Source: a virus. From it: a stretch of 64,000 nucleotides of DNA. The position numbers and the translations under genes were made by a program. How positions within the stretch are numbered: position 1 is the first letter of the stretch; each line of letters begins with the position of its first letter. Location: IMG/VR virus record IMGVR_UViG_3300008050_000026, positions 1-64,000 of that record; one strand, given 5' to 3'. Below the pieces are notes generated by a model, which searched no databases, was not told where the DNA came from, and saw only the letters and a program-made list of their open reading frames with translations. Shown here piece by piece: positions 1-64,000 of this stretch.

Positions 1-204
1 GAACGATCAGGTAGTTTTAAGAACTCAGTACATGAATTCAACATCATCATAGCTGAAGATGCAGATAGTTATTTGACAACAGTAAGATGCCATGCACTTC
101 TTGGTGTATTATCGTGGAAAGAAGTTATTGTTGAAGAAAAAAGATTTCCAGAGCTTAAGTACAGTGATACGTTAAGAGGAGGATTTGATATGGGCAATGC
201 ATAG
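1..204 (+). CDS. partial hypothetical protein (5' truncated)
   Basis: Open frame from base 1 to TAG at 202-204; first of a chain of abutting small + strand ORFs. Confidence 0.5.
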   Translation, partial: ERSGSFKNSVHEFNIIIAEDADSYLTTVRCHALLGVLSWKEVIVEEKRFPELKYSDTLRGGFDMGNA

Positions 205-207
205 ATC

Positions 208-339
208 ATGAAATTCACAGGAAACATAGGACTGGACTGGTGGTTACAACAGGAGGAGAAGAAAAAGAAACGTCGCGAGGAATATGATAAACGTAGAAAA
301 CAACGAATAGAAGATTACAATAAGAAAAGAAACAAGTGA
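208..339 (+). CDS. small basic hypothetical protein (43 aa)
   Basis: ATG 208, MKFTGNIGLDWWLQQEEKKK...; stop overlaps next GTG (GTGA); below ORF-track cutoff. Confidence 0.5.
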   Translation: MKFTGNIGLDWWLQQEEKKKKRREEYDKRRKQRIEDYNKKRNK

Positions 340-473
340 ACTACGTTAAAAAGAAAATAGCAGGATTGATTTGGGACTTATCAGAATGGTCAGGAATACC
401 ATTAGGGAAATACGCTGAACCAATATTCAGGATCATGATAGGAGCTAACAACAATAACAGCAAGAAACTATGA
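336..473 (+). CDS. small hypothetical protein (45 aa)
   Basis: GTG 336, (M)NYVKKKIAGLIWDLSEWSGIPLGKYAEPIF...; coupled by 4-nt overlaps on both sides. Confidence 0.5.
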   Translation: MNYVKKKIAGLIWDLSEWSGIPLGKYAEPIFRIMIGANNNNSKKL

Positions 474-646
474 GCAACTGGTGGCCATGTGATAACTGTG
501 GAACACGACATGATCCTAAAGTAGAATGCAAAGAATATCATATCGATAGACATCAAAGAACTTCTGGTGGTAGACCTATCAGTAGAAAAGAAAAACGAGC
601 AAGAAAACGTAAGAACTTGAAGATGTCAAAACGTAGTCAAAAATGA
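470..646 (+). CDS. small basic protein with CxxC..H..C motif (58 aa)
   Basis: MSNWWPCDNCGTRHDPKVEC... with Arg/Lys-rich tail; ATGA overlap with upstream ORF. Confidence 0.5.
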   Translation: MSNWWPCDNCGTRHDPKVECKEYHIDRHQRTSGGRPISRKEKRARKRKNLKMSKRSQK

Positions 647-696
647 ACATGTTAAAAGATAAATCTTTTAAGTGTTATTTGGTAATAACATTTTAT

Positions 697-704
697 TAAA
701 TTTG
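697..704 (+). promoter_or_regulatory. Bacteroidota-type -7 promoter element (TAnnTTTG)
   Basis: TAAATTTG in AT-rich gap before ORF 740. Confidence 0.6.
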
Positions 705-739
705 GCATGTAGATAAAATTGTATAGATCCAGAAATAGA

Positions 740-1276
740 ATGGCAAAGAAGAAAACATCGACCACGAAACCTGCAACTCTCAAAGTTGTCAAGACCCCTG
801 AAGATCACCCAGCAAGTAACGAGCCAGAGTCTAATAAGGCGAATGGTGGGGATGTACATGAGGTCCAGTTGCCTACAGGCGAGGAGGTTCTTGCAGCTGA
901 GAAAGATGTCGTCGAGGAAGTAACACGAGGGCAACTTGTCAAGTTTGCAAGCAAGATCAATATCTTGACGAAAGGCAAATGGTTCACCATTGCAAGATTT
1001 CAGAAGTTGTTCAAGATGCCCAAGCCACAATCAGCTCAAATTCTTCTTGCTTTGTTTGCTGAAAAACTTATTGCGATTGACCAACGTGCTGGTGTAAACA
1101 AGTACAAGATTGACTTTGGTAAGACAACACAGCTTGAAATCATTGACAAAACAATTAACAGGCATAAGAATTCAATGGTTGCATTGATGAAGGAAAGGAA
1201 GTCACTGATGTTAGAGATCGAGCAAGATAAAAAAGCTGCAGTAAAAGCCAAGAAAGAAGAAAAGAAGACAAAGTAA
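740..1276 (+). CDS. hypothetical protein, possible winged-HTH plus C-terminal coiled coil
   Basis: ORF 719..1276; ATG 740 preferred (downstream of promoter, A-rich context); FTIARFQKLF..QSAQILLALFAEKLI resembles wHTH. Confidence 0.6.
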   Translation: MAKKKTSTTKPATLKVVKTPEDHPASNEPESNKANGGDVHEVQLPTGEEVLAAEKDVVEEVTRGQLVKFASKINILTKGKWFTIARFQKLFKMPKPQSAQILLALFAEKLIAIDQRAGVNKYKIDFGKTTQLEIIDKTINRHKNSMVALMKERKSLMLEIEQDKKAAVKAKKEEKKTK

Positions 1277-1291
1277 TTCAAGGCAATAAGT

Positions 1292-1299
1292 TATATTTG
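1292..1299 (+). promoter_or_regulatory. Bacteroidota-type -7 promoter element
   Basis: TATATTTG ~20 nt upstream of portal ATG. Confidence 0.65.
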
Positions 1300-1319
1300 T
1301 TTCCGTTAATAAGCAAATC

Positions 1320-3035
1320 ATGGCTAAGAATAAAGGCAAACGTAAGAAGAATAAAATCGTTAAAGCCGAACAGGTAGGCCTAAGTGGGGACATATTTTCA
1401 AAGGAATTACTTTCATTAGATGCTTTAGGAAAAGAAACTGAGATCAAAAAAGGATTATTGATCAAAGAGGCCTTAAGTACTGATGACCCTACTACCATAT
1501 TGAAAGCACAAAGTTATTTGAAAGCTATTGAGGAGCGAGGAGACAGTAGACCCAAATCACTGATCCTCGATAATACGTTCTTCAGTGGACAAGGTTGGAA
1601 AGAAAAATCCTACTCGGTATCATACGAGCTATTGAGGGGAATGGCAAGAACACCTATCATCAAATCAATTGTTGAAACGAGAGTTGAACAGGTAGTTGAT
1701 TTCATGACACCTCAAGAAGATCGATATTCAACAGGTTTTATAATCAGGCCAAAGAGAAAGGCACATTTCAGTGATGAAGAAGAGAAGTTAAAACCTGAGC
1801 AGATCAAACGTGCTTCGGAAATTACTGATTGGATCATGAACTGTGGACCTAATGCTAATGAATGGCATGGTGATGATATTGATAGTTTCACAAGAAAGGT
1901 AGTTCGAGACTCATTATCATTTGACCAGATGTGTTGGGAGAACGTTGAGAATAGGAGAGGGGATCTTACTGAGATCATAGCTGTTGATGGTGCATCGTTC
2001 AGACTTACTGACCAGATCAATGAAGAGGACTACGAGAAACTTACATCAATCAAGCAAGTTCTTGGAAAAGAGGAGAAGAAGAACCACGTAAAAGGCTATC
2101 CACCATATTACTTGCAAGTATATCAAGGCAGGATCATTGCTCAGTTCTACCCTTGGGAAATGTGCTTTGGTATCAGAAATGCACAAACATCAATCCTATC
2201 AAATGGATATGGACGTTCTGAACTGGAGGATCTGGTTCAAACAGTTACTTCATTGCTTAACGTAGATCAGTACAATGCCAATTATTTCAAAGTAGGTTCA
2301 AATCCAAAAGGGATCCTAAGGGTAACAGGAAATGTATCCAACGAACGATTGGACGAATTCAAGTCCCAATGGCAAGCACAGATGGCAGGAGTACATAATG
2401 CCCATAAGCTTCCAGTAATAGAAGCTGATAAGATGGACTTCATTACTACCCAAGGCACCAACAAGGAAATGGAATACAGCAAATATCAGGAGTTCCTGAT
2501 CAAAGTAGGCTGCGCTGTATTCAAAATGGACCCATCGGAGATTGGATTTCCTATGTCAGGTTCAAGTGATGCCAAGCCAATGTTTGAAGGAAACAACGAG
2601 GCAAGGCTAAAACATTCAAAAGACAAGGGCCTCAAACCTATACTGAAGTTCTATGAACGTAAGTTCCAACGTTATGTTATTGATCGTTTGGATCCAGAAT
2701 ATGAAATCAAGTTTGTTGGACTTAATGCATTCACCCCAGAAGAAGAACTGGAAGCAGAGATCAAGAAGGTACAGAACTTCAAAACGGTTAATGAAACCAG
2801 AAAGGAATTTGGATTGGATGAACATCCAGATGGTGACATCATATTAAATCCAGTCATGATGCAAGCCAAACAAATGGAAGCCATGAATGGTATGGGACAA
2901 GAGTCAGACCAATTTGCAGATGATAATCCATTCAACTGGGATGATGAAGGAGACCCAACGGAAAAAGGAGAAAAGACTGGACCTATCGTAGATGCATTGA
3001 ACCAATACATCAAAAAGGAATTGGTAGAAGAATAA
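1320..3035 (+). CDS. phage portal protein
   Basis: 571 aa; DSLSFDQMCWE..IAVDG, GYGRSELE, YFKVGSNPKGIL, DPSEIGF, TVNETRKEFGL motifs typical of SPO1/K-like portals. Confidence 0.92.
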   Translation: MAKNKGKRKKNKIVKAEQVGLSGDIFSKELLSLDALGKETEIKKGLLIKEALSTDDPTTILKAQSYLKAIEERGDSRPKSLILDNTFFSGQGWKEKSYSVSYELLRGMARTPIIKSIVETRVEQVVDFMTPQEDRYSTGFIIRPKRKAHFSDEEEKLKPEQIKRASEITDWIMNCGPNANEWHGDDIDSFTRKVVRDSLSFDQMCWENVENRRGDLTEIIAVDGASFRLTDQINEEDYEKLTSIKQVLGKEEKKNHVKGYPPYYLQVYQGRIIAQFYPWEMCFGIRNAQTSILSNGYGRSELEDLVQTVTSLLNVDQYNANYFKVGSNPKGILRVTGNVSNERLDEFKSQWQAQMAGVHNAHKLPVIEADKMDFITTQGTNKEMEYSKYQEFLIKVGCAVFKMDPSEIGFPMSGSSDAKPMFEGNNEARLKHSKDKGLKPILKFYERKFQRYVIDRLDPEYEIKFVGLNAFTPEEELEAEIKKVQNFKTVNETRKEFGLDEHPDGDIILNPVMMQAKQMEAMNGMGQESDQFADDNPFNWDDEGDPTEKGEKTGPIVDALNQYIKKELVEE

Positions 3036-3037
3036 TC

Positions 3038-4456
3038 ATGGCTGATAAGTTTAAGCAAGCTACTACAGATGCAAATAACTTCATACACAACTATCCTCCA
3101 GTTGTAGAAGAGGTAGAAGAAGCAATTGCAGTTGAAGATGCCACTTCACAAAAGGATGCATTGACCAATGAAGAATTAAGGGAAGTTCCATTAGAGGTAA
3201 GTTCAGAAGGTTTAACAGATAAAGAACTTAGGGCATCAGCTGTACCAGTAACAGATTTAGGACATCAAACAGATGCACTTACTGACACAGAATTAAGAGC
3301 AAGTCCAGTTGAGGTAATAGCATCTGAAGATGTTCAAAAGATAAGTACAGTCAATTCATCCAATGTATTACTTACATCTGGTTCAACGTTTACAGGGGTT
3401 TGGGAAGATGTTACATTATATCCAGCCTTAACAATATCTGTATCAACTGACCAAGATGGAACCTATCAAATACAATATAGCCCAGATGGTGTGAACGTTG
3501 ATAGTAGCCTGACGAGATACTATCGTACAAATCAGATAAATGTACCACATAGGTTTACCAATGCAAGGGGGTATATGAGAATTGTATTCACAAATACTAC
3601 AGCTTCAGATCAAACATATTTAAGGCTCCAAACAACACTTGGTTTCTTCAGTGATCTTAATGCACCTATTGACTCAACATTGGCTCAGGACTTTGATGCT
3701 TTGGTTGTAAGGCCTACAGATTTTCATACAGAGGTAGGGTTAGGCAGACGACAAGGTTTTGAACTTTGGAATAAGTTTGGCTATAACCAAAACATAAGCG
3801 TTGGTACAGAGGCGGTGCTTTCTTGGGGTGGTTCGTTTACACCATTGTTAGTGGCAACCACAATGTCGATAGTTTCAGATTCAGTAGATGATGCTGTTGG
3901 TGGAATAGGGGTTGAGCAAGCGGTCATCTATTACATAGACGAAAACAGATTACCTCAGATAAAGGTTATTCCAATGAACGGAACAACGCCTGTTGTTACT
4001 GTCGAATTAAGTCTTGGGATAAATAGGGTTGCGATGTTCTTATGTGGCAGTAACATGAAGAATGTCGGTACAATAACTGTTACGGCTGTTACGGGTGGAA
4101 GTACGATGGCTGAAATGCCAGCAGGGGGTGGAGTTACACAGCAATGTCTTTTCCACGTTCCATTAGGGTATCAATTTTCTGCGGAATGGTTATGGGCCAA
4201 TACTCTGAAACCATCAGGACAAAACCCAACCGTAACCATAAAGATGTGGGTGTGGTCATCCGTATCAAATGGTATGCAAGAAGTTTACAGAAAGACTTTG
4301 GACACCGCAGTTGTAACACATCTAAGTGAAAACCCTAATCTGCCGTTTCCTATTACAGAGGGTACTGTTTTGTGGTTAGAGGCTACAACAGATAAAAATG
4401 CCACAATCGTTGAAGGAAGATTTTCAGGAGAACTGGTAAGAAATATAGATGCTTAA
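3038..4456 (+). CDS. putative virion fibre/decoration protein with N-terminal repeats
   Basis: 472 aa; three LT(D/N)xELRxxxxxV repeats, then Thr/Val-rich beta-type domains incl. NKFGYN. Confidence 0.55.
   Translation: MADKFKQATTDANNFIHNYPPVVEEVEEAIAVEDATSQKDALTNEELREVPLEVSSEGLTDKELRASAVPVTDLGHQTDALTDTELRASPVEVIASEDVQKISTVNSSNVLLTSGSTFTGVWEDVTLYPALTISVSTDQDGTYQIQYSPDGVNVDSSLTRYYRTNQINVPHRFTNARGYMRIVFTNTTASDQTYLRLQTTLGFFSDLNAPIDSTLAQDFDALVVRPTDFHTEVGLGRRQGFELWNKFGYNQNISVGTEAVLSWGGSFTPLLVATTMSIVSDSVDDAVGGIGVEQAVIYYIDENRLPQIKVIPMNGTTPVVTVELSLGINRVAMFLCGSNMKNVGTITVTAVTGGSTMAEMPAGGGVTQQCLFHVPLGYQFSAEWLWANTLKPSGQNPTVTIKMWVWSSVSNGMQEVYRKTLDTAVVTHLSENPNLPFPITEGTVLWLEATTDKNATIVEGRFSGELVRNIDA
3158..3316 (+). 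repeat. three intragenic peptide repeats (LTDxELRAxPVxV-like)
   Basis: ALTNEELREVPLEV / GLTDKELRASAVPV / ALTDTELRASPVEV. Confidence 0.8.
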
Positions 4457-4475
4457 TAATAACGAAGAAAAAGAG

Positions 4476-4483
4476 TATTTTTG
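4476..4483 (+). promoter_or_regulatory. Bacteroidota-type -7 promoter element
   Basis: TATTTTTG upstream of lysis-like cassette. Confidence 0.5.
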
Positions 4484-4523
4484 AAATGAAACAGGGAACA
4501 AAAATCAGGAACAATGGAGAGAA

Positions 4524-5138
4524 ATGAAACATCATATAATCGCCTTAATTATGATACTATCACAAAGATCATTTCCGCTACAGATAGTGGACAGCGTATT
4601 TAGCACGCTTAACGGAATATTCAAATTAACGTTAATGCAGGTGCTCGTTCTAATGATAACCTTGAGTTCAGTTATAATCACCTTTGAGGGATTTGTTGAA
4701 CATTGGGTTTGGGAACCATTCTGGACACTGCCTATCATGTGGATGTTCTATATAGCCGATACGGCCACTGCAATCATAAGAACTGGAAGGGTAAATGGGA
4801 CAAATTGGGAGTTCAGTTCTGATAAGTTCCAAAAGTTCATTGTGGATGTAATTGGAGTAACGATTGTACTTGGTGCAGTTCATGCCTTTCCTGTTATTGG
4901 AAATTTGATGATGGAACATCAGGACTTGGCGGTGGCAAAGAGGGAAGCAACATACGACATGTTAATACTATCAACATGGGGAGCATATCTTGCCATTGCG
5001 GTAAGACAAGGATTTTCAATCGTTGCAAATGCTTCCAAAGCAGGGGTTATACCTAAAGGAGCAGCCAAGGTAATAAGCAAGCATCTGGACAGGTATAAAG
5101 AAAGTGTATGGGATGACACAATAATCAAAGGGAAATGA
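4524..5138 (+). CDS. putative holin (phage holin 4-like)
   Basis: Several hydrophobic segments; IADTATAII..SSDKF..FSIVANASKAGVIP pattern; charged C-tail; exact start uncertain. Confidence 0.65.
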   Translation: MKHHIIALIMILSQRSFPLQIVDSVFSTLNGIFKLTLMQVLVLMITLSSVIITFEGFVEHWVWEPFWTLPIMWMFYIADTATAIIRTGRVNGTNWEFSSDKFQKFIVDVIGVTIVLGAVHAFPVIGNLMMEHQDLAVAKREATYDMLILSTWGAYLAIAVRQGFSIVANASKAGVIPKGAAKVISKHLDRYKESVWDDTIIKGK

Positions 5139-5548
5139 AAGAAGCTTGGAAAAATCTATCAACAGGACTTAAGATCCTCATAATTGGGTTAGCATTATTG
5201 GTAACCTTATTGGGAATTGCAGTAATTGTTACAAGTATCCAGAATGCAAAGCTTGAGAAAGATGCAGTAGACCTTGTTGAACTACAGAAAAAGGAATTGG
5301 ATGATAGCAAGAAAGGCTTTGAGGACATCATAAAAGGAAAGGAGAAGGAGATCAATGATACCAATGATGATATAACCAGCATAAGGGAACTAAGGAAAAA
5401 GGACCAAGAAGATGCAAGATATTGGTACGCAAAGGCACAACAACGTAAAACACAGATCGATGACATCAATAAACAGATTGCTGGTATGGATAGTTCTGAG
5501 CTTCGGGACGTTTACATCGGTATACTCACAGCACATAATCTTAATTGA
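5135..5548 (+). CDS. putative i-spanin-like protein
   Basis: Single N-terminal TM then coiled coil; directly after holin. Confidence 0.55.
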   Translation: MKEAWKNLSTGLKILIIGLALLVTLLGIAVIVTSIQNAKLEKDAVDLVELQKKELDDSKKGFEDIIKGKEKEINDTNDDITSIRELRKKDQEDARYWYAKAQQRKTQIDDINKQIAGMDSSELRDVYIGILTAHNLN

Positions 5549-5921
5549 AGATGAAACCCATCATTGCTTTACTGAAGCTCAGACGAAGTTCTGGGTTACT
5601 CAACAACAAGAGAACCAAGTTCACGAAGGGACAATCATTGACCTCGAGCAATCAACTGAAGCAAAGGATAGGGAGATTGAAAAGCTTGAAGATGAGAACA
5701 AAAAGCAAGCCTCTGTAATTGAAGCACAGAAGGTTATCATTGCTGCACAGGATACCATTCAAGACATTGATGAGAATATCCAAGATCTATCAGAGGAACA
5801 GTTAAAGAAACTTCGAAAGAAGAAGAAGCTTGAAAAGGCTTGGAAGGTATGGATACGTCCTACATTAATAGGTCTGGGTTCAGGCTTGGTCGGTTATGGA
5901 TTGGGTTCAATACCAAAATGA
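5460..5921 (+). CDS. exported coiled-coil protein, second spanin-like component
   Basis: Overlaps 3' end of previous gene; signal-peptide-like MTSINRLLVWIVLSFGTFTSVYS|Q, coiled coil, Gly-rich C-terminal hydrophobic helix; no lipobox. Confidence 0.5.
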   Translation: MTSINRLLVWIVLSFGTFTSVYSQHIILIEDETHHCFTEAQTKFWVTQQQENQVHEGTIIDLEQSTEAKDREIEKLEDENKKQASVIEAQKVIIAAQDTIQDIDENIQDLSEEQLKKLRKKKKLEKAWKVWIRPTLIGLGSGLVGYGLGSIPK

Positions 5922-6211
5922 CCAGAACAGTAAACATGCATTTCATTGAAGCTGAAGATCATCCAGCTGAATATAAGCCAGGGAATGTATGGGTTGTAGG
6001 TCCTAAGAACAAATGGGTAATGAGTTTCCTTTGCCCTTGTGGTTGTGGAGATGAAATCCATTTGAATATGCTCCCAGGATCTGCACCACGATGGAAATAT
6101 CATGGGAATAAGACCATGACACCTTCAGTCAATAGGACAAAAGGATGCAGGTCACATTTTACAATCACAGGTGGATTGGTTAAATTTCACGGTCATGTTG
6201 AAAATAGGTAA
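5918..6211 (+). CDS. DUF6527-like Cys/His protein
   Basis: FLCPCGCG..L..W..TMTPSV..GCRSHFTITGG; ATGA overlap at 5918. Confidence 0.75.
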   Translation: MTRTVNMHFIEAEDHPAEYKPGNVWVVGPKNKWVMSFLCPCGCGDEIHLNMLPGSAPRWKYHGNKTMTPSVNRTKGCRSHFTITGGLVKFHGHVENR

Positions 6212-6434
6212 CTTCGCAGCAAAGCTAACAGACAAAGGAACTTGGATCTACAAGGCCTTGGCACCTACGTTCTTTAAGAAGGATGGAGCATTACGAAAAA
6301 AGTATCATGATCTACCAAGATACAAAGTAATTCCAGAATATGAGGATGCAGCCAAAGATGAATATCAGTTAGAAATGGCGAAGGCTGTGAAGGACATTAC
6401 AGATAAATTAAAGACCTTTGTCATAGATGCTTAG
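6195..6434 (+). CDS. hypothetical protein
   Basis: ORF overlapping both neighbours; ATG 6195 preferred over 6171. Confidence 0.55.
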   Translation: MLKIGNFAAKLTDKGTWIYKALAPTFFKKDGALRKKYHDLPRYKVIPEYEDAAKDEYQLEMAKAVKDITDKLKTFVIDA

Positions 6435-7359
6435 CGTAGAACAGGTAAACGAGTTATTGGAGATCTTGGACAGTCATACATTGATGTTCATAGGTAAGTC
6501 GCTTGGGCCTGATTACCTTACAAAGGATGAGAAGAAGTCGTTGAATAAATTAGGCATCAATCCAAGCGCGATATACAATCCTGAGATGGATACCATGAAA
6601 ACTGCGTTCTACTTTGGTCTAATATCGGATGCATTAGGAAAAAGGGAGGCAAACAAGGTAACATTCAAGGACCTTAAGAAGTCATTAAGGAAAGGGGAGT
6701 ATTTGCCATTGACATATAAGGAGCAAGCTACAATTCATTCAGTCAAGATGCAGTACCTTGGAGATCTACGAGCCAACAAAGGGAAGATCTTCAATGATGT
6801 CAATGGTATCATACGTGAAAAGGACAAAGGCAATCGAGCTGCTTATGAAGAAGTAATACGAAAAGAACTGGTTCAAGGAATAAAGGATAAGAAGACAGCA
6901 GGCCAAATAGCTTCAGAACTTGGACATAAGACTGGTGATTGGAGGAGAAACTTTGGAAGAATTGCAGAATTCACATCACATCAAGCTTTTGATGAGGGAA
7001 GAGCAGCATTATATAAAAGGAAACATGGTGAAGGGGCATTGGTATATAAGCAACCGTATGAAGGGGCATGTAAACATTGTATTGGGATGTACCTGACAAA
7101 AGGCCCTGGATCTGCACCTATAATATTCCTGCTAACAACACTGGAAGCCAATGGGACCAATATAGGTAAGAAGACAACCGATTGGAACCCAGTGGTAGGA
7201 AGCACACATCCATATTGTAGATGTACATTGCACAGCTATGATCCAGATTATGAGTGGGACCCTGAGACTGGCGGGTTTACGAAATTAAAGAAAAAACCTC
7301 CTCGTGTAATTAGACACAAGGTAAAAGTGACCTACGGAGGCAAAGAGTATCAAGTTTAG
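6427..7359 (+). CDS. phage head morphogenesis protein (MuF / SPP1 gp7 family)
   Basis: RIAEFT..AFDEG, ACKHC and HPYCRC motifs; located between portal and protease. Confidence 0.85.
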   Translation: MLSVEQVNELLEILDSHTLMFIGKSLGPDYLTKDEKKSLNKLGINPSAIYNPEMDTMKTAFYFGLISDALGKREANKVTFKDLKKSLRKGEYLPLTYKEQATIHSVKMQYLGDLRANKGKIFNDVNGIIREKDKGNRAAYEEVIRKELVQGIKDKKTAGQIASELGHKTGDWRRNFGRIAEFTSHQAFDEGRAALYKRKHGEGALVYKQPYEGACKHCIGMYLTKGPGSAPIIFLLTTLEANGTNIGKKTTDWNPVVGSTHPYCRCTLHSYDPDYEWDPETGGFTKLKKKPPRVIRHKVKVTYGGKEYQV

Positions 7360-7362
7360 TTT

Positions 7363-7370
7363 TATATTTG
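7363..7370 (+). promoter_or_regulatory. Bacteroidota-type -7 promoter element
   Basis: TATATTTG followed by AACAATCGTTAAA leader. Confidence 0.65.
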
Positions 7371-7405
7371 TATCCAACAATCGTTAAATCACATTAATTA
7401 CAATC

Positions 7406-7729
7406 ATGGTAGACGTAATAATCACATCAGCTGTAGGTGTCATTGAAGCAGTAGTGGATATGATCAATCCAGAAATCGATGAGAACATGACAGTAATGGA
7501 GTACAAAGAACTTCCAGATGGAGCTTCTGATGCACTCGTTGCTCTTCGTGATCAATTGGAAGGTCATTTCCAACGTAAAATTGAGTCGGACAAAACTTAT
7601 TTGTTCCAAGCTGCTCAAGCATACGGTTGGGATGTTACTTGGAGAAATCATGCGGATGGTTCTACAGGTACTTGGTTCAATGAGTTCTCAGGTTCAGTAT
7701 CTTCTTCTGGTTCAATGTCTGGACCTTAA
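7406..7729 (+). CDS. hypothetical (possible virion) protein with Ser-rich C-terminus
   Basis: 107 aa; ends FSGSVSSSGSMSGP. Confidence 0.65.
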   Translation: MVDVIITSAVGVIEAVVDMINPEIDENMTVMEYKELPDGASDALVALRDQLEGHFQRKIESDKTYLFQAAQAYGWDVTWRNHADGSTGTWFNEFSGSVSSSGSMSGP

Positions 7730-7741
7730 GTTACTTAGGTA

Positions 7742-8740
7742 ATGATCGAGACAATAATCAACGCAAGAAATGAAGTAGGTGAAAAGGTATCGGCAACAAT
7801 TACAATCGATGCTTTAGATTTCACTGTACAAAATTTTACTATTGTTGAAATTGCCCCAGCTGATGAAAAATCAAGAATACACTTTCAAGATCTTCAATTA
7901 ATACCTTACACCCGTTTAGGATGGGTTGATTACCTTTTAGGAAAAGGTGTAACTGATGGTGTTAATATCAATCATTCAAACGATGAGAAAGTAAATTGGA
8001 CATTGGGTGATGCAATTGAAGGCAAATATCTTACTGTTTGGTTAACCAATGAAACAGCTGGTCAAATATTTCATTTTGCAAATGAAGATCCAGCTGAACA
8101 TACACTTCATATATCCAGATTGATGCTTCATGGTGTTGAAGGTGAAGTAACGTATGTTGCTATTGGACCTAAAAAAGATTACGAGTTTGGTGAAGGAGGA
8201 ATTGAAATACCAAAAGAAGATATTCCAGAAGACGAAACATTGTTCCATGTTATTATGCAAGGTTTAATAGATGAAGAACCTTATGTATCTGAAATAATTA
8301 TGGAAGTAAGTACTTTACCTTTTACTATTCTAATGGATGGGCCAAAGGTTAATATTCCACTTATACCACTTGTTGAGCCAGAACCAGAAGAATTGCAGAT
8401 TGATATACAGTTGAAATTAGGTGGAGAAGGACCTGAAGTACACTTATTAAATAGCTATGCTGGGGAAGATCTTGGAATGAAACAAATAACGTTGCTTCGA
8501 AAATTCGATTTATCTGAATTCACAAACATTATTCATATAGGTTTGTTTAATTTTCCAGAAGGTGATACAATATCTTACGGTGGTTCATTACCCCCAGATC
8601 CTACAAATGATTATAGTATAATGATCGTTTTGGTAGATAGTTCTGAGCAAACTTGGGTATTCAATTCAGTTATGCATCTTGAAATTGATAGTCCACCTTC
8701 AACAATTACTTTAGATCCATTAGAATTACCAATGCCTTAA
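7742..8740 (+). CDS. acidic hypothetical protein
   Basis: 332 aa ORF; no recognised motif. Confidence 0.65.
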   Translation: MIETIINARNEVGEKVSATITIDALDFTVQNFTIVEIAPADEKSRIHFQDLQLIPYTRLGWVDYLLGKGVTDGVNINHSNDEKVNWTLGDAIEGKYLTVWLTNETAGQIFHFANEDPAEHTLHISRLMLHGVEGEVTYVAIGPKKDYEFGEGGIEIPKEDIPEDETLFHVIMQGLIDEEPYVSEIIMEVSTLPFTILMDGPKVNIPLIPLVEPEPEELQIDIQLKLGGEGPEVHLLNSYAGEDLGMKQITLLRKFDLSEFTNIIHIGLFNFPEGDTISYGGSLPPDPTNDYSIMIVLVDSSEQTWVFNSVMHLEIDSPPSTITLDPLELPMP

Positions 8741-8761
8741 AATCAAAAAAAACAATCGTAC

Positions 8762-10123
8762 ATGCTATTTTTAACATCTTTATCACCAGACCCAAAAGCC
8801 TACGAAGCCCAAAATATAGCAACCAAGACAATTCTAACCTTGGAGGGCTCAAGACTTATTTCATTCAATCACCCATCAGAAGTACCCCAGATCAAAAGGA
8901 TGTATCCAAATGTGGAGATACATTCAACTCAGATGACAGCTGAGAACCTATACAAGAAACCTTATGTAAGGATCAGTACTTTCTTGAATTGGGTAAGAGC
9001 AAATCAGGATATTGATGTTTTCGCACTTATCAACAGTGATATTATCATCGATAATGATGTTAAGAAATGGAAAACAGTAGAAGGTATTGTTCGAGGAGGT
9101 ACACATGTTATCGCTCAACGTTATGATTTCAATGACTATGGTAATATAAGGAATGCAAAGAAACAAGTCTGGGGAATAGACATGTTTGTCCTAAATAGGA
9201 GACATTTGAAGTTCCTGAACGATGACATCTATGCAATGGGACAACCTTACTGGGATTACTGGTTACCATTCTCATTGTTCAGCAATGGTGTAAGGGTAAT
9301 GAAGATCTTCAATACAAAATTGATATACCATAAGGCACATGCCCAACGATGGACAAATTCTACATGGCACATGCTAGCAAGACATTTCTCGAAATCAGTT
9401 GAGAAGAAGAAATGGAGATCACCAAAACATGATGATTATTCATTTGCCATGAGTGTATACAATGACATCTTGTATAATTCAGAAGAAATAGAATTTGAGA
9501 ACAAGTATCCAGACATACATATATTGTTCAGAAAGATCCTAAGAGGATTTAAGAACCCAGTTATCTTTGATCTTGGAGCTCACATGTGTCAAGATGCAAG
9601 AACATTGGCTTTCATTGGAGGAAGCAAGGTATATGCATTTGAACCAGATACAAGGACAGTTCCAGAAAAGTTACCACCTAACGTAGTTGTTGAAAGATTG
9701 GCAATTGGAGCAGAGAACAAACAGGTGGAAATGTATATGTCATCATTGCATGGAAGTGTACCATGGACACAATCATCAAGTATCAAGAAACCAACTGGAC
9801 ATAAGAAGAAGTTTCCGGGAGTAAAATTCAGTAAAGAGAAGAAGAACGTTCAGCTTGTAAAACTCGATACCTATTGTAAGGAGAAAGGTATAAAGCACAT
9901 TGATTTCATACATGCAGATATTCAAGGTGCTGAAATGGATTTCTTGATAGGAGCAAAGAAGATCCTTGACGATACTAAGTACCTATACATAGAATATTCG
10001 GATCAACAGTTGTATGAAGGACAACCTAACCTGACTCAGATCATGAATACATTGCCCGGGTGGTCCATTGTTGAGGACCTAAAGACTGATGTATTATTAA
10101 GAAACGATCGGTGGTTTGCATAA
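8762..10123 (+). CDS. glycosyltransferase-like domain fused to FkbM-family methyltransferase
   Basis: N-half INSDI..GIDMF..GQPYWDYWLP; C-half FDLGAH, YAFEP, KLDTY..IDFIHADIQGAE (FkbM pattern). Confidence 0.75.
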   Translation: MLFLTSLSPDPKAYEAQNIATKTILTLEGSRLISFNHPSEVPQIKRMYPNVEIHSTQMTAENLYKKPYVRISTFLNWVRANQDIDVFALINSDIIIDNDVKKWKTVEGIVRGGTHVIAQRYDFNDYGNIRNAKKQVWGIDMFVLNRRHLKFLNDDIYAMGQPYWDYWLPFSLFSNGVRVMKIFNTKLIYHKAHAQRWTNSTWHMLARHFSKSVEKKKWRSPKHDDYSFAMSVYNDILYNSEEIEFENKYPDIHILFRKILRGFKNPVIFDLGAHMCQDARTLAFIGGSKVYAFEPDTRTVPEKLPPNVVVERLAIGAENKQVEMYMSSLHGSVPWTQSSSIKKPTGHKKKFPGVKFSKEKKNVQLVKLDTYCKEKGIKHIDFIHADIQGAEMDFLIGAKKILDDTKYLYIEYSDQQLYEGQPNLTQIMNTLPGWSIVEDLKTDVLLRNDRWFA

Positions 10124-10805
10124 AATATACACTTCAATCGCCCCATTTGACCTGAAAAGGCAACGTGAAGCTCTGGAGACTTGGATATTTCATGGGTATC
10201 CTGTGATTTCCATCAATGACAAAAGAGAATTGGCGGGAATAAGCGTGTTAAAGGATGTTGTTGATATAAGGCAGATTGTACAGCTGAACATATTCCATTC
10301 AACACATGTGATGTTAGATAAGATCTTCGAGGAGATCAGAAAAGAAGATGAACATACAGTAGTGATAATGAATAGTGATATAAAGCTAATTGATCCAGAT
10401 GTATTTCAGAGGTTGGTAGAAGCAGTAGATGACCAGTTGATATATTGTAAGAAATGGAACTACAACATGGCAGGTCAACTATCCATAGAAAATCATGGCA
10501 TAGATATGTTCATGTTCAATTCAAAGATCCTTGATGAAATAGATCAAAGTTCTTTTTGCATAGGAAAACCCCTTTGGGATTTCTGGCTTCCATGGCAATT
10601 CCATAAGAAGCAGAAGCGAATTATGTCAGTTGAGACCAAATTCCTGACACATGACTACCATAAAAGGAATTGGAACAGGAATGATTACGTAAAGTTAGAG
10701 GGGAATTACAGACAGTATCCTGAACTGATGAATGTACCTCGGAAATACTTATCAAGCGTTATAAAGCGTGCTTTTGCCAATTCTATCGTGGCAACCTATC
10801 AATAG
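10116..10805 (+). CDS. glycosyltransferase-like protein, paralogue of the 8762 N-domain
   Basis: MNSDI..GIDMF..GKPLWDFWLP shared with upstream gene. Confidence 0.6.
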   Translation: MHKIYTSIAPFDLKRQREALETWIFHGYPVISINDKRELAGISVLKDVVDIRQIVQLNIFHSTHVMLDKIFEEIRKEDEHTVVIMNSDIKLIDPDVFQRLVEAVDDQLIYCKKWNYNMAGQLSIENHGIDMFMFNSKILDEIDQSSFCIGKPLWDFWLPWQFHKKQKRIMSVETKFLTHDYHKRNWNRNDYVKLEGNYRQYPELMNVPRKYLSSVIKRAFANSIVATYQ

Positions 10806-10809
10806 GACA

Positions 10810-10861
10810 GGAAAATAAAATAATTTTTTATTATTTCGTGTCAAGATAATGCTTATATTTA
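10810..10861 (+). promoter_or_regulatory. AT-rich variant promoter (TATATTTA) of accessory island
   Basis: Long AT-rich gap ending TATATTTA at 10854-10861, one mismatch to TAnnTTTG. Confidence 0.4.
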
Positions 10862-10888
10862 TCTCGAAGTTTAACTAACACACGAACT

Positions 10889-11263
10889 ATGAACAACACT
10901 ATCAAGATCTTGGCCCAGTACGAGGAAAACTACGCTTGGGCCGATTGGGATGGCAAAGGGGAATGTCCCCAAGGCTGGAAGTTCAAGGGGTCAGCCACCC
11001 TTGAGGTAACACTTTCAGATGATGCCAGATGGTTGAACGGTGAGGACATCGCCAAGGCAGCCAAGTTAATATGTGAACAACGATCAGGGGACTCCACGCG
11101 ATTGACCTATGTCAGCTATGAAATTCCTGAGTCAGTTGATTGGGAAGTTACGGAGGATGAATGGGAAAAGGCCTTGAAAGAGGCCAATCCTCCTCAGGAG
11201 GATATGTTCGGTCCAGATGAATTGGATCCAGCTGGAGGTTATGGTTTACATTCACACGTTTAA
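10889..11263 (+). CDS. phage hypothetical protein
   Basis: QYEENY..WDGKGECPQGWKFKG motif; C-terminal DPAGGYGLHSHV. Confidence 0.7.
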   Translation: MNNTIKILAQYEENYAWADWDGKGECPQGWKFKGSATLEVTLSDDARWLNGEDIAKAAKLICEQRSGDSTRLTYVSYEIPESVDWEVTEDEWEKALKEANPPQEDMFGPDELDPAGGYGLHSHV

Positions 11264-11273
11264 TTAGATAGAT

Positions 11274-11522
11274 ATGAAAAAGGAAAAATCGCACGAATGG
11301 GAAACAGTTTGGTCCCCTATGATATGGGGAATTGGAATTGCAATTGCAATTTGCTTATTGGCTTGGGGGTACATAAGTTTGATGGCCACAAAACATAAGG
11401 CACATAGAGCCACCCTACCAAAGATCGAGGAGTTCAGATCGGTCCAAGTACTAACAATCCAAGGCGACACCGTCACTATTAGAGGTGGAGCTACATGTCA
11501 CATCTATAAGGAATTGAAATAA
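11274..11522 (+). CDS. small membrane protein
   Basis: One TM segment; TAATG coupling to next gene. Confidence 0.6.
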   Translation: MKKEKSHEWETVWSPMIWGIGIAIAICLLAWGYISLMATKHKAHRATLPKIEEFRSVQVLTIQGDTVTIRGGATCHIYKELK

Positions 11523-11776
11523 TGCCAAAGATCAAAAAGAAATTTCCAACCAACGGGGACTTGGAACCATTTTTCAGCCCAATTGATATTAATCAAATGA
11601 ATGCTTTGAAAGGAACCAACACTTGCAGGGTTTATGTGGACCGTTTCGGCAATGGGTACATGGTATCACCAAAACCTAAGTACAAAAACGACCATTACCC
11701 ACGTGAATACAAATTAGAATTTCAACAAATGGAAGCGAACGGCAAAGGTGGCTGGTGGTTTCCACAACCAAAATAA
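11522..11776 (+). CDS. hypothetical protein
   Basis: 84 aa coupled ORF. Confidence 0.6.
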   Translation: MPKIKKKFPTNGDLEPFFSPIDINQMNALKGTNTCRVYVDRFGNGYMVSPKPKYKNDHYPREYKLEFQQMEANGKGGWWFPQPK

Positions 11777-11780
11777 GATC

Positions 11781-12221
11781 ATGAAAACAGATATTGAAAG
11801 AGTGAAAGAATACCTGATTTCAGCTGGAGGAGCAGCTGAGTTCCATACCTTGAACGACCTTTGCCTTAGTGTAACAGGTGAAGGGGAAGTCGTAAGGGTT
11901 GTCAAATGTAAAGTTACTGACGACAATCCTTTTGGTGTAAAGGATGCCCCACATGGGATAGGACCTTTGCAAATGAATGATTTGATTGTCATTGTCAAGG
12001 AGGAAATGTTCAAGAAAAAGATAATGAACAAGTTTCAGAAGATAACTGGACATCATTTCTATGAACAAGCCCAGGTACTTCCAATGAAGTTACTGAAAAC
12101 TGTTCAAACATTGAACAACGAATTTGGGGATAAAAGGCAATACGCTCCATTGTTCATGAATGGTGATTGTGTAAAATTTCATACTGAGTCCACAAAGGTA
12201 CTTGCTGCCCGAACATTGTAA
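11781..12221 (+). CDS. hypothetical protein
   Basis: ORF 11748..12221; ATG 11781 (MKTDIE) follows upstream stop. Confidence 0.6.
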   Translation: MKTDIERVKEYLISAGGAAEFHTLNDLCLSVTGEGEVVRVVKCKVTDDNPFGVKDAPHGIGPLQMNDLIVIVKEEMFKKKIMNKFQKITGHHFYEQAQVLPMKLLKTVQTLNNEFGDKRQYAPLFMNGDCVKFHTESTKVLAARTL

Positions 12222-12232
12222 TAAGAAATTAT

Positions 12233-12240
12233 TATATTTG
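12233..12240 (+). promoter_or_regulatory. Bacteroidota-type -7 promoter element (candidate ncRNA promoter)
   Basis: TATATTTG immediately before a structured non-coding stretch. Confidence 0.6.
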
Positions 12241-12246
12241 GTGTGT

Positions 12247-12360
12247 GACAAGGAAAGAGGTCATGGACCAGAGCATCCTTGAAATACCAACAACAGTATG
12301 CCGAACTTCGGTTCTTTGCATCAGAAACGGTTAAATCATGTTTTGCTCTGGTCCAATTTT
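12247..12360 (+). ncRNA. candidate structured small RNA
   Basis: Perfect 12-bp closing stem TGGACCAGAGCA (12264-12275) / TGCTCTGGTCCA (12344-12355); internal GAAC-TTCG-GTTC tetraloop hairpin; own promoter motif; T-tract after; ends approximate. Confidence 0.5.
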
Positions 12361-12361
12361 G

Positions 12362-12369
12362 TAAATTTG
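12362..12369 (+). promoter_or_regulatory. Bacteroidota-type -7 promoter element (near-leaderless)
   Basis: TAAATTTG 7 nt before ATG 12377. Confidence 0.55.
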
Positions 12370-12376
12370 TAAACTA

Positions 12377-12583
12377 ATGCCAACAGTTATACTTATCGAT
12401 AAAGATCTTAAAGATTGGGTTCATAATCATGAAGTCCCATTTGCACATAGGACAGGTGATGATCTACCTGAAAAGAAACTAACTGTTGATTTCAATAAGA
12501 CATATCGTGTATATGAGAACAAACGAGAAGTCCTCATGACTGCTTCTTCATCTGAAGCAATCGACAAATACAATTCAATCTAA
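12377..12583 (+). CDS. hypothetical protein
   Basis: 68 aa; TAATG coupling. Confidence 0.6.
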   Translation: MPTVILIDKDLKDWVHNHEVPFAHRTGDDLPEKKLTVDFNKTYRVYENKREVLMTASSSEAIDKYNSI

Positions 12584-12819
12584 TGGCTAAGCAAAGAAAA
12601 AGCAAGAAAAAACATCATTTTTTAGTAAAAGATTGCAAGGTTGGTGATACAATCATCATTACATCTACTGATATTGGTAAGGATCGAGTAAATTGGCCAA
12701 CAATTCGAGATGGTATAATTGCGAAAGCTAAAGATCTTGGATGTTTCAAAGATCTAACGTTGGAAAATATTGATGATGGTACTGAAAATAAAGTCAAAGT
12801 AATGTTCTATGAAGCTTGA
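12583..12819 (+). CDS. hypothetical protein
   Basis: 78 aa coupled ORF. Confidence 0.6.
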   Translation: MAKQRKSKKKHHFLVKDCKVGDTIIITSTDIGKDRVNWPTIRDGIIAKAKDLGCFKDLTLENIDDGTENKVKVMFYEA

Positions 12820-13546
12820 TATTGTCATCCCATTGGGGATGGAAGGAATGGGATGGGATGATAATGAATTGAAATATGCATTGCGATCCATTGAAAAAAA
12901 CTTCAAAGATCTTGGTCAAGTATGGATCATAGGATATAAGCCAAATTGGTTGGTGAATGTAAAGTATATCCAAGCATTCGATCCATATAAGCACAACAAA
13001 GATGCTAACCTGATCAATAAGATAATCCTTGCGTGTCAGCAAGATGAATTATCTGAACAATTCCTATTCACATCTGATGATCATTTCATAATGAAACCTG
13101 TGGATGCTTCATGGTTTGATAGGCCATTGATGGACAATAGCCAGATGAAATTTGACAGAAATAAGAAATTGAACAGATGGCAACAAAGATTGGTTCAAAC
13201 TGAGGCAGCATGTTTGGCAAGGTCTCGCCCATCGAATTGTTACGAGGCACATGTACCATATAAATTCAACAAGCGATTATATCCTCATTTTATGCTTCAA
13301 TTCGACTATGGCGAGGGCCTTGGGTATACATTGGCTTCTCCATATTTCAATTCAGTTCAATTAGAATATCAGGAACCTGAAGAAAATACTGTTGCCAGAG
13401 TCAATCATAAGGTCCAGTCACGAGAAGAATTGGATGGACTTGTGAAGGATAAGATGTTCTTCAACTATTCAACAGTTGCATTTGACGATACAATTAAGAC
13501 ATTCCTTGCGGAAAGATTTACAGAAAAGAGTAAATTTGAAGCATGA
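12809..13546 (+). CDS. Stealth-family-like sugar-phosphate transferase
   Basis: LDIVIP, ELKYALRSIEKNF, VWIIG..PNWL, LSEQFLFTSDDHF, HVPY: Stealth CR1-CR3-like motifs. Confidence 0.7.
   Translation: MKLDIVIPLGMEGMGWDDNELKYALRSIEKNFKDLGQVWIIGYKPNWLVNVKYIQAFDPYKHNKDANLINKIILACQQDELSEQFLFTSDDHFIMKPVDASWFDRPLMDNSQMKFDRNKKLNRWQQRLVQTEAACLARSRPSNCYEAHVPYKFNKRLYPHFMLQFDYGEGLGYTLASPYFNSVQLEYQEPEENTVARVNHKVQSREELDGLVKDKMFFNYSTVAFDDTIKTFLAERFTEKSKFEA
13531..13538 (+). promoter_or_regulatory. Bacteroidota-type -7 promoter element for cargo block
   Basis: TAAATTTG in the 3' end of the upstream gene, ~40 nt before ATG 13578. Confidence 0.5.
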
Positions 13547-13577
13547 CAACCGTAAACCTTGATCCGAAGATTAGAAG

Positions 13578-14978
13578 ATGTCTAAGAAAATCATAGCTAC
13601 CGATCACCTCCACGTAGCGAAGAACCTTGTTGAAATGTACAAGGGCAAAGAGGATTACAACTCAGAAAAAATTTCAGGTGTATTGGATTACAACCTTGAA
13701 AAAGGTATCATTGATGATGATCAATTCTGTAATGCTAAGGACCAATTGGATACCATTGAAAAAGGTAGGGGAAAGACAAAGAAGATCGGGGAGTTGGATA
13801 AATCAGGCAGGAATATTAAGACTGCCAATGGTTGGGTTCCAGTTAAACATGCTGCAAAAACACATGCAGGCGCAGCTGAAGCAATTGCCAAGAAACAAGC
13901 TGCGGGACTTGATATTTCAAACTATGGACTTGATGAATACCATAAGATCATTGACTCAGCTGTAAAATCAAGGAAAGGTTTCTATACTGGATCTGGATAT
14001 GATACAGATGTTGATTTATATGAAGAAAGGAAAGCATGGGGTGAAAGTTCAAGAAAAACTTACGCGATCTTAAATCTGTTTCATCCAAGAAATAATTTCA
14101 AATATGCATTAGGTCAACAGGATACGTTGGCTACTAAGGTTCTAATGGAAACAACCAATGGGAAAACTTGGAAGAAAGTTGAAGAGCAAGTAATTGGTCA
14201 TGGATATGGTGGTCAAGTTCTTAAAGGTAAGATGGGGCGAATTGATAGTGCATACAATGGGAATGACTATAACAAGTTACGTCTTTCTCCTACGTGGATA
14301 AAACATAGGGAAAATAAAGCTGCTGAAACTAAAGAAAAAGCTGAATTCAAAAATGATCTACTTTCAAAGATACCATTTGATAGTAAGGATGAAGCCAGAA
14401 TTAAAAATATCATTGCAAGGTCAAAAGGTTCAGATAATTCAGCAATGAGTTTTGCACAAAGTATGGCTAATTCTATTAAGGATCCTAATAAAGCTATTCA
14501 ACGAGCATCTGCAGCTCATTCATTAGGACATGGTAGAATAGCTGACATATTTCTTGAAGAGGCATTCAATCTTGGATATGTTTATGAAGAACCTTACTCG
14601 CCAAAGAAAAGGAAACGAGATGGTGAACCTAAGAACTATGGTAGACCTTCACCTATCCTACCTATAGGAAAAATCAATTTGAATACTGGATCTTCTAAAT
14701 ATTTCAATGTTTATGAAACGTGGGGTGAAGACTCAACCTATGAAATATACAAAGATCTTAATTCTGGATGGAGTGATGGATCTAAGAAAAATTACAAGAT
14801 CGTCGTAACATCAGGTAAATCACCTATAAATGATGTTGGTGATAAGGCAGGTTTCATACACGATCAAAATCATAGAGGATTATTTGATGGTGAAATGATA
14901 GACCATGCGACAGGTTCAGAATTAAAAAGGTTAGCAGCAACGTATGGTAATTCAATTTCAGGATACGTATACAAGTAA
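13578..14978 (+). CDS. putative capsid-internal cargo protein 1 (type I header)
   Basis: Leader ..TIEK|G then RGKTKKIGELDKSGRNIKTANGWVPVK; unique C-terminal domains. Confidence 0.6.
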   Translation: MSKKIIATDHLHVAKNLVEMYKGKEDYNSEKISGVLDYNLEKGIIDDDQFCNAKDQLDTIEKGRGKTKKIGELDKSGRNIKTANGWVPVKHAAKTHAGAAEAIAKKQAAGLDISNYGLDEYHKIIDSAVKSRKGFYTGSGYDTDVDLYEERKAWGESSRKTYAILNLFHPRNNFKYALGQQDTLATKVLMETTNGKTWKKVEEQVIGHGYGGQVLKGKMGRIDSAYNGNDYNKLRLSPTWIKHRENKAAETKEKAEFKNDLLSKIPFDSKDEARIKNIIARSKGSDNSAMSFAQSMANSIKDPNKAIQRASAAHSLGHGRIADIFLEEAFNLGYVYEEPYSPKKRKRDGEPKNYGRPSPILPIGKINLNTGSSKYFNVYETWGEDSTYEIYKDLNSGWSDGSKKNYKIVVTSGKSPINDVGDKAGFIHDQNHRGLFDGEMIDHATGSELKRLAATYGNSISGYVYK

Positions 14979-15937
14979 TGAACAACGAGGAAAAGCGCAT
15001 ATCGAATAATATTCTCAAATCCTATGGATTAGACATTGAGAAGGGTAGGGGAACCACCAAGAAAATTGGCGAACTTGATAAGTCAGGCAAGAATATCAAA
15101 ACTGCGAATGGCTGGGTACCTGTTAAAAAACATCAAGCAGGAGGTAGTTCTGAACCAAAAGAGGGAACAATAGCAAGTATCAAAAAAGTTGCAAGAAGTT
15201 TAGGTATACCAAACGATCCAAGTGGATTAAGCGATTTTGTATCTTGGACAAAACGAGGAGGATATGCTGGTGAAAAGAAGGTAGGCACTGTTTCAAGAAA
15301 AGCTATTGAACTTGGTTGGAAAGAGGAAAGCGATTACCATGATACACATCCAGCAAATGGAAATACATCAAAAGGTACAATATTTATCTCACCTGATGGT
15401 AAATTCAAATTAGATGCCAGTGTGTACTTTGGTGAAACTGCAAGCAAAAATGCTTATGGGTTAATGCTAAAAAGGGTTAAGGAGCCTGAAACAAAAGGTG
15501 ATGGTTCAGGACTTCTTGATAAAGTAAAAGAAAATCTGAGAAAAGAAAAACCTCTTACTGCGGCTGTAATTGCTGTGGGTGTTATTAACATGAATACTGG
15601 AATGACTGGTCATGGTTGGAGTATTTATGAAAACAAAGGAATGCATGCTTTCTTGACAGATCAAGGTTCATTGCTATTAGGAAATCCAAAAACATTTGAA
15701 GTTGGTAACAAGGACATAACTCTTAGAGACAATGACTCAAATAGGCGAAAAGAATATGGAGTTGAGATAATTGATAAAGCACCTTGTAATAAAGATGAGC
15801 TTTTAAGTATGCTTGAAAAACACAGGTATCATTATAAACCATTGAAAGCGTTTAGAAAAAGACCTGAGGGAAGTAGAAAATTACGTACATCATATTCTGT
15901 AAAAGGAACTGATCACACTGAAAATTGGAGAAAATGA
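14978..15937 (+). CDS. putative capsid-internal cargo protein 2 (type I header)
   Basis: MNNEEKRISNNILKSYGLDIEK|GRGTTKKIGELDKSGKNIKTANGWVPVK. Confidence 0.6.
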   Translation: MNNEEKRISNNILKSYGLDIEKGRGTTKKIGELDKSGKNIKTANGWVPVKKHQAGGSSEPKEGTIASIKKVARSLGIPNDPSGLSDFVSWTKRGGYAGEKKVGTVSRKAIELGWKEESDYHDTHPANGNTSKGTIFISPDGKFKLDASVYFGETASKNAYGLMLKRVKEPETKGDGSGLLDKVKENLRKEKPLTAAVIAVGVINMNTGMTGHGWSIYENKGMHAFLTDQGSLLLGNPKTFEVGNKDITLRDNDSNRRKEYGVEIIDKAPCNKDELLSMLEKHRYHYKPLKAFRKRPEGSRKLRTSYSVKGTDHTENWRK

Positions 15938-16674
15938 AACCAGTAGCTAAAGACGAACAGAACATTAAGAACCGTATTGCTGAAATGTATGGCAATAAGG
16001 ATGTTCCTACATGTGAAGCAATTGCGAAATCGCTTGGTAAAAAACTCAAATCGGGTGTTATTGATCAAACCTTACATGACAAGGCGATTAACCAACTTAA
16101 TGGTACTGTTGAGAAAGGTGATGATGGGGAACTTGAAAAAGCTCACAAATATGTTAGCAGGTCTGGATCTAAAGGTCATTATAAGTATGTATATCGAGAG
16201 CATGGAGAAAAACCAGCTACAAAACATTTTGATGTAGGTGATCACGTTATGACACCATTTTCAGGAACTATAGTTGTTAGTAAAGTTGAAGGAAATGTTA
16301 TTTGGGATCATAATGGAAGAAGGATCAGTGGTTTCCAATTAAAAGATGCTGAAATAATCGGTTCACCAGAAGCACGTAGGAGAAAGGCACAAACAATTCA
16401 AGATGCCCATAATGCCAAGATAAAAGCTGAAAAGCGAGAAAGGCAGGCAAATAAGATGACTGAAGCTAAATACAATGCAGCCATTAAAGAATGGGCATCG
16501 TCATTGGCTCATGATCTTGGTGACGAAGCAATGGAAAATGTAGGTGAAACAGTTGAGAATTTCATACTTGCTCATCCAAACGTTGTAGACTATATTGAAA
16601 ATAGAAACACGTATGGATACGATAACGACCCACCTGAACTTAGAATCCAATGGGACTTAGAAGGACAACTATAA
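15934..16674 (+). CDS. putative capsid-internal cargo protein 3 (type II header)
   Basis: ATGA overlap at 15934; ..ELEK|AHKYVSRSGSKGHYKYVY. Confidence 0.6.
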   Translation: MKPVAKDEQNIKNRIAEMYGNKDVPTCEAIAKSLGKKLKSGVIDQTLHDKAINQLNGTVEKGDDGELEKAHKYVSRSGSKGHYKYVYREHGEKPATKHFDVGDHVMTPFSGTIVVSKVEGNVIWDHNGRRISGFQLKDAEIIGSPEARRRKAQTIQDAHNAKIKAEKRERQANKMTEAKYNAAIKEWASSLAHDLGDEAMENVGETVENFILAHPNVVDYIENRNTYGYDNDPPELRIQWDLEGQL

Positions 16675-17978
16675 TGAACCAAGAGGAGCAACGCATATCA
16701 AATAATATTTCAAAGGCTTACGGTATTGATATCGAGAAGGCCAGAGGTAAGGTGAAGAAGATTGGTGAACTTGATAAATCTGGAAAGAATATCAAGACAG
16801 CCAATGGATGGGTGCCTGTGAAAAAACATGGTTCTACTTCAATCAAAAAGAAAGCTTCACCAAAACCTAAAAAGGCTAATGCATCTATTCAAGATGATGT
16901 TGCTGGTCCTGATAAAAAAGGAGGATCAAAATTACTTGGTTTTGAAACGTACGATGTTAAAACAAGAATGGATCGTGCAGTTCTGTTTAGCAACTATGAA
17001 GAAAAATACATGGCTGACCATTTTGAAACAAAATGGAAAAGTGATCTAAGCGACCACCAGAAGAATGAAATAAGGGAAGCATTCTTTGCAGATCATGGTA
17101 GAGGAAAAGATAGTGCTGATCCAGAAAAAATAAGCGAACTTCTTGGGGGTAAGTTATCAGAGAAAAATGAAGCTTTATTTGCAATTGAGTCATTTTACAT
17201 ACGCGATCACGAAAAAGGCAACTATACAGATGATATGCTTAATTCTGTAACTGAAAAGACCAAAAAGGTTGTTTCACTTATTGAAAAGAATAAAGATACG
17301 TTCCAAAACTTTATAGCATCATTATATCCAGATACTGAGTCAGCAAATCGTGTTGTTTTGAGATCAAAGGATTTTGACATAATTACAGACGATCTTAATA
17401 CTGCTGCTTTCAAAATGGAATACAGGCCTAAAAAATGGGATAGCAATAGACCAAACATTGGCTTCAAATGTGTTCTTTCAAATGGTAAGATCAATACCAA
17501 TTTGAAAGCAATGCAAACAAACACAGAAAATAGTTTGGCTCGTTTTCCAGACTCTGGAACAAAAGAGCGCCTTGAATTAGAAAAGAAACTGGTTGATAGA
17601 ACAGGAGGTGACTCATCATCTAATGCAAAACATGATGATGAGCTTATTGATCTTCAAAAAATTTATGATAATTATCATACGCTTTCAAGACATTCACATA
17701 AGCAATCAACATCAAATCTTAGTAGAAAGGATGAAAACACATTGCATTTCCACGTAGGTGATATTGGTAAGAAAAAACAAGTTCATGATACTATTAGGGA
17801 TGCATTTTCACTTAGCGTTCCATCTTCAATAGGTGATTACAAGTTACAGGGAATTACTAATGGTGAAAAAATAGTTTCAAAACGTGATCACATGAAGCGA
17901 GCTCTTGAGGTTAGGGAAAATGATTACAGCGAATATGAGAATGATTATAGTATAACGTATGTTTATACTAAGAAATAA
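16674..17978 (+). CDS. putative capsid-internal cargo protein 4 (type I header)
   Basis: TAATG start at 16674; MNQEEQRISNNISKAYGIDIEK|ARGKVKKIGELDKSGKNIKTANGWVPVK. Confidence 0.6.
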   Translation: MNQEEQRISNNISKAYGIDIEKARGKVKKIGELDKSGKNIKTANGWVPVKKHGSTSIKKKASPKPKKANASIQDDVAGPDKKGGSKLLGFETYDVKTRMDRAVLFSNYEEKYMADHFETKWKSDLSDHQKNEIREAFFADHGRGKDSADPEKISELLGGKLSEKNEALFAIESFYIRDHEKGNYTDDMLNSVTEKTKKVVSLIEKNKDTFQNFIASLYPDTESANRVVLRSKDFDIITDDLNTAAFKMEYRPKKWDSNRPNIGFKCVLSNGKINTNLKAMQTNTENSLARFPDSGTKERLELEKKLVDRTGGDSSSNAKHDDELIDLQKIYDNYHTLSRHSHKQSTSNLSRKDENTLHFHVGDIGKKKQVHDTIRDAFSLSVPSSIGDYKLQGITNGEKIVSKRDHMKRALEVRENDYSEYENDYSITYVYTKK

Positions 17979-17989
17979 GTAAATCAATA

Positions 17990-18856
17990 ATGGGAGAAAA
18001 ATACAATCCAGCTGACCTGCTAAAACAAAATAGGCAGGATAGAGTTAATCCATACGAAAGTGATGGAGGACTTCAAAAAGTAGGTGAGACCTATGGCAAG
18101 ATGATTTCCTTGATGAATGAGAATTTCAACAAGGGAAAAATTGATGAAGCGTTATGCAACAGGGGCTTCGAACAACTGGATGGGTTGATTGAAAAGGCAG
18201 GTCATAGGTATATTCGTAGAGAAGGTACTCCTGGGAATTACAAGTATGTGTATGCTGAAGATGCTAAAAAAGGCGATCACGTAAAAACCACCCAACATAA
18301 TGATAAAAATCTAAGCAGAACAAAAGATACTGTTAAAGATCTTCGTATGACTGGTAAAATGTCAAAAGAGGACTATAAAAAGTATCTTGATGGTGGAGGT
18401 AAAGAAACTGATTATGTTGATCATGGTAAAAAAGAAAAATCTATTTCTGAAGAATACGATACTGAGTTAAAAAGACTTAAGGGTCTCAAGGCAAAGGTTG
18501 ATGATCGAGCTGATAAGACGCATAACTATGCTGAAGGGAAACAGCTGTTAAAAGAAAGTGATAAACTTAAAAATCAGATCGAAAAACTTGAAAAGGAGAA
18601 CAAGCAACAATCTTCAGAACCTGAAGAAAACGATTTTGAACCAGATGGAAAAATTCGAAGTAGACTAAAGATGAATTTGAGTCTTGATACAGAAGATCTT
18701 AATACATTCATTGACTCAATAAAAAATCAAGATCTTGAAGACAAAGTGTTTGGATTATTCACAGGATGGTCTAATAGTAGGGAACAAGGTGAGATGTATG
18801 AAAGAATAGAACGCGAACTTGATATGGCGGGTTATGATGCAGCACATTTGGATTAA
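17990..18856 (+). CDS. putative capsid-internal cargo protein 5 (type II header)
   Basis: ..QLDGLIEK|AGHRYIRREGTPGNYKYVY. Confidence 0.6.
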   Translation: MGEKYNPADLLKQNRQDRVNPYESDGGLQKVGETYGKMISLMNENFNKGKIDEALCNRGFEQLDGLIEKAGHRYIRREGTPGNYKYVYAEDAKKGDHVKTTQHNDKNLSRTKDTVKDLRMTGKMSKEDYKKYLDGGGKETDYVDHGKKEKSISEEYDTELKRLKGLKAKVDDRADKTHNYAEGKQLLKESDKLKNQIEKLEKENKQQSSEPEENDFEPDGKIRSRLKMNLSLDTEDLNTFIDSIKNQDLEDKVFGLFTGWSNSREQGEMYERIERELDMAGYDAAHLD

Positions 18857-18879
18857 AGGTTAGTTGTTAATAAAAATCG

Positions 18880-18887
18880 TAAATTTG
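18880..18887 (+). promoter_or_regulatory. Bacteroidota-type -7 promoter element
   Basis: TAAATTTG in gap before 18907. Confidence 0.6.
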
Positions 18888-18906
18888 TTGAAATTCAGTA
18901 GATAAA

Positions 18907-21714
18907 ATGGACGCATTGGAAGAACTTACAGGAGGCAACCTTACAGAACAAGCTAAGGATAGGATCTCAAAATCATATACATCCAGAGTAGGCGAACGAA
19001 AGATTGCCACAACTGCCTTAGCTGTAAAGACCCTCAACGATAATTTCAATAAGGGACTAATAACTGAAGACCATCTTGAAAAGGCATTCAAACAACTTGA
19101 TGGTATCATCGAGAAATCATTTCATAAGTATCTAAGTCGAGCTGGAACCCCAGGGCATTATAAGTATGTCTACCTTGAAGACCAAAAGAAAGCTGGTCAA
19201 AAAAAAAGAACAGAGGTTGATGTAGAAGGTTCAGGAACAGATGCTTCATTAGATGCACAAGCCGATAAGATTGTTCAAAGTTCAATTGATAGATATAACG
19301 ATCGCCACAACCAATTACTGTTCCATCCAAGTAGATTGCTTGAACGTTCTGTGAAACATGGTTTCATTACTGAGGAGCAATCTAATAATGAAGATTTCAT
19401 TGCTGCTGCCGAAGAGGTTGCTGAACGTTGGACCGAGGATCAGGATCCAGATGGTGATTTTGGTTCATCTGATTTTACAGCAGCTCTGGCAGATTTTATG
19501 GATGAAGCAGGCATCGCTTATCATCGAGGTGAAAGACATGAACTTAAACCAGGGCCAAAGGTAGTAAGCGATGCTGAAGTAAATGAATTAAAAGACCCAT
19601 CTGACCCAGGCTTTACTATCACAGGTGAATATGAAGGTAAACCAGTAGAATTCTCAGGTGAGCAACTTCAAAATGCTATGGATGGTGCTTTCCATAGTGC
19701 AAATACCCCAATGGATTTTGCTATTAAAGTTTTATATGCAGTAACTGATCAGACAAGCGAAATATCAAACGAAGATATGTCAAAGTTAGAATCGTGGTAT
19801 TCAGCAGAAAAAGATAGGTTACGTGGAAGAGGAGATAAGGAAGACGAAGCTGATACTTCATATAAGGGAGCAAATACTGCATTGGCAAAAATTACAGATC
19901 TTGTGAAAGATTGGTCTGGTGATACAATTACAGAAGCTGAAGTTTTATCAGTAATTGAAGCAGCCGATGATTACGGTGTTGAAGAAAATATGTTCAGAAT
20001 AGAACATCCTCGAAATCAAGATGAAGAAAGCAGAAGAGTAAATTTTGCTACTGATTACATTACAAGAAATATTCCTGAAGGGATGTGGTTACATACTATG
20101 GAGCGATCAGATGTTCGTGATATTGTATGGGGAATGGTGATGGCAAAAAGAGGTAATAACAGTATCAAGATATTTGATGCATTAAAAAAATCTGATGTTG
20201 ACATTGATATTTTGAAAAAAGGTAATTCAACACCATTCGTATTTACTGAAGAACAAGATGCATTCCTATTCAATGTGTTTGACATCATGAAAGGTGCTCC
20301 ATCAGGAAAGATTGCTAAGAAGGTCACTGTCAAAAAGAAAGATGGTGGGACTTACATGGCAACACGTTATTTCAGCCAAGAGGAGATTGATGAAATGGAA
20401 ACAAAAGGTACCACCCAAGAGGAAATGGATACCGATACATCCAATAAGATCTATGAAATATTAGAAGGGAGCAAAGCTAAATCAGCTCAACTTCGTCAAT
20501 TGATTGAAATAGGTATTCATAATCCATTCCATTTGATGGCAATGAATACTGATTACAACGAGTCAAATGTATCTCATTATCTTAAGGAGGCAGGAATTGA
20601 TCCAAAGTCATTTGGTTTTGGTAAGAAAAGAAAAGCTGCAACTGTGAATGACGATGGTTCAATTGAATATGAGGAGGACGATGACGAACCAAATCAAAAT
20701 GAATTGGAGCAGGAGATAGAAGCAATGCTTCGAGCTGATGGTTTGCTTTTTGATACTGATCTTATGGAAGCAAATGCTGAAACAGGAAAAGATGCTGTAG
20801 ATACTGTTCAGGATAAATTTGTCAACAAGGTAGCAAAAGGTGAAGCTAAACTGGCTATGATATATGGCACAGGAGGTGTTGGTAAAACATGGGGAGTAAA
20901 ACAAACTATGACTAACCCATCTGTTAAGGATGAATGGGGAGAAGAATTTGGCAATGAGTTAGTAGAATATGACTCAGAACTTCAACCAAATTCTGAAGAA
21001 TACGATTTCATAAAGTTCACAGGTCAAATATCACCTTCAAAACTTTATCGCGCATTGTATGAACACAATGGCAAAATTCTTATGCTTGATGACTGTGATG
21101 CTGTTCTACAAGATAGAACAATGGTGGATATGCTTAAAGGTGCTACAGATACAACATTGGAAGATATTGTTTGGGATGGTATGCCTATCAAACCTACAGG
21201 AGCTGATAAGGATACACCACCACTCCCTACGCGCTTCAAATTCAAAGGGGGCATTATATTCATATCGAATATGACTGAAGAAAAATTAAGACAAACTGCA
21301 TCACCTCTATTAGACTCGAGGGCACTTTCGCTTAATGTATCAAGAACAAAGGAACAGACAATTGACAAACTTGATCGTATCAAACAACACATGGAGTTTG
21401 AAGATACAAAAGGCAATGTCATAGAAGTTTCGCCAGAGTCAAGGGACGCTGCGGTTGAATTTGTGAAAAAATGGTCTAAGTATGCTGATATTGCTAAGAT
21501 CAACGCAAGAACGTTTGGTTCATTGGCAAAGGATTATGAAAGTTCAAAGTATAACGGTGTAGAAGGTTTCTTAAAATCACATTCAGCTCGATCAATAATG
21601 AATGTCCTTGATCATCAGGTTAAGAAGTACATTTATACTGAAAAGAAAAAGGAAATGAAAGCGGCAAAGGATAAAGCTGCTTTGATGAAGTCAATACATA
21701 ATCATATAGGATAA
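18907..21714 (+). CDS. multidomain cargo polyprotein with C-terminal AAA+ ATPase
   Basis: Type II header after IIEK|S; internal DIMK|G plus type III header; Walker A GTGGVGKT (20866-20889), Walker B ILMLDD, IIFISN, LDSR. Confidence 0.7.
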   Translation: MDALEELTGGNLTEQAKDRISKSYTSRVGERKIATTALAVKTLNDNFNKGLITEDHLEKAFKQLDGIIEKSFHKYLSRAGTPGHYKYVYLEDQKKAGQKKRTEVDVEGSGTDASLDAQADKIVQSSIDRYNDRHNQLLFHPSRLLERSVKHGFITEEQSNNEDFIAAAEEVAERWTEDQDPDGDFGSSDFTAALADFMDEAGIAYHRGERHELKPGPKVVSDAEVNELKDPSDPGFTITGEYEGKPVEFSGEQLQNAMDGAFHSANTPMDFAIKVLYAVTDQTSEISNEDMSKLESWYSAEKDRLRGRGDKEDEADTSYKGANTALAKITDLVKDWSGDTITEAEVLSVIEAADDYGVEENMFRIEHPRNQDEESRRVNFATDYITRNIPEGMWLHTMERSDVRDIVWGMVMAKRGNNSIKIFDALKKSDVDIDILKKGNSTPFVFTEEQDAFLFNVFDIMKGAPSGKIAKKVTVKKKDGGTYMATRYFSQEEIDEMETKGTTQEEMDTDTSNKIYEILEGSKAKSAQLRQLIEIGIHNPFHLMAMNTDYNESNVSHYLKEAGIDPKSFGFGKKRKAATVNDDGSIEYEEDDDEPNQNELEQEIEAMLRADGLLFDTDLMEANAETGKDAVDTVQDKFVNKVAKGEAKLAMIYGTGGVGKTWGVKQTMTNPSVKDEWGEEFGNELVEYDSELQPNSEEYDFIKFTGQISPSKLYRALYEHNGKILMLDDCDAVLQDRTMVDMLKGATDTTLEDIVWDGMPIKPTGADKDTPPLPTRFKFKGGIIFISNMTEEKLRQTASPLLDSRALSLNVSRTKEQTIDKLDRIKQHMEFEDTKGNVIEVSPESRDAAVEFVKKWSKYADIAKINARTFGSLAKDYESSKYNGVEGFLKSHSARSIMNVLDHQVKKYIYTEKKKEMKAAKDKAALMKSIHNHIG

Positions 21715-21947
21715 TGGCTAAAGAAGAAAAAACACCAGAAAAAGAAGTTGCTGAAAAAGGTAGTAATACCGAAAGTTCAGGATTGGATTTATCAAATGAA
21801 ACTGATGAGTCACTTAATACAACTTTAAGGGTTATGATGAGAATATATCCACATCAAACAACCCCTGTAATGCAGGCGTATTATGATGAGCTTCAAAAGC
21901 GTGGTGTAAAAGCACCTGAAAAGGAAACAGAAAAAGATGCTGCATAA
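21714..21947 (+). CDS. small hypothetical protein
   Basis: 77 aa; TAATG coupling. Confidence 0.6.
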   Translation: MAKEEKTPEKEVAEKGSNTESSGLDLSNETDESLNTTLRVMMRIYPHQTTPVMQAYYDELQKRGVKAPEKETEKDAA

Positions 21948-21949
21948 CC

Positions 21950-24472
21950 ATGGCAAAAGTAATGCCTGTAGGTACTGTACGTCACTGGAAAAAAGGTGAT
22001 GTAATAAAAGCACATGATGGTACAGCCATGCATTCAGGCTGGATAGGCCTCGAATCTCCAGAACATTTAAGACAAGTTTTCAAGGAAGCAGATACGTTAG
22101 CAAATATTCTGTATAAGAAAAAAGAGCCAATCAGTGGTGAAGTTTACCTTGATCATGAATTGAGGGAAGTAAAAAGACCACCAGATAAGAATTCAGGTCC
22201 TTATTCACCAGACAAATTCAAGATCTACGAAGGTTTCTATGGTGCAGGCAAATATTCGTTCTTCAATGAGTTTTCAAGGTTATTCATGGCCAAGAAAATT
22301 GAAGCACAGGAGTATTATATAGATATGCTTCGAAGATACAATAGGGAGGAGAAGCAAGGGAACGATAGACTTGATAGAACTTCATCTGATGAAAAGAAAA
22401 TGATAAGAAGGCGATCTAAAGAGTCGTTTGTCTTTTCAGGTGAAGAACTTAATGAAGGAGATGCACATGATATTGTAGCCTTAGTCAAAAAGGTATACAA
22501 GCACATGGAAAAAGGTATGAAGCTTGAACCTGATGAAAAAAAGGTTTATGATAAAGCAGCTGCCTTAGTTGATGGATTACCAATTAACTATGTAAGGTTG
22601 AAAGAAGCCATGCGTAGAAAGGAACTTGCTGTTAAGTTAATAGGTAAGAAATTTCCAGATAACTGGGCCATTCGAGAGTCATTCAGAATAAAGGCGACTG
22701 AGAAACTAAATGAATATCTTAAGAAATATAAGGATAGGATAGCTGAAGACGAAGCCAAGGATCAAGAAGCTACATTTGGTGTATCGTTGGATGCTCCAGT
22801 CGATGAGTTCTATGAAGCTGTATATGATAAGATTGATGGCGAACTTCATAAAGTCAAGAATTTTGATTTTGAGACATTAAAAGGTAAGAAGCACGATATT
22901 GTAATGAAAGGTGCTTACAATGGTGAACCTACACATGATTGCGTAGTTATTGACTGGAAAAAAATGATTGAAAAAAATTCAGATCTTCAAGCTGAATTTC
23001 CAGAGGCAACATATTGGATAGGTAAACCAAAACCAAAAGATAAAGAAAGTGATCCTCAGTTATATTATATGTCTCCAATCGAACCAGAGGATGAGCTTTA
23101 TTACAAAGCGCAGTTTCATCAAATGAAATACCCATTTGCTGAATTGGTCAAATTAAGATTTGCGACTAAGTACCAAAAGGAACTTGATGGTAATTGGACG
23201 TTTGATCTACTTCCAGCAATGGAAAACATTGAAAGGGCTCTTACAGGCTTACCAGAAGGACATGTATTGAACAATAAATACATTGAAACGTTCTCCCAAC
23301 AATCATTTAATGGGGGATCACATGGAGGTTATGCTTGGTTCAGTGACCATGATAGTAAGATAAATTTCTCAGATGAATGTGCAAAGCATGCAAGTATCTG
23401 GGCAAGGAGTTCAATTGCACCTGAGTTCAAAGCTACATTATATCATGAAATAGGTCATGGAGTAAGTAAAAGGTTTGGGCGTGATGGGAACCTTGATTAC
23501 AAGAAATTCACAGTTGCCGCAGGTTGGTCATATCATCAAGCTGAATTAAGAGCTGGTTTTACAAGAACAGGTGATGATAAGAATTTACCAAGACATGGTT
23601 CAAATTCTGGTACTAAGTTATTGACAGCTTATGCGCATAAATCACAGGAAGAAGCTTTTGCTGAATATTATTCAATCTATAACCTTCATAAGGATGCAAT
23701 TGATAAATGGTTAGAAACAGGTGAGTCGAAACATCTTAAAGAAACCTATGCTGTTGAGGTACCTATGAAGATTGAGAAGAAACAGTTGAAGGAATATTTC
23801 AATGATGGTTCAAATTGGGCTTTATCGTCTCAAATTAAAAATCGCTTGATTGATTTTAAGGGTAGAAACAAGATAAATATTCAAGAACATCTCGGTTTAG
23901 ATCTTATTTCACCACATAGGTGTTCAACAGTAAAGACTGAGAAAAATAAATACAGTCCTCCAAAGGTCCTTGGAAGAAAACATAGGCAAGCACATTATGT
24001 CCCACCAGTTGTAGCAGTAAAAGACAAGAATAAGTATAAATTACTCGATGGTGTTAATAGGCAAAAGGAGTTTATGTTGAAACATAAGATGATGCCAGCT
24101 CAGTTAATATCTCAGGAGCTTTATTCACAAATGAAGAAAAACGATTTTACTGACGAGGAAATTACAGGTATCGTATCATTTCATTTGAAAGATAGTATGG
24201 TACCTATTCAGGTTTCGCAACCTGTTAAAAGAGAGGGATTGATGTACAGGAACAATGTTCTTGATTATAAGGATCTTGAAAAGAACATCCAGCCCATAAG
24301 GGCTATGAAGAAAATATTTCACAGTTCAGCTTTAGTGAAGGCATTAGGAGAAACATTTGGAATAGTAAAACAAGGCCATGAACAAGGTATTGTGACCGAT
24401 GTTGATTATTTTAATGCCATCGTTAAGTATAATGAACATCGAGAAAAATTGTTAAATGGAAGAACCAGTTAA
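21950..24472 (+). CDS. multidomain protein: zincin-like metallopeptidase plus ParB-like domain
   Basis: LYHEIGH (HEIGH at 23444-23458) with downstream YAHKSQEEAFAE; PPVVAV..YKLLDGVNR; N-terminal PVGTVRHW header-like motif. Confidence 0.7.
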   Translation: MAKVMPVGTVRHWKKGDVIKAHDGTAMHSGWIGLESPEHLRQVFKEADTLANILYKKKEPISGEVYLDHELREVKRPPDKNSGPYSPDKFKIYEGFYGAGKYSFFNEFSRLFMAKKIEAQEYYIDMLRRYNREEKQGNDRLDRTSSDEKKMIRRRSKESFVFSGEELNEGDAHDIVALVKKVYKHMEKGMKLEPDEKKVYDKAAALVDGLPINYVRLKEAMRRKELAVKLIGKKFPDNWAIRESFRIKATEKLNEYLKKYKDRIAEDEAKDQEATFGVSLDAPVDEFYEAVYDKIDGELHKVKNFDFETLKGKKHDIVMKGAYNGEPTHDCVVIDWKKMIEKNSDLQAEFPEATYWIGKPKPKDKESDPQLYYMSPIEPEDELYYKAQFHQMKYPFAELVKLRFATKYQKELDGNWTFDLLPAMENIERALTGLPEGHVLNNKYIETFSQQSFNGGSHGGYAWFSDHDSKINFSDECAKHASIWARSSIAPEFKATLYHEIGHGVSKRFGRDGNLDYKKFTVAAGWSYHQAELRAGFTRTGDDKNLPRHGSNSGTKLLTAYAHKSQEEAFAEYYSIYNLHKDAIDKWLETGESKHLKETYAVEVPMKIEKKQLKEYFNDGSNWALSSQIKNRLIDFKGRNKINIQEHLGLDLISPHRCSTVKTEKNKYSPPKVLGRKHRQAHYVPPVVAVKDKNKYKLLDGVNRQKEFMLKHKMMPAQLISQELYSQMKKNDFTDEEITGIVSFHLKDSMVPIQVSQPVKREGLMYRNNVLDYKDLEKNIQPIRAMKKIFHSSALVKALGETFGIVKQGHEQGIVTDVDYFNAIVKYNEHREKLLNGRTS

Positions 24473-24593
24473 AAAGTGGAAGATCACATACGGTAACCTT
24501 GAAACAGAAGATTACGAGGGTACATTCAATGAAGCGTATGATCATGCTATGGTTAAGAGTAAAGAATTCGAAATTCTACCAGCTGATGAATGA
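24456..24593 (+). CDS. small acidic protein (45 aa) absent from ORF track
   Basis: MEEPVKKWKITYGNLETEDYEGTFNEAYDHAMVKSKEFEILPADE; overlaps both neighbours by a few nt. Confidence 0.55.
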   Translation: MEEPVKKWKITYGNLETEDYEGTFNEAYDHAMVKSKEFEILPADE

Positions 24594-27500
24594 TATAATC
24601 GAAAAATCACCTGCTGGTGTCTACGTAAACAATCCAAAGAATAAAAAGTTGGGTAGGGTAGGTGCCAGATATGGTACGTCAAAGACTGCAGGTGAATATT
24701 ATGGCAAGACTGTTAAGCATTTCAAGGAATATTCAAATGCAATAAATAACATCGCTTCAGAACTCGGAGGTGTTGCAATAGTAGCCCCACCTAAAAAACT
24801 TGAAAGAGTTCAGTATAAAGCCAAACATGAATACGGTGGTGATTTCAAAAAGGTCAAAGACATTTTAAGATCAACAATCGTAATAGGTAGAAGTAAAGCG
24901 TTGGAGCTTTGTGATACGATAAGGAAAAAATACCCATGCGTAAAAGCTTATGTAAATTTTAGTTCAGAAGGGTACCAAGGTGCCAATTTTGTATTTTCAT
25001 TTAAGGGATTTCCAGTTGAACTTCAAGTCAATACTCCAGTCAATATGGTTTTGAAACAAGGCCATGATGATAATCCTGCGTTGAAAAATGCTTATGATAT
25101 GATCAACAGTGCTGGTATACCTACTGGACTTGGTCATAAGTATTACGAAAAGTTAAGACAGGCTGGATTATCTGAAGAAACAAATACTATTGGTACTAAT
25201 TTGATGAACAAGTACTATAACTATAGGGAACTGTTCATGTTGCGTGATGAACTTACAAAGGCTTCAAAACATGGCCATGGTAAAAAAAGAAAACCCATTG
25301 TTGTTTACAATAAGAAGACTGGCAAGACATATACAAGGAACCAGATTGTAGGTGACAAACTTGAAGAACATGAGACTAAGCATCCCATAAACGAGTTCTT
25401 AAGAGGTTTAACAAAATTGTCAGCTGGCAAACAAGCCGAATTCTTCAAATGGGAAAGGGACAATGCAAAATACGTTGAAGTAAATCCAATAAGCGATCTA
25501 CCTCAAGATGTTCAAGATAATATTTGGGCAACAGGTCCTAAGATCAAAGAATGTTTTGGTAATTCTGCAAGGATCGCGATGGGAGGTATAAAGGGAGCTA
25601 AATATGTTGAAGGCTTCGTTTCTTTTGCAGGAGTGATACCTTTGGAACATGCTTGGGTCAAAATTGGAGACAAATATTACGATCCAACAGCTGAAGGTCC
25701 TTTGAAAGGAGGATCAGACATGGGACATTATACAGCATTGATTGAACTCAATGAAGATGAGGTTCTTGATTATATGGTAAAAGAAAGGAAACATGGACCT
25801 TGGGTAGGTTCATATTACTATAATAATAACGTTATGAAGAAAGGACTACTATCTACTTTGTTGAACCCATTTACTAAATTATTCGATAAACCAGAGTATC
25901 CTGAAAACATCTGTAAATCCTCAGATGAGACGACATTCAAGAACTATGCTGACTGTATATTAGTAAATGAAAAAGGTCAGCTTCTTCTACTCCTACGTGC
26001 TGATGGTGATTTTTATCCGAGACACTGGTGTTTGCCTGGGGGTAAAATAGAACAAGGGGAAACACAGGATGAAGGTGCTCTACGTGAATTGCTCGAGGAA
26101 ACAAACATCAAACCAGTAGGTTACAACTTCTTACGAGAATATGATAATGGTGATGGTACAACTTCAAGCTATTATGAAGTCCATTGCAGTGAAAATGATT
26201 TGATGATACTTGATAACAGTGAGCATTACAACTGGTGTTGGGTAGATCAAGTTGAATTAGAAAAGTTACCTTTGATACTAAGTTTACAGGAAAGGCTTGT
26301 AGATTTATTGCCATTGACAACATTCGGTATGTTTCAAGCAAACCCTTTTACAATGACTTCAATAATCGAACAAGAGACCAATAATATTTCACCACAGTTA
26401 CAGGCCAAGCATCAAAAAGAAGATGCTGCATATTACATTATTAAAACTGCCTATGATAATGGCCAACTTGGGGAGGCAGCATTCTTGAAAGCTTCATCGC
26501 AATATACTGAAATCAAAAAAGGACGCCCTGCACAAATTGGTGAGATACGAGAATGGGGAGGAGTTAAGAAACAAAAAACTGCAAATGGATGGGTCCCAGT
26601 TAAATCAGGTAAGAAAGGAGCTAAAGTTGAGGATGAGGGAAAGGATGAGAAAACTGCAAAACCAGAGGATGAAAAAACTCAACATTCTGAAGAGGAACTT
26701 GCTGGACATGCTCAAAACGCTTCTGAAGCTGACCTAAAGAAAACAGTTAGTAATTCCAAGGATGAGAAATTAAGGGTTGCTGCACAAAAGGAGCTTCAAC
26801 GTCGAACCGAACAATCTGATGAGATTACTGGTAAGAACAAAGATGAGGATGCTGATGGTTGGGCTAAGAAAGATGGTGAGGATAAGAAAGGTGCTGGCGG
26901 AGAAGCAAAAACTCCCGAACATGATTATTCTGAAGATGAAGATGGATTTCATGAACAAGTTTCAAGAGCAAGAAAAGCTTATGACAATCCAATGGATGAT
27001 AAGATGAAGGATCATGCAAAGTCTTTCCTTGATGGGGCAAAAGACCATAAGAAGAAAATGGGCTTTGGTTCAGAACCTGAAGACAAATCTGTTGAAAAGG
27101 AGAAATCTGATAATGCAAAAATGAAACAAGTCATGGATTTCCTTGATGGAGAACATGGTGGTGCTTCATTAGAACCAGTAAAAGGCAAGCCAGGGTTGTG
27201 GCGAGACTCAGAAAACGATATTCTTGATAAGAAAGACATAATTGCTCTTCACGAACAGTTTGATAAAGAAGGCTTGTTTGAAGAAGAGGGAATAAGCCCT
27301 GATAGTGGAAAAGATGACGATGGTTATCAAGAATGGTTAGAGAGCAGGAATTGGCGAAAACCACAAGCAGAGATTGATGCAGAGGAAAAAGCAAAGAAAG
27401 AAGAAACAACTGAAAAAGCTGGAGATCAATTATTAGAAGACTTGGGAATTGGTTATTCAACAGATACTTACAGCATATTTTTATCAGATGGGGTAAGTTC

Positions 27501-27771
27501 TAAGACTACACCAACAACTCTTGATAAAATGAAAAAGAATGGTGAAGATTTTGTTGAAGATAAAGAATTCAATCTAAGTCAATTGGAAGGGTTTATTGGT
27601 GGAGAAGACAAAATGAAAGAAGCTGTTAAGAAACGAGCAGCAAAAGAAAAAGTTTCCAATGACGAAATGATGTGGGCAGATAATTACACCGAAACCCAAG
27701 AAAAATTAAAAACCGCAAAAGATGGTCTTAGTAAAATAGAAGCTAAGATGGGTGAAACTAAAAAGAAATAG
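24586..27771 (+). CDS. cargo polyprotein: RelA/SpoT-type synthetase, transglutaminase/papain-like domain, Nudix hydrolase, acidic domain
   Basis: ATG 24586 (MNDIIEK|S); K..R...K, DILRST, GYQG, VELQVNT, GHKYYE; KECFGNS/EHAW/YDPT; Nudix box GKIEQGETQDEGALRELLEETNI. Confidence 0.8.
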   Translation: MNDIIEKSPAGVYVNNPKNKKLGRVGARYGTSKTAGEYYGKTVKHFKEYSNAINNIASELGGVAIVAPPKKLERVQYKAKHEYGGDFKKVKDILRSTIVIGRSKALELCDTIRKKYPCVKAYVNFSSEGYQGANFVFSFKGFPVELQVNTPVNMVLKQGHDDNPALKNAYDMINSAGIPTGLGHKYYEKLRQAGLSEETNTIGTNLMNKYYNYRELFMLRDELTKASKHGHGKKRKPIVVYNKKTGKTYTRNQIVGDKLEEHETKHPINEFLRGLTKLSAGKQAEFFKWERDNAKYVEVNPISDLPQDVQDNIWATGPKIKECFGNSARIAMGGIKGAKYVEGFVSFAGVIPLEHAWVKIGDKYYDPTAEGPLKGGSDMGHYTALIELNEDEVLDYMVKERKHGPWVGSYYYNNNVMKKGLLSTLLNPFTKLFDKPEYPENICKSSDETTFKNYADCILVNEKGQLLLLLRADGDFYPRHWCLPGGKIEQGETQDEGALRELLEETNIKPVGYNFLREYDNGDGTTSSYYEVHCSENDLMILDNSEHYNWCWVDQVELEKLPLILSLQERLVDLLPLTTFGMFQANPFTMTSIIEQETNNISPQLQAKHQKEDAAYYIIKTAYDNGQLGEAAFLKASSQYTEIKKGRPAQIGEIREWGGVKKQKTANGWVPVKSGKKGAKVEDEGKDEKTAKPEDEKTQHSEEELAGHAQNASEADLKKTVSNSKDEKLRVAAQKELQRRTEQSDEITGKNKDEDADGWAKKDGEDKKGAGGEAKTPEHDYSEDEDGFHEQVSRARKAYDNPMDDKMKDHAKSFLDGAKDHKKKMGFGSEPEDKSVEKEKSDNAKMKQVMDFLDGEHGGASLEPVKGKPGLWRDSENDILDKKDIIALHEQFDKEGLFEEEGISPDSGKDDDGYQEWLESRNWRKPQAEIDAEEKAKKEETTEKAGDQLLEDLGIGYSTDTYSIFLSDGVSSKTTPTTLDKMKKNGEDFVEDKEFNLSQLEGFIGGEDKMKEAVKKRAAKEKVSNDEMMWADNYTETQEKLKTAKDGLSKIEAKMGETKKK

Positions 27772-27773
27772 TT

Positions 27774-27781
27774 TAGATTTG
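27774..27781 (+). promoter_or_regulatory. Bacteroidota-type -7 promoter element (near-leaderless)
   Basis: TAGATTTG 5 nt before protease ATG. Confidence 0.55.
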
Positions 27782-27786
27782 TAAAG

Positions 27787-29430
27787 ATGAAAGCTGCAAA
27801 AGATAACTTCAAATTCTTTATACCTGCCGATTTTGTAAAAGGCATTGATGATGATGGTCATGAGACTATGATGATCAAGGGAGTAGCTTCTACCAATAGA
27901 AAGGACTCACAAGGTGAAATACTCGATGTGAATGGTTTCGATCTTACTGATTTCTCGGTTATCAATTGGAACCATAAGGGAAAGGATGACGCAGGAGCTA
28001 TAATTGGCGAACCTACCAAAGCTGAGGTAAAAGGGAACAAGTTATTGATTGAAGGCATGCTTTATCCAGAAATGCCAATGGCGAAAGCTGTATTCAATTT
28101 AATGAAGGCATATAAGAACTCCCCTACAGGAAAACAACTTGGACTATCAATTGAAGGAAAGGCATTGTCAAGAGATAATGTAAACCCAAAGAAAATCAAT
28201 AGGGCCAAAGTAACAGGGGTTGCAGTATGTCCACATCCTATAAATGGGGATACAACTGTTGAACTATTGGAAAAAAGCTTTACACATGGAGATTTCGAGT
28301 TTGATGAAGATGAACTTGAAAGTGTAGAAAAAGCAAATGACTTCTGGTCCTTAATAGATAGTGATAGCAAATTCAAAGAATATGTTACTTCTAATAATAA
28401 GGAAGACAGAGCTGGTGGTGAAATTGGCGATATTACTGAGATAGAAAGGAATAGATTACTTAAAGCTTATACGGCAGCAGGTAACGTTCACGTATCTAAG
28501 GAGTCAGTAGAACACGATCCAAAAGGCATTGTAGATGGTAAAAAGAAAAATTTATCAAAATCTGATGTCTACGAAAAGATTTTTGATTATTTTGGTCCCG
28601 TCGAAACAAAAACGGCTCAAGGAATATACTCGTTAGTAGATAAAATTTCAACTATGGAAAAGCAACCTATCTCAGAAGACACTCTCAAAAAAGCAGAAGA
28701 AATCCTTAACCTTTCAACTGAGGAACTTATTAAGAAAGCAGCAGAAGATGGAGGCGATAAGATAAGTGATGATGATGAAGGTGACAAGAAAGATGGCGAA
28801 TATGAGGGAGAGGATGGAGTAGAAAAAGCAGAAGCATTTGCAAAATCAGAATTTGCAAAAGGAACCAAAGAAGCTGACATCGTCAGTACCTTAACTAAGG
28901 GAGGCCTTGGAATTGAAAAGGCACAAGCATGTGTCAAATCATGTGTTGCTGAAGCCAATCGAAAACGAGAAGGTGGAGACGTTACGACTTTGAAAAAATC
29001 ATTTGATGAGCAAACTGACATCATAAAAGGTTTCGGTGTTTCAATGGATCAAAAATTCTCAGCTGTCCTTGATATTATGAAAGGACAATCTGAAAAGATT
29101 AGCTCACTCGAAGAAATAAATAAAGGATTGGCTTCAGAAATTGAAGCATTTGGCAATTCAGGTGCCAAAAGGAAATCCGTTCCATCATTGAAGATGATCG
29201 AAAAATTCGAAAAATCTGTTGATGGTTCAGAAACGTATCAACTATCCAATAAGACTTCACGAGGATTACTTGTATCTCGCATCAATGAGGCTTCAGGCTT
29301 GAATGGTGGAGATCCAGATAAAGTGAATATGGCACTTGCAAGGGTAGCACAAGACATTGAATTGACCCAATCGGTTACTGCACCAGGGCTTCAGTTATTG
29401 AAGTCGCATCAAATCGAGGTTATCAAATAA
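27787..29430 (+). CDS. prohead protease fused to scaffold
   Basis: IKGVAST..DSQGE, INWNH, IIGEP, GLSIEG, VAVCPHPIN; charged helical C-half; directly upstream of capsid gene. Confidence 0.88.
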   Translation: MKAAKDNFKFFIPADFVKGIDDDGHETMMIKGVASTNRKDSQGEILDVNGFDLTDFSVINWNHKGKDDAGAIIGEPTKAEVKGNKLLIEGMLYPEMPMAKAVFNLMKAYKNSPTGKQLGLSIEGKALSRDNVNPKKINRAKVTGVAVCPHPINGDTTVELLEKSFTHGDFEFDEDELESVEKANDFWSLIDSDSKFKEYVTSNNKEDRAGGEIGDITEIERNRLLKAYTAAGNVHVSKESVEHDPKGIVDGKKKNLSKSDVYEKIFDYFGPVETKTAQGIYSLVDKISTMEKQPISEDTLKKAEEILNLSTEELIKKAAEDGGDKISDDDEGDKKDGEYEGEDGVEKAEAFAKSEFAKGTKEADIVSTLTKGGLGIEKAQACVKSCVAEANRKREGGDVTTLKKSFDEQTDIIKGFGVSMDQKFSAVLDIMKGQSEKISSLEEINKGLASEIEAFGNSGAKRKSVPSLKMIEKFEKSVDGSETYQLSNKTSRGLLVSRINEASGLNGGDPDKVNMALARVAQDIELTQSVTAPGLQLLKSHQIEVIK

Positions 29431-29466
29431 ACAATCGTTAAAGAAACAAGTTAAAGACTAAAAGCT

Positions 29467-30942
29467 ATGGACGCAAAATTAGCAGATTATTTAGATGTCG
29501 AAGGCTTTGGCAGCGAAGGCGGAGTTGAGGAACTCTTGAAAGCGATGCAAGCTGGTGCTATTACAGGTCGTGATACCACAAATCAGGCATTAACCCAGGA
29601 ACCACTCAAAGTGGAAAGCTTGGAAACGACCCTTAAACTTCTTGATTTCAGGATGAAAGATATTCGCCTGATGAACAAGATGCCAAAACTTACAGCCTAC
29701 AACACGGTTGAAGAGTTCTTGCAACTTGAAAGCTATGGAGCTGATCGAGGGGGTTTCTATAACGAAGGAGAACTATCCGATGTTGAGGATAGCACTTACG
29801 TAAGACGTTCTGAACTTATCAAGTACATCCAAGTTACGGGTGAGGTTACCTTGCAAGCTCAGATGGTTCGTTCTTATGTGGATGCGATGAGGAAAGAGGT
29901 TGAAAACAAGACCATGTGGGTTTTGCGAAAAGCCAACTCAGCAATGACCAAAGGAAATGAAGATCATATCGGTCAGGAATGGAACGGACTTTATAAACAA
30001 CACGCAGCAATTGGTGTTGGTGCCGGCTTCCTATATAATACTATAGAGGAGTATTACAATTCCAATGTAGTGATTGACCTTCGTGGAAGATCATTGGTCC
30101 AACAAGATGTTGAAAATGCAGCTGTTATCGTGGATGACAACTACGGAACTCCAACTGATCTATTTGCTGTCCCAGGTGTTATCTCAGCTCTGGCCCAAGA
30201 TTATTACCAAGACCAACGTATCCTACAACAAGGAACGGCAGTTAATGGTGTAATTGGTACTTCGCCAAAAGCTATCTCCACAACTATGGGGGATGTGGCT
30301 TTGAGTTCTGATAAGTTCATGGCGCAACAAGGACAACGTCAAACAAAATTGCTTACGGATGGAGCAACATCGACCAAAGCACCAAATTCGCCAGTAACTG
30401 GTGGAGCACCTGCAGTGGTTGTTGATCCAATTTCCAAATACATTGCGGCAGAAGCTGGAAATGCTTTCTATGCTGTTAGTGGTATCAATCGATTTGGTGA
30501 ATCTGCATTGACCATATTAGATGCTGCGGCAGTTGCGATAGTTGCTGGAGGAGCTGTTGATTGTACATTTGTATCTGGTGGAGGAGCAGTTCCGGCAACA
30601 GGTTACACTATTTATAGAACATTGATAGGTGCACCAAGCACAGGAACCTTCTATCCAATCTTCACTGTTTCGGCAGCTGAAGTTGCTGCAGGATACGATG
30701 GAGGTGGTGTTGGAGTTATTAGAGATCGAGGGCGAGCTCTTCCAAACACTGAAACTGCATTCATGACAGAAATGATAGATGATGTCCTTTCATTGAAACA
30801 ACTTGCACCAATCTCGAAATTGGATCTTGCTGTATTGTCAATGAGTAGACGTTTCATCAACTTCATGTTTGCAACGCCACATTTGTATACTCCACGAAAG
30901 CTTGTGAAGTTCATCAACGTTGCCACTACCCTCACACCATAA
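29467..30942 (+). CDS. major capsid protein
   Basis: 491 aa; EELLK|AMQAG propeptide, LKVESLE motif of SPO1/K-like capsids; followed by terminator. Confidence 0.92.
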   Translation: MDAKLADYLDVEGFGSEGGVEELLKAMQAGAITGRDTTNQALTQEPLKVESLETTLKLLDFRMKDIRLMNKMPKLTAYNTVEEFLQLESYGADRGGFYNEGELSDVEDSTYVRRSELIKYIQVTGEVTLQAQMVRSYVDAMRKEVENKTMWVLRKANSAMTKGNEDHIGQEWNGLYKQHAAIGVGAGFLYNTIEEYYNSNVVIDLRGRSLVQQDVENAAVIVDDNYGTPTDLFAVPGVISALAQDYYQDQRILQQGTAVNGVIGTSPKAISTTMGDVALSSDKFMAQQGQRQTKLLTDGATSTKAPNSPVTGGAPAVVVDPISKYIAAEAGNAFYAVSGINRFGESALTILDAAAVAIVAGGAVDCTFVSGGGAVPATGYTIYRTLIGAPSTGTFYPIFTVSAAEVAAGYDGGGVGVIRDRGRALPNTETAFMTEMIDDVLSLKQLAPISKLDLAVLSMSRRFINFMFATPHLYTPRKLVKFINVATTLTP

Positions 30943-30966
30943 GGGGTAACAACATAATTACTTAAG

Positions 30967-30996
30967 AAAGGGATCCTATCATGGGTCCCTTTTTTG
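30967..30996 (+). terminator. rho-independent terminator after capsid gene
   Basis: AAAGGGATCC-TATCAT-GGGTCCCTTT followed by T-run. Confidence 0.85.
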
Positions 30997-30999
30997 TTT

Positions 31000-31007
31000 T
31001 ATATTTG
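31000..31007 (+). promoter_or_regulatory. Bacteroidota-type -7 promoter element
   Basis: TATATTTG directly after terminator. Confidence 0.65.
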
Positions 31008-31033
31008 TTAGGAACTAATCAAAAAAATATCGT

Positions 31034-31531
31034 ATGAAAACTCAAATCAAAACATCAGACATAAAATTAGCAGGATTGGCATTGAATGTTCCATTTCTTG
31101 GAAAGATCGAATTCGATGAAGACTGTATTGCTGTTACTGATGATGCAGAAGGTGCCAAACAGCTCGCTGAGATTGTTGAACATATTTCAGTAATCAAGAC
31201 TGGAAAGGCTAAAAAGGCAACACCTGCAAAGGTTGAAACCAAGAAGGAAGAAAAGGTTGAGGAGAAAGTAGAAGAACCCGCTAATGAAAAAGTGGATGAA
31301 GGTTCACCTGACATAGCACAAACTCCTCCAGATGAAGATGATGGTCCTGACGCTGATGCTACTAATGATGGTCCTACGGTTGATGAAATGGTTGCTCATG
31401 TCAAGACTTTGAAATTCAAGGAATTGAAAGTAATGGCCAATGATAACTATCCAACTGAGGATAAAGTTTGGAAAAAATTGAAAAGCACCAAAAAGCTTTG
31501 TGACTACATCGTAGGAAAGTTACAGGAATAA
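31034..31531 (+). CDS. hypothetical protein (post-capsid position)
   Basis: 165 aa with charged low-complexity linker. Confidence 0.7.
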   Translation: MKTQIKTSDIKLAGLALNVPFLGKIEFDEDCIAVTDDAEGAKQLAEIVEHISVIKTGKAKKATPAKVETKKEEKVEEKVEEPANEKVDEGSPDIAQTPPDEDDGPDADATNDGPTVDEMVAHVKTLKFKELKVMANDNYPTEDKVWKKLKSTKKLCDYIVGKLQE

Positions 31532-31535
31532 ATAG

Positions 31536-32327
31536 ATGCCAACTCTTAATTACAGTTTCAAATTCAAAAAAAATACTGGCCTTGTAATTTCTGCCAGTGA
31601 AATGCGTGATGATTATCTATTTGGTGTTGTTATTGAAGACAACGATGGTAGGGAATTGGGCGATGAGGTATTTGAAAAGTATGTAAGAGCAGCATCAGAT
31701 TTTTTCGAAAGATTACTCGACATCAAGTTTGAAAAACAAGTTGTTGATGAGTCGTTCCATTTCAATCATACAGATTGGCAACAATGGGCATATCTGAAAA
31801 CTACGTATCCAGTTGATTGTGCATTTGAACTTACTGGTTTTTTGAATACGATCAAACAGGTTGAATATCCACCTGAGTGGTTACAGACAAGGAGAACCAA
31901 CAACAAAGCAAATGGTAATCATCGTAGAATAACAGTTGTTCCAGCAGGAAATTCAGCCCAAGCAACATTTCAAGTAATATTCTCAGGAATAGTACCTCAG
32001 CTTGGTTATATGAACATGCGAATAATTCCTGATTATTGGAGCGTTGTCTATACAACTGGCTTTGATGAAATTCCTTATGAGTTATTAGACGCTGTAGGTA
32101 AGATGGCATCCTTGGGAATGTTCAATATTGCTGGAGATTTGATCTTGGGAGCAGGTATTGCAAACTTCTCACTTGGTTTAGATGGTTTGAGTCAATCAAT
32201 AGGTACTACATCTTCAGCAACAAATGCAGGTTATGGTGCAAGGATCACTACCTACAAGGACGAATTGAAAAAATTACTACCACAGCTTAAGGATTTCTAT
32301 AAAGGTCTCGTATTTACAGTCGCATAA
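31536..32327 (+). CDS. head-tail adaptor/neck protein
   Basis: Position; YTTGF..IP..L, LGAGIA..SLGLDGLSQS..TTSSA..GYGARI as in K-like neck proteins. Confidence 0.75.
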   Translation: MPTLNYSFKFKKNTGLVISASEMRDDYLFGVVIEDNDGRELGDEVFEKYVRAASDFFERLLDIKFEKQVVDESFHFNHTDWQQWAYLKTTYPVDCAFELTGFLNTIKQVEYPPEWLQTRRTNNKANGNHRRITVVPAGNSAQATFQVIFSGIVPQLGYMNMRIIPDYWSVVYTTGFDEIPYELLDAVGKMASLGMFNIAGDLILGAGIANFSLGLDGLSQSIGTTSSATNAGYGARITTYKDELKKLLPQLKDFYKGLVFTVA

Positions 32328-33109
32328 TGGTTCAAATAGCACAAACACCAGCATTAACAAATTCAGGTGTTGAGTTCCAGAAAAGCAAATTCGACGAACT
32401 CATCTGGAAAAAAGGTTATGAGGCTATAATTGAAAAAGCTATTTATTGTCCATGTAGAGATGAAGGCGGGCATCAACAATCAATATGCAGGAATTGCGGG
32501 GGTTCAGGTTGGTTATTCATAAATCCTATAGAAGACAGATTTGTGATGTATTCTATGAACCTGCAAACGCAATTCAGAGCTTGGAGTAGGGAGGAGATAG
32601 GAACAACTGCAATATCAGCTATGTCCAGGGTTGAGTTCACATTCATGGATAGGTTGACAATCAAGGATGCTCATAATATCTTCAATGAATTTGTATTTCC
32701 ACAATTGGATGCAGAAGGAGATGATTTCTTTGCATTTCTGTCCTATGAGATAGTTGAGATCCAGTATGCTGCAATGTTCGTTGCTACTGAACAAAAGCTT
32801 AGAATACTTGTTGAGGGAACAGATTTTACTATTGCAAATGGAAATGTTCTACTATTCAATAAGGATTTAAGGAACGAGGTAAGCGATAAGGTTTCTGTAA
32901 CTATCAGGTACAAACACAAAGCCCAGTATCATATCATTGATGTAAATCGTGAGTTCATGTCCTCTTGGGTTCAGGATGATGGAAAAGAAAAGCAAATCAG
33001 ATTGCCAATCTCAGCTGTAGGTAGAAGAGCACATTTTCAGATGGATAAAGATAATTGGAAAAACACTAATATACTTGACAATGAGACGAGTCAGTACTTC
33101 CAAGTATGA
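32327..33109 (+). CDS. neck/head-closure protein
   Basis: EKAIYCPC..CRNCGGSGW motif; position. Confidence 0.75.
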   Translation: MVQIAQTPALTNSGVEFQKSKFDELIWKKGYEAIIEKAIYCPCRDEGGHQQSICRNCGGSGWLFINPIEDRFVMYSMNLQTQFRAWSREEIGTTAISAMSRVEFTFMDRLTIKDAHNIFNEFVFPQLDAEGDDFFAFLSYEIVEIQYAAMFVATEQKLRILVEGTDFTIANGNVLLFNKDLRNEVSDKVSVTIRYKHKAQYHIIDVNREFMSSWVQDDGKEKQIRLPISAVGRRAHFQMDKDNWKNTNILDNETSQYFQV

Positions 33110-33885
33110 TACCAATAGTAATAGATACCAGACCATTAGTCGAACAGTTTGCCCTTAGTAGATCAGAAGTCGATATCCTTATCGATGAGTCAGTAAAATA
33201 CGTTGTATCAAAATTTGCTGAATATTGGGAACTTGCAGCTCAACAGAAATTAAAGAAAACACGTCAAAGGTATATCAATAGCCTGAAGGTTATAGATACA
33301 GGTAGGATGACAGGTGCAGTAGTACTTGATTATACCCAAGACAAGATTGTACGTTTCGTTGAAGAAGGCATAGGTGCTTTTGATATGAAAGCAGGATTTG
33401 AACGTTCTGCCAAAAAGAAGTTCACAAAGAAAGGAGGATGGTACTTGACTATTCCTTTTACGTATGCTACACCTGATGCTATTGGCGAATCTTCAGTTTT
33501 TAATGCTAAATTGCCTTTCTCAATACATGAGGTGGCTAAGGAGCTGGATGGCGTACCTGTACAAATAGGTGATATTCCAAACAAATACCAGATAAAGAAA
33601 GTAAGGCCACCTATTACAAATCTTGGGTTGCGTGAGTCATTTGATAAATATGCCCATAAGACAAATATTTACCAAGGTGTTGCGAAAAGAGGTAATTTTG
33701 ATGGTAAGCCAACCTATATGTCTTTCAGAAGAGTTTCAAGCAATTCAGATGATCTTAGTTGGATACATACTGGAATAAACGCTTATAATCTTGCAACTGA
33801 TGCAAAAAGTACGTTGGATAGGAATTTTGAGGATGTGATGGGGGAAGCAATAAACAAGGCTTTAGAACACATGGGCTATGAATAA
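33106..33885 (+). CDS. putative tail completion protein
   Basis: GGWYLTIPF, YMSFRRVSSNS..SWIH; position between neck and sheath. Confidence 0.65.
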   Translation: MIPIVIDTRPLVEQFALSRSEVDILIDESVKYVVSKFAEYWELAAQQKLKKTRQRYINSLKVIDTGRMTGAVVLDYTQDKIVRFVEEGIGAFDMKAGFERSAKKKFTKKGGWYLTIPFTYATPDAIGESSVFNAKLPFSIHEVAKELDGVPVQIGDIPNKYQIKKVRPPITNLGLRESFDKYAHKTNIYQGVAKRGNFDGKPTYMSFRRVSSNSDDLSWIHTGINAYNLATDAKSTLDRNFEDVMGEAINKALEHMGYE

Positions 33886-34198
33886 GGATTGGATAAAAAA
33901 TAATTTGATGTGGTTAACACCAGTTGTTTTATCGGCTTTAGGTGGTGCAGGTACTGGAATAACCTATGCAGCAAAATCGTTTATTTCTTATGAACAATCT
34001 GCTGGATATGAACAAGCAAGAAAAGATTTTCAACCAAAAATAGATACATTACGAAATGAAAAACATGCGATCTATGAGAAGTATAATGGTTCAATGCTTG
34101 ATGCTATGCGCTTGCGTGTTAAGCTCGAACATTGTGAAGGCTCAGAAACAACAGAGCCAGAAGATGAACAATGGGACTTTTCGGGGGTACAACCTTGA
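33878..34198 (+). CDS. membrane-anchored hypothetical protein
   Basis: N-terminal hydrophobic/Gly segment plus short coiled coil. Confidence 0.55.
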   Translation: MNKDWIKNNLMWLTPVVLSALGGAGTGITYAAKSFISYEQSAGYEQARKDFQPKIDTLRNEKHAIYEKYNGSMLDAMRLRVKLEHCEGSETTEPEDEQWDFSGVQP

Positions 34199-34364
34199 AA
34201 CTGAGAATATCATAATTTACGATTATGAAACTTTGACACCTGTTGATAGTTTACACATTACTGAAGAGTTGAGGAAAATCCAAGGTATTAAGGATCCAGA
34301 CTTTAGGAATGAAGAAATAGAGGACGTATACGAAACAGTTAAAGAAGCAAAAAATCCAGAATGA
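34086..34364 (+). CDS. hypothetical protein (start uncertain)
   Basis: Overlaps previous ORF; ends in ATGA overlap with 34361. Confidence 0.45.
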   Translation: MVQCLMLCACVLSSNIVKAQKQQSQKMNNGTFRGYNLETENIIIYDYETLTPVDSLHITEELRKIQGIKDPDFRNEEIEDVYETVKEAKNPE

Positions 34365-35059
34365 TAGTACCAGAACAAATCGTAAGGGATGCATTAGAAA
34401 AGATCTTGGATTTCATTAAAACAGATTTTGATACTGCATCTAATGAAAGTGAAAGTTATCTGCATAGAGTGTTGGGTCTTGATGATGACTTGAAATTGAC
34501 TAACAGGTATGAGTTCTATAAACAAGCAAAAGCGCTATTTACAGATCAACCTGATGGTAGACGAAGATTGAAAACTCATTTGTTCTTCAATGCTGAACGA
34601 CATGGAGCACCTACAATGCATATCATGCCTTCAAATGATACACCTACACCAAGTGGAATTGGTTTGAACCAAGGAAATTATGAAGGAATTGTGTCTGGAG
34701 ATGAAGATGGATATTTGAACGAGTTGATGACAAGGGCATATACTTCACAGATGCCAATGGTATTCACATCAGATAATCCTTCTGAAGTTCTCATGATGTA
34801 TTATTTCGTAAGACAGCTTCTAATACCAATGTTCAATCATTTTGAAATGAAAGGTTTGAAGAACTGTACAGTTAGTGGTGCACCAATTAATATAGAAGAA
34901 CATTTAGTACCAAAAGGAATTTTTGCGAAACAGTTAACTATGACCTATTATAATGAACTGAATTCGGTAAACTTTTATACTTTAGCAAAAATCAATGATC
35001 TCAATTTCATTCAAATAATTCAGGATGCCTTCGAAGACAATTCCATTAGCGGCTCGTAA
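34361..35059 (+). CDS. putative tail terminator protein
   Basis: 232 aa; position before sheath. Confidence 0.55.
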   Translation: MIVPEQIVRDALEKILDFIKTDFDTASNESESYLHRVLGLDDDLKLTNRYEFYKQAKALFTDQPDGRRRLKTHLFFNAERHGAPTMHIMPSNDTPTPSGIGLNQGNYEGIVSGDEDGYLNELMTRAYTSQMPMVFTSDNPSEVLMMYYFVRQLLIPMFNHFEMKGLKNCTVSGAPINIEEHLVPKGIFAKQLTMTYYNELNSVNFYTLAKINDLNFIQIIQDAFEDNSISGS

Positions 35060-35543
35060 AGGAGTTCAAGTAGAAGATGGCAAAGTAATTGCTGTCTATC
35101 AAAGAGGAGATAGTTGGAAACCATATTCAGATCAAGAGTCTGATAATGCTATCGAACTAATTGACAAATACCTTGATGGATTGAAAGGACCTAAAGCAAC
35201 TGAGGCTTCTGAAGTCAGTAAGACGACTGAAGATAAACTTCAGGACAAAATTGAAGATCTTGAAGAAACTATTGATGCAGTTGAAGACTTGGTTGAAGAT
35301 CTTAAGGCTGAAAAAGCCAGACGCCCACGAAATATTCAGGAGCAAGTAACGAGTCATATTCGTGAAATTGGTGCAGAGCAGTTGTTATTGGATAACCCAG
35401 TAAACCTATCTACAGTTCTTCGTCAAGTTACTATTGCTCAACCAAATTCGGTAAGATTTCTTAAGAAAAAGTATGGTAATGCTACATTCACATACTCTCA
35501 ATGGAAAGAACTTTTCCTAAAAGAAAACGTCATCGATAGTTAA
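35025..35543 (+). CDS. hypothetical protein with coiled coil
   Basis: 172 aa; LQDKIEDLEETIDAVEDLVEDL heptads. Confidence 0.6.
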   Translation: MPSKTIPLAARKGVQVEDGKVIAVYQRGDSWKPYSDQESDNAIELIDKYLDGLKGPKATEASEVSKTTEDKLQDKIEDLEETIDAVEDLVEDLKAEKARRPRNIQEQVTSHIREIGAEQLLLDNPVNLSTVLRQVTIAQPNSVRFLKKKYGNATFTYSQWKELFLKENVIDS

Positions 35544-35549
35544 AATGAT

Positions 35550-35557
35550 TATATTTG
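35550..35557 (+). promoter_or_regulatory. Bacteroidota-type -7 promoter element
   Basis: TATATTTG upstream of sheath. Confidence 0.65.
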
Positions 35558-35595
35558 ACACAGATAACATCGGTCTTTTTGAAGATAATTAGATA

Positions 35596-37248
35596 ATGGC
35601 AACAGAGTTCACGTTTGACGGAAAAACGATAATCATCCCAGGTACTCATTCACGTTTAGTTAGTGGAGTAAAGAACCAACCAGTAGAACTTTCTTATGGA
35701 ACAGCACTTTTCATTGATACTGGAAGTGGTGCAGGATACGGAGGAGGTGCTGGAATAAATGGGGTTACAGCTGATAGGAAAGATGCTTTTTACGAATTTG
35801 ACAATCTTCGCGATTTTCAAAATTTCGTTGGGGGAAACCTACCTTGGTTACTTGCTACACCATTATTCAAACCTGCAGGATCTGGTATTCAAGGTCTTTC
35901 AAAACTTATTTACGTACGAGCTGCCAGAACAGCCCCCGGAACTTTAACAATTGAATTTGTAGGTGATGGAACGGCTTCAGTATCTACTTCAATCAACAAT
36001 GGTGGATCATTAACCATAAGAACAAAATACGAAGGGCTTACTGCAAATGGTGCTTTATCACCAGACCTATCAAGATTGTCAAGAGGTTTTGGTGTAACAA
36101 TGGAAGCCGGCATTGATGATACTGCAAAATTTGTATTAAAATTCTGGCGAGGTGCTTTCACTGGAAACGATGCAAATGGATTTCCACATGATGGAATTGC
36201 TGAAAATGATGGTAATCCAATTCTTCTTACAACAAGTCCAGAATTTGACAACGTTGCTGAATTGGTAACATGGATGCAGGGTGATTTTGAATTCAATGGT
36301 TTCTTTGAACTTACAGGTTCAGCAGTAAATGGTACAGGTGCTGTTGATCAATACGACCTTTTAGATTTTGGAACAATTCAATTGTTTACAGGGGGAGCAG
36401 AAACATTTGGATCAACAAGTTTAGATGATGTTCTTGAAGATATTGCAAACATGGATTTCAGTTTCATTCTTTGTGATAGATATGGTACTGAGTCACAGCA
36501 TGGAAACAATTTCAGAATTGCTGCCGCTGCAAACGATCACAAATACGAACCAGAAGTTTACATAGCATCTCAGGATGATAGATCTGGTTTTGCTTTATCA
36601 AAAGCTGATTGTGTATACTATGATAATGAGAACACTACTGTAGTCCATGGTGCTGTAAGGATTTCAAATCGAAATTCAGCATTGGGTTATAGGGTCTATT
36701 CATCGATATACAAAGCAGCTGGACTATTAGGGCGTGAAGCAGGTCGTCCACCACAAGTACCTTTGACAAACAAAAATATTGCAATCTCTGGTGAGGAGCA
36801 TGCACTATCGGAAAAAGAAGCTAAGCAGGCTTTGAAGATAGGTTTGCTTGTAACATGGAAAGACAATGGTAAGTTCGTTTGTATCAAAGGTGTAAACTCA
36901 CTTCAAAAAAATACTTACTTGTTGAACGAGGATGGAACAACCCACTCTAAGCAATTGCGAAGAATGGGTCGTCAACTCAACAAGGAGATCATCATCAATT
37001 CAAAAGCTCAATTGCTTGATCAAGAAGAAGGAGTTAACAGAAATACACTTTCTGAAGCTGATGTGAAAACATGGTTATTCGGTTATTTGAAACTGAAAAC
37101 AGCTGACTCTGAAACTGATAACTTGGTGATCTCACAAAGAAATATAACAGTTACGAGAAATCAGGATTTATACGATGTCGAATATGAGGTTGTAATGAAT
37201 ACTGAAATATCGTTCATCTTATTCACAGGTAAAATCGTAGATTTGTAA
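35596..37248 (+). CDS. tail sheath protein
   Basis: 550 aa; IIPGTHS N-terminus, AAGLLGREAG..VPLTNK, IKGVNSLQ; followed by tube. Confidence 0.88.
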   Translation: MATEFTFDGKTIIIPGTHSRLVSGVKNQPVELSYGTALFIDTGSGAGYGGGAGINGVTADRKDAFYEFDNLRDFQNFVGGNLPWLLATPLFKPAGSGIQGLSKLIYVRAARTAPGTLTIEFVGDGTASVSTSINNGGSLTIRTKYEGLTANGALSPDLSRLSRGFGVTMEAGIDDTAKFVLKFWRGAFTGNDANGFPHDGIAENDGNPILLTTSPEFDNVAELVTWMQGDFEFNGFFELTGSAVNGTGAVDQYDLLDFGTIQLFTGGAETFGSTSLDDVLEDIANMDFSFILCDRYGTESQHGNNFRIAAAANDHKYEPEVYIASQDDRSGFALSKADCVYYDNENTTVVHGAVRISNRNSALGYRVYSSIYKAAGLLGREAGRPPQVPLTNKNIAISGEEHALSEKEAKQALKIGLLVTWKDNGKFVCIKGVNSLQKNTYLLNEDGTTHSKQLRRMGRQLNKEIIINSKAQLLDQEEGVNRNTLSEADVKTWLFGYLKLKTADSETDNLVISQRNITVTRNQDLYDVEYEVVMNTEISFILFTGKIVDL

Positions 37249-37260
37249 TAACGAAACACA

Positions 37261-37764
37261 ATGGATAGAGTATTAACAGGCGCGATAGCATTGGTCAAGA
37301 GTAACGGAGTGGTTATTGGCAAAATGCGTGACATTAACATTCAGGAGAATAATCAACGTCAGCGAATTGGTGGAATAGGAACTATACTACCAAAAGAAAT
37401 TGCTGCCACGATGTGGTCAGGAACCTTATCATGCTCATTCTTTGAAGTTGACTTTAAGAAATCAGGTATACCAAAAGCAATAAGGAGAGATACCGATGGA
37501 GTTGCTGCATCTCAGGCTGGAGGAACTAATAACCCCTCCTTTGAAGATCAAATTGTCCTTGATGAAGTTGGTGTCCAAGTTGATGTTTTCAAAAAGGTCA
37601 CAGATGTGATAGATCCTACTACAGGATTGATCAGGCCAAAACTCGAACCATACGCAGTAGTTGGAAGATGTTTCATCGAAGGTGATGGCGTTCAAATTGC
37701 TGATGGTCAGGTTTCAGGAAGAAATCAGTCATTCCAATATATGGATCCAGTTCTCGAACTATAA
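37261..37764 (+). CDS. tail tube protein
   Basis: 167 aa after sheath; VLTG..IG..GIGTILPKE..SGTL..FQYM. Confidence 0.82.
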   Translation: MDRVLTGAIALVKSNGVVIGKMRDINIQENNQRQRIGGIGTILPKEIAATMWSGTLSCSFFEVDFKKSGIPKAIRRDTDGVAASQAGGTNNPSFEDQIVLDEVGVQVDVFKKVTDVIDPTTGLIRPKLEPYAVVGRCFIEGDGVQIADGQVSGRNQSFQYMDPVLEL

Positions 37765-37794
37765 TCCAACCCTTTATTTTCCAGTTGACACTGT

Positions 37795-37823
37795 GGACGC
37801 CTCCAAATGGGGCGTTTGCTTTG
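37795..37823 (+). terminator. probable terminator after tail tube
   Basis: GACGCCTC-CAAAT-GGGGCGTT hairpin with T-rich tail. Confidence 0.6.
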
Positions 37824-37837
37824 TAATAAAAAATGAT

Positions 37838-37845
37838 TATTTTTG
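37838..37845 (+). promoter_or_regulatory. Bacteroidota-type -7 promoter element
   Basis: TATTTTTG before ATG 37864. Confidence 0.55.
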
Positions 37846-37863
37846 CTTCAAATAAATCGGAAA

Positions 37864-38247
37864 ATGAAAACACCTGAAAGAACAATCAAAGTAAAACTAT
37901 TAGAAAAGGAATACGAGGTTGAATTTCCAGCCACAAGAGGCCTTATCGAAATCAGTATCCAGAAAGCTAATATCTCAAGACAGACGTATGATGCCATTTC
38001 GGCTTCAGGATCTGCTGATGATACATATTCAAGGTTCACAATTGATATGATAGCAACATTTCGGGTAATGATCAAAGACATTGAAAAAGATCTGAATGTT
38101 AGTAATTTCTTGGATCTTGATCCTTTACATGCTAAACAGTTCTTAAGCGTGTATCTTAAAGAGGTTCTACCTTGGATTGTTGAATGGCAAAAAGTTCTGA
38201 ACGCAGAACCTGAAGAGAAGAAAGAACCTTCAGATGGCCAATCATGA
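37864..38247 (+). CDS. tail assembly chaperone
   Basis: Position between tube and tape measure; ATG 37864. Confidence 0.65.
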   Translation: MKTPERTIKVKLLEKEYEVEFPATRGLIEISIQKANISRQTYDAISASGSADDTYSRFTIDMIATFRVMIKDIEKDLNVSNFLDLDPLHAKQFLSVYLKEVLPWIVEWQKVLNAEPEEKKEPSDGQS

Positions 38248-38575
38248 TAATTTTCTAAGCAAAATTGAAGATATTCGTGGCTTTCTGATTGAATGGAACA
38301 ATACTTATCCATTTGATAGAATATACAGGAAGAAATATAATATCCCGTTTGGTTCTGAGGAACACCTCAGCATAAATCAAATAGACGTATATTTGGATAT
38401 CGCTGAGGATAGGCTATTCAATAATCTGTTCGTTGACCTGTCAGAAGTAGATAGTGGTAGAAAGAAATACAAGCACGGTGAAATCTATCGCGAAGAAAAA
38501 GAGTCAGAAGAGGTAATCTCTGAATTGTTCGACAAGATCGACATTAACGATATACAAGACAATGGCGGACAATAA
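38234..38575 (+). CDS. second tail assembly chaperone
   Basis: WNNTYPFDRIYRKKYNIPFGS; position. Confidence 0.6.
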   Translation: MANHDNFLSKIEDIRGFLIEWNNTYPFDRIYRKKYNIPFGSEEHLSINQIDVYLDIAEDRLFNNLFVDLSEVDSGRKKYKHGEIYREEKESEEVISELFDKIDINDIQDNGGQ

Positions 38576-40499
38576 AACAGTAAACTTTAAGGGAAAAGAT
38601 GGTGGCATCAATCAGTTGATGGACCAGTATAAGCGTAAAGCTGATACGATGTATTCAAACATGAAGCGTGATGCTGATAGTTTGAACATGTCCTTAGAGA
38701 AGCAGGTCAAGTTTATGAACCAACAGGTTGATACCCTTGAAAAACAATCACGTCTCATTAAACAACGCTTAGTAGACCAAGCAGCATCAGATTTTCAAAG
38801 TGAGTCATTCAATTCAAGGAATGCTCAACAAAGGGAACAAGCCAATATAGGTTATAGAACTACCATTGAAGGTGCTGAGTCAAAAAGAACAGAAGATAGG
38901 GAAGTAATTGGGTTGCTCCGTGAAATGATCAGAGCTAATGAGGACGATGAATTTGTAGATGAAGCACGAAGTTCTGGTCCAAATGGTCCCAATGGGAATA
39001 TTATGGACATTCTGAAAAGAATGGAGAAGGAACTCAAAGGTATTAATAAGAATACAGGTATTACTGCTGGAGTGGGTGGAGCTGCTGGAGGTGCGGCAGG
39101 TGGGTTCTTTGGAAGTCTATTTGGAAATCGCGCTTCAGGTGCTGGCGGAGGTTTTGGAGGCGGAGGTGCTGGCGGAGGTTTTGGAGGAGGTCATGGAGGA
39201 GGCAGTCATGGTATTTTTGGAGGAATGCTTCGAGCCAATATGGTAGAAAATCTTGCTAAGAAACTTGGTAAGATGGGTAATGTTAAAAGTGAAAATGAGA
39301 TGATAGGATCTTGGGCTGGCTTAATGGCTCAAGGTGCAATATCAGCCCCATTGGTAGCAGCTGCTGCATTAGGTGATATGTTTGGATATGAAGGAGGTAC
39401 TGATCTTGCCTTAAAATTAGGTGAAGTAGGGGGCGAGGTTGTAGGTGAAGCTAAATCAAGAGAACTTGAGGAGTTTGAACAATATGAAATTCCAATGTTC
39501 AAATTAGGAGCAACAACTGGACAAAGAACTTCTAAAGATCTTTCTGGGTTAGGTATTGAACGAAGTAAATCAGTACAATTATCATTAGAACTTGCAAAAG
39601 CACAAATGAGTAGAAATGCTTTACTATCAAGGACAAATCTTGTTGCAAGAGGTGAAGCTGGTTTAGGTTTAGATAGAAGTACAATGCTTGGTCTTGCTGG
39701 AATGTCAAGAATGACTTCTGGTGATATGTTAGAAAACATGTCTGGTTTGTATGGTAATATGAGGTCACAAGGTCTAATGGGATCTTCAAATATGTTGCCA
39801 TTTCATGAAGCTATGCAATTTCAATTGGCTTTTGGTCAACAAAAAGGAAGTTCATTAGAAAGTTTGAATTCAGGTGATCTATCGGGGGCTGTAACAATGA
39901 TGAGAGGAATAGGGGGAGGTTTTGGTGATCAAAGAGGACTTGGAAGAATGACACAAATAGATCAAGGGCTTGCAAAACCAGGGAATGATTATCAAAAAGC
40001 AAGATCTTTTTCTGCATTGTCAAAACTCAATCCTAATGCTTCGTATTTTGAATTACTCGAAATGCAAGAAAAAGGAGTTATGCAAGAAGGTTATCTTGGT
40101 GCTATGTTGAAACAACTTGAAGGTGAAGTTGGTGGAGGACAAAATCTTATGATGGGAGCAATGTCAGAATTTGGTGTATCACCTGAAGTAAGTAGATCAT
40201 TAGTTGAAAAGTTTGAAAAGGATAGAACATATTTTGACAAATTTGCAGGTAGTACTGAAGATGCTGCTACAATGGCTGGTTTCAAAGGCGAGTTAGGTGG
40301 GAAATTAGCAGGTTCAGAACAATGGGTAACACACATGGAAGTTTCAGTAGCAAAAATTGCTGATGCTTTTGTAGAGTCTTGGCATAAAGGTATTACTGAA
40401 GCATTTTCATATAGTGGTCATAAGATGTCAAAAGAATTAAAACGAGAAATAGATAAATTATTCCATTCTGAACATGGAACTCATCATCAAATTCACTAA
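38562..40499 (+). CDS. tape measure protein
   Basis: 645 aa, helical, Gly/Ala/Met-rich; follows chaperones. Confidence 0.75.
   Translation: MADNKTVNFKGKDGGINQLMDQYKRKADTMYSNMKRDADSLNMSLEKQVKFMNQQVDTLEKQSRLIKQRLVDQAASDFQSESFNSRNAQQREQANIGYRTTIEGAESKRTEDREVIGLLREMIRANEDDEFVDEARSSGPNGPNGNIMDILKRMEKELKGINKNTGITAGVGGAAGGAAGGFFGSLFGNRASGAGGGFGGGGAGGGFGGGHGGGSHGIFGGMLRANMVENLAKKLGKMGNVKSENEMIGSWAGLMAQGAISAPLVAAAALGDMFGYEGGTDLALKLGEVGGEVVGEAKSRELEEFEQYEIPMFKLGATTGQRTSKDLSGLGIERSKSVQLSLELAKAQMSRNALLSRTNLVARGEAGLGLDRSTMLGLAGMSRMTSGDMLENMSGLYGNMRSQGLMGSSNMLPFHEAMQFQLAFGQQKGSSLESLNSGDLSGAVTMMRGIGGGFGDQRGLGRMTQIDQGLAKPGNDYQKARSFSALSKLNPNASYFELLEMQEKGVMQEGYLGAMLKQLEGEVGGGQNLMMGAMSEFGVSPEVSRSLVEKFEKDRTYFDKFAGSTEDAATMAGFKGELGGKLAGSEQWVTHMEVSVAKIADAFVESWHKGITEAFSYSGHKMSKELKREIDKLFHSEHGTHHQIH
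39138..39187 (+). repeat. 27-bp-period tandem repeat encoding a Gly-rich tract
   Basis: GGTGCTGGCGGAGGTTTTGGAGG occurs twice. Confidence 0.85.
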
Positions 40500-43213
40500 T
40501 GAGGGAAGAATTATTTGAATACACTCATCAAGATAAGTCTCAAGCTGTATTGGGTGACATCGTTGAAGATCTTGCTTCTGTATTGTATGGTTCGCTATTA
40601 CATGAAGTACTTCTTGTCAAAGATGATAATGGTGTTGATAATATATCCCGCCTTGTTGAGTTCTATACTGAGGATGATCTTCAAACAAACTCAGAAGACT
40701 CGATCAGATCGTTTGCGGAAGCGATAAAAGAAACAAAGGCAACTGAGAATGATGATCAATTAAAAAATCTTAAGGTCTACAACCAGACAGTATTCATGGT
40801 CGATATGCATCTTGTTGAAAGGATGCTTGTATTTACACAATCAACTCAACAAGTTGATCAATCGTCATATAATGCATTTATGTCAGAGGCGCATTATCGT
40901 TTGCTTCGAAGTCCATTACATCAACAGGTTCTTGAGTCAAAAAATGTTTCAAGAGGTGTTGCAAAGAATTTATTTGTACATGCTTCTGTATGGGGGTGGT
41001 CAAAAACGCTTTCACTTGATAATGATGGAAACTATAAAGATGTAATTGTAAATTGCTCGCCTTTCCTGTTTGATCTTACAACTGAAACAAATGAAAATGG
41101 TGGAAGTTTTCAAATGTCATTAGCTCCAGTTCAAGCTGAATATAGAGATGATAATTGGCAGATCAAAGATGGTTCATTGAAAGGATCACCTGACAATCGT
41201 ATTTCACATTCCAATTTGCATACCAATAATTTTAACAGGTCTGATTATTATTTTGAAAAGATATTTCAGGAAAATGACGTGATTTTCATCAGGTTTGAAA
41301 CACTTGAGATAGAAAAACAATCAAGATATGATAATGCAAGGAAATTATTCATAGATAAGACTGAAATACCAAACAAGCCTTATGATATGATAGCCCTCAT
41401 TGATGGTGTTGATATAACAACTGATCCTGAGTCAAATGAAGTTTCTGTTAAAATAAGAGGTAGGGATCTTACAAAATTACTTATTGAGGATGGTGTGTAT
41501 TTCTATCCACAGTTATTTGCAACAGGTGGAATGTTCGCTAACATATCAGATGACGATAAGCTTAAGAGATATGACGGACAATTACAGAGTCTGTTTGTGT
41601 TTTCATTCAAGAACGTTTCGACAACGTTAAAATTCATCATGAATGCACTTTCAAATATTGAAATCGTTTCCGATAAATTATTTGAACCATATAGTAACAG
41701 TAAAGACTTTGATGGGAATATTAAGGATAGACGAAATTATTTCTATTCTGAAAAGGAATTGACAGAAGCCTTAGCGTATGAAAAACGTGATACTGATGTC
41801 AAAAAGGTAATATCAGAAATTGAAGATGCAAGGGCATTAAGGGGGTTAATAAATTCAACACCTCTTGCAATATTACAGAATTTGAACTTATTTGTTGCTC
41901 ATTTGATAAAATATGATTTGTTCAATGTAGTAGATGGAGGAGATTTTGTTGGATTACCTAAAGGTTGGGGAGCTACTACGTATGATGGTCAAAATCTAAA
42001 GGCTAATGAACTTCCTTTATTTTCTAAGGATACTTTGATGTCAAAGTTACCTGGGCTCAATAGGATGATTTTGAATTTGACGAAACCCACATTGATAACT
42101 TCTCAAGGTACAATACATCAAGACATTGACGTACTTGGAATAGTAACACTTGTTCGAGAAAATCTTGTTTCTGTGGGTGTGACAAGTAATTTTAGACAAT
42201 TACCCACTGAAAATCCTGCTAAAGGAATTTGGCAGATCATAAATCTTGTAATTGATGAGTCGGTTCAACAAAGACGTTTGACTGACTCAAGTATTGGAAA
42301 TGAGCATGGTAGTCTCATTAATGCTGTTAAAAAGATTTGTCAATCACCTTTTGTAGAGTTTTTTACAGATACATATTATGATAAATTTTATTTCGTAGCA
42401 AGAAAACAACCTTTCGATAGGAAATCATTGGAAAGTGTTTTGAATGGTACAGTTGTAATTGATACCACAAAAGAAAGTTACGGGAATGATTATGGTCCTC
42501 TTATTGTTGATATTAATGAAGAAGATATTCTTCAAGAAAACATAACGTATGGTGATACTGCATTTTCATGGTATTACTTGAGACCTATAAATATGTTGAA
42601 TGGTGGTGTAAATGATATGAACTTTGCTTATTTGAAAGCAGTTTATTTCAAACGCTATGCTGAGATATGGGGGTCCAAGCCTTATGACATTTCGACGAAT
42701 TACATTGATTACTATTCAGTTCAGGATAAGGAGTTGAGAAACTCAGTTGGTCGATACATAAAACAAGGTATCTATGATCTGAAATTCATTATTGACATTC
42801 ACGCGCATTTACCTTTTACAAGAAAAGGGAACATAACAATAACACCCAACCGTAGAATAAAACGAGCAAATTATGTACGTCTTGTTTCAACAGGTGAGAT
42901 ATTCTATGTTGATGGAGTGGAACAGAATATGGCTGTTACTAATAGTGAAATAACAAGAAGCACAAATCTTACTATTTCAAGAGGTATGGTTGAGAAACAT
43001 ATCAACCCACCTGAATTAAGTCCAAATCAAGATAGTGGTCTTTATTCGTATTTTGACATCATAAATACAGACATTCCAGAAGGTATTTTTGAACAAAAGT
43101 CAGATGATGGTCAAGCGTTAAGTGCTAACGAATACAACGAAAAGATCTTGGCTAACTGGGGTGTAAATGATGATGTATTTGATTTTTTCTTAAAAAAGAA
43201 ACAATTTCTATAA
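40499..43213 (+). CDS. baseplate hub-like protein
   Basis: 904 aa; IRGRDLTKLLIED, PFVEFF..RKQPF, KGNITI..FYVDGVEQ..LTISRG. Confidence 0.7.
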   Translation: MREELFEYTHQDKSQAVLGDIVEDLASVLYGSLLHEVLLVKDDNGVDNISRLVEFYTEDDLQTNSEDSIRSFAEAIKETKATENDDQLKNLKVYNQTVFMVDMHLVERMLVFTQSTQQVDQSSYNAFMSEAHYRLLRSPLHQQVLESKNVSRGVAKNLFVHASVWGWSKTLSLDNDGNYKDVIVNCSPFLFDLTTETNENGGSFQMSLAPVQAEYRDDNWQIKDGSLKGSPDNRISHSNLHTNNFNRSDYYFEKIFQENDVIFIRFETLEIEKQSRYDNARKLFIDKTEIPNKPYDMIALIDGVDITTDPESNEVSVKIRGRDLTKLLIEDGVYFYPQLFATGGMFANISDDDKLKRYDGQLQSLFVFSFKNVSTTLKFIMNALSNIEIVSDKLFEPYSNSKDFDGNIKDRRNYFYSEKELTEALAYEKRDTDVKKVISEIEDARALRGLINSTPLAILQNLNLFVAHLIKYDLFNVVDGGDFVGLPKGWGATTYDGQNLKANELPLFSKDTLMSKLPGLNRMILNLTKPTLITSQGTIHQDIDVLGIVTLVRENLVSVGVTSNFRQLPTENPAKGIWQIINLVIDESVQQRRLTDSSIGNEHGSLINAVKKICQSPFVEFFTDTYYDKFYFVARKQPFDRKSLESVLNGTVVIDTTKESYGNDYGPLIVDINEEDILQENITYGDTAFSWYYLRPINMLNGGVNDMNFAYLKAVYFKRYAEIWGSKPYDISTNYIDYYSVQDKELRNSVGRYIKQGIYDLKFIIDIHAHLPFTRKGNITITPNRRIKRANYVRLVSTGEIFYVDGVEQNMAVTNSEITRSTNLTISRGMVEKHINPPELSPNQDSGLYSYFDIINTDIPEGIFEQKSDDGQALSANEYNEKILANWGVNDDVFDFFLKKKQFL

Positions 43214-44133
43214 TGTTTGGAAATCGTAAATATGGAGTAACAACGCAAAGGGCTGGAACCAGATATTATACTGGGTTTGGATACGTTGCTTTACCTAAAG
43301 ATCTTGATAGGGATAAATACATCAACAACTGTTTGAGAACAAATTCTATTACAATATTGTTTGAAAATGGGGGATGGGCTGATAATGTACCTGTTGCAAA
43401 AGGATTATTCGAACACATAGAATTTCCAGACGATCCTGAAAAATTAGGTAGTCAAGTTGTTTATTCAAGCCTTAACGCTACAGGTTGGTTGTTTATTACA
43501 GCAGTTCTTCCTAAAAACAACGAGGTTGTTGTTACCAATGAACTTCAATTTGTAAAGCAAAGAAGTGGTTCTAACGGAGTAGTATCAATAGTAGGCGATG
43601 CTTTGAAGCAATTTGTGAATATCACAGTGTCGAGTTTCAAAAAAGGAATGGGTTCATTCAATTTATCTGTATCAAATCCAGATAAGACAGCTGAATTGAA
43701 CGTTAGGGTAAAAGGTTCAAAGAATTCAGATATTGAAGGTTCCGAAAATAAGGAGATCCTTGGTACAAAGACAACAACTGTTTCAGATAAATACGTCATA
43801 AATGTAAGTGAAGATGATACACTTACAACCATTACCATAGAAAAGGATGTTGGAGTAATAATTGAAGATCAATATGACAATAAGTTAGAGTTGAAGAAAG
43901 ATGGTGTTTTCTGGAATGGTGGGGATAACGGTGGTTTGATAAATATTTCAGACATTGTTGCTCAAATGAATAAGAATGAAAAGCTCACAAATAATCTGTT
44001 GGCTGCATTACAAGGGGTTGTAGTTCCACTTGCTCCATCTGGAACGTATCCTTTTGCTCCATTGTTCTCTGCTTATCAACCTCTCGCTGAAACTCAGAAG
44101 GATCAAATTGAAGATACTAAAGTCAATCATTAA
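43213..44133 (+). CDS. baseplate spike-like protein
   Basis: Follows hub; beta-strand repeats in C-half. Confidence 0.55.
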   Translation: MFGNRKYGVTTQRAGTRYYTGFGYVALPKDLDRDKYINNCLRTNSITILFENGGWADNVPVAKGLFEHIEFPDDPEKLGSQVVYSSLNATGWLFITAVLPKNNEVVVTNELQFVKQRSGSNGVVSIVGDALKQFVNITVSSFKKGMGSFNLSVSNPDKTAELNVRVKGSKNSDIEGSENKEILGTKTTTVSDKYVINVSEDDTLTTITIEKDVGVIIEDQYDNKLELKKDGVFWNGGDNGGLINISDIVAQMNKNEKLTNNLLAALQGVVVPLAPSGTYPFAPLFSAYQPLAETQKDQIEDTKVNH

Positions 44134-44136
44134 ACA

Positions 44137-44144
44137 TATATTTG
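44137..44144 (+). promoter_or_regulatory. Bacteroidota-type -7 promoter element
   Basis: TATATTTG before endolysin. Confidence 0.6.
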
Positions 44145-44157
44145 TAAAAACATCGTT

Positions 44158-44664
44158 ATGAAATATAGTTCAGGAAATAAATTCGGTTCAAGATCAAAAG
44201 AAATTCTTGCAACGTGTCATGCTGATCTTCAACTTATTCACAATACAGCAATAGGACAATGTCCCGTTGATTATGGTCCACATGCTGGCGCCAGAACAAT
44301 TCCTGAACAGCAAAAATATTTTGATGAAAGTAAATCGAGAATAAATCCGAAATCATATCCTTCACCAGAAGCTTTGGCTAAGGTAGCCAAGCATATCACT
44401 ATTCCTGATCATCCAGAATACGATAAAAGTAGAGCAACTGATCATCATGTTGCTGAAAAGCATAATGGAAAGGCACTTACTTGGGATGAAATTCATCTTG
44501 CTTTTACTGCCGGCTATTTAATACGCGTTTCTCACGAATTACACAACGCTGGGAAAATCCAACATATTTTACGTTGGGGCGGAGATTGGGACTCAGATGG
44601 GGTCATCGCATTGGACCATAAGTTAAAGGACATGCCTCATTTGGAACTAATCAAAGTTAAATAA
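44158..44664 (+). CDS. endolysin, M15 L-Ala-D-Glu peptidase type
   Basis: SKEILATCHADLQ, GARTIPEQ, KH..SRATD, LRWGGDW..DMPHLEL. Confidence 0.88.
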   Translation: MKYSSGNKFGSRSKEILATCHADLQLIHNTAIGQCPVDYGPHAGARTIPEQQKYFDESKSRINPKSYPSPEALAKVAKHITIPDHPEYDKSRATDHHVAEKHNGKALTWDEIHLAFTAGYLIRVSHELHNAGKIQHILRWGGDWDSDGVIALDHKLKDMPHLELIKVK

Positions 44665-45410
44665 TGGCATCAACGATAGAGTCGGTAAGGGAAGTTTACA
44701 AAAACTTAAGAGGTAGTTACGGTAAGGTTGGATTGAATGCCGTATTTCCTAATGATTTTGAAGCCTATATGATGGGCCTCGAACTTGTGAATGGATCTGG
44801 AGAGGTTGAAGAGTATTTCGTATTTCCTATCAATCCAAATCAACTTGTGGAGGTTTCTAAAAGGATTACATCCATTAGAAAAACGTTGGGAGGTGTTTCA
44901 ATACACTCAACAGAAAAATTCATACCTACAGATATTACTATGCAAGGAACCTTTGGTAGGAAATTGAAATTTCTTATTGGTGATGATATAATCAACTTTG
45001 CAGGATTGTCATTTGGTTTCAAAAAGAATAGGTTCAAATTTGATTTCAACACGAACGCTGCAGCAAGGGAACTTACAAGGCAGGTAAAAACTGGTTACGG
45101 TTGTATTAAGGTATTGGAGTCAGTATGTAATCGGAGTGAAACACTTGATGAGAATGGAAAACCTTATGAGTTGTATTTGTACAACCTTGCTTTAGGGAAT
45201 AGTTATCTTGTAAAGGTACTTGATCTTACTTTTTCACAAAGTGAACAAATGAATATGATCTGGAGTTACAATCTTGTATTAAAATCAATCGCACCAATTG
45301 ATCAGGTAAAAAGAAGATCAGCATTGAACCTGATAAGAGCGATGGGTGCTGGTTTTGTACAAAGTACAGCAAATGCACATTTGCCTAAATTGCTTAAGAT
45401 GCTTGGCTAA
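44664..45410 (+). CDS. baseplate protein (tube-initiator-like)
   Basis: FPINP..IRKTLGG..ITMQGTFG..WSYNL. Confidence 0.65.
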   Translation: MASTIESVREVYKNLRGSYGKVGLNAVFPNDFEAYMMGLELVNGSGEVEEYFVFPINPNQLVEVSKRITSIRKTLGGVSIHSTEKFIPTDITMQGTFGRKLKFLIGDDIINFAGLSFGFKKNRFKFDFNTNAAARELTRQVKTGYGCIKVLESVCNRSETLDENGKPYELYLYNLALGNSYLVKVLDLTFSQSEQMNMIWSYNLVLKSIAPIDQVKRRSALNLIRAMGAGFVQSTANAHLPKLLKMLG

Positions 45411-46336
45411 TGGATATTACTAAAGACATATTGGAAGAATTTGAAGAAATAACTAATTTCGATGCTATTTCGTTCATTCAGGCGTATGTTGATTTTTTAC
45501 AAAAAGATCTATCAAAAATCCAACTGTTCTTTAGTGGTCAAATAAAGAATAATTCGCAAGATGCATTTGATAATTTGAAGCAATTAAGAATAACAGTTGA
45601 AGATTTTTATTCCACCTTTAGATCATTTGAGACACAGTTGTGGTCATTCAAATGGTGGGATCTATTGGAAGAGATTGAAAGAATAGAACATACGATCAGT
45701 TTGATGGAGAACATGTCAAAATGGATGCGTAGTAGTATTTTGAATTCAAGTTTTTCTCAGGATCAACTGGCTGACTCAAATCTTATTCAAGGAGAAACCC
45801 TTGCTGATTTTTCAAGAACACGTGAAGGTTCTTCTGACCCTAATAATGATTGGTATGAGCTTGCGTTGTTGAATGACCTTACTGAAGAGGAATATACAAC
45901 CGATGGTGGTAATTTACTGTACTACAAAAAAAGGAATGGACCTATCCTATTCATTGAGTCAGTAGTAGATAATATCGTAGGTGAAACTATATTGGGTCTT
46001 GATATTCAACAAACAATGGAGTTTGCTGATGATGATCTTGTAGTTTTATCACATAAGGACACATTTTATCAAGCAGTTGATATTTTAGCTACGTTAAAGA
46101 AAGGCGATAACCCAGAATTCTATGAAATTGGATTACAACCCGGAGTTACAGCAGGTTCAAATATCAACTCAATAGGGTTTCCTGTAATTTTGAGACAAAT
46201 GAGTGAGTCGTTTGGTACAGATGATACGATAAGAACATCAGAAGTAACGGAAATTAGAAGAGACCAAGATGCGTTGTTCATTGATTTTGAAGTTGAAAGT
46301 ATGAATAGCGATACAACCATTGCGTCAGTAAATTAA
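45410..46336 (+). CDS. baseplate wedge protein (gp25-like C-terminus)
   Basis: C-terminal QAVDIL..KGDNPEF..G..DDTI; precedes J-like gene. Confidence 0.6.
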   Translation: MDITKDILEEFEEITNFDAISFIQAYVDFLQKDLSKIQLFFSGQIKNNSQDAFDNLKQLRITVEDFYSTFRSFETQLWSFKWWDLLEEIERIEHTISLMENMSKWMRSSILNSSFSQDQLADSNLIQGETLADFSRTREGSSDPNNDWYELALLNDLTEEEYTTDGGNLLYYKKRNGPILFIESVVDNIVGETILGLDIQQTMEFADDDLVVLSHKDTFYQAVDILATLKKGDNPEFYEIGLQPGVTAGSNINSIGFPVILRQMSESFGTDDTIRTSEVTEIRRDQDALFIDFEVESMNSDTTIASVN

Positions 46337-46341
46337 AAGAC

Positions 46342-47547
46342 ATGGCACTTAATATTAGACCAAGTACAAGCAAAGAAAGAAAGGAACTATTTGTCGAAGC
46401 TATGCTTAATAAGACAGATAAGGTTACTAAGGTTTCGCCAAATTCAGTTTTGAGTGGAGTTGCTTTTGGTGTAGGTAAGATTGCAGGAAAGGCTGAAAAA
46501 GACATTTTCCTTGCTGTGGCCCAATTATTTCCTGATCATGCGTATGGTGAACAATTGGATCAGGTGGCTGAAAATTTTGGTATTGCTCCAAGGTTTTTGC
46601 AATCTGGATCATCAACCTATTTAAGATTAGTTGGTGATGTTGGTACACAATATGCTATAAACACTCACATTTTTTCAGGTACTAATGGTATTCAATTCCA
46701 ACTTGAAGAAGATGTTACGATAGGGGCTGCAGGATTTACATATACCAAAGTTAGAAGCGTTGATACTGGAGTTCAATCAAATGTAAACCCAGGAGATGTT
46801 TCCAACGTTACACCTGTACCTGTAGGACATACATACGTCGTGAATGAATACATTTCAACAGGTGGTAGAGAAAATGAGTCAGATGAGGATTTTCGAAATA
46901 GAATAAAGGAGGGAGCCAATATTCTTGGAAAGGCAACAATTTCATCACTTGAACAGGCGATGATGAAGATCAACACAAATGTTCTTCGTGTATTTTTCTA
47001 TGGACGTGATGATAATGGCAAATTGGTTCTTGCAATCCAATCACAAAATGGAATTGATTTCAACGAACAGGAACTTGATGAATTGCTTGATAAAGCTGAT
47101 AAGTACATGGCTTTTACAGAACTCAGGCCTTATGGTACACAAAGTTTTGGTGTGAAACTAAGAAACGTTGAATATGATCCTCTTGATATTTCGTTCAGAT
47201 GTAACCTATTCAATAACTTTGATCCAGATGCTGTAAGAAAAGAAATTCAGATCAACATCAGTAAATACCTTGATTTTAGAAACTTTACTCAAGGTGGGAT
47301 TGTTGAATGGGATAATATACTGGAGATTGTGAAAAAAACAAAAGGTGTGAAGTACGTGCCAGACCAATTCTTCTATCCTAATAATGATATACAAACAAGT
47401 AGGGTGAAGATCATGCGCCTCAGGGGCTTCCTAATGTTAAACCTTGAAGGAACAGTTATCAGTACGCTTCAAAATACATTGTCGCCAGTTTACTATCCCC
47501 AAGAGGCAGATTTTTCATTCCAACAAACTGTATTAGCTGAAATATAA
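46342..47547 (+). CDS. baseplate J-like protein
   Basis: AYGEQLDQVAENFGI, GGRENESDEDFRNRI. Confidence 0.88.
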   Translation: MALNIRPSTSKERKELFVEAMLNKTDKVTKVSPNSVLSGVAFGVGKIAGKAEKDIFLAVAQLFPDHAYGEQLDQVAENFGIAPRFLQSGSSTYLRLVGDVGTQYAINTHIFSGTNGIQFQLEEDVTIGAAGFTYTKVRSVDTGVQSNVNPGDVSNVTPVPVGHTYVVNEYISTGGRENESDEDFRNRIKEGANILGKATISSLEQAMMKINTNVLRVFFYGRDDNGKLVLAIQSQNGIDFNEQELDELLDKADKYMAFTELRPYGTQSFGVKLRNVEYDPLDISFRCNLFNNFDPDAVRKEIQINISKYLDFRNFTQGGIVEWDNILEIVKKTKGVKYVPDQFFYPNNDIQTSRVKIMRLRGFLMLNLEGTVISTLQNTLSPVYYPQEADFSFQQTVLAEI

Positions 47548-47876
47548 TGGGAAAAGGAATAGCAAAAGTTCATCAAACGTATTCCTTTCCAAGGATAAAG
47601 CCTACTGTAGAAGATGCATCAAATTTGAGTATAACAAATGAAGATATGACCACGTATCCTCATTGTGGTTTTAATATAATGGATGTTGAACCTAAAGGGA
47701 TCAATTATGTTGAAACTTTGGAAGGTGAGCTTATGACAGTTTCGAGGGATGAATATCCAAATGGTGTCAATTTTTATATTGATAACATGGGTAACATGAT
47801 TGTATACACTGATGATGAAACATTTAAGAATTTTTCCATTGATGAGATGGGTAACGTAATTTATACAACACCATAA
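47547..47876 (+). CDS. hypothetical structural protein
   Basis: 109 aa; two F.ID.MGN repeats. Confidence 0.6.
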   Translation: MGKGIAKVHQTYSFPRIKPTVEDASNLSITNEDMTTYPHCGFNIMDVEPKGINYVETLEGELMTVSRDEYPNGVNFYIDNMGNMIVYTDDETFKNFSIDEMGNVIYTTP

Positions 47877-48403
47877 TGGCTTCTGGTTCAAAAAATCTTG
47901 GTCTCGTAAAAGCAATTCATGCTGGAAATACTGCTCCAGCGAATACTGCCATGATCTGGTATAACACTTTAACATTCAGGCACTACTATCATAATGGAAC
48001 AATTTGGGTTCTTTTTGGTACTGGAGGAGGAGCTGGTGGAACGCCAAAAGTAACCGTTGAAATGGGTTATACAACCAACGTTTCAATAAATGGTCAGCAA
48101 AATGGTATAAATTTTGATCCTACTTTCAAAATATCAACTGCGCCAAAACCAGTACCTGTACCTTTTAGAGTTAGCGTTGACAGAAATGGAAATGATGGGG
48201 AAGTTGAATTAACGTTTACAGATGCAGCAGGAGGTATGCATAATATGGATGGTGTATCGTATACTATGCCAGCAAATATGAGTGAAGTACTTTTCATGTT
48301 TGAAACTACACAAGCAAATCCAGTAGGTGTTTATACATTGGAAGTAAATTGTGTTTTGGGATCTTATTCGTTTTCACGAGAATTAACGATAGAAATTATT
48401 TAA
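47876..48403 (+). CDS. putative fibre/receptor-binding protein A
   Basis: N-terminal ~52 aa nearly identical to next gene; beta-rich C-domain. Confidence 0.55.
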   Translation: MASGSKNLGLVKAIHAGNTAPANTAMIWYNTLTFRHYYHNGTIWVLFGTGGGAGGTPKVTVEMGYTTNVSINGQQNGINFDPTFKISTAPKPVPVPFRVSVDRNGNDGEVELTFTDAAGGMHNMDGVSYTMPANMSEVLFMFETTQANPVGVYTLEVNCVLGSYSFSRELTIEII

Positions 48404-48404
48404 G

Positions 48405-49493
48405 ATGGCTTCAGGTACAAAAAATCTTGGTTTAGTTAAAGCAATACACGCAGGAAATACTGCGCCTGCTAATACATATATGATCTGGTACAATACACTT
48501 GCATCAAGGCATTATTATCACAATGGGTCAAGCTGGGTCGAATTAGGTACTGGAGGATCTGGAGCATTTGAAACAATTCCACATTTTGTTTATCAGCCTC
48601 TTGGAGTTGATAGTGGTATGGTCTATAATGATTTTGAAATCATGATGGATGATGTTATTGAACAGAAAGGCAAGAAAACAATCTATTTTGATAGAACATT
48701 TTTATCAGCTTTGGATGCAATGGAAATACCAGTCAAATCTGGTGGTGGTTCTTGGGATTTTATAGATGTTTCGTTTCAGTGGTTATTTGAGTCAGTTTAC
48801 GATACATCAAACATTACAATAAGCGTAGCAGATGGAAATTTATGGGAAAATTTTCCAGACAATTTCTCTTTTATAAGGTTAATCTTTAATAACACTTCTT
48901 TTCCAGTCTATTCAGATAGTTCTGGACAAAAACTCAGCCTTTTAGACTCAGCTACAACGTTTGAAAACCTTGGTTCTGTTGAAGTTATGAATTTGTCAGG
49001 TTCAGCGGAATTTGTTTTTGGTTTGGAAGAAGGTTCAAAGATGAAAAATGGTTCTTATGAGATTTTCAATTTAGTTGGAAATTCGTCTATAAATCTTGCG
49101 TTGATTGGTGCTGGAGAAATTGAACAAGACGTCATAAGAGGAGCGATAACAGCTTATGTCGATATAAATTTGACCCACGGAGGGTCAAGTTATAAAGAAA
49201 CGCAAACCAATTATGCTGGTACAGTTGAATTACAAAGTAAAAATGCTTCAAGAATTATGTTTGGTGTTTTACCAAATTTGGGTTCAATATCTTTTGCACA
49301 TAATTTTGGTAATGAGTTTTTGCACATCGAAGTTTATAGAAACTCGGGTTTTCCAAAAATAAGATTAGGGACTGTTTCGGAAGTAAGAGTTCAAATAGAT
49401 GATGATGATAATATTACAATAACAGATCTTTTTGGGTTAGGCGGAATAAACATTCAAGTAGTCATTGCATCAAAACCTCAACAGATAGACTAA
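48405..49493 (+). CDS. putative fibre/receptor-binding protein B
   Basis: Shared N-terminal module; longer beta-rich C-part. Confidence 0.55.
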   Translation: MASGTKNLGLVKAIHAGNTAPANTYMIWYNTLASRHYYHNGSSWVELGTGGSGAFETIPHFVYQPLGVDSGMVYNDFEIMMDDVIEQKGKKTIYFDRTFLSALDAMEIPVKSGGGSWDFIDVSFQWLFESVYDTSNITISVADGNLWENFPDNFSFIRLIFNNTSFPVYSDSSGQKLSLLDSATTFENLGSVEVMNLSGSAEFVFGLEEGSKMKNGSYEIFNLVGNSSINLALIGAGEIEQDVIRGAITAYVDINLTHGGSSYKETQTNYAGTVELQSKNASRIMFGVLPNLGSISFAHNFGNEFLHIEVYRNSGFPKIRLGTVSEVRVQIDDDDNITITDLFGLGGINIQVVIASKPQQID

Positions 49494-51337
49494 TGGCAGT
49501 AATAGACAATCGTTTGACAGAAGTTGGTGATGTTCTTGTAATACAGACAGAAATCCCGCTTGTAGGAATAATTGCGCTACTTGGCTTTACAGATCTTACT
49601 ACAGGAGAAGTACCCGGGTCTCGTGAATTTGATAAGAAGTTCAGGTATTCATTTGATGGAGGAGTAAATTGGTCTGACTTTGTTGACCTTACAACTTCAA
49701 ATATTCTTGAAATACCAATTCAGGATACTGACCTCTTCATTTTAGAATATCTATACATAAGAACAGGTACTGATAGTTCAGGTGAATTGACAGTTGAAGC
49801 TGTACAATTGAATTCACAAACTATTTTAGGAACTTCTGATGATGTATATGGTAATTCAATTTTCAAAGAGTTCTATAATAGCTACAGTATCTGTACGCTT
49901 GCATGGTCAATCAATGTGCTTGAAAAACTATACAGAGATGGAATAGTACCTAAGTACATAAAACGAGGAAAAAGAAACGATACTCGAGAGGATCAGGATT
50001 ATCTTGATTTTTGGTTTACTGTATCATTGTTCTATTCATATTATGTATGTCTGGCTCGTGAGTTCAAAGATTTCTATACAAATTCTGATTTGTTAAGGGA
50101 GTTCCTTATTGAAAGGAACATGTTCATGTGTAATGATATTCAGATGGCTGATATGCTTTACATCATGAGAATGTACCACAGTGAAATGTCTCATAGAGGA
50201 ACAGAACAGATATTCCTTAAAAAAGGCGTCTCATCATACGAAGATGAAGATAATTCATTTAGTGAAAGTTTCAGTCAAAGCCTAAGTGGTTCATTTAGTC
50301 ATAGTTACAGTTCAGTAGATCCATTTTTCTATCGTCAGGTAGATGGGGAACTTTTAAGATTGATTTGCTATAGTTTATGCGATGAATTCATTTGGGGACT
50401 TGGAAGGGCTGAACACACAAGTTGGAATATGGGTAATGGAAGTCCATGTTATAGAGGATTGATGCCTCAACACCAATTCAGTAAAGGTTATGAAATAACA
50501 GAAGATGTTATCGATCTATCTGTATACCCTTTAATTGAAGATCAACTCATTTCTATTGCAGCTGATGGCGATAAGTATGTAATGGATATTGATGTACCTG
50601 TACTTGGTCCTTTTCCAGCAGGAATAGGACAACTTACAAATCAAGACATTGATAAAATGTTTGTTGTTGAACCTAATATGTCATATCAACTGACTTTTCA
50701 AATAAAAATAGGGCCAAAACTTGATAAGATTATGAATATTGGGTTTTCAATGGTGGATCAATTTGAAAACAATATAATACCAACTTCTTTTGTAACTGGA
50801 ACGTCTACAAATTATGCTATACAAGCTGAAGCATTATCTCGAAGTGATGTTTATTACAATATTCGTGTAATTCTTTGGGCTGCAAATCAAGGTAACGCTT
50901 GGGATCCAGCTGAAATTTATGAGAAAGAACGTATTGTTGAGCATAGTGGTAATTATTACGTATCAGAAAAGGTTACTAATTTTGGAATAACACCCGGAAC
51001 TACTTCTGATTGGAGATTGGTAGATACTGAAGGTTTAGTTTCAATAGGACAACCAAGTATTAAAGCAGGTGAAAATCTTAAAATGAGTTCAAATGTATGT
51101 AAGGTAATGCCAATCATACATAGTTCAGTACCTGCTAATCCAGCATCTATAAGAATACACAACTTGAAATTCAAACCTCTTCATTTTGAATACAGCCATT
51201 ATTTCATCAATGTGAAGAATTTCGTCCATATATTTATGGAACAAAACAATGGGCGTTATACGAACGAAGAAGTAGAAGAAATAATGAGGCGTTATTTGTT
51301 TCCGTACAATACCTCGTTTAGAAACACTTATTTATGA
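49493..51337 (+). CDS. baseplate/tail structural protein with Ser-x-Ser tract
   Basis: 614 aa; RGT motif; SFSESFSQSLSGSFSHSYSS. Confidence 0.55.
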   Translation: MAVIDNRLTEVGDVLVIQTEIPLVGIIALLGFTDLTTGEVPGSREFDKKFRYSFDGGVNWSDFVDLTTSNILEIPIQDTDLFILEYLYIRTGTDSSGELTVEAVQLNSQTILGTSDDVYGNSIFKEFYNSYSICTLAWSINVLEKLYRDGIVPKYIKRGKRNDTREDQDYLDFWFTVSLFYSYYVCLAREFKDFYTNSDLLREFLIERNMFMCNDIQMADMLYIMRMYHSEMSHRGTEQIFLKKGVSSYEDEDNSFSESFSQSLSGSFSHSYSSVDPFFYRQVDGELLRLICYSLCDEFIWGLGRAEHTSWNMGNGSPCYRGLMPQHQFSKGYEITEDVIDLSVYPLIEDQLISIAADGDKYVMDIDVPVLGPFPAGIGQLTNQDIDKMFVVEPNMSYQLTFQIKIGPKLDKIMNIGFSMVDQFENNIIPTSFVTGTSTNYAIQAEALSRSDVYYNIRVILWAANQGNAWDPAEIYEKERIVEHSGNYYVSEKVTNFGITPGTTSDWRLVDTEGLVSIGQPSIKAGENLKMSSNVCKVMPIIHSSVPANPASIRIHNLKFKPLHFEYSHYFINVKNFVHIFMEQNNGRYTNEEVEEIMRRYLFPYNTSFRNTYL

Positions 51338-51345
51338 TAAATTTG
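51338..51345 (+). promoter_or_regulatory. possible -7 promoter element
   Basis: TAAATTTG only 4 nt before ATG 51350, so spacing is tight. Confidence 0.35.
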
Positions 51346-51349
51346 TAAC

Positions 51350-53821
51350 ATGTCGATCTTAAAATTTGCACCAGATCTATTTCTTGAACAACAGGAGCTT
51401 AATAGGTTAAGAAAGTTCCTTGATGATGAAGGCTTTAGAATAAATCTAATTGACAATACTCAGAAATGGGGATTGATTGATAAGCAAAGTTTCTATCCAG
51501 ATAATTCTGTAAAGGATCAATTCACAAATGCATTGATCACTGAGGATGTTGGTTTAACAATCAAGCATAATCCAATACGAGCATTGAATGCTGATGGAAG
51601 ACTTATTTATAGGGCTGCCACAAATCAGATTGCTGTTACAGGTGATAATAACTGGTATTGGGTTAAGATCTCGTGGGTTGCCTCTCCTATTGAACTTGGT
51701 GTTTGGGCATTGGATGCTGATGGAAATCTTACAGGAACAGGTGGAGAACTTCTTACGATATTAAGAGGTGAACCTAATTTTCCTTCAAGAATAAAATTCA
51801 CGAATGCTATAAATAACACTGCTGAATATGATGTTGTTGAAGTCATTGATGACAATAACGCTATTCTAAATGGGGTATCTGGTACATTCAATGTTGAAAC
51901 AGGTTTAGAATTAGCAGTTGTTGGAACATTCACTGAAGGAGTAGCCCCACCAGCTGCAAATAAATATCCATTCCAATATGATAGTTGCGTATTTGAATTA
52001 ATCCTTGAAGCAACACCAAACACACCACCTACATTAGTTGAAGGTCAAGAATTCGTTATTGCTCGTGTAAAGAGTGATGGTGTAACAATGGTTATCCAAG
52101 ATAAAAGGGTTGAAAGATGGACAACGAAAGCAAATTATAGGCTTTCAAAAGTTGATGAAGTAGATAACCCTTTAATAGGAGTTGGTAGAATAATGTTCGA
52201 CCACGAATATTCTACAAAGGATAGGAATAAGGTTTTCATGCAATGGGCATTTCAATCTACAAACTATACTGTAAATACAAATTTGAATATCATAACGATC
52301 AACGCTGGATCTGGTGGTAATTTCAAAACTGTTGCTGATTTTACAGATGGTGATTTCAATGGATGGAGATTGTATGCTACCAACGGAAAATACTTGAGGA
52401 TCGTAAATTCTGTTCTTACAGGAGGTCAGATCAATTGTTATTTTGACAGTCTCGAAGTTGATTATTTCTCGACCGATGGAGGTTCAACATTTACAGGTTC
52501 TCAAATTGTAATCACACCTGATGCTGAAAAGATTGAAATTGTATTCGATGCTCAGGATATTTCTTCAACATCAGTTGTAGAGACATTTCCAAATCTTGAA
52601 GAAACGTTTGAATTCAATATCAATGAAGTAGAAGCATTGTGTCCACTGTTAGTATATGATGATCCAGTCGCGTATTATTCTGCTAAATACAGATACAAGA
52701 CAAATGATACATATACTGAATATGTAGATCTTCCTGAAGATACATCGTTTGGGTATTATACTGAAAACGCATACGAGGATGATGGTTCATTGAAACCAAT
52801 TGTTCTTGCAAATAGTTATGCTCAAAACGTAGCTCAAGGATACATCAAGACATATACTGGAGGCGTTATTGAACTCATTTTACATGGTACAGCTTACTAT
52901 CCTCTACTTGCAACAATTGTTACAGGTGATAGACTTGGTGTAGATCGTGTAACATTAAATCCTGCAATTACTCCACCTTACACATTGGTTGTTGGTGCAA
53001 ATAGGATCTATCAGTACTTTGAAGGGGGACCTTTTTCTTTGACACAGGATTTTTTCATCAATATTGAAAACACAGGTGCTATAAATGGTAACAGGTTTTT
53101 CTTACATTTTGCCAATGAACCCCAGTTAAATGGTTTTAGGTTAAGAATAGTTACAAATTTCGTTAACATTTCTACATTTGATCTAATTGAGGAGTTCACA
53201 ACCTTTGATGATACATTTGCTTCGTTGGGACATCCTGTTCAGTTTGAAGTAAGACATGATGGAACACAATGGGAAGTTGAACATAGCACCTATGATAGAG
53301 GACTTGTTGCTTTGGAATACCTACAAATACTGTTTGTAAACGCATTGGTTGCAGCAAACGCTGCCGATATTACAGCACTTCAAGCTTTCCAAGCCGATGT
53401 TGAAAGTGCATGGACTTCTTTTTCAAGCCCAACAACCAGATACATAGACCAATTTGGTTTACCTGTTAATGGTACTGTACTACTCACTTCAGGAGGATAT
53501 AAAATAGTCGGTAGAGTTGCTACAATTCAAATACAAGTAACTATTGATACAATTACGGGTAATTCTGGCACTGGATTTCAGTGGATCGAGGTTGATTTAC
53601 CAGCAGCTTTAGAAAACTTTGGTGGAGCCGCTGAACCAGTTGGAATGTGTAAAGGTGCAAGAAATGGTACAAACATTTTCGAATGGCAAATGACAACTAC
53701 GATGGTAGCTGGCGGTGGAAGTACTGTTAGATTTGTTTATGGTAATAGTATGACTGATGTTTCACCAATTGGTTCAGGTTCTCAAACTATTAGAGCAACC
53801 TTTCAAATAGGCGTATTATAA
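51350..53821 (+). CDS. large baseplate/tail fibre protein
   Basis: 823 aa; FLEQQELN N-terminus, beta-rich body, short coiled coil, C-terminal GYKIVGRVATIQ..LP fibre-tip-like domain. Confidence 0.65.
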   Translation: MSILKFAPDLFLEQQELNRLRKFLDDEGFRINLIDNTQKWGLIDKQSFYPDNSVKDQFTNALITEDVGLTIKHNPIRALNADGRLIYRAATNQIAVTGDNNWYWVKISWVASPIELGVWALDADGNLTGTGGELLTILRGEPNFPSRIKFTNAINNTAEYDVVEVIDDNNAILNGVSGTFNVETGLELAVVGTFTEGVAPPAANKYPFQYDSCVFELILEATPNTPPTLVEGQEFVIARVKSDGVTMVIQDKRVERWTTKANYRLSKVDEVDNPLIGVGRIMFDHEYSTKDRNKVFMQWAFQSTNYTVNTNLNIITINAGSGGNFKTVADFTDGDFNGWRLYATNGKYLRIVNSVLTGGQINCYFDSLEVDYFSTDGGSTFTGSQIVITPDAEKIEIVFDAQDISSTSVVETFPNLEETFEFNINEVEALCPLLVYDDPVAYYSAKYRYKTNDTYTEYVDLPEDTSFGYYTENAYEDDGSLKPIVLANSYAQNVAQGYIKTYTGGVIELILHGTAYYPLLATIVTGDRLGVDRVTLNPAITPPYTLVVGANRIYQYFEGGPFSLTQDFFINIENTGAINGNRFFLHFANEPQLNGFRLRIVTNFVNISTFDLIEEFTTFDDTFASLGHPVQFEVRHDGTQWEVEHSTYDRGLVALEYLQILFVNALVAANAADITALQAFQADVESAWTSFSSPTTRYIDQFGLPVNGTVLLTSGGYKIVGRVATIQIQVTIDTITGNSGTGFQWIEVDLPAALENFGGAAEPVGMCKGARNGTNIFEWQMTTTMVAGGGSTVRFVYGNSMTDVSPIGSGSQTIRATFQIGVL

Positions 53822-54435
53822 TGATAGAACTACGATATACAGGGGCTACTAATAGTTCAGATACTCAGACTATTGCTTCAAAGTCATTGGGGGGTTATGT
53901 TTCACCTTCGAAAGTACCAAATGATGATTTTAGCAATTTGTTTGATGAGATATCGTTGATGTCAAAACAGTTGAAGAAAAGGGAAGCAAGGTTGATTGCT
54001 ATTGTAAACATTTCATCAACAGAAGACTATGGTTCATTATCAGCCATGTTCACATTGCAGAATAATTCGGATGTAAAATACAAAGTTGCTTTTGTGGCTC
54101 CATCAGAAGATAGTGATGGACTGTATTTTGAACGATTGAATTCACAACGTGAATTACCAGCATACGCAACATTCCAAGACATAGTTACTCTTCAAACATT
54201 GAACCTTGGAACACTTAATGCTGGGAAGGCCTTGGGAATGTGGTTAATAAGGGAACTTACAGATGAGTTTGTTGCACCAGTAGATTGTCAAGAACTTTAT
54301 GACAATTACAAAGCTGAAACATCTCGTGAAACTGAAGAAAAACTTGCATTGACAATATCTTATGGTGATGACTCAGTATCAACATCTGTATCAACATCTG
54401 TATCGTCTTCTGGATCATTATCAAAGGTTCTATAA
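53821..54435 (+). CDS. structural protein with Ser-rich C-terminal tail
   Basis: SLGGYVS..NLFD..; ends DDSVSTSVSTSVSSSGSLSKVL. Confidence 0.6.
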   Translation: MIELRYTGATNSSDTQTIASKSLGGYVSPSKVPNDDFSNLFDEISLMSKQLKKREARLIAIVNISSTEDYGSLSAMFTLQNNSDVKYKVAFVAPSEDSDGLYFERLNSQRELPAYATFQDIVTLQTLNLGTLNAGKALGMWLIRELTDEFVAPVDCQELYDNYKAETSRETEEKLALTISYGDDSVSTSVSTSVSSSGSLSKVL

Positions 54436-54476
54436 CCTTAATTGCAACATTAGTTTCCAATAATAAATTTTTATTT

Positions 54477-54484
54477 TATTTTTG
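54477..54484 (+). promoter_or_regulatory. Bacteroidota-type -7 promoter element (replication operon)
   Basis: TATTTTTG 5 nt before ATG 54490. Confidence 0.55.
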
Positions 54485-54489
54485 TCCTT

Positions 54490-55134
54490 ATGGACTATGA
54501 TACTCTGCTCAAATGTGTAGAAATTGTTTATTCTTATTTATATTCGTTGACGTATGGTAATTCTAAGTACTACTATAATTGGAATGAAAGATCAATCCTT
54601 ACTTTCAACAATTTTGCAGGTCATATTGATAATAGGTATAAGCTGATTACAGTAGGTAAGAATTTCATGGTAAATTATTTCTTGTTCCATTATGCAAGGT
54701 TGGTTGAAACGGAATTTGAAAGATATTCATCAAAGGATGCAAAAGGAAACATCACTGCTCATGGTAGGTTCCAGATCTATGATTTCATTTCAAAGAAATC
54801 ATTTGAAACATTTGTAAATAGAAATAGGAAATTCGATTTCTGTATCCTTACAAATAGAAAGTTCGATAAGTATGTAGTTAGTGTATCGACTATGCTTAAA
54901 GCATTGGACGCTATCATCAATCCTAATGATATAAGCTTTGAACTATTTGAAGAAACTGTCAAGCATCGTTATTTTGGAACCTCATCATGTTTTGTGTATT
55001 GTATTTCAGAAACAACTCTGTACAATCCAGACTCAGTGATGTGTCCAAAATGTCCATTTCGGAAAGAGTGTATAAAATTGTTGGAAAAAAAGTATCCAAA
55101 AATCTATAAAGAAAGAGAATGTCAGATAAGTTAA
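54490..55134 (+). CDS. hypothetical replication-associated protein with Cys cluster
   Basis: C-terminal C..C and CPKC....C; directly upstream of helicase. Confidence 0.55.
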   Translation: MDYDTLLKCVEIVYSYLYSLTYGNSKYYYNWNERSILTFNNFAGHIDNRYKLITVGKNFMVNYFLFHYARLVETEFERYSSKDAKGNITAHGRFQIYDFISKKSFETFVNRNRKFDFCILTNRKFDKYVVSVSTMLKALDAIINPNDISFELFEETVKHRYFGTSSCFVYCISETTLYNPDSVMCPKCPFRKECIKLLEKKYPKIYKERECQIS

Positions 55135-56477
55135 CTTATGATTTCCTTGTTGAATTGATAGCACAGTGTTTCACATCAAGGACGTTTTCAGAAATAGTAA
55201 CATCAAATCTAAAATATGAATACCTACCCACAGAAGCCACAAAATTAGTTTTCAAAGAAATTGTTGATACACTTGAGCTTGAGGATCGAGTTTCTACGAT
55301 AGGTACCATTTCGCAAAAACATTCTGATCATGAAGAAGTAAAACAGTTCCTAAAGGAGATCAAAAAAGTAAAACTCAGCAATTCAAAGGACCAATTATTA
55401 GATACACTTGAAGATTATGTCAAGGAAAGCATGTTCGTTGAACTATATGATGAAATTGCTGAGGAGTATAATAAAGGTGACAAATCGGAAGCTATAATTA
55501 CGCTTTCACAGCGAGCAACGGATATTGCTGAATTTTCAATTAAACAAGCAACTGTAGGTAGGGTATTTAAGGATTTTGATAAAAGGAACCAGAAACGACA
55601 GAATAAGACAGAAACCAACGAAGCCAAAATACCTACAGGAATACATCCATTTGATTTCTACACATTCGGTGGTATAAAAGCAGGAACCTCATTACTTGCC
55701 TTGGGTAGATCTGGTGGAGGTAAATCAACATTCTTAAAGTGGTTAGGAATACATGCTGCAAGGTTAGGTTATAATGTTGTTCATTTTCAAGCTGAAGGTA
55801 CAGAAGATGAAGCATTCGATAACTATGATGCTGGATGGACAGGTATAAGTACAGTTGATATTGAGGAGGGGTATATTCCACCAGATAAGCTTAAGAAAAT
55901 AAAAATAGCCCACAAGGACTTATTATCACAAAAAGGTGAGATTTTCATAAAATCATCAGAGCAATTCGATGAAATGTACCTTGATGATTGTCGCGATTAT
56001 CTAATTGAATTGGAAAGGTCAGTTGGTAAAATACATTTGGTTTTGTTTGACTACCTTGAACTATTCATGTTAAAAGGTAAAAGATTTTCGCAATCTGAGT
56101 CTGGTGAAAGAAGAAGACGAGAATTGATTGCCAATAGAATTACCAATATAGCAACAGAAATGAAATGTGCTACAGCTACTGTAACACAGGCAAATGATAT
56201 TAAGACGGAAAAATACAATGATCCAGATTATGTCATGACAAGATCTGATATTGCTGAATTCAAAGGCGCTGTAAAACCTTTCAGTTATTTTCTAACATTA
56301 AATCAAACTGATGACGAATACGACTCTGGATCTATGAGGGTATTCATTGATAAGATGAGAAAGTACAAAGGTAGAAGATTATTCACAATTGCCCAATCAA
56401 TGGACAATGCAAGGTTCTACAATAGCAACAAGACACTTGATTACTTCTGGGATGAACATAAACACAAACCTAAGTGA
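55119..56477 (+). CDS. dnaB: DnaB-like replicative helicase
   Basis: IPTG..FD..GG, Walker A GRSGGGKS, FDYLEL, TVTQAN, KMR. Confidence 0.88.
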   Translation: MSDKLTYDFLVELIAQCFTSRTFSEIVTSNLKYEYLPTEATKLVFKEIVDTLELEDRVSTIGTISQKHSDHEEVKQFLKEIKKVKLSNSKDQLLDTLEDYVKESMFVELYDEIAEEYNKGDKSEAIITLSQRATDIAEFSIKQATVGRVFKDFDKRNQKRQNKTETNEAKIPTGIHPFDFYTFGGIKAGTSLLALGRSGGGKSTFLKWLGIHAARLGYNVVHFQAEGTEDEAFDNYDAGWTGISTVDIEEGYIPPDKLKKIKIAHKDLLSQKGEIFIKSSEQFDEMYLDDCRDYLIELERSVGKIHLVLFDYLELFMLKGKRFSQSESGERRRRELIANRITNIATEMKCATATVTQANDIKTEKYNDPDYVMTRSDIAEFKGAVKPFSYFLTLNQTDDEYDSGSMRVFIDKMRKYKGRRLFTIAQSMDNARFYNSNKTLDYFWDEHKHKPK

Positions 56478-57418
56478 AATTATCGAAAGATAAAATCCTT
56501 GAACTTATTAAGAAATCTCGAGTATCAAGGGATGGAAAAGATGTGTATGGGGTATGCCCATGGTGTGGGCATGATGAGTTTGGTATTTCACTTTCAGATA
56601 ATCACCAATTCAATTGCTTTAGAAAAAAGAAATGTGGTGAGACAGGTAATATATATACATTACTTAAGTTCTTAAAGGAATATTCATTTTTCAATAAGAC
56701 ATACCAACCAAAAGATACGTTAGCAAAACTTTCAGTTGAAGAAGATGAAGAATTCAGTATTGAGGTGCCTACAATCAAACTTCCAATTGGTTTTATGAGA
56801 ACCAGTAAATCAAACTATCTTGATGATAGAGGTTTCAAAGCGTATGATAAATATGGTGTAGGTAGGACAAAACTCATATACAGTTTGAAGAAATACATCA
56901 TTTTTCAGGTTTTTGAAGATGGTGAGCTTAAGGGATACCTTGGAAGATTTGAAAGCGATGAAAAAGTCAAACGAAAATATAGAAATTCAGAAGGCACTGA
57001 TTTTGCCAAACTCGTATTAGGTCTTGATGAACTAAATGAGAGCATTGAAGAAATACTAATGGTTGAGGGTGTATTTGATAAGGAAAATGTAGACGAAGAA
57101 TTGAACCTTGAAGAAAATGAAATAAGAAAATGCGTTTGTACGTTTGGGGCAAGATGTACTGATGAACAGCTTATCAAGATAATGATGAGGGCTCCTAATT
57201 TGAAAAGGATCTATGTAATGCACGAATCTGACGTTATCAATTCTGTGAAGAAAACTGGGTTGAGATGTCAGAATTATGTCAAGGATACAAAGGTTTGTCA
57301 TCTTGATGAAAAAGACCCAGGTGATATGTCTGAAAAAGAATTAGTAAATTGCCTGTCCCTTTCCAAAGATCCTTTAGCATTCAATGTTGGGACAGTTAAG
57401 AAAGGTATTTTACGTTGA
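56474..57418 (+). CDS. dnaG: DnaG-like primase
   Basis: CPWC..C....C zinc finger; TOPRIM VEGVFD; KDPGD; GTG start overlapping helicase stop. Confidence 0.85.
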   Translation: MKLSKDKILELIKKSRVSRDGKDVYGVCPWCGHDEFGISLSDNHQFNCFRKKKCGETGNIYTLLKFLKEYSFFNKTYQPKDTLAKLSVEEDEEFSIEVPTIKLPIGFMRTSKSNYLDDRGFKAYDKYGVGRTKLIYSLKKYIIFQVFEDGELKGYLGRFESDEKVKRKYRNSEGTDFAKLVLGLDELNESIEEILMVEGVFDKENVDEELNLEENEIRKCVCTFGARCTDEQLIKIMMRAPNLKRIYVMHESDVINSVKKTGLRCQNYVKDTKVCHLDEKDPGDMSEKELVNCLSLSKDPLAFNVGTVKKGILR

Positions 57419-57420
57419 TT

Positions 57421-57888
57421 ATGGGATCAAGAAAACTATCGTTATCCGAATTACTTAAAAATCTACAGTACGAATATATTTGTTGTGAAATCAGGTCGAA
57501 GACTTATGTTCATGAAAAACATCGAATATATTGGGAAAAAGTAGCAGGATATAAAAAAGAGAAGATCATCAATATTGCTGAAAAGCAAAATGCGTCTTCC
57601 ATATTTTCAGATGATAACATCAATAAGTCGTTTAAGGACATGATCTATTCAGGTTATGGACTACCTGCATTTGTGTATAAGAACGAACAGGATCGTGAAG
57701 TTCAGGAACAGTGGGATATTTTGAATTTTTTCTACAGGGGAACAGAAGTCGAATTTGTTATTGATGGAAACATAAAGAAAGGAAAAGCTATGTTTACAGA
57801 CTCTGAAAAAAGACGAGTAGAAATTAAGGAATTTGATGGTGAAAAATACAATGTGTTCTTTGAGTCCATCAAACGAGATATTTGGTAA
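57421..57888 (+). CDS. hypothetical protein
   Basis: ORF between primase and polymerase; ATG 57421. Confidence 0.6.
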   Translation: MGSRKLSLSELLKNLQYEYICCEIRSKTYVHEKHRIYWEKVAGYKKEKIINIAEKQNASSIFSDDNINKSFKDMIYSGYGLPAFVYKNEQDREVQEQWDILNFFYRGTEVEFVIDGNIKKGKAMFTDSEKRRVEIKEFDGEKYNVFFESIKRDIW

Positions 57889-57899
57889 TAAAAATTTAT

Positions 57900-57907
57900 T
57901 ATTTTTG
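57900..57907 (+). promoter_or_regulatory. Bacteroidota-type -7 promoter element
   Basis: TATTTTTG 5 nt before polymerase ATG. Confidence 0.55.
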
Positions 57908-57912
57908 GCAGC

Positions 57913-60900
57913 ATGAATGCTGATACAATCGTTGAATTACAATCTTGGCTTGAGACTAATAAGTTACAAGCAACAATTGAAAAAAACATAGTTGAATGTG
58001 CTGATAAGAAATTCCTGTTCATAGAGGATAAGGATGGTACGTTGATCAACAAGAAATTCCAACTGATAGTTACACAACCTGAGTTTAATCAAACTCCACA
58101 TGTTGACTATTATCTATTCAAGTTTGGATCATTTTTCTACTATTCAGAAATTGACAAACTCAAGCTTAATAAATTCAAGTATTTAGGTGAAGCAGATGAT
58201 GATCTTTTTGATTTCAGTTTGCCTTTCCTTGGTATTCATGGAAAATATGAGCTATGTAATGGAACAAGGCATTATGATGATTGGTGTATAAAAGCAAAAT
58301 TCTTAGGTTACAAATCATTGGCAATTTGTGAAAAGAATACATTGGCTGGAATACTTCACTTTCAAAAATCTTGTGAGGATCAGGATATTAAGCCAATTCT
58401 TGGTGCATCGTTCGATATAAATATTGGAAGTGAGAAGGTAGATACCAAATTTTATGTCAAATCCAAAGAAGGTTGGATGAGCATATTAAGGTTACTTCAT
58501 GAAGCTAACTCTGGAGATGATATGAGTATCACATTTGATGATCTCATCGAAAATTCAAAAGACTTGGTTATAGTCATACCTGCATCATGTAAGAATTACA
58601 AGAAGTTCATTGCTTTACCTGAAGATGTTTATGTTCAGTTTGATACTACAGAATTCAATTCAAATGAAACCGATACGAAAAGGTTAAATGATCTGAAGAC
58701 AGTTTACAACTCAAATCTCAATCCTGTATTAGTAAGTGACGCATTTTATCTCGACAAAGAAGATCATGTAATAAAGGATGTGATAAATACAGTTGGAAAA
58801 GTCAATTTCCAATTTAGTTCATCTGATCAGTATTTCAAAAGTAAGCAGGAATTGGTTGAAAAAGCTGAAGGTTTGTTTGCTGACGATGATAAAGCTGTTG
58901 AATTTGTAAAGAAACTCATAAAGAATACAAGGGAAATTGATGAATTGTGTGATTATACATTGCATGAGAAGAAAAGTCATTTGCCTGAGTATGAAATGAA
59001 TGAAGATGAAGTTGATCTGGCTGATACGAATATAGATCTTTTCTACCATTATATAGAATTGGGATTTGCAGAAAAAATTGCAGGTAAGGACAACGAGAAG
59101 GAATACAAGGAAAGGTTAGATTATGAAATAAGTGTTCTTATTGAAGGAAATGTCATCGATTATTTTCTGATCCTATTTGATATTGTAAACTGGTGTAAGA
59201 AAAACAACATCCTCCCGGGAATAGGTAGAGGATCAGCTGCAGGCTCACTTGTATCATATCTAATGGGGATCACTGGTTTGGATCCTTTGGAACATGGATT
59301 ACTATTTGAAAGATTTTTGAATAAAGCAAGGATGCTTACTGGAGCATTACCTGATATTGATCAGGATGTTCCTTCAGCTCACAGGCAGGACATAATTGAA
59401 TATGTCAAAACAAAATATGGTAAGGATCAAGTTGCATGTATAGGTACTTCACAGAATTTCAAGTTGAAGTCACTTCTAAAGGACATGCTTAAGCTCAAGA
59501 ATGTTGATTTCAAGGAGCAAAATTTCATTACGTCGATGCTAACAAAGGAATATGACTTTGCAGATGTAGGTGGGTTATTCGAATTGGCTACCAAGGAACC
59601 TAAGATCCTTGAGGTGATAAATGATCATTGGGAAAATATCGAAATGATGGATTTATGCATGTTCCAACCAAGATCATTTGGTATTCACGCAGCTGCAATC
59701 ATCGTTGTACCAAAACATAATGAGGGTAGAAGAACGTATGTTTGGGATTATACCCCTGTTCGAATGCATAATGGACAATGGGTTACAGAATGGGAAAAGG
59801 ACCATATTGAACAAGTAGGACTATTAAAAGAAGACATCCTTGGATTACTTCAACTTGATAAGCTCATGAGAATGGTGATGCTTATAAAGGAAAATAAGAA
59901 TATCGAGATTGATGTCCTTAAAATACCTGTTGACGATCCAGAAGTGTATGAGTTATTTGCTAAGGGGATAAATCAAGACATTTTTCAATTTGGTTCACCT
60001 GGGCAAAAGGTATATACGACTGAATTGAAACCCGATAATATCAGTGACCTCATAGCAACTGTAGCTTTATATCGCCCAGGAGCCATGGAGAACAATTCAC
60101 ATAATAAATATGTGAAGATGAAGAATGGTGAACTTGAACCAGTTTTACCTAAGAACCTTGAAGAATTTTCGGAGGAGACATTTGGTTTGTATATCTATCA
60201 GGAACAAGCAATGCTTTCATATCAGAAGATCACAGCCTGTGAACTTGAAGAAGCTGATAAATTCAGAAAGGCACTTACAAAACTCAAGCCTGGGTTTAGA
60301 AATCCTGAAATAGAAATCTACGAGAAGATATTCAAGGACAAGTATTTTGCAATGATACATGATAAAGATCATGTTCAATATGTTTGGGACCTCATTGTTG
60401 GTTTCAGTAGTTATGGTTTCAATAAATCACACGCTGCAGCATACGCAATAACTGGATATTATGCTCAGTGGTTCAAAGCCCATTATCCTCTTGAGTTCTA
60501 TGTTACAGCTTTGGAATTTGCTGACGATAAAACAATATCCGATGTGATACATGAGATCCAACATAATAGTAAAACTGAATTGAAACAACCAGACATCAAC
60601 AAATCAGCTACGCATTTCACTTATGATGATGAACTCAATGAAATATATTGGTCATTCAATTCAATAAAATATGTTACTGAAAGATCAATCGATGTCATAG
60701 TTGAAGAAAGGAATAAATCTGGTGCATTTTTTACGTTTGAGGAGTTTCTATCAAGAGTTAAGATCAACAAACAAGCTGTTGAAAATCTAATCCTTGCTGG
60801 TGCGTTTGATACAATTGAAAAACATGTTGATGCATACGATAGATTTTCGTTACTTCAAAGATACTATACAGCTATCAAAAGGTTAGACTCGCTTGAAAAA

Positions 60901-61311
60901 ATACCTGAGGAGTTCAGGATGAAAAATTGGTGGTGGCAATTACAATCAAAGAACAATTGTGGTTATGGGTTCATTGATTACAGGGGTATTTTCATGAGAA
61001 AGGCTAATACGACAACTTATCATCATCCTGATCAATTTCAAAAAGAAGATGCAGAAGGGTATTACATAACTGGAGGTATTGTAACCAATATCATCAAAAG
61101 AAATTCGAAGAAAGGACCTTTTGTCCAACTTAATATAGATCACAATAATATCGAGATCATTTTTACTGTATGGAACGATGCCTATAGTAAAATAAGAAAG
61201 GATCTTGCTGAGAACAGATTGATCGTTTTCAAAGCTGATTTATCTTGGGATGGATACAAAAAGAAAAACACTTTCAAAAGTGGCAAAAAAACATTCATAC
61301 ATTTTGTATGA
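57913..61311 (+). CDS. dnaE: DNA polymerase III alpha subunit (family C)
   Basis: GRGSAAGSLV, LLFERFLN, PDIDQD, GLLKEDILGL, ALYRPG, YQEQ, YGFNKSHAAAY, C-terminal OB-like region. Confidence 0.95.
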   Translation: MNADTIVELQSWLETNKLQATIEKNIVECADKKFLFIEDKDGTLINKKFQLIVTQPEFNQTPHVDYYLFKFGSFFYYSEIDKLKLNKFKYLGEADDDLFDFSLPFLGIHGKYELCNGTRHYDDWCIKAKFLGYKSLAICEKNTLAGILHFQKSCEDQDIKPILGASFDINIGSEKVDTKFYVKSKEGWMSILRLLHEANSGDDMSITFDDLIENSKDLVIVIPASCKNYKKFIALPEDVYVQFDTTEFNSNETDTKRLNDLKTVYNSNLNPVLVSDAFYLDKEDHVIKDVINTVGKVNFQFSSSDQYFKSKQELVEKAEGLFADDDKAVEFVKKLIKNTREIDELCDYTLHEKKSHLPEYEMNEDEVDLADTNIDLFYHYIELGFAEKIAGKDNEKEYKERLDYEISVLIEGNVIDYFLILFDIVNWCKKNNILPGIGRGSAAGSLVSYLMGITGLDPLEHGLLFERFLNKARMLTGALPDIDQDVPSAHRQDIIEYVKTKYGKDQVACIGTSQNFKLKSLLKDMLKLKNVDFKEQNFITSMLTKEYDFADVGGLFELATKEPKILEVINDHWENIEMMDLCMFQPRSFGIHAAAIIVVPKHNEGRRTYVWDYTPVRMHNGQWVTEWEKDHIEQVGLLKEDILGLLQLDKLMRMVMLIKENKNIEIDVLKIPVDDPEVYELFAKGINQDIFQFGSPGQKVYTTELKPDNISDLIATVALYRPGAMENNSHNKYVKMKNGELEPVLPKNLEEFSEETFGLYIYQEQAMLSYQKITACELEEADKFRKALTKLKPGFRNPEIEIYEKIFKDKYFAMIHDKDHVQYVWDLIVGFSSYGFNKSHAAAYAITGYYAQWFKAHYPLEFYVTALEFADDKTISDVIHEIQHNSKTELKQPDINKSATHFTYDDELNEIYWSFNSIKYVTERSIDVIVEERNKSGAFFTFEEFLSRVKINKQAVENLILAGAFDTIEKHVDAYDRFSLLQRYYTAIKRLDSLEKIPEEFRMKNWWWQLQSKNNCGYGFIDYRGIFMRKANTTTYHHPDQFQKEDAEGYYITGGIVTNIIKRNSKKGPFVQLNIDHNNIEIIFTVWNDAYSKIRKDLAENRLIVFKADLSWDGYKKKNTFKSGKKTFIHFV

Positions 61312-61327
61312 TGTAATAAAATATTAT

Positions 61328-61335
61328 TATTTTTG
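61328..61335 (+). promoter_or_regulatory. Bacteroidota-type -7 promoter element
   Basis: TATTTTTG 5 nt before ATG 61341. Confidence 0.55.
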
Positions 61336-61340
61336 AAGCA

Positions 61341-62273
61341 ATGAAAGACGATCTCATCTTAGGTGCTGGTACAGCTGGTATAATTACTTCACTTTTCACA
61401 AAAGCAAAAATGATAGATCCTAAGCCACTTGGTGAGCTGGGGTTACCTTTTTCACCTGGGATAAGGATCTTCAAATGGGAACTTGAAGTTGTACAATTTA
61501 TTTCATACTGGCTTCCTAAGTGGTATCCAGAATTTAGCATCAAAAGGGAAACTTTGAAAATAGGCTATAAAACTGATGATGGGGTTTTTAATTGTGCCAC
61601 TGAAAAATTCAAGGAAACATATTCCTTAATAACAAGAGGAAAACAAGAATATGAACCAAGTTTTTTATCGTCTGGTCAAAATAGTATTTCATACGTATCA
61701 ATCAATGGTTTAGGATACGAAGGTTCTTATGAATTCTTTTTCAAATCAGCACTTGAGTACTTGAAAACAAAAGGTAAGTTAATTGAAGAAAAAGTAACAT
61801 TTGTTGATATAGGATCAAAAACAGTAAGGTGTGGTGATAAAAAATACAACTATAAGCATTTGTATTCCTGTATCAAAAGACCAATTCTTGAAAGACTTAT
61901 GGATAAGATTTCAGGTGAAGATTTTTCAACAACTAAGAAATCATTTTACAGAACTATCAAAATGATAGATGGTGGTATCATGGGTTATGCTTACATCTAC
62001 AGTATAACAGATGAATGGACAAGAAAAACTGAGTTTGGTCGTTACTATGTTTATGAAACAACTAAGCCAATTTTAAGTGATCATTTTGAACATGACAATG
62101 AAATAACTGATACATTTGAGGATATTCCTTTGCAAATACAGAAATCACTATCACAAACAAACTACTATGGTGTAGAACTTGTTGGTAGGTATGCAGAATG
62201 GAACCATGCAATAAAAGCAAACGAAATAATTCAAAGGTTTGCGCAACGATTAAAATTCAAAGTAAATGGGTGA
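61341..62273 (+). CDS. FAD-dependent oxidoreductase/mutase-like protein
   Basis: ILGAGTAG dinucleotide-binding motif; C-terminal VGRYAEW. Confidence 0.75.
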   Translation: MKDDLILGAGTAGIITSLFTKAKMIDPKPLGELGLPFSPGIRIFKWELEVVQFISYWLPKWYPEFSIKRETLKIGYKTDDGVFNCATEKFKETYSLITRGKQEYEPSFLSSGQNSISYVSINGLGYEGSYEFFFKSALEYLKTKGKLIEEKVTFVDIGSKTVRCGDKKYNYKHLYSCIKRPILERLMDKISGEDFSTTKKSFYRTIKMIDGGIMGYAYIYSITDEWTRKTEFGRYYVYETTKPILSDHFEHDNEITDTFEDIPLQIQKSLSQTNYYGVELVGRYAEWNHAIKANEIIQRFAQRLKFKVNG

Positions 62274-63219
62274 TAGATTAAGTGAGATATTTCGTATTCA
62301 AATCGAGTTCAGTAAAACTTGGCTTAAGAATGAAAAGAACATTGACATTTTTGATATGTCAAGGAACGACAGGATAAAATGGAGCAAGGAATACATATTA
62401 GCAGCAGTAAATGAACTATGTGAAGCCTTAAATGAGTTGAAGTGGAAAACTCATCGCGAATTTGAAAAACAAGACAACATAGATAATTTTAACGAGGAAT
62501 GTATTGATGTTTTTAAGTTCCTTATGAACCTCCTTCTAATAAATGGTATCAAGGAGGATGATTTCTATCAAAAGTTCATTGATAAAAGTGAAATCGTCCA
62601 ATTGAGGTATGAGCAGGAAAAAGCAATGACTTTGTTGAAGTTGGACCCAAACGCAAGAATTGCCATTGTTGACATTGATGGATGCTTGAATAACTACCCG
62701 TATCACTTTCTTGAATTTACAGAAGCTGCCACAGGATTGGATTACAAAACTGTTCCAGACTTCAAAGAAGCTGACATAGTAAATTACAATAAAGCAAAGG
62801 CCTCATATAGATTATCAGGAGGAGAACGAGGAAACGTACCTAATGAAGAAACATTCAAATTCCTACATGATCTAAAGGCACATGGTTACACGGTTGTTCT
62901 TTTATCATCAAGGCCTTATGAAAAGATCAAAAGGCTATATTCGGATACTGTTCATTGGTTGAATAGTTACAAGTTTCCTTATGATTATCTGGTATTCAAT
63001 AAAAATAAGGACACCTACATAATAGACAACCTAAAAGATTGTAATGTAGAATTTTGTGTAGATGATGATTTCAACAATGCTCAGAACCTTTCTTATCATT
63101 TTCCAACTTATTTGATGGTTAACAAGGGCCTCTACTCGTTGGAAGCCTATCTACATGCACCAAAGAAAGTAAAGGTTATAGACTCACTATTAAAAATTGA
63201 ACTTACAGGTATGAAATAA
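62266..63219 (+). CDS. MazG/dimeric dUTPase-like NTP pyrophosphatase fused to HAD phosphatase
   Basis: ELCEALNELKWK..EECIDVFKF; IVDIDGCL, LSSR, K, VDDD. Confidence 0.8.
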   Translation: MGDRLSEIFRIQIEFSKTWLKNEKNIDIFDMSRNDRIKWSKEYILAAVNELCEALNELKWKTHREFEKQDNIDNFNEECIDVFKFLMNLLLINGIKEDDFYQKFIDKSEIVQLRYEQEKAMTLLKLDPNARIAIVDIDGCLNNYPYHFLEFTEAATGLDYKTVPDFKEADIVNYNKAKASYRLSGGERGNVPNEETFKFLHDLKAHGYTVVLLSSRPYEKIKRLYSDTVHWLNSYKFPYDYLVFNKNKDTYIIDNLKDCNVEFCVDDDFNNAQNLSYHFPTYLMVNKGLYSLEAYLHAPKKVKVIDSLLKIELTGMK

Positions 63220-63240
63220 TAAATTATTATTTTTACATAC

Positions 63241-63570
63241 ATGAAAGAAACAAAAACATATTGCTTTTATCAAGAAGGTGCTGCAGAAGTTGAATTGGAC
63301 TTTTGGGAAAGCATGCAAAAACAGTTTTTGAAAACAGAAGTTGAGTTCAAAGGAAAAAAGTTAAGAATTTATGCTTTGGATAAAACACCAAGGAAACAAG
63401 AAATAGAACACATGATCTGTATTCCAGATACTATTGGCATCAATGCAGAACTTCACAATTTCTTGAATAACATCAGGCCAGCAGAATACAAGAAGACATT
63501 ATATTTTGGAAAGATAACTTCTGAATATGCACAAATACTTAGTAACTTTATAAAGGCTTGTAAAAAATGA
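63241..63570 (+). CDS. hypothetical protein
   Basis: 109 aa after AT-rich TATTTTTA element. Confidence 0.6.
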   Translation: MKETKTYCFYQEGAAEVELDFWESMQKQFLKTEVEFKGKKLRIYALDKTPRKQEIEHMICIPDTIGINAELHNFLNNIRPAEYKKTLYFGKITSEYAQILSNFIKACKK

Positions 63571-64000
63571 GTGATGTAGTTCAAATCATACACATTGATG
63601 GACCAGACAAATCTGGCAAAGATGCTATCAAGCGTGAGATAATAAAAAGAACAGGTGGGGCTGTAATGGTAATTGCCAGATCGTTCCTTTCACAAACTGT
63701 TTATGCAAGTATCTATGGTCGAGATATAAATTCTGAAGGATATTGGTTAAAAGCAAAGCAAGCTTTTCAAAGAGGTGAAACACTCATATATCTTCGTCCA
63801 GAAAAGAACTTAGGTGAAATTGAAAGGAGGTTCAAGGAACATGATGAAAAAGACATGGACTTTGAAAATTATACCTTACATAGAACTTGGTTTGATAGAA
63901 CAGTATCGTTATTGGGACACCAAGGATGTAGATATTTACAAATAGATACAACAGCACATGATATTAGTAAATGTGTTGACATTATCTTACACAAGGCACT
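63567..64000 (+). CDS. dNMP/thymidylate kinase-like protein (3' truncated)
   Basis: Manual translation MSDVVQIIHIDGPDKSGKD..ARSFLSQTVYASIY; P-loop and R-S..S..VY motif; absent from ORF track. Confidence 0.75.
   Translation, partial: MSDVVQIIHIDGPDKSGKDAIKREIIKRTGGAVMVIARSFLSQTVYASIYGRDINSEGYWLKAKQAFQRGETLIYLRPEKNLGEIERRFKEHDEKDMDFENYTLHRTWFDRTVSLLGHQGCRYLQIDTTAHDISKCVDIILHKA

Follow-up and report, generated by a model that had tools for sequence, protein, structure and literature searches.

Gene organization of the locus

The window, i.e. the whole 64,000-nucleotide stretch of DNA that was analysed, comes from an uncultured marine phage of ~97 kb and contains eight neighbouring ORFs (P1–P8; 13578–27771, + strand) within a head-gene block. 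Upstream, the array is flanked by the genes for the portal protein (1320..3035, +; phrog_12), which delimits the head module upstream, and for a MuF/SPP1 gp7-like head morphogenesis protein (6427..7359, +), which has a C-terminal CxxC...HPYCRC and 45% identity to the genes in the MuF position of relatives. Downstream, on the same strand, are the genes for a prohead protease with a fused scaffold-like domain (27787..29430, +; phrog_1028; protease part, aa 1–~163) and for an SPO1-like major capsid protein (29467..30942, +; phrog_752) with a propeptide at aa 1–25. The protease matches the PHROG head maturation protease family with an E-value of 1e-36 and Pfam Peptidase_S78 with 15.1 bits, under the 21-bit cut-off; its conserved His63 and Ser121 are shared with Chryseobacterium phage MA9V-3. 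A strong intrinsic terminator (30963..30996, +; 14-bp stem and T run) lies directly 3' of the capsid gene, no other convincing one was found on the + strand across 13578–30942, and the array, protease-scaffold and capsid genes appear to be co-transcribed. The array also includes a 77-aa ORF (21714–21947). No match to the region was obtained by megablast among 50,697 phage records.

An earlier sequence-only reading of this DNA had described the eight ORFs as having unrelated bodies and shared short parts, and all-against-all BLAST of the eight proteins agrees with it, as the similarity is limited to a leader and a basic tag. In seven of the eight, the leader ends in hydrophobic-Glu-Lys, the next residue is Gly, Ala or Ser, and the tag and an unrelated body follow, so that all seven junctions proposed by that reading could be located. 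Three kinds of tags are found in the window (GW hairpin, YKYVY and NKKLGRVG), with net charges of +3 to +7 in 32 residues.

P1 to P5 are single-body proteins, without two or more effector domains. P1 (466 aa; 13578..14978, +) has a leader (aa 1–62; 13578–13763) ending in TIEK62|G, a GW tag (aa 63–92; 13764–13853; HMM E-value 3e-5), and an orphan body for which we found no fold or feature match and nothing usable from Atlas. P2 (319 aa; 14978..15937, +) has a short leader (aa 1–22, ending in DIEK22|G), a GW tag (15044–15133) and an orphan body. The long leader of P3 (249 aa; 15925..16674, +) has two sites (VEK64|G and ELEK72|A) and is followed by a YKYVY tag (16141–16194) and an orphan body; the start of P3 is most likely at 15934, giving 246 aa. 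P4 (442 aa; 16650..17978, +) contains a short leader (DIEK30|A), a GW tag (16740–16829) and an orphan body, and P5 (288 aa; 17990..18856, +) a long leader (LIEK69|A), a YKYVY tag (18197–18253) and a charged body. Searches of Pfam and PHROGs returned no family for P1–P5 or P7, and phmmer against PDB returned no match for P6 or P7.

P6 (935 aa; 18907..21714, +) contains a long leader with two sites (LEK59|A and IIEK70|S), a YKYVY tag (19117–19173), a variable middle, and a P-loop ATPase domain (aa 637–873; 20815–21525; phrog_1250). The ATPase is homologous to a 545-aa protein of MA9V-3 (E-value 2e-33) that has a short leader and a GW tag; the same ATPase cargo is found under different tags in the two phages (YKYVY in P6, GW in MA9V-3). 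One leader family likewise bears different tags.

P7 (840 aa; 21950..24472, +) is leaderless: its N-terminus, MAKVMPVGTVRHW, contains a variant of the GW tag (aa 3–34; 21956–22051; HMM E-value 6e-7), as had been noticed from the sequence. An N-terminal extension was ruled out because there is an in-frame stop directly upstream. Most of the full-length homologues of P7 (23 of 25) likewise start with MA[KR]..P.GT.R.W and have no leader. P7 contains an intact zincin motif (HEIGH at aa 499, 23444; VIA Z 12 to M34-type zincins) and a ParB-like domain (DGVNR at aa 700, 24047; Foldseek match to the ParB/sulfiredoxin fold, probability 1.0, E-value 5e-3), with the fold matches being moderate ones obtained from an AF2 model of mean pLDDT 82. 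P7 has no match to Pfam ddrB-ParB or MPTase-PolyVal at E-value ≤ 5, and its Atlas leads are weak (<0.9; the DdrB-like lead scores 0.80).

P8 (1090 aa; 24499..27771, +) has the site IIEK36|S, an NKKLGRVG tag (24607–24678) and a long charged tail. Its start is most likely at 24586, which leaves a minimal leader, MNDIIEK|S, and agrees with the public gene call of 1061 aa. Residues 60–222 align to residues 245–412 of the Tas1 chain (PDB 6ox6; E-value 3.5e-17) and are predicted to form a Tas1-like RelA/SpoT (p)ppApp synthetase domain. P8 further contains a Nudix domain (aa 483–589; 25945–26265; Pfam NUDIX 61.7 bits versus a cut-off of 21.1; Nudix box GGKIEQGETQDEGALRELLEETNI), a Cys-His-Asp transglutaminase-like signature seen by eye (aa 352–397), and an internal GW tag (aa 675–705; 26521–26613; HMM E-value 6e-17) that follows EIKK674|G. 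The hydrophobic-x-K[GAS] motifs at 254, 448, 473, 664 and 674 lie between its domains.

The putative cleavage site is shared with the capsid and scaffold

Scanning the whole 97-kb genome, we found 11 occurrences of [ILVMF]EK[GAS] in the eight genes as compared to 2.2 expected (Poisson P 2e-5) and five in the protease-scaffold gene as compared to 0.34 expected (P 3e-5); the motif is not enriched in the other 104 ORFs (10 versus 7.6 expected, P 0.23). A compositional artefact was ruled out as the source of the enrichment, since the shuffles control for composition. The looser motif, hydrophobic-x-K[GAS], occurs 21 times in the protease-scaffold (4 expected), consistent with the earlier description of a scaffold saturated with it, and site counts within the bodies of P7 and P8 are not above the expectation from composition. 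The end of the capsid propeptide, ELLK25|AMQAG, which had been proposed to carry the same motif, is retained across 12 relatives; in the SP-10 'major capsid protein precursor', the aligned site is NLNK|ALEAG. The SP-10 scaffold contains eight hydrophobic-x-K|[GAS] sites. That capsid proteins of the SPO1/K type are cut after Lys is background, in line with the SP-10 'precursor' annotation and alignment; we found no publication giving the cleavage site of Herelleviridae capsids. The portal protein of the window lacks the site that portals of relatives have. Conservation of the motif extends to two places where prohead cleavage is unlikely, namely the N-terminal region of the protease domain and a probable neck protein (32327–33109).

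The longer leaders, in the window and in relatives, hold several tandem sites, as expected of propeptides that get chopped up. In an AF2 model of P2 (aa 1–75), a helix (3–15) is followed by a coil that includes K22|G23 and by a beta-hairpin (39–48); the site is thus predicted to sit in a coil between the leader helix and the tag hairpin.

The cut might also be made by a cargo-encoded zincin (MPTase, P7-type) or by a host protease. The HEIGH zincin of P7 is intact, and autoprocessing of DdrB-like proteins by their MPTase has been suggested (PMC5512222). We nevertheless regard processing by such enzymes as very improbable as compared to processing by the prohead protease: the site matches the capsid propeptide and scaffold also in phages that have no zincin near the head genes (SP-10), and most of the tagged proteins and loci are without a zincin.

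Tags and their coupling to the site

A search for related loci with the single protease protein as the query retrieved 0 relatives, so an alignment was needed as the query; a narrower GW alignment used as the locus query returned mostly the same contigs. In 17 related loci with four tag classes (GW, YKYVY, NRKLGRVG and GHTKSGKPIY), 28 of the 32 tags follow hydrophobic-x-K|[GAS], as compared to ~6% expected. Using a 30-position GW profile, built without the cleavage site, we identified 730 clusters at E-value ≤ 1e-3 in a library of 1.84 billion proteins; among the best 150 proteins, a hydrophobic-x-Lys site precedes 190 of the 202 GW modules (94%). The site also precedes all 13 of the 13 NRKLGRVG tags. 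Two cultured relatives follow the same rule, MA9V-3 with GW tags and Bacteroides phage DAC19 with the NRKLGRVG tag. Site and tag are thus found coupled in hundreds of protein clusters, and the rule extends to variation between strains. Headers of homologues not preferentially preceded by x-x-K|[AGS] had been named in advance as an outcome that would speak against the proposed system; as the tags there are overwhelmingly preceded by this motif, its general reading stands.

In the window, an HMM built from 201 GW modules of other sequences matches only P8 (internal), P2, P7 (N-terminus), P4 and P1, and a six-frame scan of the genome found no tags outside the array. MA9V-3 is the only isolate phage in which we found the GW tag. 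A word-indexed search retrieved only seven proteins with the YKYVY tag, which is either rare or missed by this kind of search, and tblastn detected the GHTKSGKPIY tag in no isolate phage, possibly owing to low-complexity masking. We found no prior description of these tags in the literature, and nothing relevant on 'LGRVG'. The domains of GW-bearing proteins are of the polyvalent type (NUDIX, LPD1, ART-PolyVal, InPase, SAM lyase and topoisomerase IB).

Site and tag are nearly inseparable, as would also be the case if they formed one folded unit, and the near-obligate coupling of Lys and GW means that the Lys could be merely a part of the module. Hydrophobic-Glu-Lys-Gly may then form a conserved cap at the N-terminus of small, uncleaved structural modules, with the proteins being late non-virion proteins (assembly factors or cytoplasmic effectors) or uncleaved virion components; the retention of the motif in the protease core and the 32327–33109 protein is in line with this. 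We consider it unlikely, however, because one site stands ahead of four unrelated tag classes and of the mature capsid N-terminus, the scaffold domain is filled with sites, sites occur in tandem within leaders, and the modelled site is in a coil outside the hairpin.

Strains exchange cargo behind the tag

Strains from other marine samples have exchanged cargo bodies, with breakpoints at the border of tag and cargo. In a related strain, 52 nt of P1 are swapped for 208 nt at 13855, right behind the tag. In P4 of a related strain, 726 other nt stand in place of the body (16877–17973), with the leader, the tag and the beginning of P5 retained. P3 has a strain-variant joint at 16196, also right behind the tag, and a variant of P5 with a 174-nt deletion is found in other samples. 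Read mapping at 85% likeness gave no cover for parts of P1 and P2 in run X2.

Proposed mechanism and the loading signal

As unrelated enzymes are preceded by the same site and by basic tags, the eight proteins are most likely cargo that is loaded, trimmed and delivered. We infer cleavage, packaging and delivery from the gene anatomy, motif statistics, site-tag coupling, domain identities and cassette exchange, and, judged from these, the eight genes probably encode capsid-loaded cargo that is processed by the prohead protease and delivered with the DNA. They would be internal head (ejection-type) proteins of an SPO1-like marine myophage, whose host is probably a member of Bacteroidota, with a cassette order of degradable N-terminal propeptide, hydrophobic-x-Lys|Gly/Ala/Ser site, basic beta-hairpin tag and variable effector. 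The cargo proteins would enter the prohead and be cut there by the Lys-specific serine protease, at the motif also used for the capsid propeptide and scaffold, which would turn the tag into the new N-terminus; multi-domain members such as P8 may be cut further between their domains. The mature enzymes would remain in the capsid and pass into the host with the DNA, as a set of a Tas1-like (p)ppApp synthetase, a Nudix enzyme, a zincin and ParB-like pair, a P-loop ATPase and several orphans.

The sequence-only reading had assigned the routing into the prohead to the leader, and retention on DNA or ejection to the exposed header. Its picture of head-module proteins with a prohead-protease site and swappable cargo is borne out by our in silico tests; this division of labour is unsupported, given the leaderless P7 family (23 of 25), leaders of 6–9 residues, and tags that are internal, repeated or C-terminal. 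Such tags (e.g. the C-terminal one of the MA9V-3 Nudix protein) misfit a simple model of an N-terminal leader.

It is quite possible, if short of an even chance, that the cargo is packaged and clipped with the tag as its address, the leader being only a removable mask or spacer over the N-terminus of the tag; by analogy with encapsulin loading peptides, the basic hairpin would dock on the scaffold, the inner wall of the capsid, the portal or the DNA. The P7 family puts the tag first, about 24 of the 150 GW proteins have leaders of <20 residues (e.g. MNNIIEK|G; many of 6–9 residues), the tags are conserved far above the leaders, and in multi-module proteins each module has its own tag. On the other hand, an amphipathic helix that ends in S-Y-G recurs in many of the leaders, which suggests that the leader has a function of its own (15 of 104 leaders match a regular expression as compared to 3.6% of shuffles, which is suggestive given that the expression is a crude one and not a proper profile). 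Also, the repeated units of polyproteins include part of the leader, so that the repetition may only reflect gene fusion. Because of the leaderless P7 family and the leaders of 6–9 residues, we lean towards the tag as the loading determinant; the leader helix is a less likely candidate, and a joint action of both is unlikely. More tentatively still, the four tags might be interchangeable docking peptides for the interior of the HK97-fold capsid or for the packaged DNA that become active once the protease frees their N-terminus, a suggestion that we hold to be doubtful.

Comparison with known systems

Encapsulin cargo-loading peptides are short, conserved and usually C-terminal, and bring diverse cargo into an HK97-fold shell without a protease; their resemblance to the tags described here is by analogy, with no sequence similarity. 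MuF-fused polymorphic toxins of temperate phages, the subject of Jamet et al. 2017, reportedly combine swappable toxins with a constant module for incorporation into the head; that constant module is a whole, uncleaved MuF domain, whereas in this phage MuF is encoded on its own and it is a tag of 20–30 residues that stays constant.

The capsid-targeting sequences of T4 (IPI–III and Alt; gp21) are similar in that an N-terminal leader on unrelated proteins, down to ~7–10 residues, ends in the phage's own prohead-protease motif, and the T4 internal proteins are packaged into the head and injected. In the present phage, an SPO1/HK97-like protease (phrog_1028, weak S78) takes the place of one of the gp21 family (S77), the site is hydrophobic-x-Lys| instead of Leu/Ile-x-Glu|, a conserved basic tag without counterpart in T4 follows the cut, and there are multi-enzyme cargo proteins of 800–1100 aa and a leaderless tagged family. 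Removal of propeptides from ejection proteins by the protease is established in T4, phiKZ and SPN3US (PMC10052503). Many head-internal E proteins of phiKZ, 201phi2-1 and SPN3US (gp175/gp245) have propeptides of 20–250 residues at their N-termini, cut at a short motif and often at multiple sites with the fragments cleared (PMC10052503), but their proteases cut after A/S-x-Glu and a shared post-cleavage tag has not been reported for them; moreover, phages of the phiKZ type are jumbo phages with an inner body, as compared to ~97 kb here.

The locus also resembles those of polyvalent proteins (Iyer, Burroughs, Anand, de Souza and Aravind 2017, PMC5512222) in its domains (RelA/SpoT, Nudix, MPTase zincin, ParB and P-loop), in genes beside portal and MuF that are predicted to be capsid-packaged, and in relatives with LPD1, ART-PolyVal and InPase. 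P8 (Tas1-like, Nudix) and P7 (zincin, ParB-like) each have at least two effector domains, the number that defines a polyvalent protein, whereas five of the eight genes are single-body. That survey proposes MPTase autoprocessing and contains no leader, prohead-protease site or tag ('leader', 'linker' and 'head protease' are absent from it). The Dar proteins of phage P1 (processed DarA; DdrB with ParB and MPTase) are anti-defence cargo associated with the head. P7 is predicted to share the domain pair of DdrB, but with a different domain order, a GW tag and no detectable sequence homology. P8 matches the toxin domain of Tas1, a (p)ppApp synthetase toxin of Pseudomonas aeruginosa type VI secretion; its activity is a predicted one, its delivery would be by the phage head instead of the T6SS, and the domain is fused to Nudix and others.

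The concept itself is already known from the T4 capsid-targeting sequences, the phiKZ/SPN3US ejection proteins and the polyvalent proteins; the Lys-specific protease site and the tags differ. For loading and processing, the locus offers a testable alternative to the embedded-zincin autoprocessing suggested by the 2017 survey, in which a three-residue Lys site, common to capsid and scaffold, precedes one of a small number of tags of 20–30 residues. The doubtful docking-tag suggestion would, if true, amount to a proteolysis-gated code for loading and ejection, comparable to encapsulin loading peptides, by which a phage lineage plugs arbitrary enzymes into its virion and which might be reused for foreign proteins. 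If the proposed mechanism is true, it would provide a compact means of tagging proteins for packaging into phage heads. It would also identify the injected arsenal of a widespread lineage of marine and gut Bacteroidota phages, including an alarmone-type toxin domain, a Nudix enzyme, a metallopeptidase and ParB.

Genomic setting of the P1-P8 genes

The source record (IMG/VR) is 97,074 bp long with a completeness estimate of 96%, and the window is its first 64 kb. The eight neighbouring genes P1-P8 (13578-27771) lie between the portal gene (1320-3035) and a protease-scaffold fusion gene (27787-29430; head-maturation protease plus scaffold-like domain), which is followed by the gene for an SPO1-like major capsid protein (29467-30942), all three assigned by PHROG search; together with a MuF-like gene (6427-7359), all of them are on the + strand throughout. 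Among cultured phages, the myovirus Chryseobacterium phage MA9V-3 (PMC13120357) is the nearest relative, with a capsid identity of 61%, followed by Bacteroides DAC phages (38%) and then Herelleviridae (about 30%), and marine metagenomes from several studies contain the same DNA as the window. Since the herellevirus SP-10 (a Bacillus phage) has its portal, protease, scaffold and capsid genes side by side, the 24-kb portal-protease stretch, P1-P8 included, is lineage-specific.

Two other features were seen in this region. Glycosyltransferase- and methyltransferase-like genes (8762-13546; phrog_8156 methyltransferase, phrog_7999) are found between the MuF-like gene and P1-P8, within the head module, and a Lys/Glu-rich ORF of 77 aa (21714-21947), which has no tag, is squeezed between P6 and P7, its start overlapping the P6 stop and its end lying 3 nt before the P7 start.

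Anatomy of leaders, sites and tags

The sequence-only reading had described a leader, a Lys site and a basic header (here called tag) in front of variable cargo bodies, and the translations bear this out: in seven of the eight proteins the leader closes with hydrophobic-Glu-Lys, the next residue being Gly, Ala or Ser, and a tag comes after it, and the eighth, P7 (21950-24472), indeed opens with a header-like motif, a GW variant at its very start. The GW tag (K-I-G-E-L-D-K-S-G-K-N-I-K-T-A-N-G-W-V-P-V-K) is carried by P1 (13578-14978), P2 and P4 (16650-17978), the YKYVY tag (H-K-Y-x-S-R-x-G-x-x-G-x-Y-K-Y-V-Y) by P3 (15925-16674), P5 (17990-18856) and P6 (18907-21714), and the NKKLGRVG tag by P8 (24499-27771), which has a second tag, a canonical GW, at residues 675-705. 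Three tag classes thus co-exist in one phage, and a fourth is found in relatives. Similarity among P1-P8 is limited to leaders and tags (all-against-all BLAST). An HMM made exclusively from non-window GW modules matched five proteins of the window, P8, P2, P7, P4 and P1, and no others, and a six-frame scan of the whole genome found no tags outside P1-P8. Tags have a net charge of +3 to +7 per 32 residues, and leaders are neutral to acidic. As far as tested, the tags are absent from Pfam and PHROGs; of 50,697 isolate phage records, MA9V-3 is the only one in which the GW tag occurs.

Coupling of site and tag in homologues

Headers in homologues had been expected to be preferentially preceded by x-x-K↓[AGS] (arrow, putative cut), and this holds. 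Among 17 related loci, the site precedes 28 of 32 tags from four classes (about 6% expected), including the class absent from the window (GGEGSKGGK-V-I-G-H-T-K-S-G-K-P-I-Y). A search of 1.84 billion representative proteins with a GW profile of 30 positions, beginning after the Lys, matched 730 of them (E <= 1e-3); the top 150 (hmmsearch) contain 202 modules, with hydrophobic-x-K[GAS] in front of 190 and its strict form in front of 132. All 13 NRKLGRVG tags retrieved, including the Bacteroides DAC19 family and one Zeta-toxin domain protein, have the site 7-10 residues upstream.

The fourth-class tag always stands behind hydrophobic-E-K↓G, and its carriers are small proteins encoded at scattered positions both downstream of the capsid gene and upstream of the protease (L013, 14614-16243; L018, 15747-17712; L020, 5994-6464 and 7499-9382; L012, 7563-9392).

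The hydrophobic-x-Lys motif as a candidate protease site

The motif [ILVMF]EK[GAS] occurs 11 times in P1-P8 vs 2.2 expected (P ~2e-5, whole-genome count with shuffles) and five times in the protease-scaffold vs 0.34 expected (P ~3e-5, shuffles), and it is not enriched in the remaining 104 ORFs (10 vs 7.6 expected). The scaffold had been described as saturated with such sites and the capsid propeptide as ending in one; we find the looser hydrophobic-x-K[GAS] 21 times in the protease-scaffold (4 expected) and ELLK25↓AMQAG in the capsid protein. Around this capsid Lys, in 12 relatives, the preceding sequence varies and the following sequence is nearly invariant; the counterpart of this Lys in the SP-10 protein annotated as 'major capsid protein precursor' is, by alignment, NLNK26↓ALEAG. 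The separate scaffold of SP-10 has eight hydrophobic-x-K↓S sites, and the junction of protease domain (aa 1-~163) and scaffold domain in the window's fused product holds LLEK163↓S. In relatives, the longer leaders hold two to four sites in tandem, matching the multi-site shredding documented for SPN3US propeptides (PMC10052503). In an AlphaFold2 model of P2 residues 1-75 (62-sequence alignment; mean pLDDT 65.8, about 80 for helix and hairpin), a leader helix (3-15) is followed by a coil with K22↓G23 and a beta-hairpin (39-48), so the site is predicted to be accessible. These indirect lines, from sequence and model, suggest hydrophobic-x-Lys as a candidate cleavage site of the protease. A conserved motif alone is no proof of cutting, as two places where prohead cleavage is unlikely have kept it too: the protease domain, in its N-terminal part, and a probable neck protein (32327-33109; phrog_1004, virion structural). 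The latter has hydrophobic-hydrophobic-E-K↓[AS]-x-x-C-P-C...C-x-x-C at about residue 37, conserved in all relatives, and is either one more substrate of the protease or a caution that conservation of the motif need not mean cleavage.

Similar sites were seen in other head proteins. In SP-10, the procapsid protease (L029, 4491-5234) has a C-terminus, VSK↓TMEAGYATTPETQSDGGALRRESVE, that repeats how the mature capsid protein (5932-7344) begins, LNK↓ALEAGYGTSPDTQSGGGAFRVESLE, and that looks like a capsid-mimicking anchoring segment behind the same Lys site. Portal N-termini in five related loci (L001, L008, L013, L018 and L019) have a conserved hydrophobic-x-K↓A at about residues 28-44 (e.g. LALEK↓AFKSND); the window portal (1320-3035) has LLIKEALSTDD at the equivalent place, with no G/A/S after the Lys.

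Cargo domains and probable cassette exchange

One domain of P8 resembles the (p)ppApp synthetase toxin Tas1 (6ox6, E 3.5e-17) and another is a canonical Nudix domain; between the two lies a Cys-His-Asp signature, transglutaminase-like by eye, and hydrophobic-x-K[GAS] sites are located between the domains. The toxin-like domain and the Nudix hydrolase (24676-26265) are on a single polypeptide: the toxin could come with its own hydrolase, or the two could act as separate effectors. Several relatives (MA9V-3, L007, L014 and DAC19) have a GW-tagged Nudix gene immediately upstream of the protease. The model of P7 residues 300-840 (mean pLDDT 82) matches M34-type zincins with a VIA Z of 12 over 172 residues (rmsd 3.3) and the ParB/sulfiredoxin fold with a Foldseek probability of 1.0 (E 5e-3), HEIGH being at residue 499 and DGVNR at 700; this zincin and ParB-like combination is the domain pair described for phage P1 DdrB (PMC5512222). 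P1-P5 have orphan bodies.

Leader classes (none, minimal, short, long) and tag classes combine freely. The long leader of P1 is joined to a GW tag, and the same leader family is joined to YKYVY in P3, P5 and P6; the ATPase domain of P6 is homologous to an MA9V-3 protein (E 2e-33) whose leader, by contrast, is short and whose tag is GW. GW-tagged proteins elsewhere have NUDIX (10/80), LPD1, ART-PolyVal, InPase, SAM lyase and topoisomerase IB domains, and most are without any Pfam domain. Strain variants from metagenome contigs, aligned at 85% likeness, give good hints, though not proof, of cassette replacement in other marine samples: the P4 body (16877-17973) is exchanged for 726 unrelated bases with leader, tag and next gene retained, and the P1 replacement (at 13855) and the P3 joint (at 16196) are immediately behind the tag, placing the breakpoints at or just past the tag/cargo border. 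A P5 variant with a 174-nt in-frame deletion (18446-18621; 230 aa vs 288) was also seen in other samples, where both a database protein and joints in contigs show it.

Leader or tag as the address

Several observations do not fit the proposal that the leader routes these proteins into the prohead. Twenty-three of 25 members of the P7 family begin with M-A-K-x-x-P-x-G-T-x-R-x-W, i.e. a tag without a leader, their start coinciding with the place where a cut would leave the tag. About 24 of the 150 GW proteins have leaders of fewer than 20 residues (e.g. MNNIIEK↓G), internal tags occur (up to four copies per protein), and the MA9V-3 Nudix protein has its tag at the extreme C-terminus. The tag is therefore at least as good a candidate as the leader for the loading determinant. 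However, an amphipathic helix with S-Y-G at its end recurs in many leaders, which argues that the leader is not mere filler.

Relation to known systems

In function, the P1-P8 system would resemble the T4 capsid-targeting sequence with its internal proteins and the phiKZ and SPN3US ejection proteins, but it is no member of the T4 system because protease family and specificity differ. By content it belongs to the polyvalent proteins, in the description of which leaders, linkers and head-protease sites are not mentioned (Iyer et al. 2017; PMC5512222). The original idea of packaged, protease-processed modular cargo is partly supported: the anatomy and the site-tag coupling in homologues agree with it, and the proposed mechanism with the leader as address fits poorly. 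The basic charge of the tag would be compatible with possible roles in DNA retention and ejection. We consider it fairly probable that P1-P8 are cargo proteins packaged in the head and processed by the prohead protease.

Follow-up and report, generated by a model that had tools for sequence, protein, structure and literature searches.

Detailed knowledge of how phages select the proteins that they package and inject is confined to T4 and a handful of other phages. In T4, the internal proteins IPI-III and Alt carry a capsid targeting sequence (CTS), a conserved leader of about 10 residues which is cut off by the prohead protease gp21 at a site of the form L/I-x-E. Encapsulins offer a second comparison, and their cargo-loading peptides are usually C-terminal, extended and unprocessed. 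In the giant phages phiKZ and SPN3US, the prohead protease processes many proteins of the head interior at the motif S/A/G-x-E, and some of the cleavage fragments bind the inner capsid wall (PMC11297242; PMC5694885, PMC10052503). Finally, the phage-type polyvalent proteins (Iyer, Burroughs, Anand, de Souza, Aravind, 2017, J Bacteriol; PMC5512222) are described, in passages of that paper, as encoded in the head-gene cluster and predicted to be packaged and injected.

The window analysed here, a stretch of 64,000 nucleotides from an uncultured phage of 97 kb, contains a block of head genes in which four genes carry a short peptide header (Table 1). By analogy with the T4 CTS, otherwise unrelated proteins bearing an N-terminal extension would be loaded into the prohead, where the head protease would cleave them at a short motif also found in scaffolds; part of the cargo would be enzymes that enter the host along with the DNA. 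The two signals are not similar in sequence, however, and whereas the T4 leader is conserved and removed, the leaders here vary and the roughly 30 conserved residues follow the presumed cut and would stay on the cargo; the site appears to be [ILV]-x-K↓[GAS] (the arrow marks the presumed cut), with Lys instead of Glu before it. Membership of the T4-type CTS class, judged by a conserved removed leader and an L/I-x-E site, was rejected on both points. The likeness to encapsulins is one of concept, a short, conserved and transferable peptide that would address unrelated enzymes into a shell of the HK97 fold; in contrast to encapsulin peptides, the header is biased to the N-terminus and presumably processed, and its binding to capsid protein is putative. 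No head-internal proteins with a shared header peptide have been reported for phiKZ and SPN3US, and the cleavage motif of those phages is a different one.

The header-carrying family shares with the polyvalent proteins both its genomic location and its domain repertoire. The cargo genes of the window lie among the portal, protease and capsid genes, with the same layout in relatives, and the family as a whole covers the repertoire given in passages of PMC5512222, namely ART, Zeta toxin, Kinase-PolyVal, LPD5, NUDIX and helicase domains and ParB neighbours. Relatives string several modules into one chain, and carriers elsewhere have two to three cassettes and several domains, whereas most carriers in the window are single-module genes, a “disassembled” form of the arrangement. 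The passages of PMC5512222 retrieved by search term contain no short header or cut-site cassette between modules.

Header copies within the head-gene block

The cargo genes are situated between the portal gene and the genes encoding the protease and the capsid protein. Comparison with the database proteins P0041 (which starts MNQEEQ) and P0010 makes 16674, rather than 16650, the most likely start of cargo gene 3, and 24586, rather than 24499, the most likely start of the large multi-module gene. A NUDIX domain (about 25945-26265) is the only domain recognised in the 1061-residue product of the large gene, and none is recognised in the three tandem genes; in the product of the longest type II gene, the C-terminal part has a P-loop and a match to phrog_1250. 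The body of cargo gene 1 is unrelated to those of the other cargo genes.

Table 1. Putative cargo genes, header copies and neighbouring head genes in the window; arrows mark presumed cuts.
Feature	Position	Strand	Details
Portal protein (phrog_12)	1320..3035	+	Upstream edge of the head-gene block with the cargo genes
Cargo gene 1	13578..14978	+	466 aa; leader of about 59 residues; cut-like TIEK↓G; variant type I header
Header copy 1 (variant)	13755-13847	+	In cargo gene 1
Cargo gene 2	14978..15937	+	319 aa; 22-residue leader; DIEK↓G; variant type I header
Header copy 2 (variant)	15035-15127	+	In cargo gene 2
Type II header cargo gene	15925..16674	+	HKY..R.G..G.YKYVY after ELEK↓A
Cargo gene 3	16674..17978	+	434 aa from ATG 16674; 22-residue leader; DIEK↓A; variant type I header
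Header copy 3 (variant)	16731-16823	+	In cargo gene 3
Type II header cargo gene	17990..18856	+	Header after LIEK↓A
Type II header cargo gene	18907..21714	+	935 aa; header after IIEK↓S
ORF 21950	21950..24472	+	840 aa; HEIGH zincin-like motif
Leaderless diverged header	21953-22045	+	ORF 21950 residues 2-32; VGTVRHW..G.VIKA...GWI
Large multi-module gene	24586..27771	+	1061 aa from 24586; opens MNDIIEK↓S
Header copy 4 (canonical, internal)	26512-26604	+	In the large gene; EIKK↓G
Head maturation protease (residues 1-170) fused to scaffold-like tail	27787..29430	+	
Major capsid protein	29467..30942	+	SU10_MCP / phrog_752 family

Translation of the four stretches gives KTANGWVPVK in each, exactly as the original prediction had placed and read them, and a search of all six frames found no further copy of NGW[VIL]P[VIL] in the window. 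The same prediction held the peptide to be old, selected and conserved as protein rather than as DNA, and codon alignment bears this out. The Val after Trp is encoded by GTT, GTA, GTG and GTC in the four copies, Ala by GCC, GCG, GCC and GCA, and Gly by GGT, GGC, GGA and GGA. In pairwise comparison, the three tandem copies share 28-29 of 31 residues as against 69-74 of 93 bases; by the Nei-Gojobori method pS for these copies is 0.76-0.94 (saturated) and dN is 0.05-0.07, dN being 0 in the 10-residue core, and dN/dS lies far below 0.1. Residues that are identical use the same codon in 10-13 of 27-28 cases, compared with 11.8 ± 2.5 for random draws from the codon usage of the genome; the DNA-level homology between the copies has therefore gone entirely. 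Outside the header, BLASTP detects no similarity between the bodies of the three tandem proteins (E > 0.2).

One element of the original prediction had to be reversed. It took the tandem copies as the type form; these represent a shortened derivative, IGELDKSGKNIKTANGWVPV, which has lost the conserved Arg and the first Trp, and it is the internal copy in the large gene that is canonical, scoring 72.4 bits with the header profile and being followed by a long tail rich in K, E and D.

Spread and predicted fold of the header module

The consensus of the module is D-x-[LI]-E-K-G-K-x-A-Q, followed by [IV]GE[IV]RxWxGxKxxKxxxGWxPV and a K/E-rich linker. In a database of 1.84 billion representatives, a 43-column profile recovered 433 protein clusters at E ≤ 1e-3, of which 55 reach E ≤ 1e-10, a presence in other phages that further supports the age claimed for the peptide. 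Among the 175 header copies of the best 150 proteins, N-terminal placement accounts for 120, in which the motif ends near residue 63, internal placement for 51 and C-terminal placement for 4; two or three copies are found in 23 of these proteins. The residues G, E, G, K, K, G and W are near-invariant across 79-116 diverse sequences, and the stretch D.LEKGKxAQ is as conserved ahead of internal copies as ahead of N-terminal ones. The leaders show no conservation across the family. Type I and type II headers share polyproteins, each of them behind LEK[GA].

The domains recognised among 116 carriers are NUDIX (8), ADPrib_exo_Tox (4), DUF5661 (4), Topoisom_I (3), Zeta_toxin (2), Kinase-PolyVal (1), LPD5 (1) and UvrD; most carriers have no known domain. 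Cultured phages with carriers are Chryseobacterium phage MA9V-3 (PMC13120357) and Leptospira phage LE1, in which gp25 has two header copies and PHROG matches to DarB-like and minor head proteins. In the window, in LE1, in L003, in the relative L031 and in L035, carriers have portal, protease or capsid genes as neighbours. That the header is a signal on virion cargo, as originally predicted, fits with this gene context and with the effector domains of the carriers, packaging of these proteins being putative. The module, so far unnamed, is probably a tag on enzymes carried in the capsid, and it occurs in hundreds of phage protein families. The unrelated bodies, and the N-terminal, internal and C-terminal placements, would also suit a mini-domain or linker, stable and without a signalling role, that cassette recombination has distributed over the effector genes of phages, but neither the very strong constraint (the dN of 0 in the core and the near-invariant residues) nor the strong N-terminal bias and the coupling to a cut-like site at a fixed distance would be expected of such an element, and we consider it highly improbable.

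Structure prediction for the peptide, which had been suggested along with the original prediction, returned a three-stranded beta-meander for the 22-residue core (AlphaFold, 79-row alignment; pLDDT about 88-90). In the model of the canonical copy, a helix ends with ..EIKK and is followed by the loop GRPAQ and the strands EIRE, GVKKQK and GWVP. The cut-like motif ends this confidently predicted helix, and could be a poor protease substrate if the region is folded. Eight header-containing pieces gave a best E of 0.05 in Pfam, and a sequence profile search of the PDB with the header gave a best E of 0.76. In structure the header comes closest to a 34-residue chain in 8Y6V, the capsid structure of phiKZ, but this match falls short of significance (Foldseek E 0.17, Z 2.7).

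A net charge of about +5 to +6, two aromatic residues exposed on the modelled sheet and a flexible connection to the enzyme might point to the header acting not in the capsid but in the infected cell, where a small basic beta-sheet would anchor each enzyme, once injected, to DNA or a host factor close to the incoming genome. Such a role gains from the carriers being enzymes with nucleic acids or host proteins as targets, and also because DNA binding is a property of SPP1 gp7 and of the internal proteins of T4. However, no DNA-binding family matches the header in sequence or model, and the fixed distance from a free N-terminus or a cut site would be left unexplained; taken as the whole function of the header this role is unlikely, while as the last step of the explanation favoured below it would be compatible with it.

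A cut-like motif ahead of the header and in head proteins

The motif [ILVMF]xK[AGS] is present within 14 residues upstream of the header in 129 of 135 copies (96%), against a background of 12%, and cut and header are separated by 5 residues in 99 copies, while gaps of 6 and 7 residues account for 21 and 8 copies. A strict pattern, [ILV]EK[AGS], was defined on the cargo leaders and then tested on scaffolds. The counts are 4 for the protease-scaffold protein of the window (0.30 expected, P = 1.5e-4), 6 for its counterpart in the relative L031 (P < 5e-5) and 3 for a scaffold-like protein adjoining the protease of G002 (P about 1e-3); none was found in the capsid and portal proteins. Across the proteome, the block of cargo and protease genes has 14 occurrences (1.4 expected) and the remainder has 9 (6.8 expected). 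The looser [ILV]xK[AGS], which was widened after variants had been seen and is thus less independent than the strict pattern, occurs 15, 19 and 7 times in the same three proteins (3.1, 2.5 and 1.2 expected) and 8 times in the protein annotated as scaffold in Bacillus phage SP-10 (1.2 expected), a 5-8 fold enrichment; in all four scaffolds the count was reached by 0 of 5000 shuffles.

Capsid proteins contain a conserved ..L-x-K↓A-[ML]-[EQ]-A-G at residues 23-33, and that of the window has ELLK↓AMQAG (residues 23-26; 29533-29544) at the point where capsid-protein similarity starts. Given its enrichment in scaffolds and its position at this conserved start, [ILVMF]-x-K-[AGS] is therefore probably the site of the maturation protease. 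This reading is based on enrichment statistics: we found no published cleavage rule for the protease lineage of the window, and the protease itself matches no Pfam protease family.

If the motif is a protease site, the header could be a docking element on the P' side that holds the substrate on the maturation protease and has no later role. A spacing fixed at 5 residues in 99 of 129 copies, and conservation of the whole P5-P5' stretch D.LEK↓GKxAQ, are what docking would produce. Yet scaffolds carry many cut-like motifs with no header behind them, 6 of the 135 copies are headers without a motif, and the family of ORF 21950 keeps its header at an N-terminus where there is nothing to cut, all of which leaves docking an improbable sole function.

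ORF 21950 had been predicted to open with a related motif and no leader. Within the proteome, only four matches to the header profile are better than that of its residues 2-24 (6.2 bits, E 0.009), and the arrangement recurs in 28 of 28 homologues, each having Met, 5-6 residues (9 in P0302) and then [IV]GT[IV]RxW..G.VIKA...GWIPL. The distance from header to free end in this family equals that from header to cut site elsewhere. The wider claim that the header must sit at a mature N-terminus is consistent with two comparisons: internal copies included, 96% lie 5-7 residues after a cut-like motif, and the leaderless proteins have a diverged header at that same distance behind Met1. The six copies lacking the motif and the four at C-termini speak against it. 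Cleavage at these C-terminal copies would release a header without cargo.

Judging from its HEIGH motif, ORF 21950 is possibly a metallopeptidase, which raises an alternative agent of cleavage: a zincin-like metallopeptidase of polyvalent proteins, possibly ORF 21950 itself, acting after ejection and not in head maturation. Passages of Iyer et al. (2017; PMC5512222) argue that zincin-like peptidases split polyvalent proteins into units, and the LE1 carrier matches PHROGs common to DarB-like proteins. We think it very unlikely nonetheless, as the motif is most enriched in scaffolds, that of SP-10 included, which are the classical substrates of prohead proteases, and ORF 21950 has no Pfam peptidase match.

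Proposed role of the retained header

The explanation we favour, with a probability of roughly 60%, is that the header forms the core of a small mobile cassette by which proteins are marked as cargo of the phage head. Three parts would make up the cassette: a cut-site-like [ILV]-x-K with G, A or S next (in the source phage mostly IEK↓G); after 5 residues, the basic beta-meander of 22 residues; and a flexible K/E-rich linker leading to an interchangeable enzyme or unknown module. Cassette-bearing proteins would be built into the prohead, and there the head maturation protease, which would destroy the scaffold at the same motif, would remove the leader or the preceding module and leave the header at the new N-terminus of each cargo module. 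The header might then serve as a handle common to all cargo, whatever the enzyme part, with packaged DNA (in view of the net charge and exposed Trp), the inner capsid wall and the exit channel as candidate partners. Cleavage, packaging, ejection and any binding by the header are steps that we infer.

A more far-reaching version would make the type I header and the HKY..YxYxY hairpin members of a small set of interchangeable address peptides, retained on the cargo and read at its free N-terminus. Such a peptide would suffice to keep any protein in heads of the SU10/SPO1-like capsid lineage and to have it delivered to the host along with the DNA. We put this forward tentatively and with some doubt; if true, it would represent a general, transferable cargo code of tailed phages, distinct from the leader-type signal of T4.

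The four copies provide a case in which strong constraint on the protein outlasts the complete decay of DNA similarity between copies in one genome. The cut site and the retained header would together be a recognisable mark of cargo, in hundreds of families from uncultured phages and in two cultured phages. Such a mark could be used as a sequence rule to find injected effectors in metagenomes, as a predicted cleavage rule for a large lineage of head proteases that includes those of SPO1-like phages, and as a candidate tag to load foreign proteins into phage heads.

A conserved peptide on unrelated proteins

The original prediction placed four copies of the type I header, a basic peptide with a KTANGWVPVK core, in the window, the last of them internal; their translations match, and an exact fifth copy is absent from all frames of the window. 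As claimed, the Val codons after Trp are GTT, GTA, GTG and GTC across the four copies, with Ala and Gly codons likewise variable. The three tandem copies share 28-29 of 31 residues, as against 69-74 of 93 bases, and a codon comparison among them gave pS values of 0.76-0.94 and dN values of 0.05-0.07, with dN = 0 over the 10-residue core. Where residues are identical, 10-13 of 27-28 codons are shared; random draws on the codon usage of the genome lead to an expectation of 11.8 +/- 2.5. DNA similarity between the copies has fully decayed and the peptide has been held. That the peptide is old and selected is thus clear from the protein constraint set against randomised codons; a header with no signalling role is highly improbable. 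The bodies of the three tandem proteins are mutually unrelated (E > 0.2); what these proteins have in common is therefore a cassette attached to differing bodies.

Selection against recombination between the tandem copies, through active avoidance of DNA identity, was rejected: codon sharing is at the random level and not lower, so that simple saturation suffices to explain the synonymous scrambling. A DNA-level element was also rejected, given that the copies have no DNA similarity beyond the level imposed by the protein and that the 18-kb block found no megablast match in the phage collection.

The window represents the first 64 kb of one 97,074-base phage contig, and nearly all of its genes are on the + strand. 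Of the deposited phages, the Chryseobacterium myovirus MA9V-3 is the closest (capsid identity 61%), with farther capsid relatives among the Bacteroides DAC phages and the SPO1-like Bacillus phages. The phrog_7999 protein directly 5' of the cargo block is found in the same position in the related IMG/VR phage L031 (7395-8132). A 935-aa cargo protein with a type II header (HKY..R.G..G.YKYVY) has a P-loop, GTGGVGKT, in its C-terminal half and a match to phrog_1250, a family of unassigned function; this half resembles an ATPase module that is carried as cargo. In the large gene with the internal header copy, NUDIX was the sole Pfam match at E<=0.01; the string GVYVNN..N.KLGRVG, encoded within 24586-25900, recurs in the IMG/VR contig L035 and in Bacteroides phage DAC19_202.

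Header copies and neighbouring features in the window
Feature	Position	Strand	Remarks
Portal	1320-3035	+	phrog_12
phrog_7999 protein	12809-13546		function unassigned
8-gene run with header carriers	13578-27771		between glycosyltransferase-like gene and protease
Type I header, tandem	13755-13847	+	gene 13578-14978
Type I header, tandem	15035-15127	+	gene 14978-15937
Type I header, tandem	16731-16823	+	gene 16674-17978
935-aa type II cargo protein	18907-21714
ORF 21950	21950-24472	+	leaderless, diverged header
Type I header, internal	26512-26604	+	gene 24586-27771
Head maturation protease fused to scaffold-like tail	27787-29430	+	phrog_1028
Major capsid protein	29467-30942	+	phrog_752; homologues with PF17236 SU10_MCP

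The header family and its carriers

A degenerate DNA pattern for ANGWVPV, run on IMG/VR, yielded six true matches, each of which fits ..IKK[AG]K.AQ[IVLM]GE[IV]R.W.G.KM.KEANGWVPVK. A 43-column profile (A3) from the four window copies and five IMG/VR matches was searched against 1.84 billion representative proteins, and matched 433 clusters at E<=1e-3, of which 55 reached E<=1e-10. The family consensus reads D-x-[LI]-E-K-G-K-x-A-Q, [IV]GE[IV]RxWxGxKxxKxxxGWxPV and K-x-G, followed by a K/E-rich stretch. The internal copy has the canonical form (72 bits against the rebuilt profile), and the tandem copies are a derivative two residues shorter, without the Arg and the first Trp (42-46 bits), which no fewer than five further clusters share (P0043, P0044, P0053, P0055 and P0144). 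The header module is named by none of Pfam, the PDB sequence profiles and the ESM Atlas clusters, and six header peptide strings had no match in the searched literature.

Among 50,697 deposited phage records, a detectable header is present only in Leptospira phage LE1 and in MA9V-3. LE1 gp25 has two internal header copies and matches DarB-like and minor-head-protein PHROGs; a ParB protein comes after it. In MA9V-3 (L001, PV245944.1), type I headers of diverged sequence, among them ..LEKGGKRAF-IGEVRTFSG.., occur in three “hypothetical” proteins (3379-5016, 5683-6129 and 6371-7933), one of them with two copies. A scan of 185,579 prokaryote genomes with a strict peptide pattern gave no confirmed match; a pattern of this stringency may miss prophage copies. 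Some 65 IMG/VR contigs of a single metagenome set (L034-L098, up to ~108 kb, mostly from sample 3300045988) have in common a 230-aa protein whose internal header is a variant, ..DIEKARKGEP-IGTVKSWGGKEYVKTANGWV..; its gene lies upstream of that for the portal, at a distance of a few kb, and this phage clade is abundant in the sample.

The best 150 proteins hold 175 copies, of which 120 are N-terminal (motif end near residue 63), 51 internal and 4 C-terminal, with two or three copies in 23 of the proteins. Three database proteins, P0040 (74 aa), P0045 (78 aa) and P0117 (75 aa), are barely more than leader and header; each may be a complete mini-gene or a truncated call. A Pfam scan of 116 carriers left the majority without a known domain; the domains found were NUDIX (8), ADP-ribosyltransferase (4), DUF5661 (4), topoisomerase I (3) and Zeta toxin (2), as well as polyvalent-protein kinase, UvrD helicase and LPD5. 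This set is the repertoire of phage-type polyvalent proteins (PMC5512222). Carriers with a readable context adjoin portal, protease or capsid genes. The type II header elsewhere shares polyproteins with type I, each behind LEK[GA].

A candidate cleavage site ahead of the header

Every header in the window, of type I and type II alike, is preceded by [ILV]EK[AGS]. The cargo-plus-protease block holds 14 such sites, where 1.4 are expected; the remaining proteome holds 9, where 6.8 are expected. The motif was defined on the cargo leaders and then counted in scaffold proteins, using composition-preserving shuffles: there are four in the protease-scaffold fusion of the window (P=1.5e-4), six in the protease-scaffold of L031 (P<5e-5) and three in the scaffold-like protein that adjoins the protease in a gut phage of 107 kb (P ~1e-3), and none in the capsid and portal proteins. 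Since the middle residue varies across the header family (E 82, I 13, K 12), the general form is [ILV]-x-K/[GAS], the slash marking the putative cut. In the same three scaffold proteins this form occurs 15, 19 and 7 times, where 3.1, 2.5 and 1.2 are expected, and the annotated scaffold of the cultured SPO1-like Bacillus phage SP-10 holds 8 such sites, where 1.2 are expected; 0 of 5000 shuffles reached any of these four counts. The SP-10 sites ([ILV]-x-K-[SAG]; L103, NC_019487.1, 2253-2915) fall within 220 residues, and nearly all are of the ..K-S type. L-x-K/A-[ML]-[EQ]-A-G is present at residues 23-33 of the window, DAC19 and SP-10 capsid proteins, its L-x-K/A portion at residues 24-27, and the mutual similarity of these proteins starts there.

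The putative cut-site motif is found <=14 residues upstream in 129 of 135 header copies (background 12%), with a gap of 5 residues in 99 copies, 6 in 21 and 7 in 8. These patterns point to [ILV]-x-K/[GAS] as the likely maturation-protease site, in which case cutting would bring the internal header copies to an N-terminus as well; that a polyvalent-protein metallopeptidase does the processing instead is very unlikely. The scaffold and capsid sites suggest that the protease lineage, SPO1-like phages included, follows a general rule of cleavage. Literature searches found neither a published rule for this lineage nor a measured cleavage site for SPO1/Twort-like phages. The proteases of the window and its relatives have no Pfam Peptidase_S78 match, and the HK97 precedent is for this reason not transferable.

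Leaderless relatives, structure and a proposed role

ORF 21950 was predicted to start with a related motif and no leader; this is the case (MAKVMP-VGTVRHW..G.VIKA...GWI), and 28 of 28 homologues have the same start, with 5-6 residues from Met1 to [IV]GT[IV]RxW (9 in the homologue P0302). Several homologues have further canonical cassettes ahead of C-terminal add-on modules. In these proteins the N-terminus is free without any cleavage and stands equally far from the header, which lends independent support to the idea of a header working near a free N-terminus. The proposed N-terminal requirement fits both this family and the spacing of the cut-site motif. The leaderless family also argues against the header as a mere docking aid, as it keeps the header where nothing is cleaved; a protease docking element is quite unlikely. 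The ORF 21950 product (840 aa) has a zincin-type HEIGH motif and no Pfam or PHROG match; its homologues range from 556 to 1420 residues, and some are lengthened by DUF5661 or NUDIX modules that follow further cut-site-plus-header cassettes.

AlphaFold, given a 79-row alignment of the internal-copy region, predicted two helices (the second ending in ..EIKK), a loop, a three-stranded meander and a disordered tail, with pLDDT 83-95 across residues 21-80; the 39-residue header modelled alone gave the same meander (pLDDT ~88-90). For both models the top match by Foldseek and VIA-align was 8y6v_I, a chain of 34 residues from the phiKZ capsid structure 8Y6V; this match is weak and did not stand out from unrelated rows (Foldseek E 0.17-0.23; VIA Z 2.7, rmsd 1.9 A over 27 residues). 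In phiKZ, protease-processed minor proteins are bound to the inner capsid wall (PMC11297242); we treat the match as a lead, not evidence. Prediction of a complex between a capsid protein (A6) and residues 1-85 of the leader-plus-header cassette (A5) scored 0.02 against a mark of 0.32, which speaks neither for binding nor against it.

The best reading, with a probability of about 0.6 on comparative sequence grounds, is that head cargo carries a cassette of cut site plus header. The head protease would remove the leader or the preceding module, and the basic mini-sheet left at the new N-terminus would be a shared handle on the cargo. In the T4 capsid targeting sequence the conserved element is removed, whereas here it would be retained. 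A header acting solely in the infected cell is unlikely. The original interpretation is thereby partly supported. MA9V-3, the closest cultured relative, provides a tractable phage-host pair for testing.

Follow-up and report, generated by a model that had tools for sequence, protein, structure and literature searches.

The internal proteins IPI-III and Alt of phage T4 bear a capsid targeting sequence, are loaded in the prohead core, trimmed by the prohead protease gp21 at a short consensus that this enzyme recognizes in the capsid and scaffold proteins as well, and then injected. Tas1, a type VI secretion effector of Pseudomonas aeruginosa, is reportedly a (p)ppApp synthetase. In phages phiKZ, 201phi2-1 and SPN3US, the prohead protease cleaves itself and, at a defined motif, many proteins of the head interior, and propeptides are multi-site (PMC10052503). 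Phage polyvalent proteins have already been proposed to be polyprotein analogues released by peptidases (Iyer et al. 2017, PMC5512222).

Here we analyze a gene of an uncultured, 97-kb phage whose host is likely a member of the Bacteroidota. The window is a stretch of 64,000 nucleotides (positions 1 to 64,000 of IMG/VR record IMGVR_UViG_3300008050_000026), and the gene, the protease-scaffold and capsid genes that follow it and the gene of the neighboring 840-residue protein are all on its plus strand. A preliminary description had read the gene as a polyprotein of four modules separated by predicted maturation-protease sites, with the domains released inside the head. On the basis of sequence comparisons, we lean, by a modest degree of confidence, to the view that it encodes a polyvalent cargo precursor that is cut apart by the putative S78-type prohead protease of the phage.

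Modules and predicted cut sites of the 1061-residue protein

The gene for this putative polyvalent head-cargo precursor (24586..27771) is a single open frame encoding 1061 amino acids, and a protein in public sequence libraries (P0006) is identical to its product, with the same start. An in-frame TTG at 24499 represents an alternative start that would add 29 codons. The frame is located directly 5' of the protease-scaffold gene, which is followed by the major capsid gene on the same strand, and is itself preceded by approximately seven neighbors of similar build (13578-24472). The portal gene lies at 1320-3035, and the approximately 25 kb of genes between it and the protease gene include a methyltransferase, so the region is not purely structural. 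A megablast search of phages produced no match, and a homologue search with the whole-length product yielded only two. Like polyvalent proteins, the chain combines at least two domains of disparate biochemistry (RelA/SpoT, Cys-His-Asp, Nudix and the acidic tail), is encoded among late/virion genes and has mosaic architectures in relatives (17 loci, 150 representatives).

Five cut sites (the bar marks the cut) are predicted, after residues 7 (IIEK|S), 225 (ELTK|A), 419 (VMKK|G), 444 (NICK|S) and 645 (EIKK|G); these, together with headers IV, III and I, the RelA/SpoT, Cys-His-Asp and Nudix domains, the leader and the acidic domain, were all found where the preliminary description had placed them. 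The number of motif matches in the protein, 6 compared to 5.7 expected from shuffling, can be ruled out as significant in itself; the significance of the sites lies in their position and conservation. The predicted cuts do coincide with domain boundaries, as had been claimed: homologue alignments break at the proposed sites, and the modules stand alone or are shuffled elsewhere. The sixth match, CVK|A at residues 119-122, falls within the RelA/SpoT core, and thus the motif by itself does not define a cut. Glutamate, the commonest P2 residue, is present only in IIEK|S, the other four sites having Thr, Lys or Cys.

The N-terminal heptapeptide MNDIIEK (24586..24606) ends in the first predicted cut and is followed by header IV (24607..24675, residues 8-30, net charge +5), with the pattern G-x-Y-x-N-N-x-x-N-K-x-L-G-R-V-G-x-R-Y-G. 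In relatives, 18/18 instances of this header are preceded by a site at offset 3, and hydrophobic-x-K|A/S just ahead of it is kept in the stand-alone proteins P0008, P0012, P0015, P0018, P0119 and P0126. Module A (24676..25260), a predicted Tas1-like RelA/SpoT nucleotide pyrophosphokinase domain that ends in the second predicted cut, contains the motifs E-x-Q-V-N-T (25018-25035) and G-H-K-Y-Y-E (25132-25149). The structure of Tas1 (PDB 6ox6) aligned with residues 31-193 (163 residues, E 3e-18), the E-L-Q-V-N-T of module A being matched, in the catalytic Glu-x-Gln region, to E-I-Q-V-N-S of Tas1. The Pfam model RelA_SpoT (PF04607) did not match, nor did any other Pfam family match residues 1-265, even with E values as high as 10; the domain is divergent, and it is therefore solely through Tas1 that it is placed in the RelA/SpoT homologue (RSH) superfamily. 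This comparison confirms module A as a predicted member of the Tas1-like branch of the superfamily. The module is found alone in P0012, P0015, P0018 and P0046; P0008 and P0012 retain the site that follows it.

Header III (25261..25353, residues 226-256, net charge +9) is a basic hairpin, modeled by AF2 as a β-hairpin with low confidence, that also opens the stand-alone module B proteins P0058, P0094 and L008:12869-13438. Module B (25354..25842), which ends in the third predicted cut, VMKK|G, contains C323, H355 and D366, invariant and in the order Cys-His-Asp in an alignment of eight homologues. The best rows obtained with VIA-align for its AF2 model (pLDDT 77.5) were TglA (the top match, Z 5.0), PeiW, LapG, protein glutaminase and NAT, in a Z range that is common by chance; most of the top rows belong to the transglutaminase/papain-like fold class, with Z ≤5.0, again chance-range scores. 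Foldseek found nothing in the PDB at E ≤0.001. Module B probably adopts a transglutaminase/papain-like fold. In 14 of the 15 homologues that have a further part, a site is located 12-18 residues past the core, and the stand-alone proteins end 3-11 residues past it. The third and fourth predicted cuts delimit a spacer of 25 residues (25843..25917), and both flanking sites are kept, as FEK|S and IFK|S, in P0007 (43% identical).

Module C (25918..26391) is a Nudix hydrolase (PHROG 1198) with a score of 61.7 bits to Pfam PF00293 over residues 454-560, compared to a gathering cut-off of 21.1. When its Nudix box (26041-26109, residues 486-508) is set against G-x5-E-x7-R-E-U-x-E-E-x-G-U, all catalytic Arg and Glu residues are present and the last Gly is replaced by Asn. 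No basic header was found in front of this module, as the preliminary description had pointed out. Module C is a stand-alone gene in Chryseobacterium phage MA9V-3 (L002:9001-9708) and in L009. It is followed by an internal leader (26392..26520, approximately residues 603-645) that ends in the fifth predicted cut and is of a type that recurs at the N-termini of neighboring cargo genes and in relatives. In the AF2 model of residues 596-680, the leader forms two helices (603-624 and 630-645), K645 being the end of the second, after which come an 8-residue loop and a β unit. The latter, modeled as three-stranded, is header I (26521..26601, residues 646-672; I-G-E-x-R-E-W-G-G ... G-W-V-P-V), of which 52 strict internal instances were counted in relatives; a site precedes 50 of them by ≤10 residues, and 44 by 6-7 residues.

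The stand-alone Nudix proteins of MA9V-3 and P0038 end in leader, site and header I, with nothing beyond, which rules out header I as the simple head of the acidic product. The claim that three of the four products begin with their own header thus stands in that three modules carry interchangeable headers, but not in its simplest form, given the C-terminal position of header I in these Nudix proteins. Module D (26602..27768, residues 673-1061) is the acidic tail, with a net charge of -26. It opens with a conserved motif, H-A-x-N-x-S ... L-R-x-A-A-x-x-E-L-x-R-R (26698-26805), that recurs after header I in P0007, L003, L006, L010, L015 and L016; it had no match in Pfam or the ESM Atlas, and no Pfam model matched the headers and the leader.

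Leader, site and header units in related loci

The 17 related viral loci, considered here along with MA9V-3, were retrieved by capsid alignment; neither the polyprotein nor the protease, when used alone as the query, had returned relatives. Since EL[LQ]KAMQ, the pattern used in the locus search, includes the capsid cut site, it had a part in selecting the N-termini of the capsid proteins that were recovered. The 443 related proteins contain 89 internal headers, of four types, and hydrophobic-x-K|[SAG] precedes 87 of these at a fixed offset, the background rate of the motif being 1.1% per residue. The logo of the sites upstream of internal headers is D/E-D/E-[LI]-E-K|[GAS]. Headers encoded right at Met1 (the 840-residue protein family and P0014) have no site ahead. 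The same effector core carries different header types in different proteins, and modules A, B and C are each found both stand-alone and in other fusions; the shuffling at junctions that the preliminary description had proposed as a check is therefore observed, with breaks at the proposed sites.

In most loci of the set formed by these 17 and MA9V-3, a Nudix-bearing protein of 210-1419 residues with varying partners is encoded 5' of the protease, and in most of these it is adjacent to it. The partner domains include ADP-ribosyltransferase, 2H phosphoesterase, DUF3626 and zincin. Proteins with the same grammar are fused to the protease domain or to the N-terminal segment of the capsid protein in L007, L013 and L015, and header V units are located inside scaffold proteins of relatives. 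A generalization that we offer tentatively, our confidence in it falling somewhat short of even, is that phages of Bacteroidota with SPO1-type capsids may use a general, undescribed cargo grammar consisting of a helical leader, a prohead-protease site of the form [LI]-E-K|[GAS] and a basic β-hairpin header that is interchangeable and comes in at least five types. An enzyme behind such a unit would be loaded, released by cleavage so that the header forms its N-terminus, and injected. Multi-enzyme genes would encode true polyproteins, the present one supplying a toxin-like alarmone synthetase, a peptidase-like enzyme and a Nudix hydrolase in equal numbers from a single precursor. The leader, cut-site and header grammar appears to be undescribed. 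A unit of leader, [LI]-E-K|[GAS] and basic header was not found by a term search of PMC5512222 and is represented by no Pfam model.

The head maturation protease and a consensus common to capsid and proposed cargo

The gene that follows (27787..29430; PHROG 1028, E 1e-36) encodes a head maturation protease (residues 1-163) fused to a scaffold, and this is the proposed processing enzyme. Its score to Pfam S78 (PF04586), 18.3 bits with E 0.0026, is under the 21-bit cut-off, and all of 13 sequences have D40, H63 and S121 in common. Past the protease domain, LLEK|S is a site conserved in 19/19 relatives, and the whole protease-scaffold gene contains 21 sites compared to 4.0 expected. In this window, the enrichment of sites is 4.2-fold for the protease-scaffold and capsid genes taken together, but 1.55-fold for the cargo block and 1.06-1.14-fold for the remainder; in the related loci, it is 5.2-fold for protease-scaffold genes, 1.6-fold for cargo and 1.2-fold downstream of the capsid gene.

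The major capsid protein (29467..30942, PHROG 752) has an N-terminal site, ELLK25|A26 (nt 29530-29544), that is conserved in all relatives (partly selected by the search pattern). It aligns with K24|S25 of the phi812 capsid, where PDB chain 9row_B (439 residues) begins, compared to the 463 residues of 5lii_P; SPO1 Gp6.1 and SP-10 have N-K|A-L-E-A-G at the equivalent position. In the literature on phi812, K, A511, SPO1 and SP-10, no paper stating a Lys|Ser capsid cut was found, and the phi812 cut is accordingly deduced from the lengths of the deposited chains. The consensus is thus present at the capsid N-terminus, past the protease domain, 21 times in the scaffold gene and at the module boundaries of the 1061-residue protein, and its occurrence at both the capsid N-terminus and the post-protease junction points to the head maturation protease. 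A complex prediction for the protease domain and the segment comprising leader, site and header I gave a score of 0.58, compared to 0.02 for the best of three controls, which we grade as weak support. Of 80 solved complexes, 58 passed the mark, as did 2 of 110 mismatched pairs, counts that are approximate since our own alignments were used; among those that passed, scores ≤0.60 were obtained for only 7 of the 80 solved complexes and for both mismatches. The runs showed ≥95% contact agreement and a partner pLDDT of ≥78, and returned no interface.

Proposed maturation, alternative readings and known systems

The precursor would be made late and enter the prohead with its approximately seven similarly built neighbors, and there the product of the gene that follows, a putative S78-type prohead protease, probably cuts it after Lys at hydrophobic-x-Lys|Gly/Ala/Ser. 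The successive products would be a Tas1-like RelA/SpoT nucleotide pyrophosphokinase with header IV in front, a transglutaminase/papain-like Cys-His-Asp enzyme with header III in front, the 25-residue spacer, a Nudix hydrolase retaining the helical leader at its C-terminus and an acidic protein with header I in front. The short basic headers, at or within 7 residues of the new N-termini, would act as interchangeable tags that most likely dock the cargo in the prohead or against DNA, and a single packaging signal may load the enzymes at fixed stoichiometry. Once released, the enzymes would remain confined to the head until they reach the next host with the DNA. As a whole, the interpretation given in the preliminary description survives in its core, namely that the modules are evolutionary units bounded by sites whose consensus is common with capsid and protease, and needs amendment in the role of header I as a simple product head.

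A conserved site and header would also be expected of an uncut structural linker unit. The protein might be packaged, or at least made, and stay essentially full-length, with the leader, Glu-Lys and header units as structural linkers or adaptor mini-domains. According to Iyer et al. (PMC5512222), N4 virion RNA polymerase is transferred unprocessed, as are several polyvalent proteins of plasmids; the motif is not enriched in the 1061-residue protein, and the leader and header segment is predicted, with fair confidence, to form helices and a β unit. Nevertheless, we regard persistence at full length as unlikely: it leaves unexplained the same site at the capsid N-terminus, where the solved homologue chain starts, as well as the fully conserved site past the protease domain and the 5-fold enrichment in the scaffold, and it is at odds with the near-constant presence of a site before internal headers but not before those encoded at Met1, and with the termination of stand-alone homologues at the predicted cut position.

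The cuts could instead be made at the same sites by another peptidase, either the zincin-type domain of the neighboring 840-residue protein (21950..24472), which has a HEIGH motif at 23444-23458 and header I directly at Met1, or the Cys-His-Asp module itself, which would cleave in cis as the papain-like proteases of viral polyproteins do. Zincin metallopeptidases are predicted to process polyvalent proteins by Iyer et al. (PMC5512222), the triad of module B is invariant and the best, weak fold matches of this module are peptidase/transglutaminase-like. However, the consensus is common to capsid and protease-scaffold, classical prohead protease substrates, many proteins and loci that lack module B have site and header units, and a search of the complete MA9V-3 genome for a homologue of the 840-residue protein came back empty (a weak negative by the tool's own warning), so that we consider another peptidase quite improbable. 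The least probable of the readings weighed here is a non-virion, cytoplasmic multi-enzyme protein that manipulates nucleotide signals during infection and is merely sited in the late region. It would agree with the mixed gene content, methyltransferase included, of the 25 kb between portal and protease, and packaging is indeed deduced rather than observed; yet the place directly 5' of the protease is conserved in relatives, and the grammar extends to proteins fused to the protease domain or the capsid N-terminal segment and, as header V units, to the scaffold proteins.

Should the cuts be real, precursor processing by the prohead protease would make this gene a bacterial-virus counterpart of RNA-virus polyproteins, in which one gene and one loading event supply several injected enzymes. 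The grammar would then be a simple rule by which effectors that uncultured phages inject could be recognized from sequence, as well as a portable tag and cut site for putting foreign proteins into phage heads. Candidates to act against nucleotide-based host defences would be the Tas1-like synthetase and the Nudix hydrolase and, in relatives, the 2H phosphoesterase/Acb1-like domain and the ADP-ribosyltransferase. The cultured relative MA9V-3 carries the same system, which makes these proposals directly testable.

The locus resembles the polyvalent proteins of Iyer et al. (PMC5512222) in the presence of unrelated domains in one chain, the location among late/virion genes and the shuffling of architectures between relatives. 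RelA/SpoT is among the domains listed there, and NUDIX appears only as a neighbor or fusion partner of the InPase domain; in contrast to those proteins, the 1061-residue chain has no zincin domain, and the proposed processor is a separate S78-type prohead protease. Like Tas1 (6ox6), module A has the E-x-Q-V-N-x-P and G-H-K-Y-Y-E motifs, whereas the proposed route is the phage head and not the type VI apparatus, and no immunity gene was identified here. T4 differs in cutting after Glu (L/I-x-E) with an assemblin-type protease, compared to Lys at P1 and a predicted S78-like protease here, and each of its cargo proteins has a single domain and one N-terminal propeptide and is not known to keep a conserved header on the product, in contrast to a multi-enzyme precursor. 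The motif of phiKZ, 201phi2-1 and SPN3US likewise ends in Glu, these are giant phages of a different capsid lineage, and each of the 13 substrate cuts in SPN3US takes off an N-terminal propeptide, no precursor there being shown to give several enzymes (PMC10052503). The capsid protein, on the other hand, is homologous to those of Herelleviridae (SPO1, phi812/K, SP-10), with E 6e-46 for SPO1 Gp6.1 and 7e-12 for phi812, and their N-terminal Lys|Ser/Ala sites fall at the same position of the alignment. SP-10 has its portal, protease and capsid genes next to one another, whereas here approximately 25 kb of cargo and other genes have been accommodated between portal and protease, in a phage whose likely host belongs to the Bacteroidota and not, as for Herelleviridae, to the Firmicutes.

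Modular organisation of a putative polyprotein

The gene at 24586–27771 is a single open frame of 1061 aa, and public libraries hold an identical protein with the same start. Its ATG follows a gap of 113 nt (24473–24585). A start at the TTG at 24499, in the same frame, might lengthen the ORF by 29 codons, but homologues favour the ATG at 24586. All five cut sites and all three short basic header units proposed in the preliminary description were recovered where it had placed them: IIEK↓S at residue 7, ELTK↓A at 225, VMKK↓G at 419, NICK↓S at 444 and EIKK↓G at 645 (arrows mark the predicted cuts), with header IV at residues 8–30, header III at 226–256 and, behind a leader (about 603–645), header I at 646–672. 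The sole match of module A (residues 31–193) among solved proteins is the Tas1 toxin domain (6ox6, E = 3e-18), with which its E-x-Q-V-N and G-H-K-Y-Y-E motifs are aligned; the Pfam RelA_SpoT model gave no match to it. In module B, residues C323, H355 and D366 are invariant among the homologues aligned, and the best fold matches of its AF2 model (pLDDT 77.5) are nearly all transglutaminase/papain-like enzymes with Z scores of at most 5.0, a result consistent with, rather than conclusive for, such a fold. A Nudix hydrolase forms module C; it scores well over the Pfam cut-off, and its Nudix box is catalytically intact in sequence. For the acidic module D (net charge -26), neither Pfam nor the ESM Atlas gave a family. 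At 26698–26805 stands H-A-x-N-x-S ... L-R-x-A-A-x-x-E-L-x-R-R, a motif of some 36 residues that usually occurs after header I, is conserved in related loci L003, L006, L010, L015 and L016 and in the homologue P0007, and resembles one HEAT-like pair of helices.

An exhaustive profile search gathered 3374 proteins related to the polyprotein, and among the best 150 of these the alignments end at about residues 217–226, 234–414, 440–640 and 636 onward. Modules A and B also stand alone, as proteins of 140–260 aa, and join quite different fusions. Stand-alone module B proteins terminate 3–11 residues past the core; a hydrophobic-x-K↓[SAG] site is found 12–18 residues past it in 14 of the 15 homologues that continue, as in the polyprotein. 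Both homologues that run on past module A retain the site there, and P0007, which is 43% identical, has both sites around the 25-residue spacer. Among 17 related viral loci and Chryseobacterium phage MA9V-3 (host C. indologenes MA9), most encode a Nudix-bearing protein upstream of the protease gene, usually directly so. This protein is 210 to 1419 aa long, and its partners comprise, among others, an ADP-ribosyltransferase, DUF3626, the zincin-type 840-aa protein described below and a 2H phosphoesterase whose Acb1-like match is sub-threshold. The Nudix protein of MA9V-3 carries the predicted site GIEK↓S and its capsid protein ELQK↓A, and cuts are likewise predicted in the header I cargo proteins of that phage (L002:623–1129 and L002:1371–2933).

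MA9V-3 is the nearest cultured phage, with a capsid protein 62% identical and the same gene order, and SPO1-like Herelleviridae are more distant capsid relatives, for which reason the host is likely a member of the Bacteroidota; a megablast search against phages found no DNA-level match. The source record is 97 kb long and 96% complete by CheckV, the window being its first 64 kb, and nearly all genes of the window lie on the plus strand. The polyprotein gene closes a run of eight genes with similar N-terminal grammar (13578–27771), followed by the genes for a protein that joins a head maturation protease domain (residues 1–163) to a scaffold (27787–29430; PHROG 1028, E = 1e-36) and for the major capsid protein (29467–30942; PHROG 752, E = 2e-68). 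A stretch of about 25 kb separates the portal gene (1320–3035) from the protease gene here (region 1320–27786); it contains the eight cargo genes with leader and header units, together with one methyltransferase-like gene (8762–10123). SP-10, a distant relative, has its portal, protease and capsid genes side by side.

A grammar of sites and headers

The site and header units were compared in 443 non-identical proteins, comprising the representatives, the ORFs of related loci and the cargo genes of the window, with four header types sought by strict patterns; no Pfam model covers either the leader or the headers. A hydrophobic-x-K↓[SAG] site precedes 87 of the 89 internal headers at a fixed offset, mostly 6–7 residues for type I (44/52), 3 for type IV, mostly 2–3 for type V and 1–3 for type II, and the logo that emerges is D/E-D/E-[LI]-E-K↓[GAS], against a background of 1.1% per residue. 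Where a header is encoded at Met1 there is no site, as in the homologue P0014 and in the 840-aa neighbour of the polyprotein (21950–24472) with its family, the neighbour carrying header I right at Met1 without leader or site. A header thus nearly always sits at a real or predicted N-terminus.

One and the same effector core may be preceded by header I, II, III or IV, depending on the protein. Leader, site and header I form the C-terminal end of the stand-alone Nudix protein of MA9V-3, of the representative P0038 and of a 70-aa ORF in L010, and such termini argue that the header may be a docking or targeting tag and not part of the downstream enzyme. The reading that header I simply heads the acidic product was rejected, since these relatives end with header I and have nothing after it. 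In the model of residues 596–680, two helices lead to K645, after which come a loop of 8 residues and a beta unit with three strands; the site should accordingly be accessible. The L010 ORF (L010:575–787) has nothing but leader, site and header I and lacks any cargo after them, so it represents either the unit in minimal form or what a frameshift has left of a gene.

Related loci contain a fifth header class, G-S-R/K-G-G-x-V/I-I-G-H-T-K-S-G-K-P-I-Y, after the same cut site and also inside scaffold proteins (among others L013:561–3575, L004:33–1652, L008:3060–3596 and L015:12002–12703); a pattern search did not detect it in the eight cargo genes of the window. The 935-aa cargo protein (18907–21714) looks like a second polyprotein-like precursor: its N-terminus has a leader followed by IIEK↓S and header II, a DIMK↓G site with a unit resembling header III lies further in, and a P-loop ATPase (G-T-G-G-V-G-K-T and L-M-L-D-D-C-D) forms the C-terminal part. 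In L008 the homologue of the 840-aa protein is fused to the Nudix module.

Candidate proteases for the predicted sites

The capsid protein of the window carries ELLK25↓A26, aligned by HMMER with V-V-K24↓S25 of phi812, and SPO1 Gp6.1 and SP-10 have N-K↓A-L-E-A-G at the matching position. The first residue of the newer phi812-type chain 9row_B (439 aa) corresponds exactly to S25 in 5lii_P, a chain of 463 aa. A K24↓S25 cut is suggested by these lengths together with the coordinates of the alignment, and we found no published statement of it in the literature. In the protease proteins a site immediately follows the protease domain in 19 of 19, and D40, H63 and S121 are invariant in the 13 aligned sequences. 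Shuffling predicts 4.0 hydrophobic-x-K-[SAG] sites for the protease-scaffold gene, which has 21. Enrichment reaches 4.2-fold when protease-scaffold and capsid are combined, 1.55-fold in the cargo block and 1.06–1.14-fold in other genes; in related loci the protease-scaffold genes give a ratio of 5.2, the cargo block gives 1.6, and the part downstream of the capsid gene gives 1.2. Close to the N-terminus of the protease-scaffold protein itself, K18 lies in an I-E-K↓G-type motif and is invariant in 13 of 13 relatives.

When the protease domain was modelled in complex with the leader-site-header I segment, the score was 0.58, against 0.02 for the best of three controls, with at least 95% of contacts agreeing between runs, a partner pLDDT of at least 78 and no interface given. 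Among reference pairs, 58 of 80 solved complexes passed the mark, as did 2 of 110 mismatches; passing scores of 0.60 or less came from 7 of the 80 solved complexes and from both of these mismatches. The counts hold only roughly for this prediction, for which our own alignments were used. The prediction is weak support for an association of the protease domain with this segment.

The polyprotein might instead be cut by the putative zincin of the 840-aa neighbour, which has a HEIGH motif at 23444–23458 and would belong to the enzyme class proposed for polyvalent-protein processing by Iyer et al. 2017 (PMC5512222), or by module B, itself peptidase-like. Within the polyprotein the motif is not enriched (6 seen, 5.7 expected by shuffling), one match falls within the module A core, and the preferred P2 Glu is missing from four of the five sites. 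The motifs and modules are confirmed; processing by the head protease into effectors released separately inside the head, as first proposed, is partly supported, by module boundaries that coincide with predicted sites and by a consensus common to capsid and scaffold, while packaging and cleavage themselves are inferred.

The mature N-terminal segment of the capsid protein (A-M-Q-A-G-x-T-T-G-x-D-T-T ... P-L-K), flanked by cut-type sites, is copied inside a Nudix cargo protein and inside proteins bearing the protease domain (L007:438–1802; L013:3582–6878, the same in L014; L015:8236–9084). A single 1098-aa protein of L013 unites the protease domain, this capsid segment and a P-loop ATPase resembling the one in the 935-aa protein.

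Comparison with known systems

In T4, head-internal proteins are processed at a motif common to capsid and scaffold proteins. The same holds for phiKZ and SPN3US, and every substrate cut in SPN3US removes an N-terminal propeptide (PMC10052503), whereas the polyprotein would be expected to yield several enzymes. By the usage of Iyer et al. 2017 it counts as a phage-type polyvalent protein, and that study already likens polyvalent proteins to viral polyproteins (PMC5512222). Judged from sequence, four elements appear to be new: a predicted site specific for Lys, the units of leader and header, header classes that can replace one another, and a precursor from which more than one enzyme would be expected.
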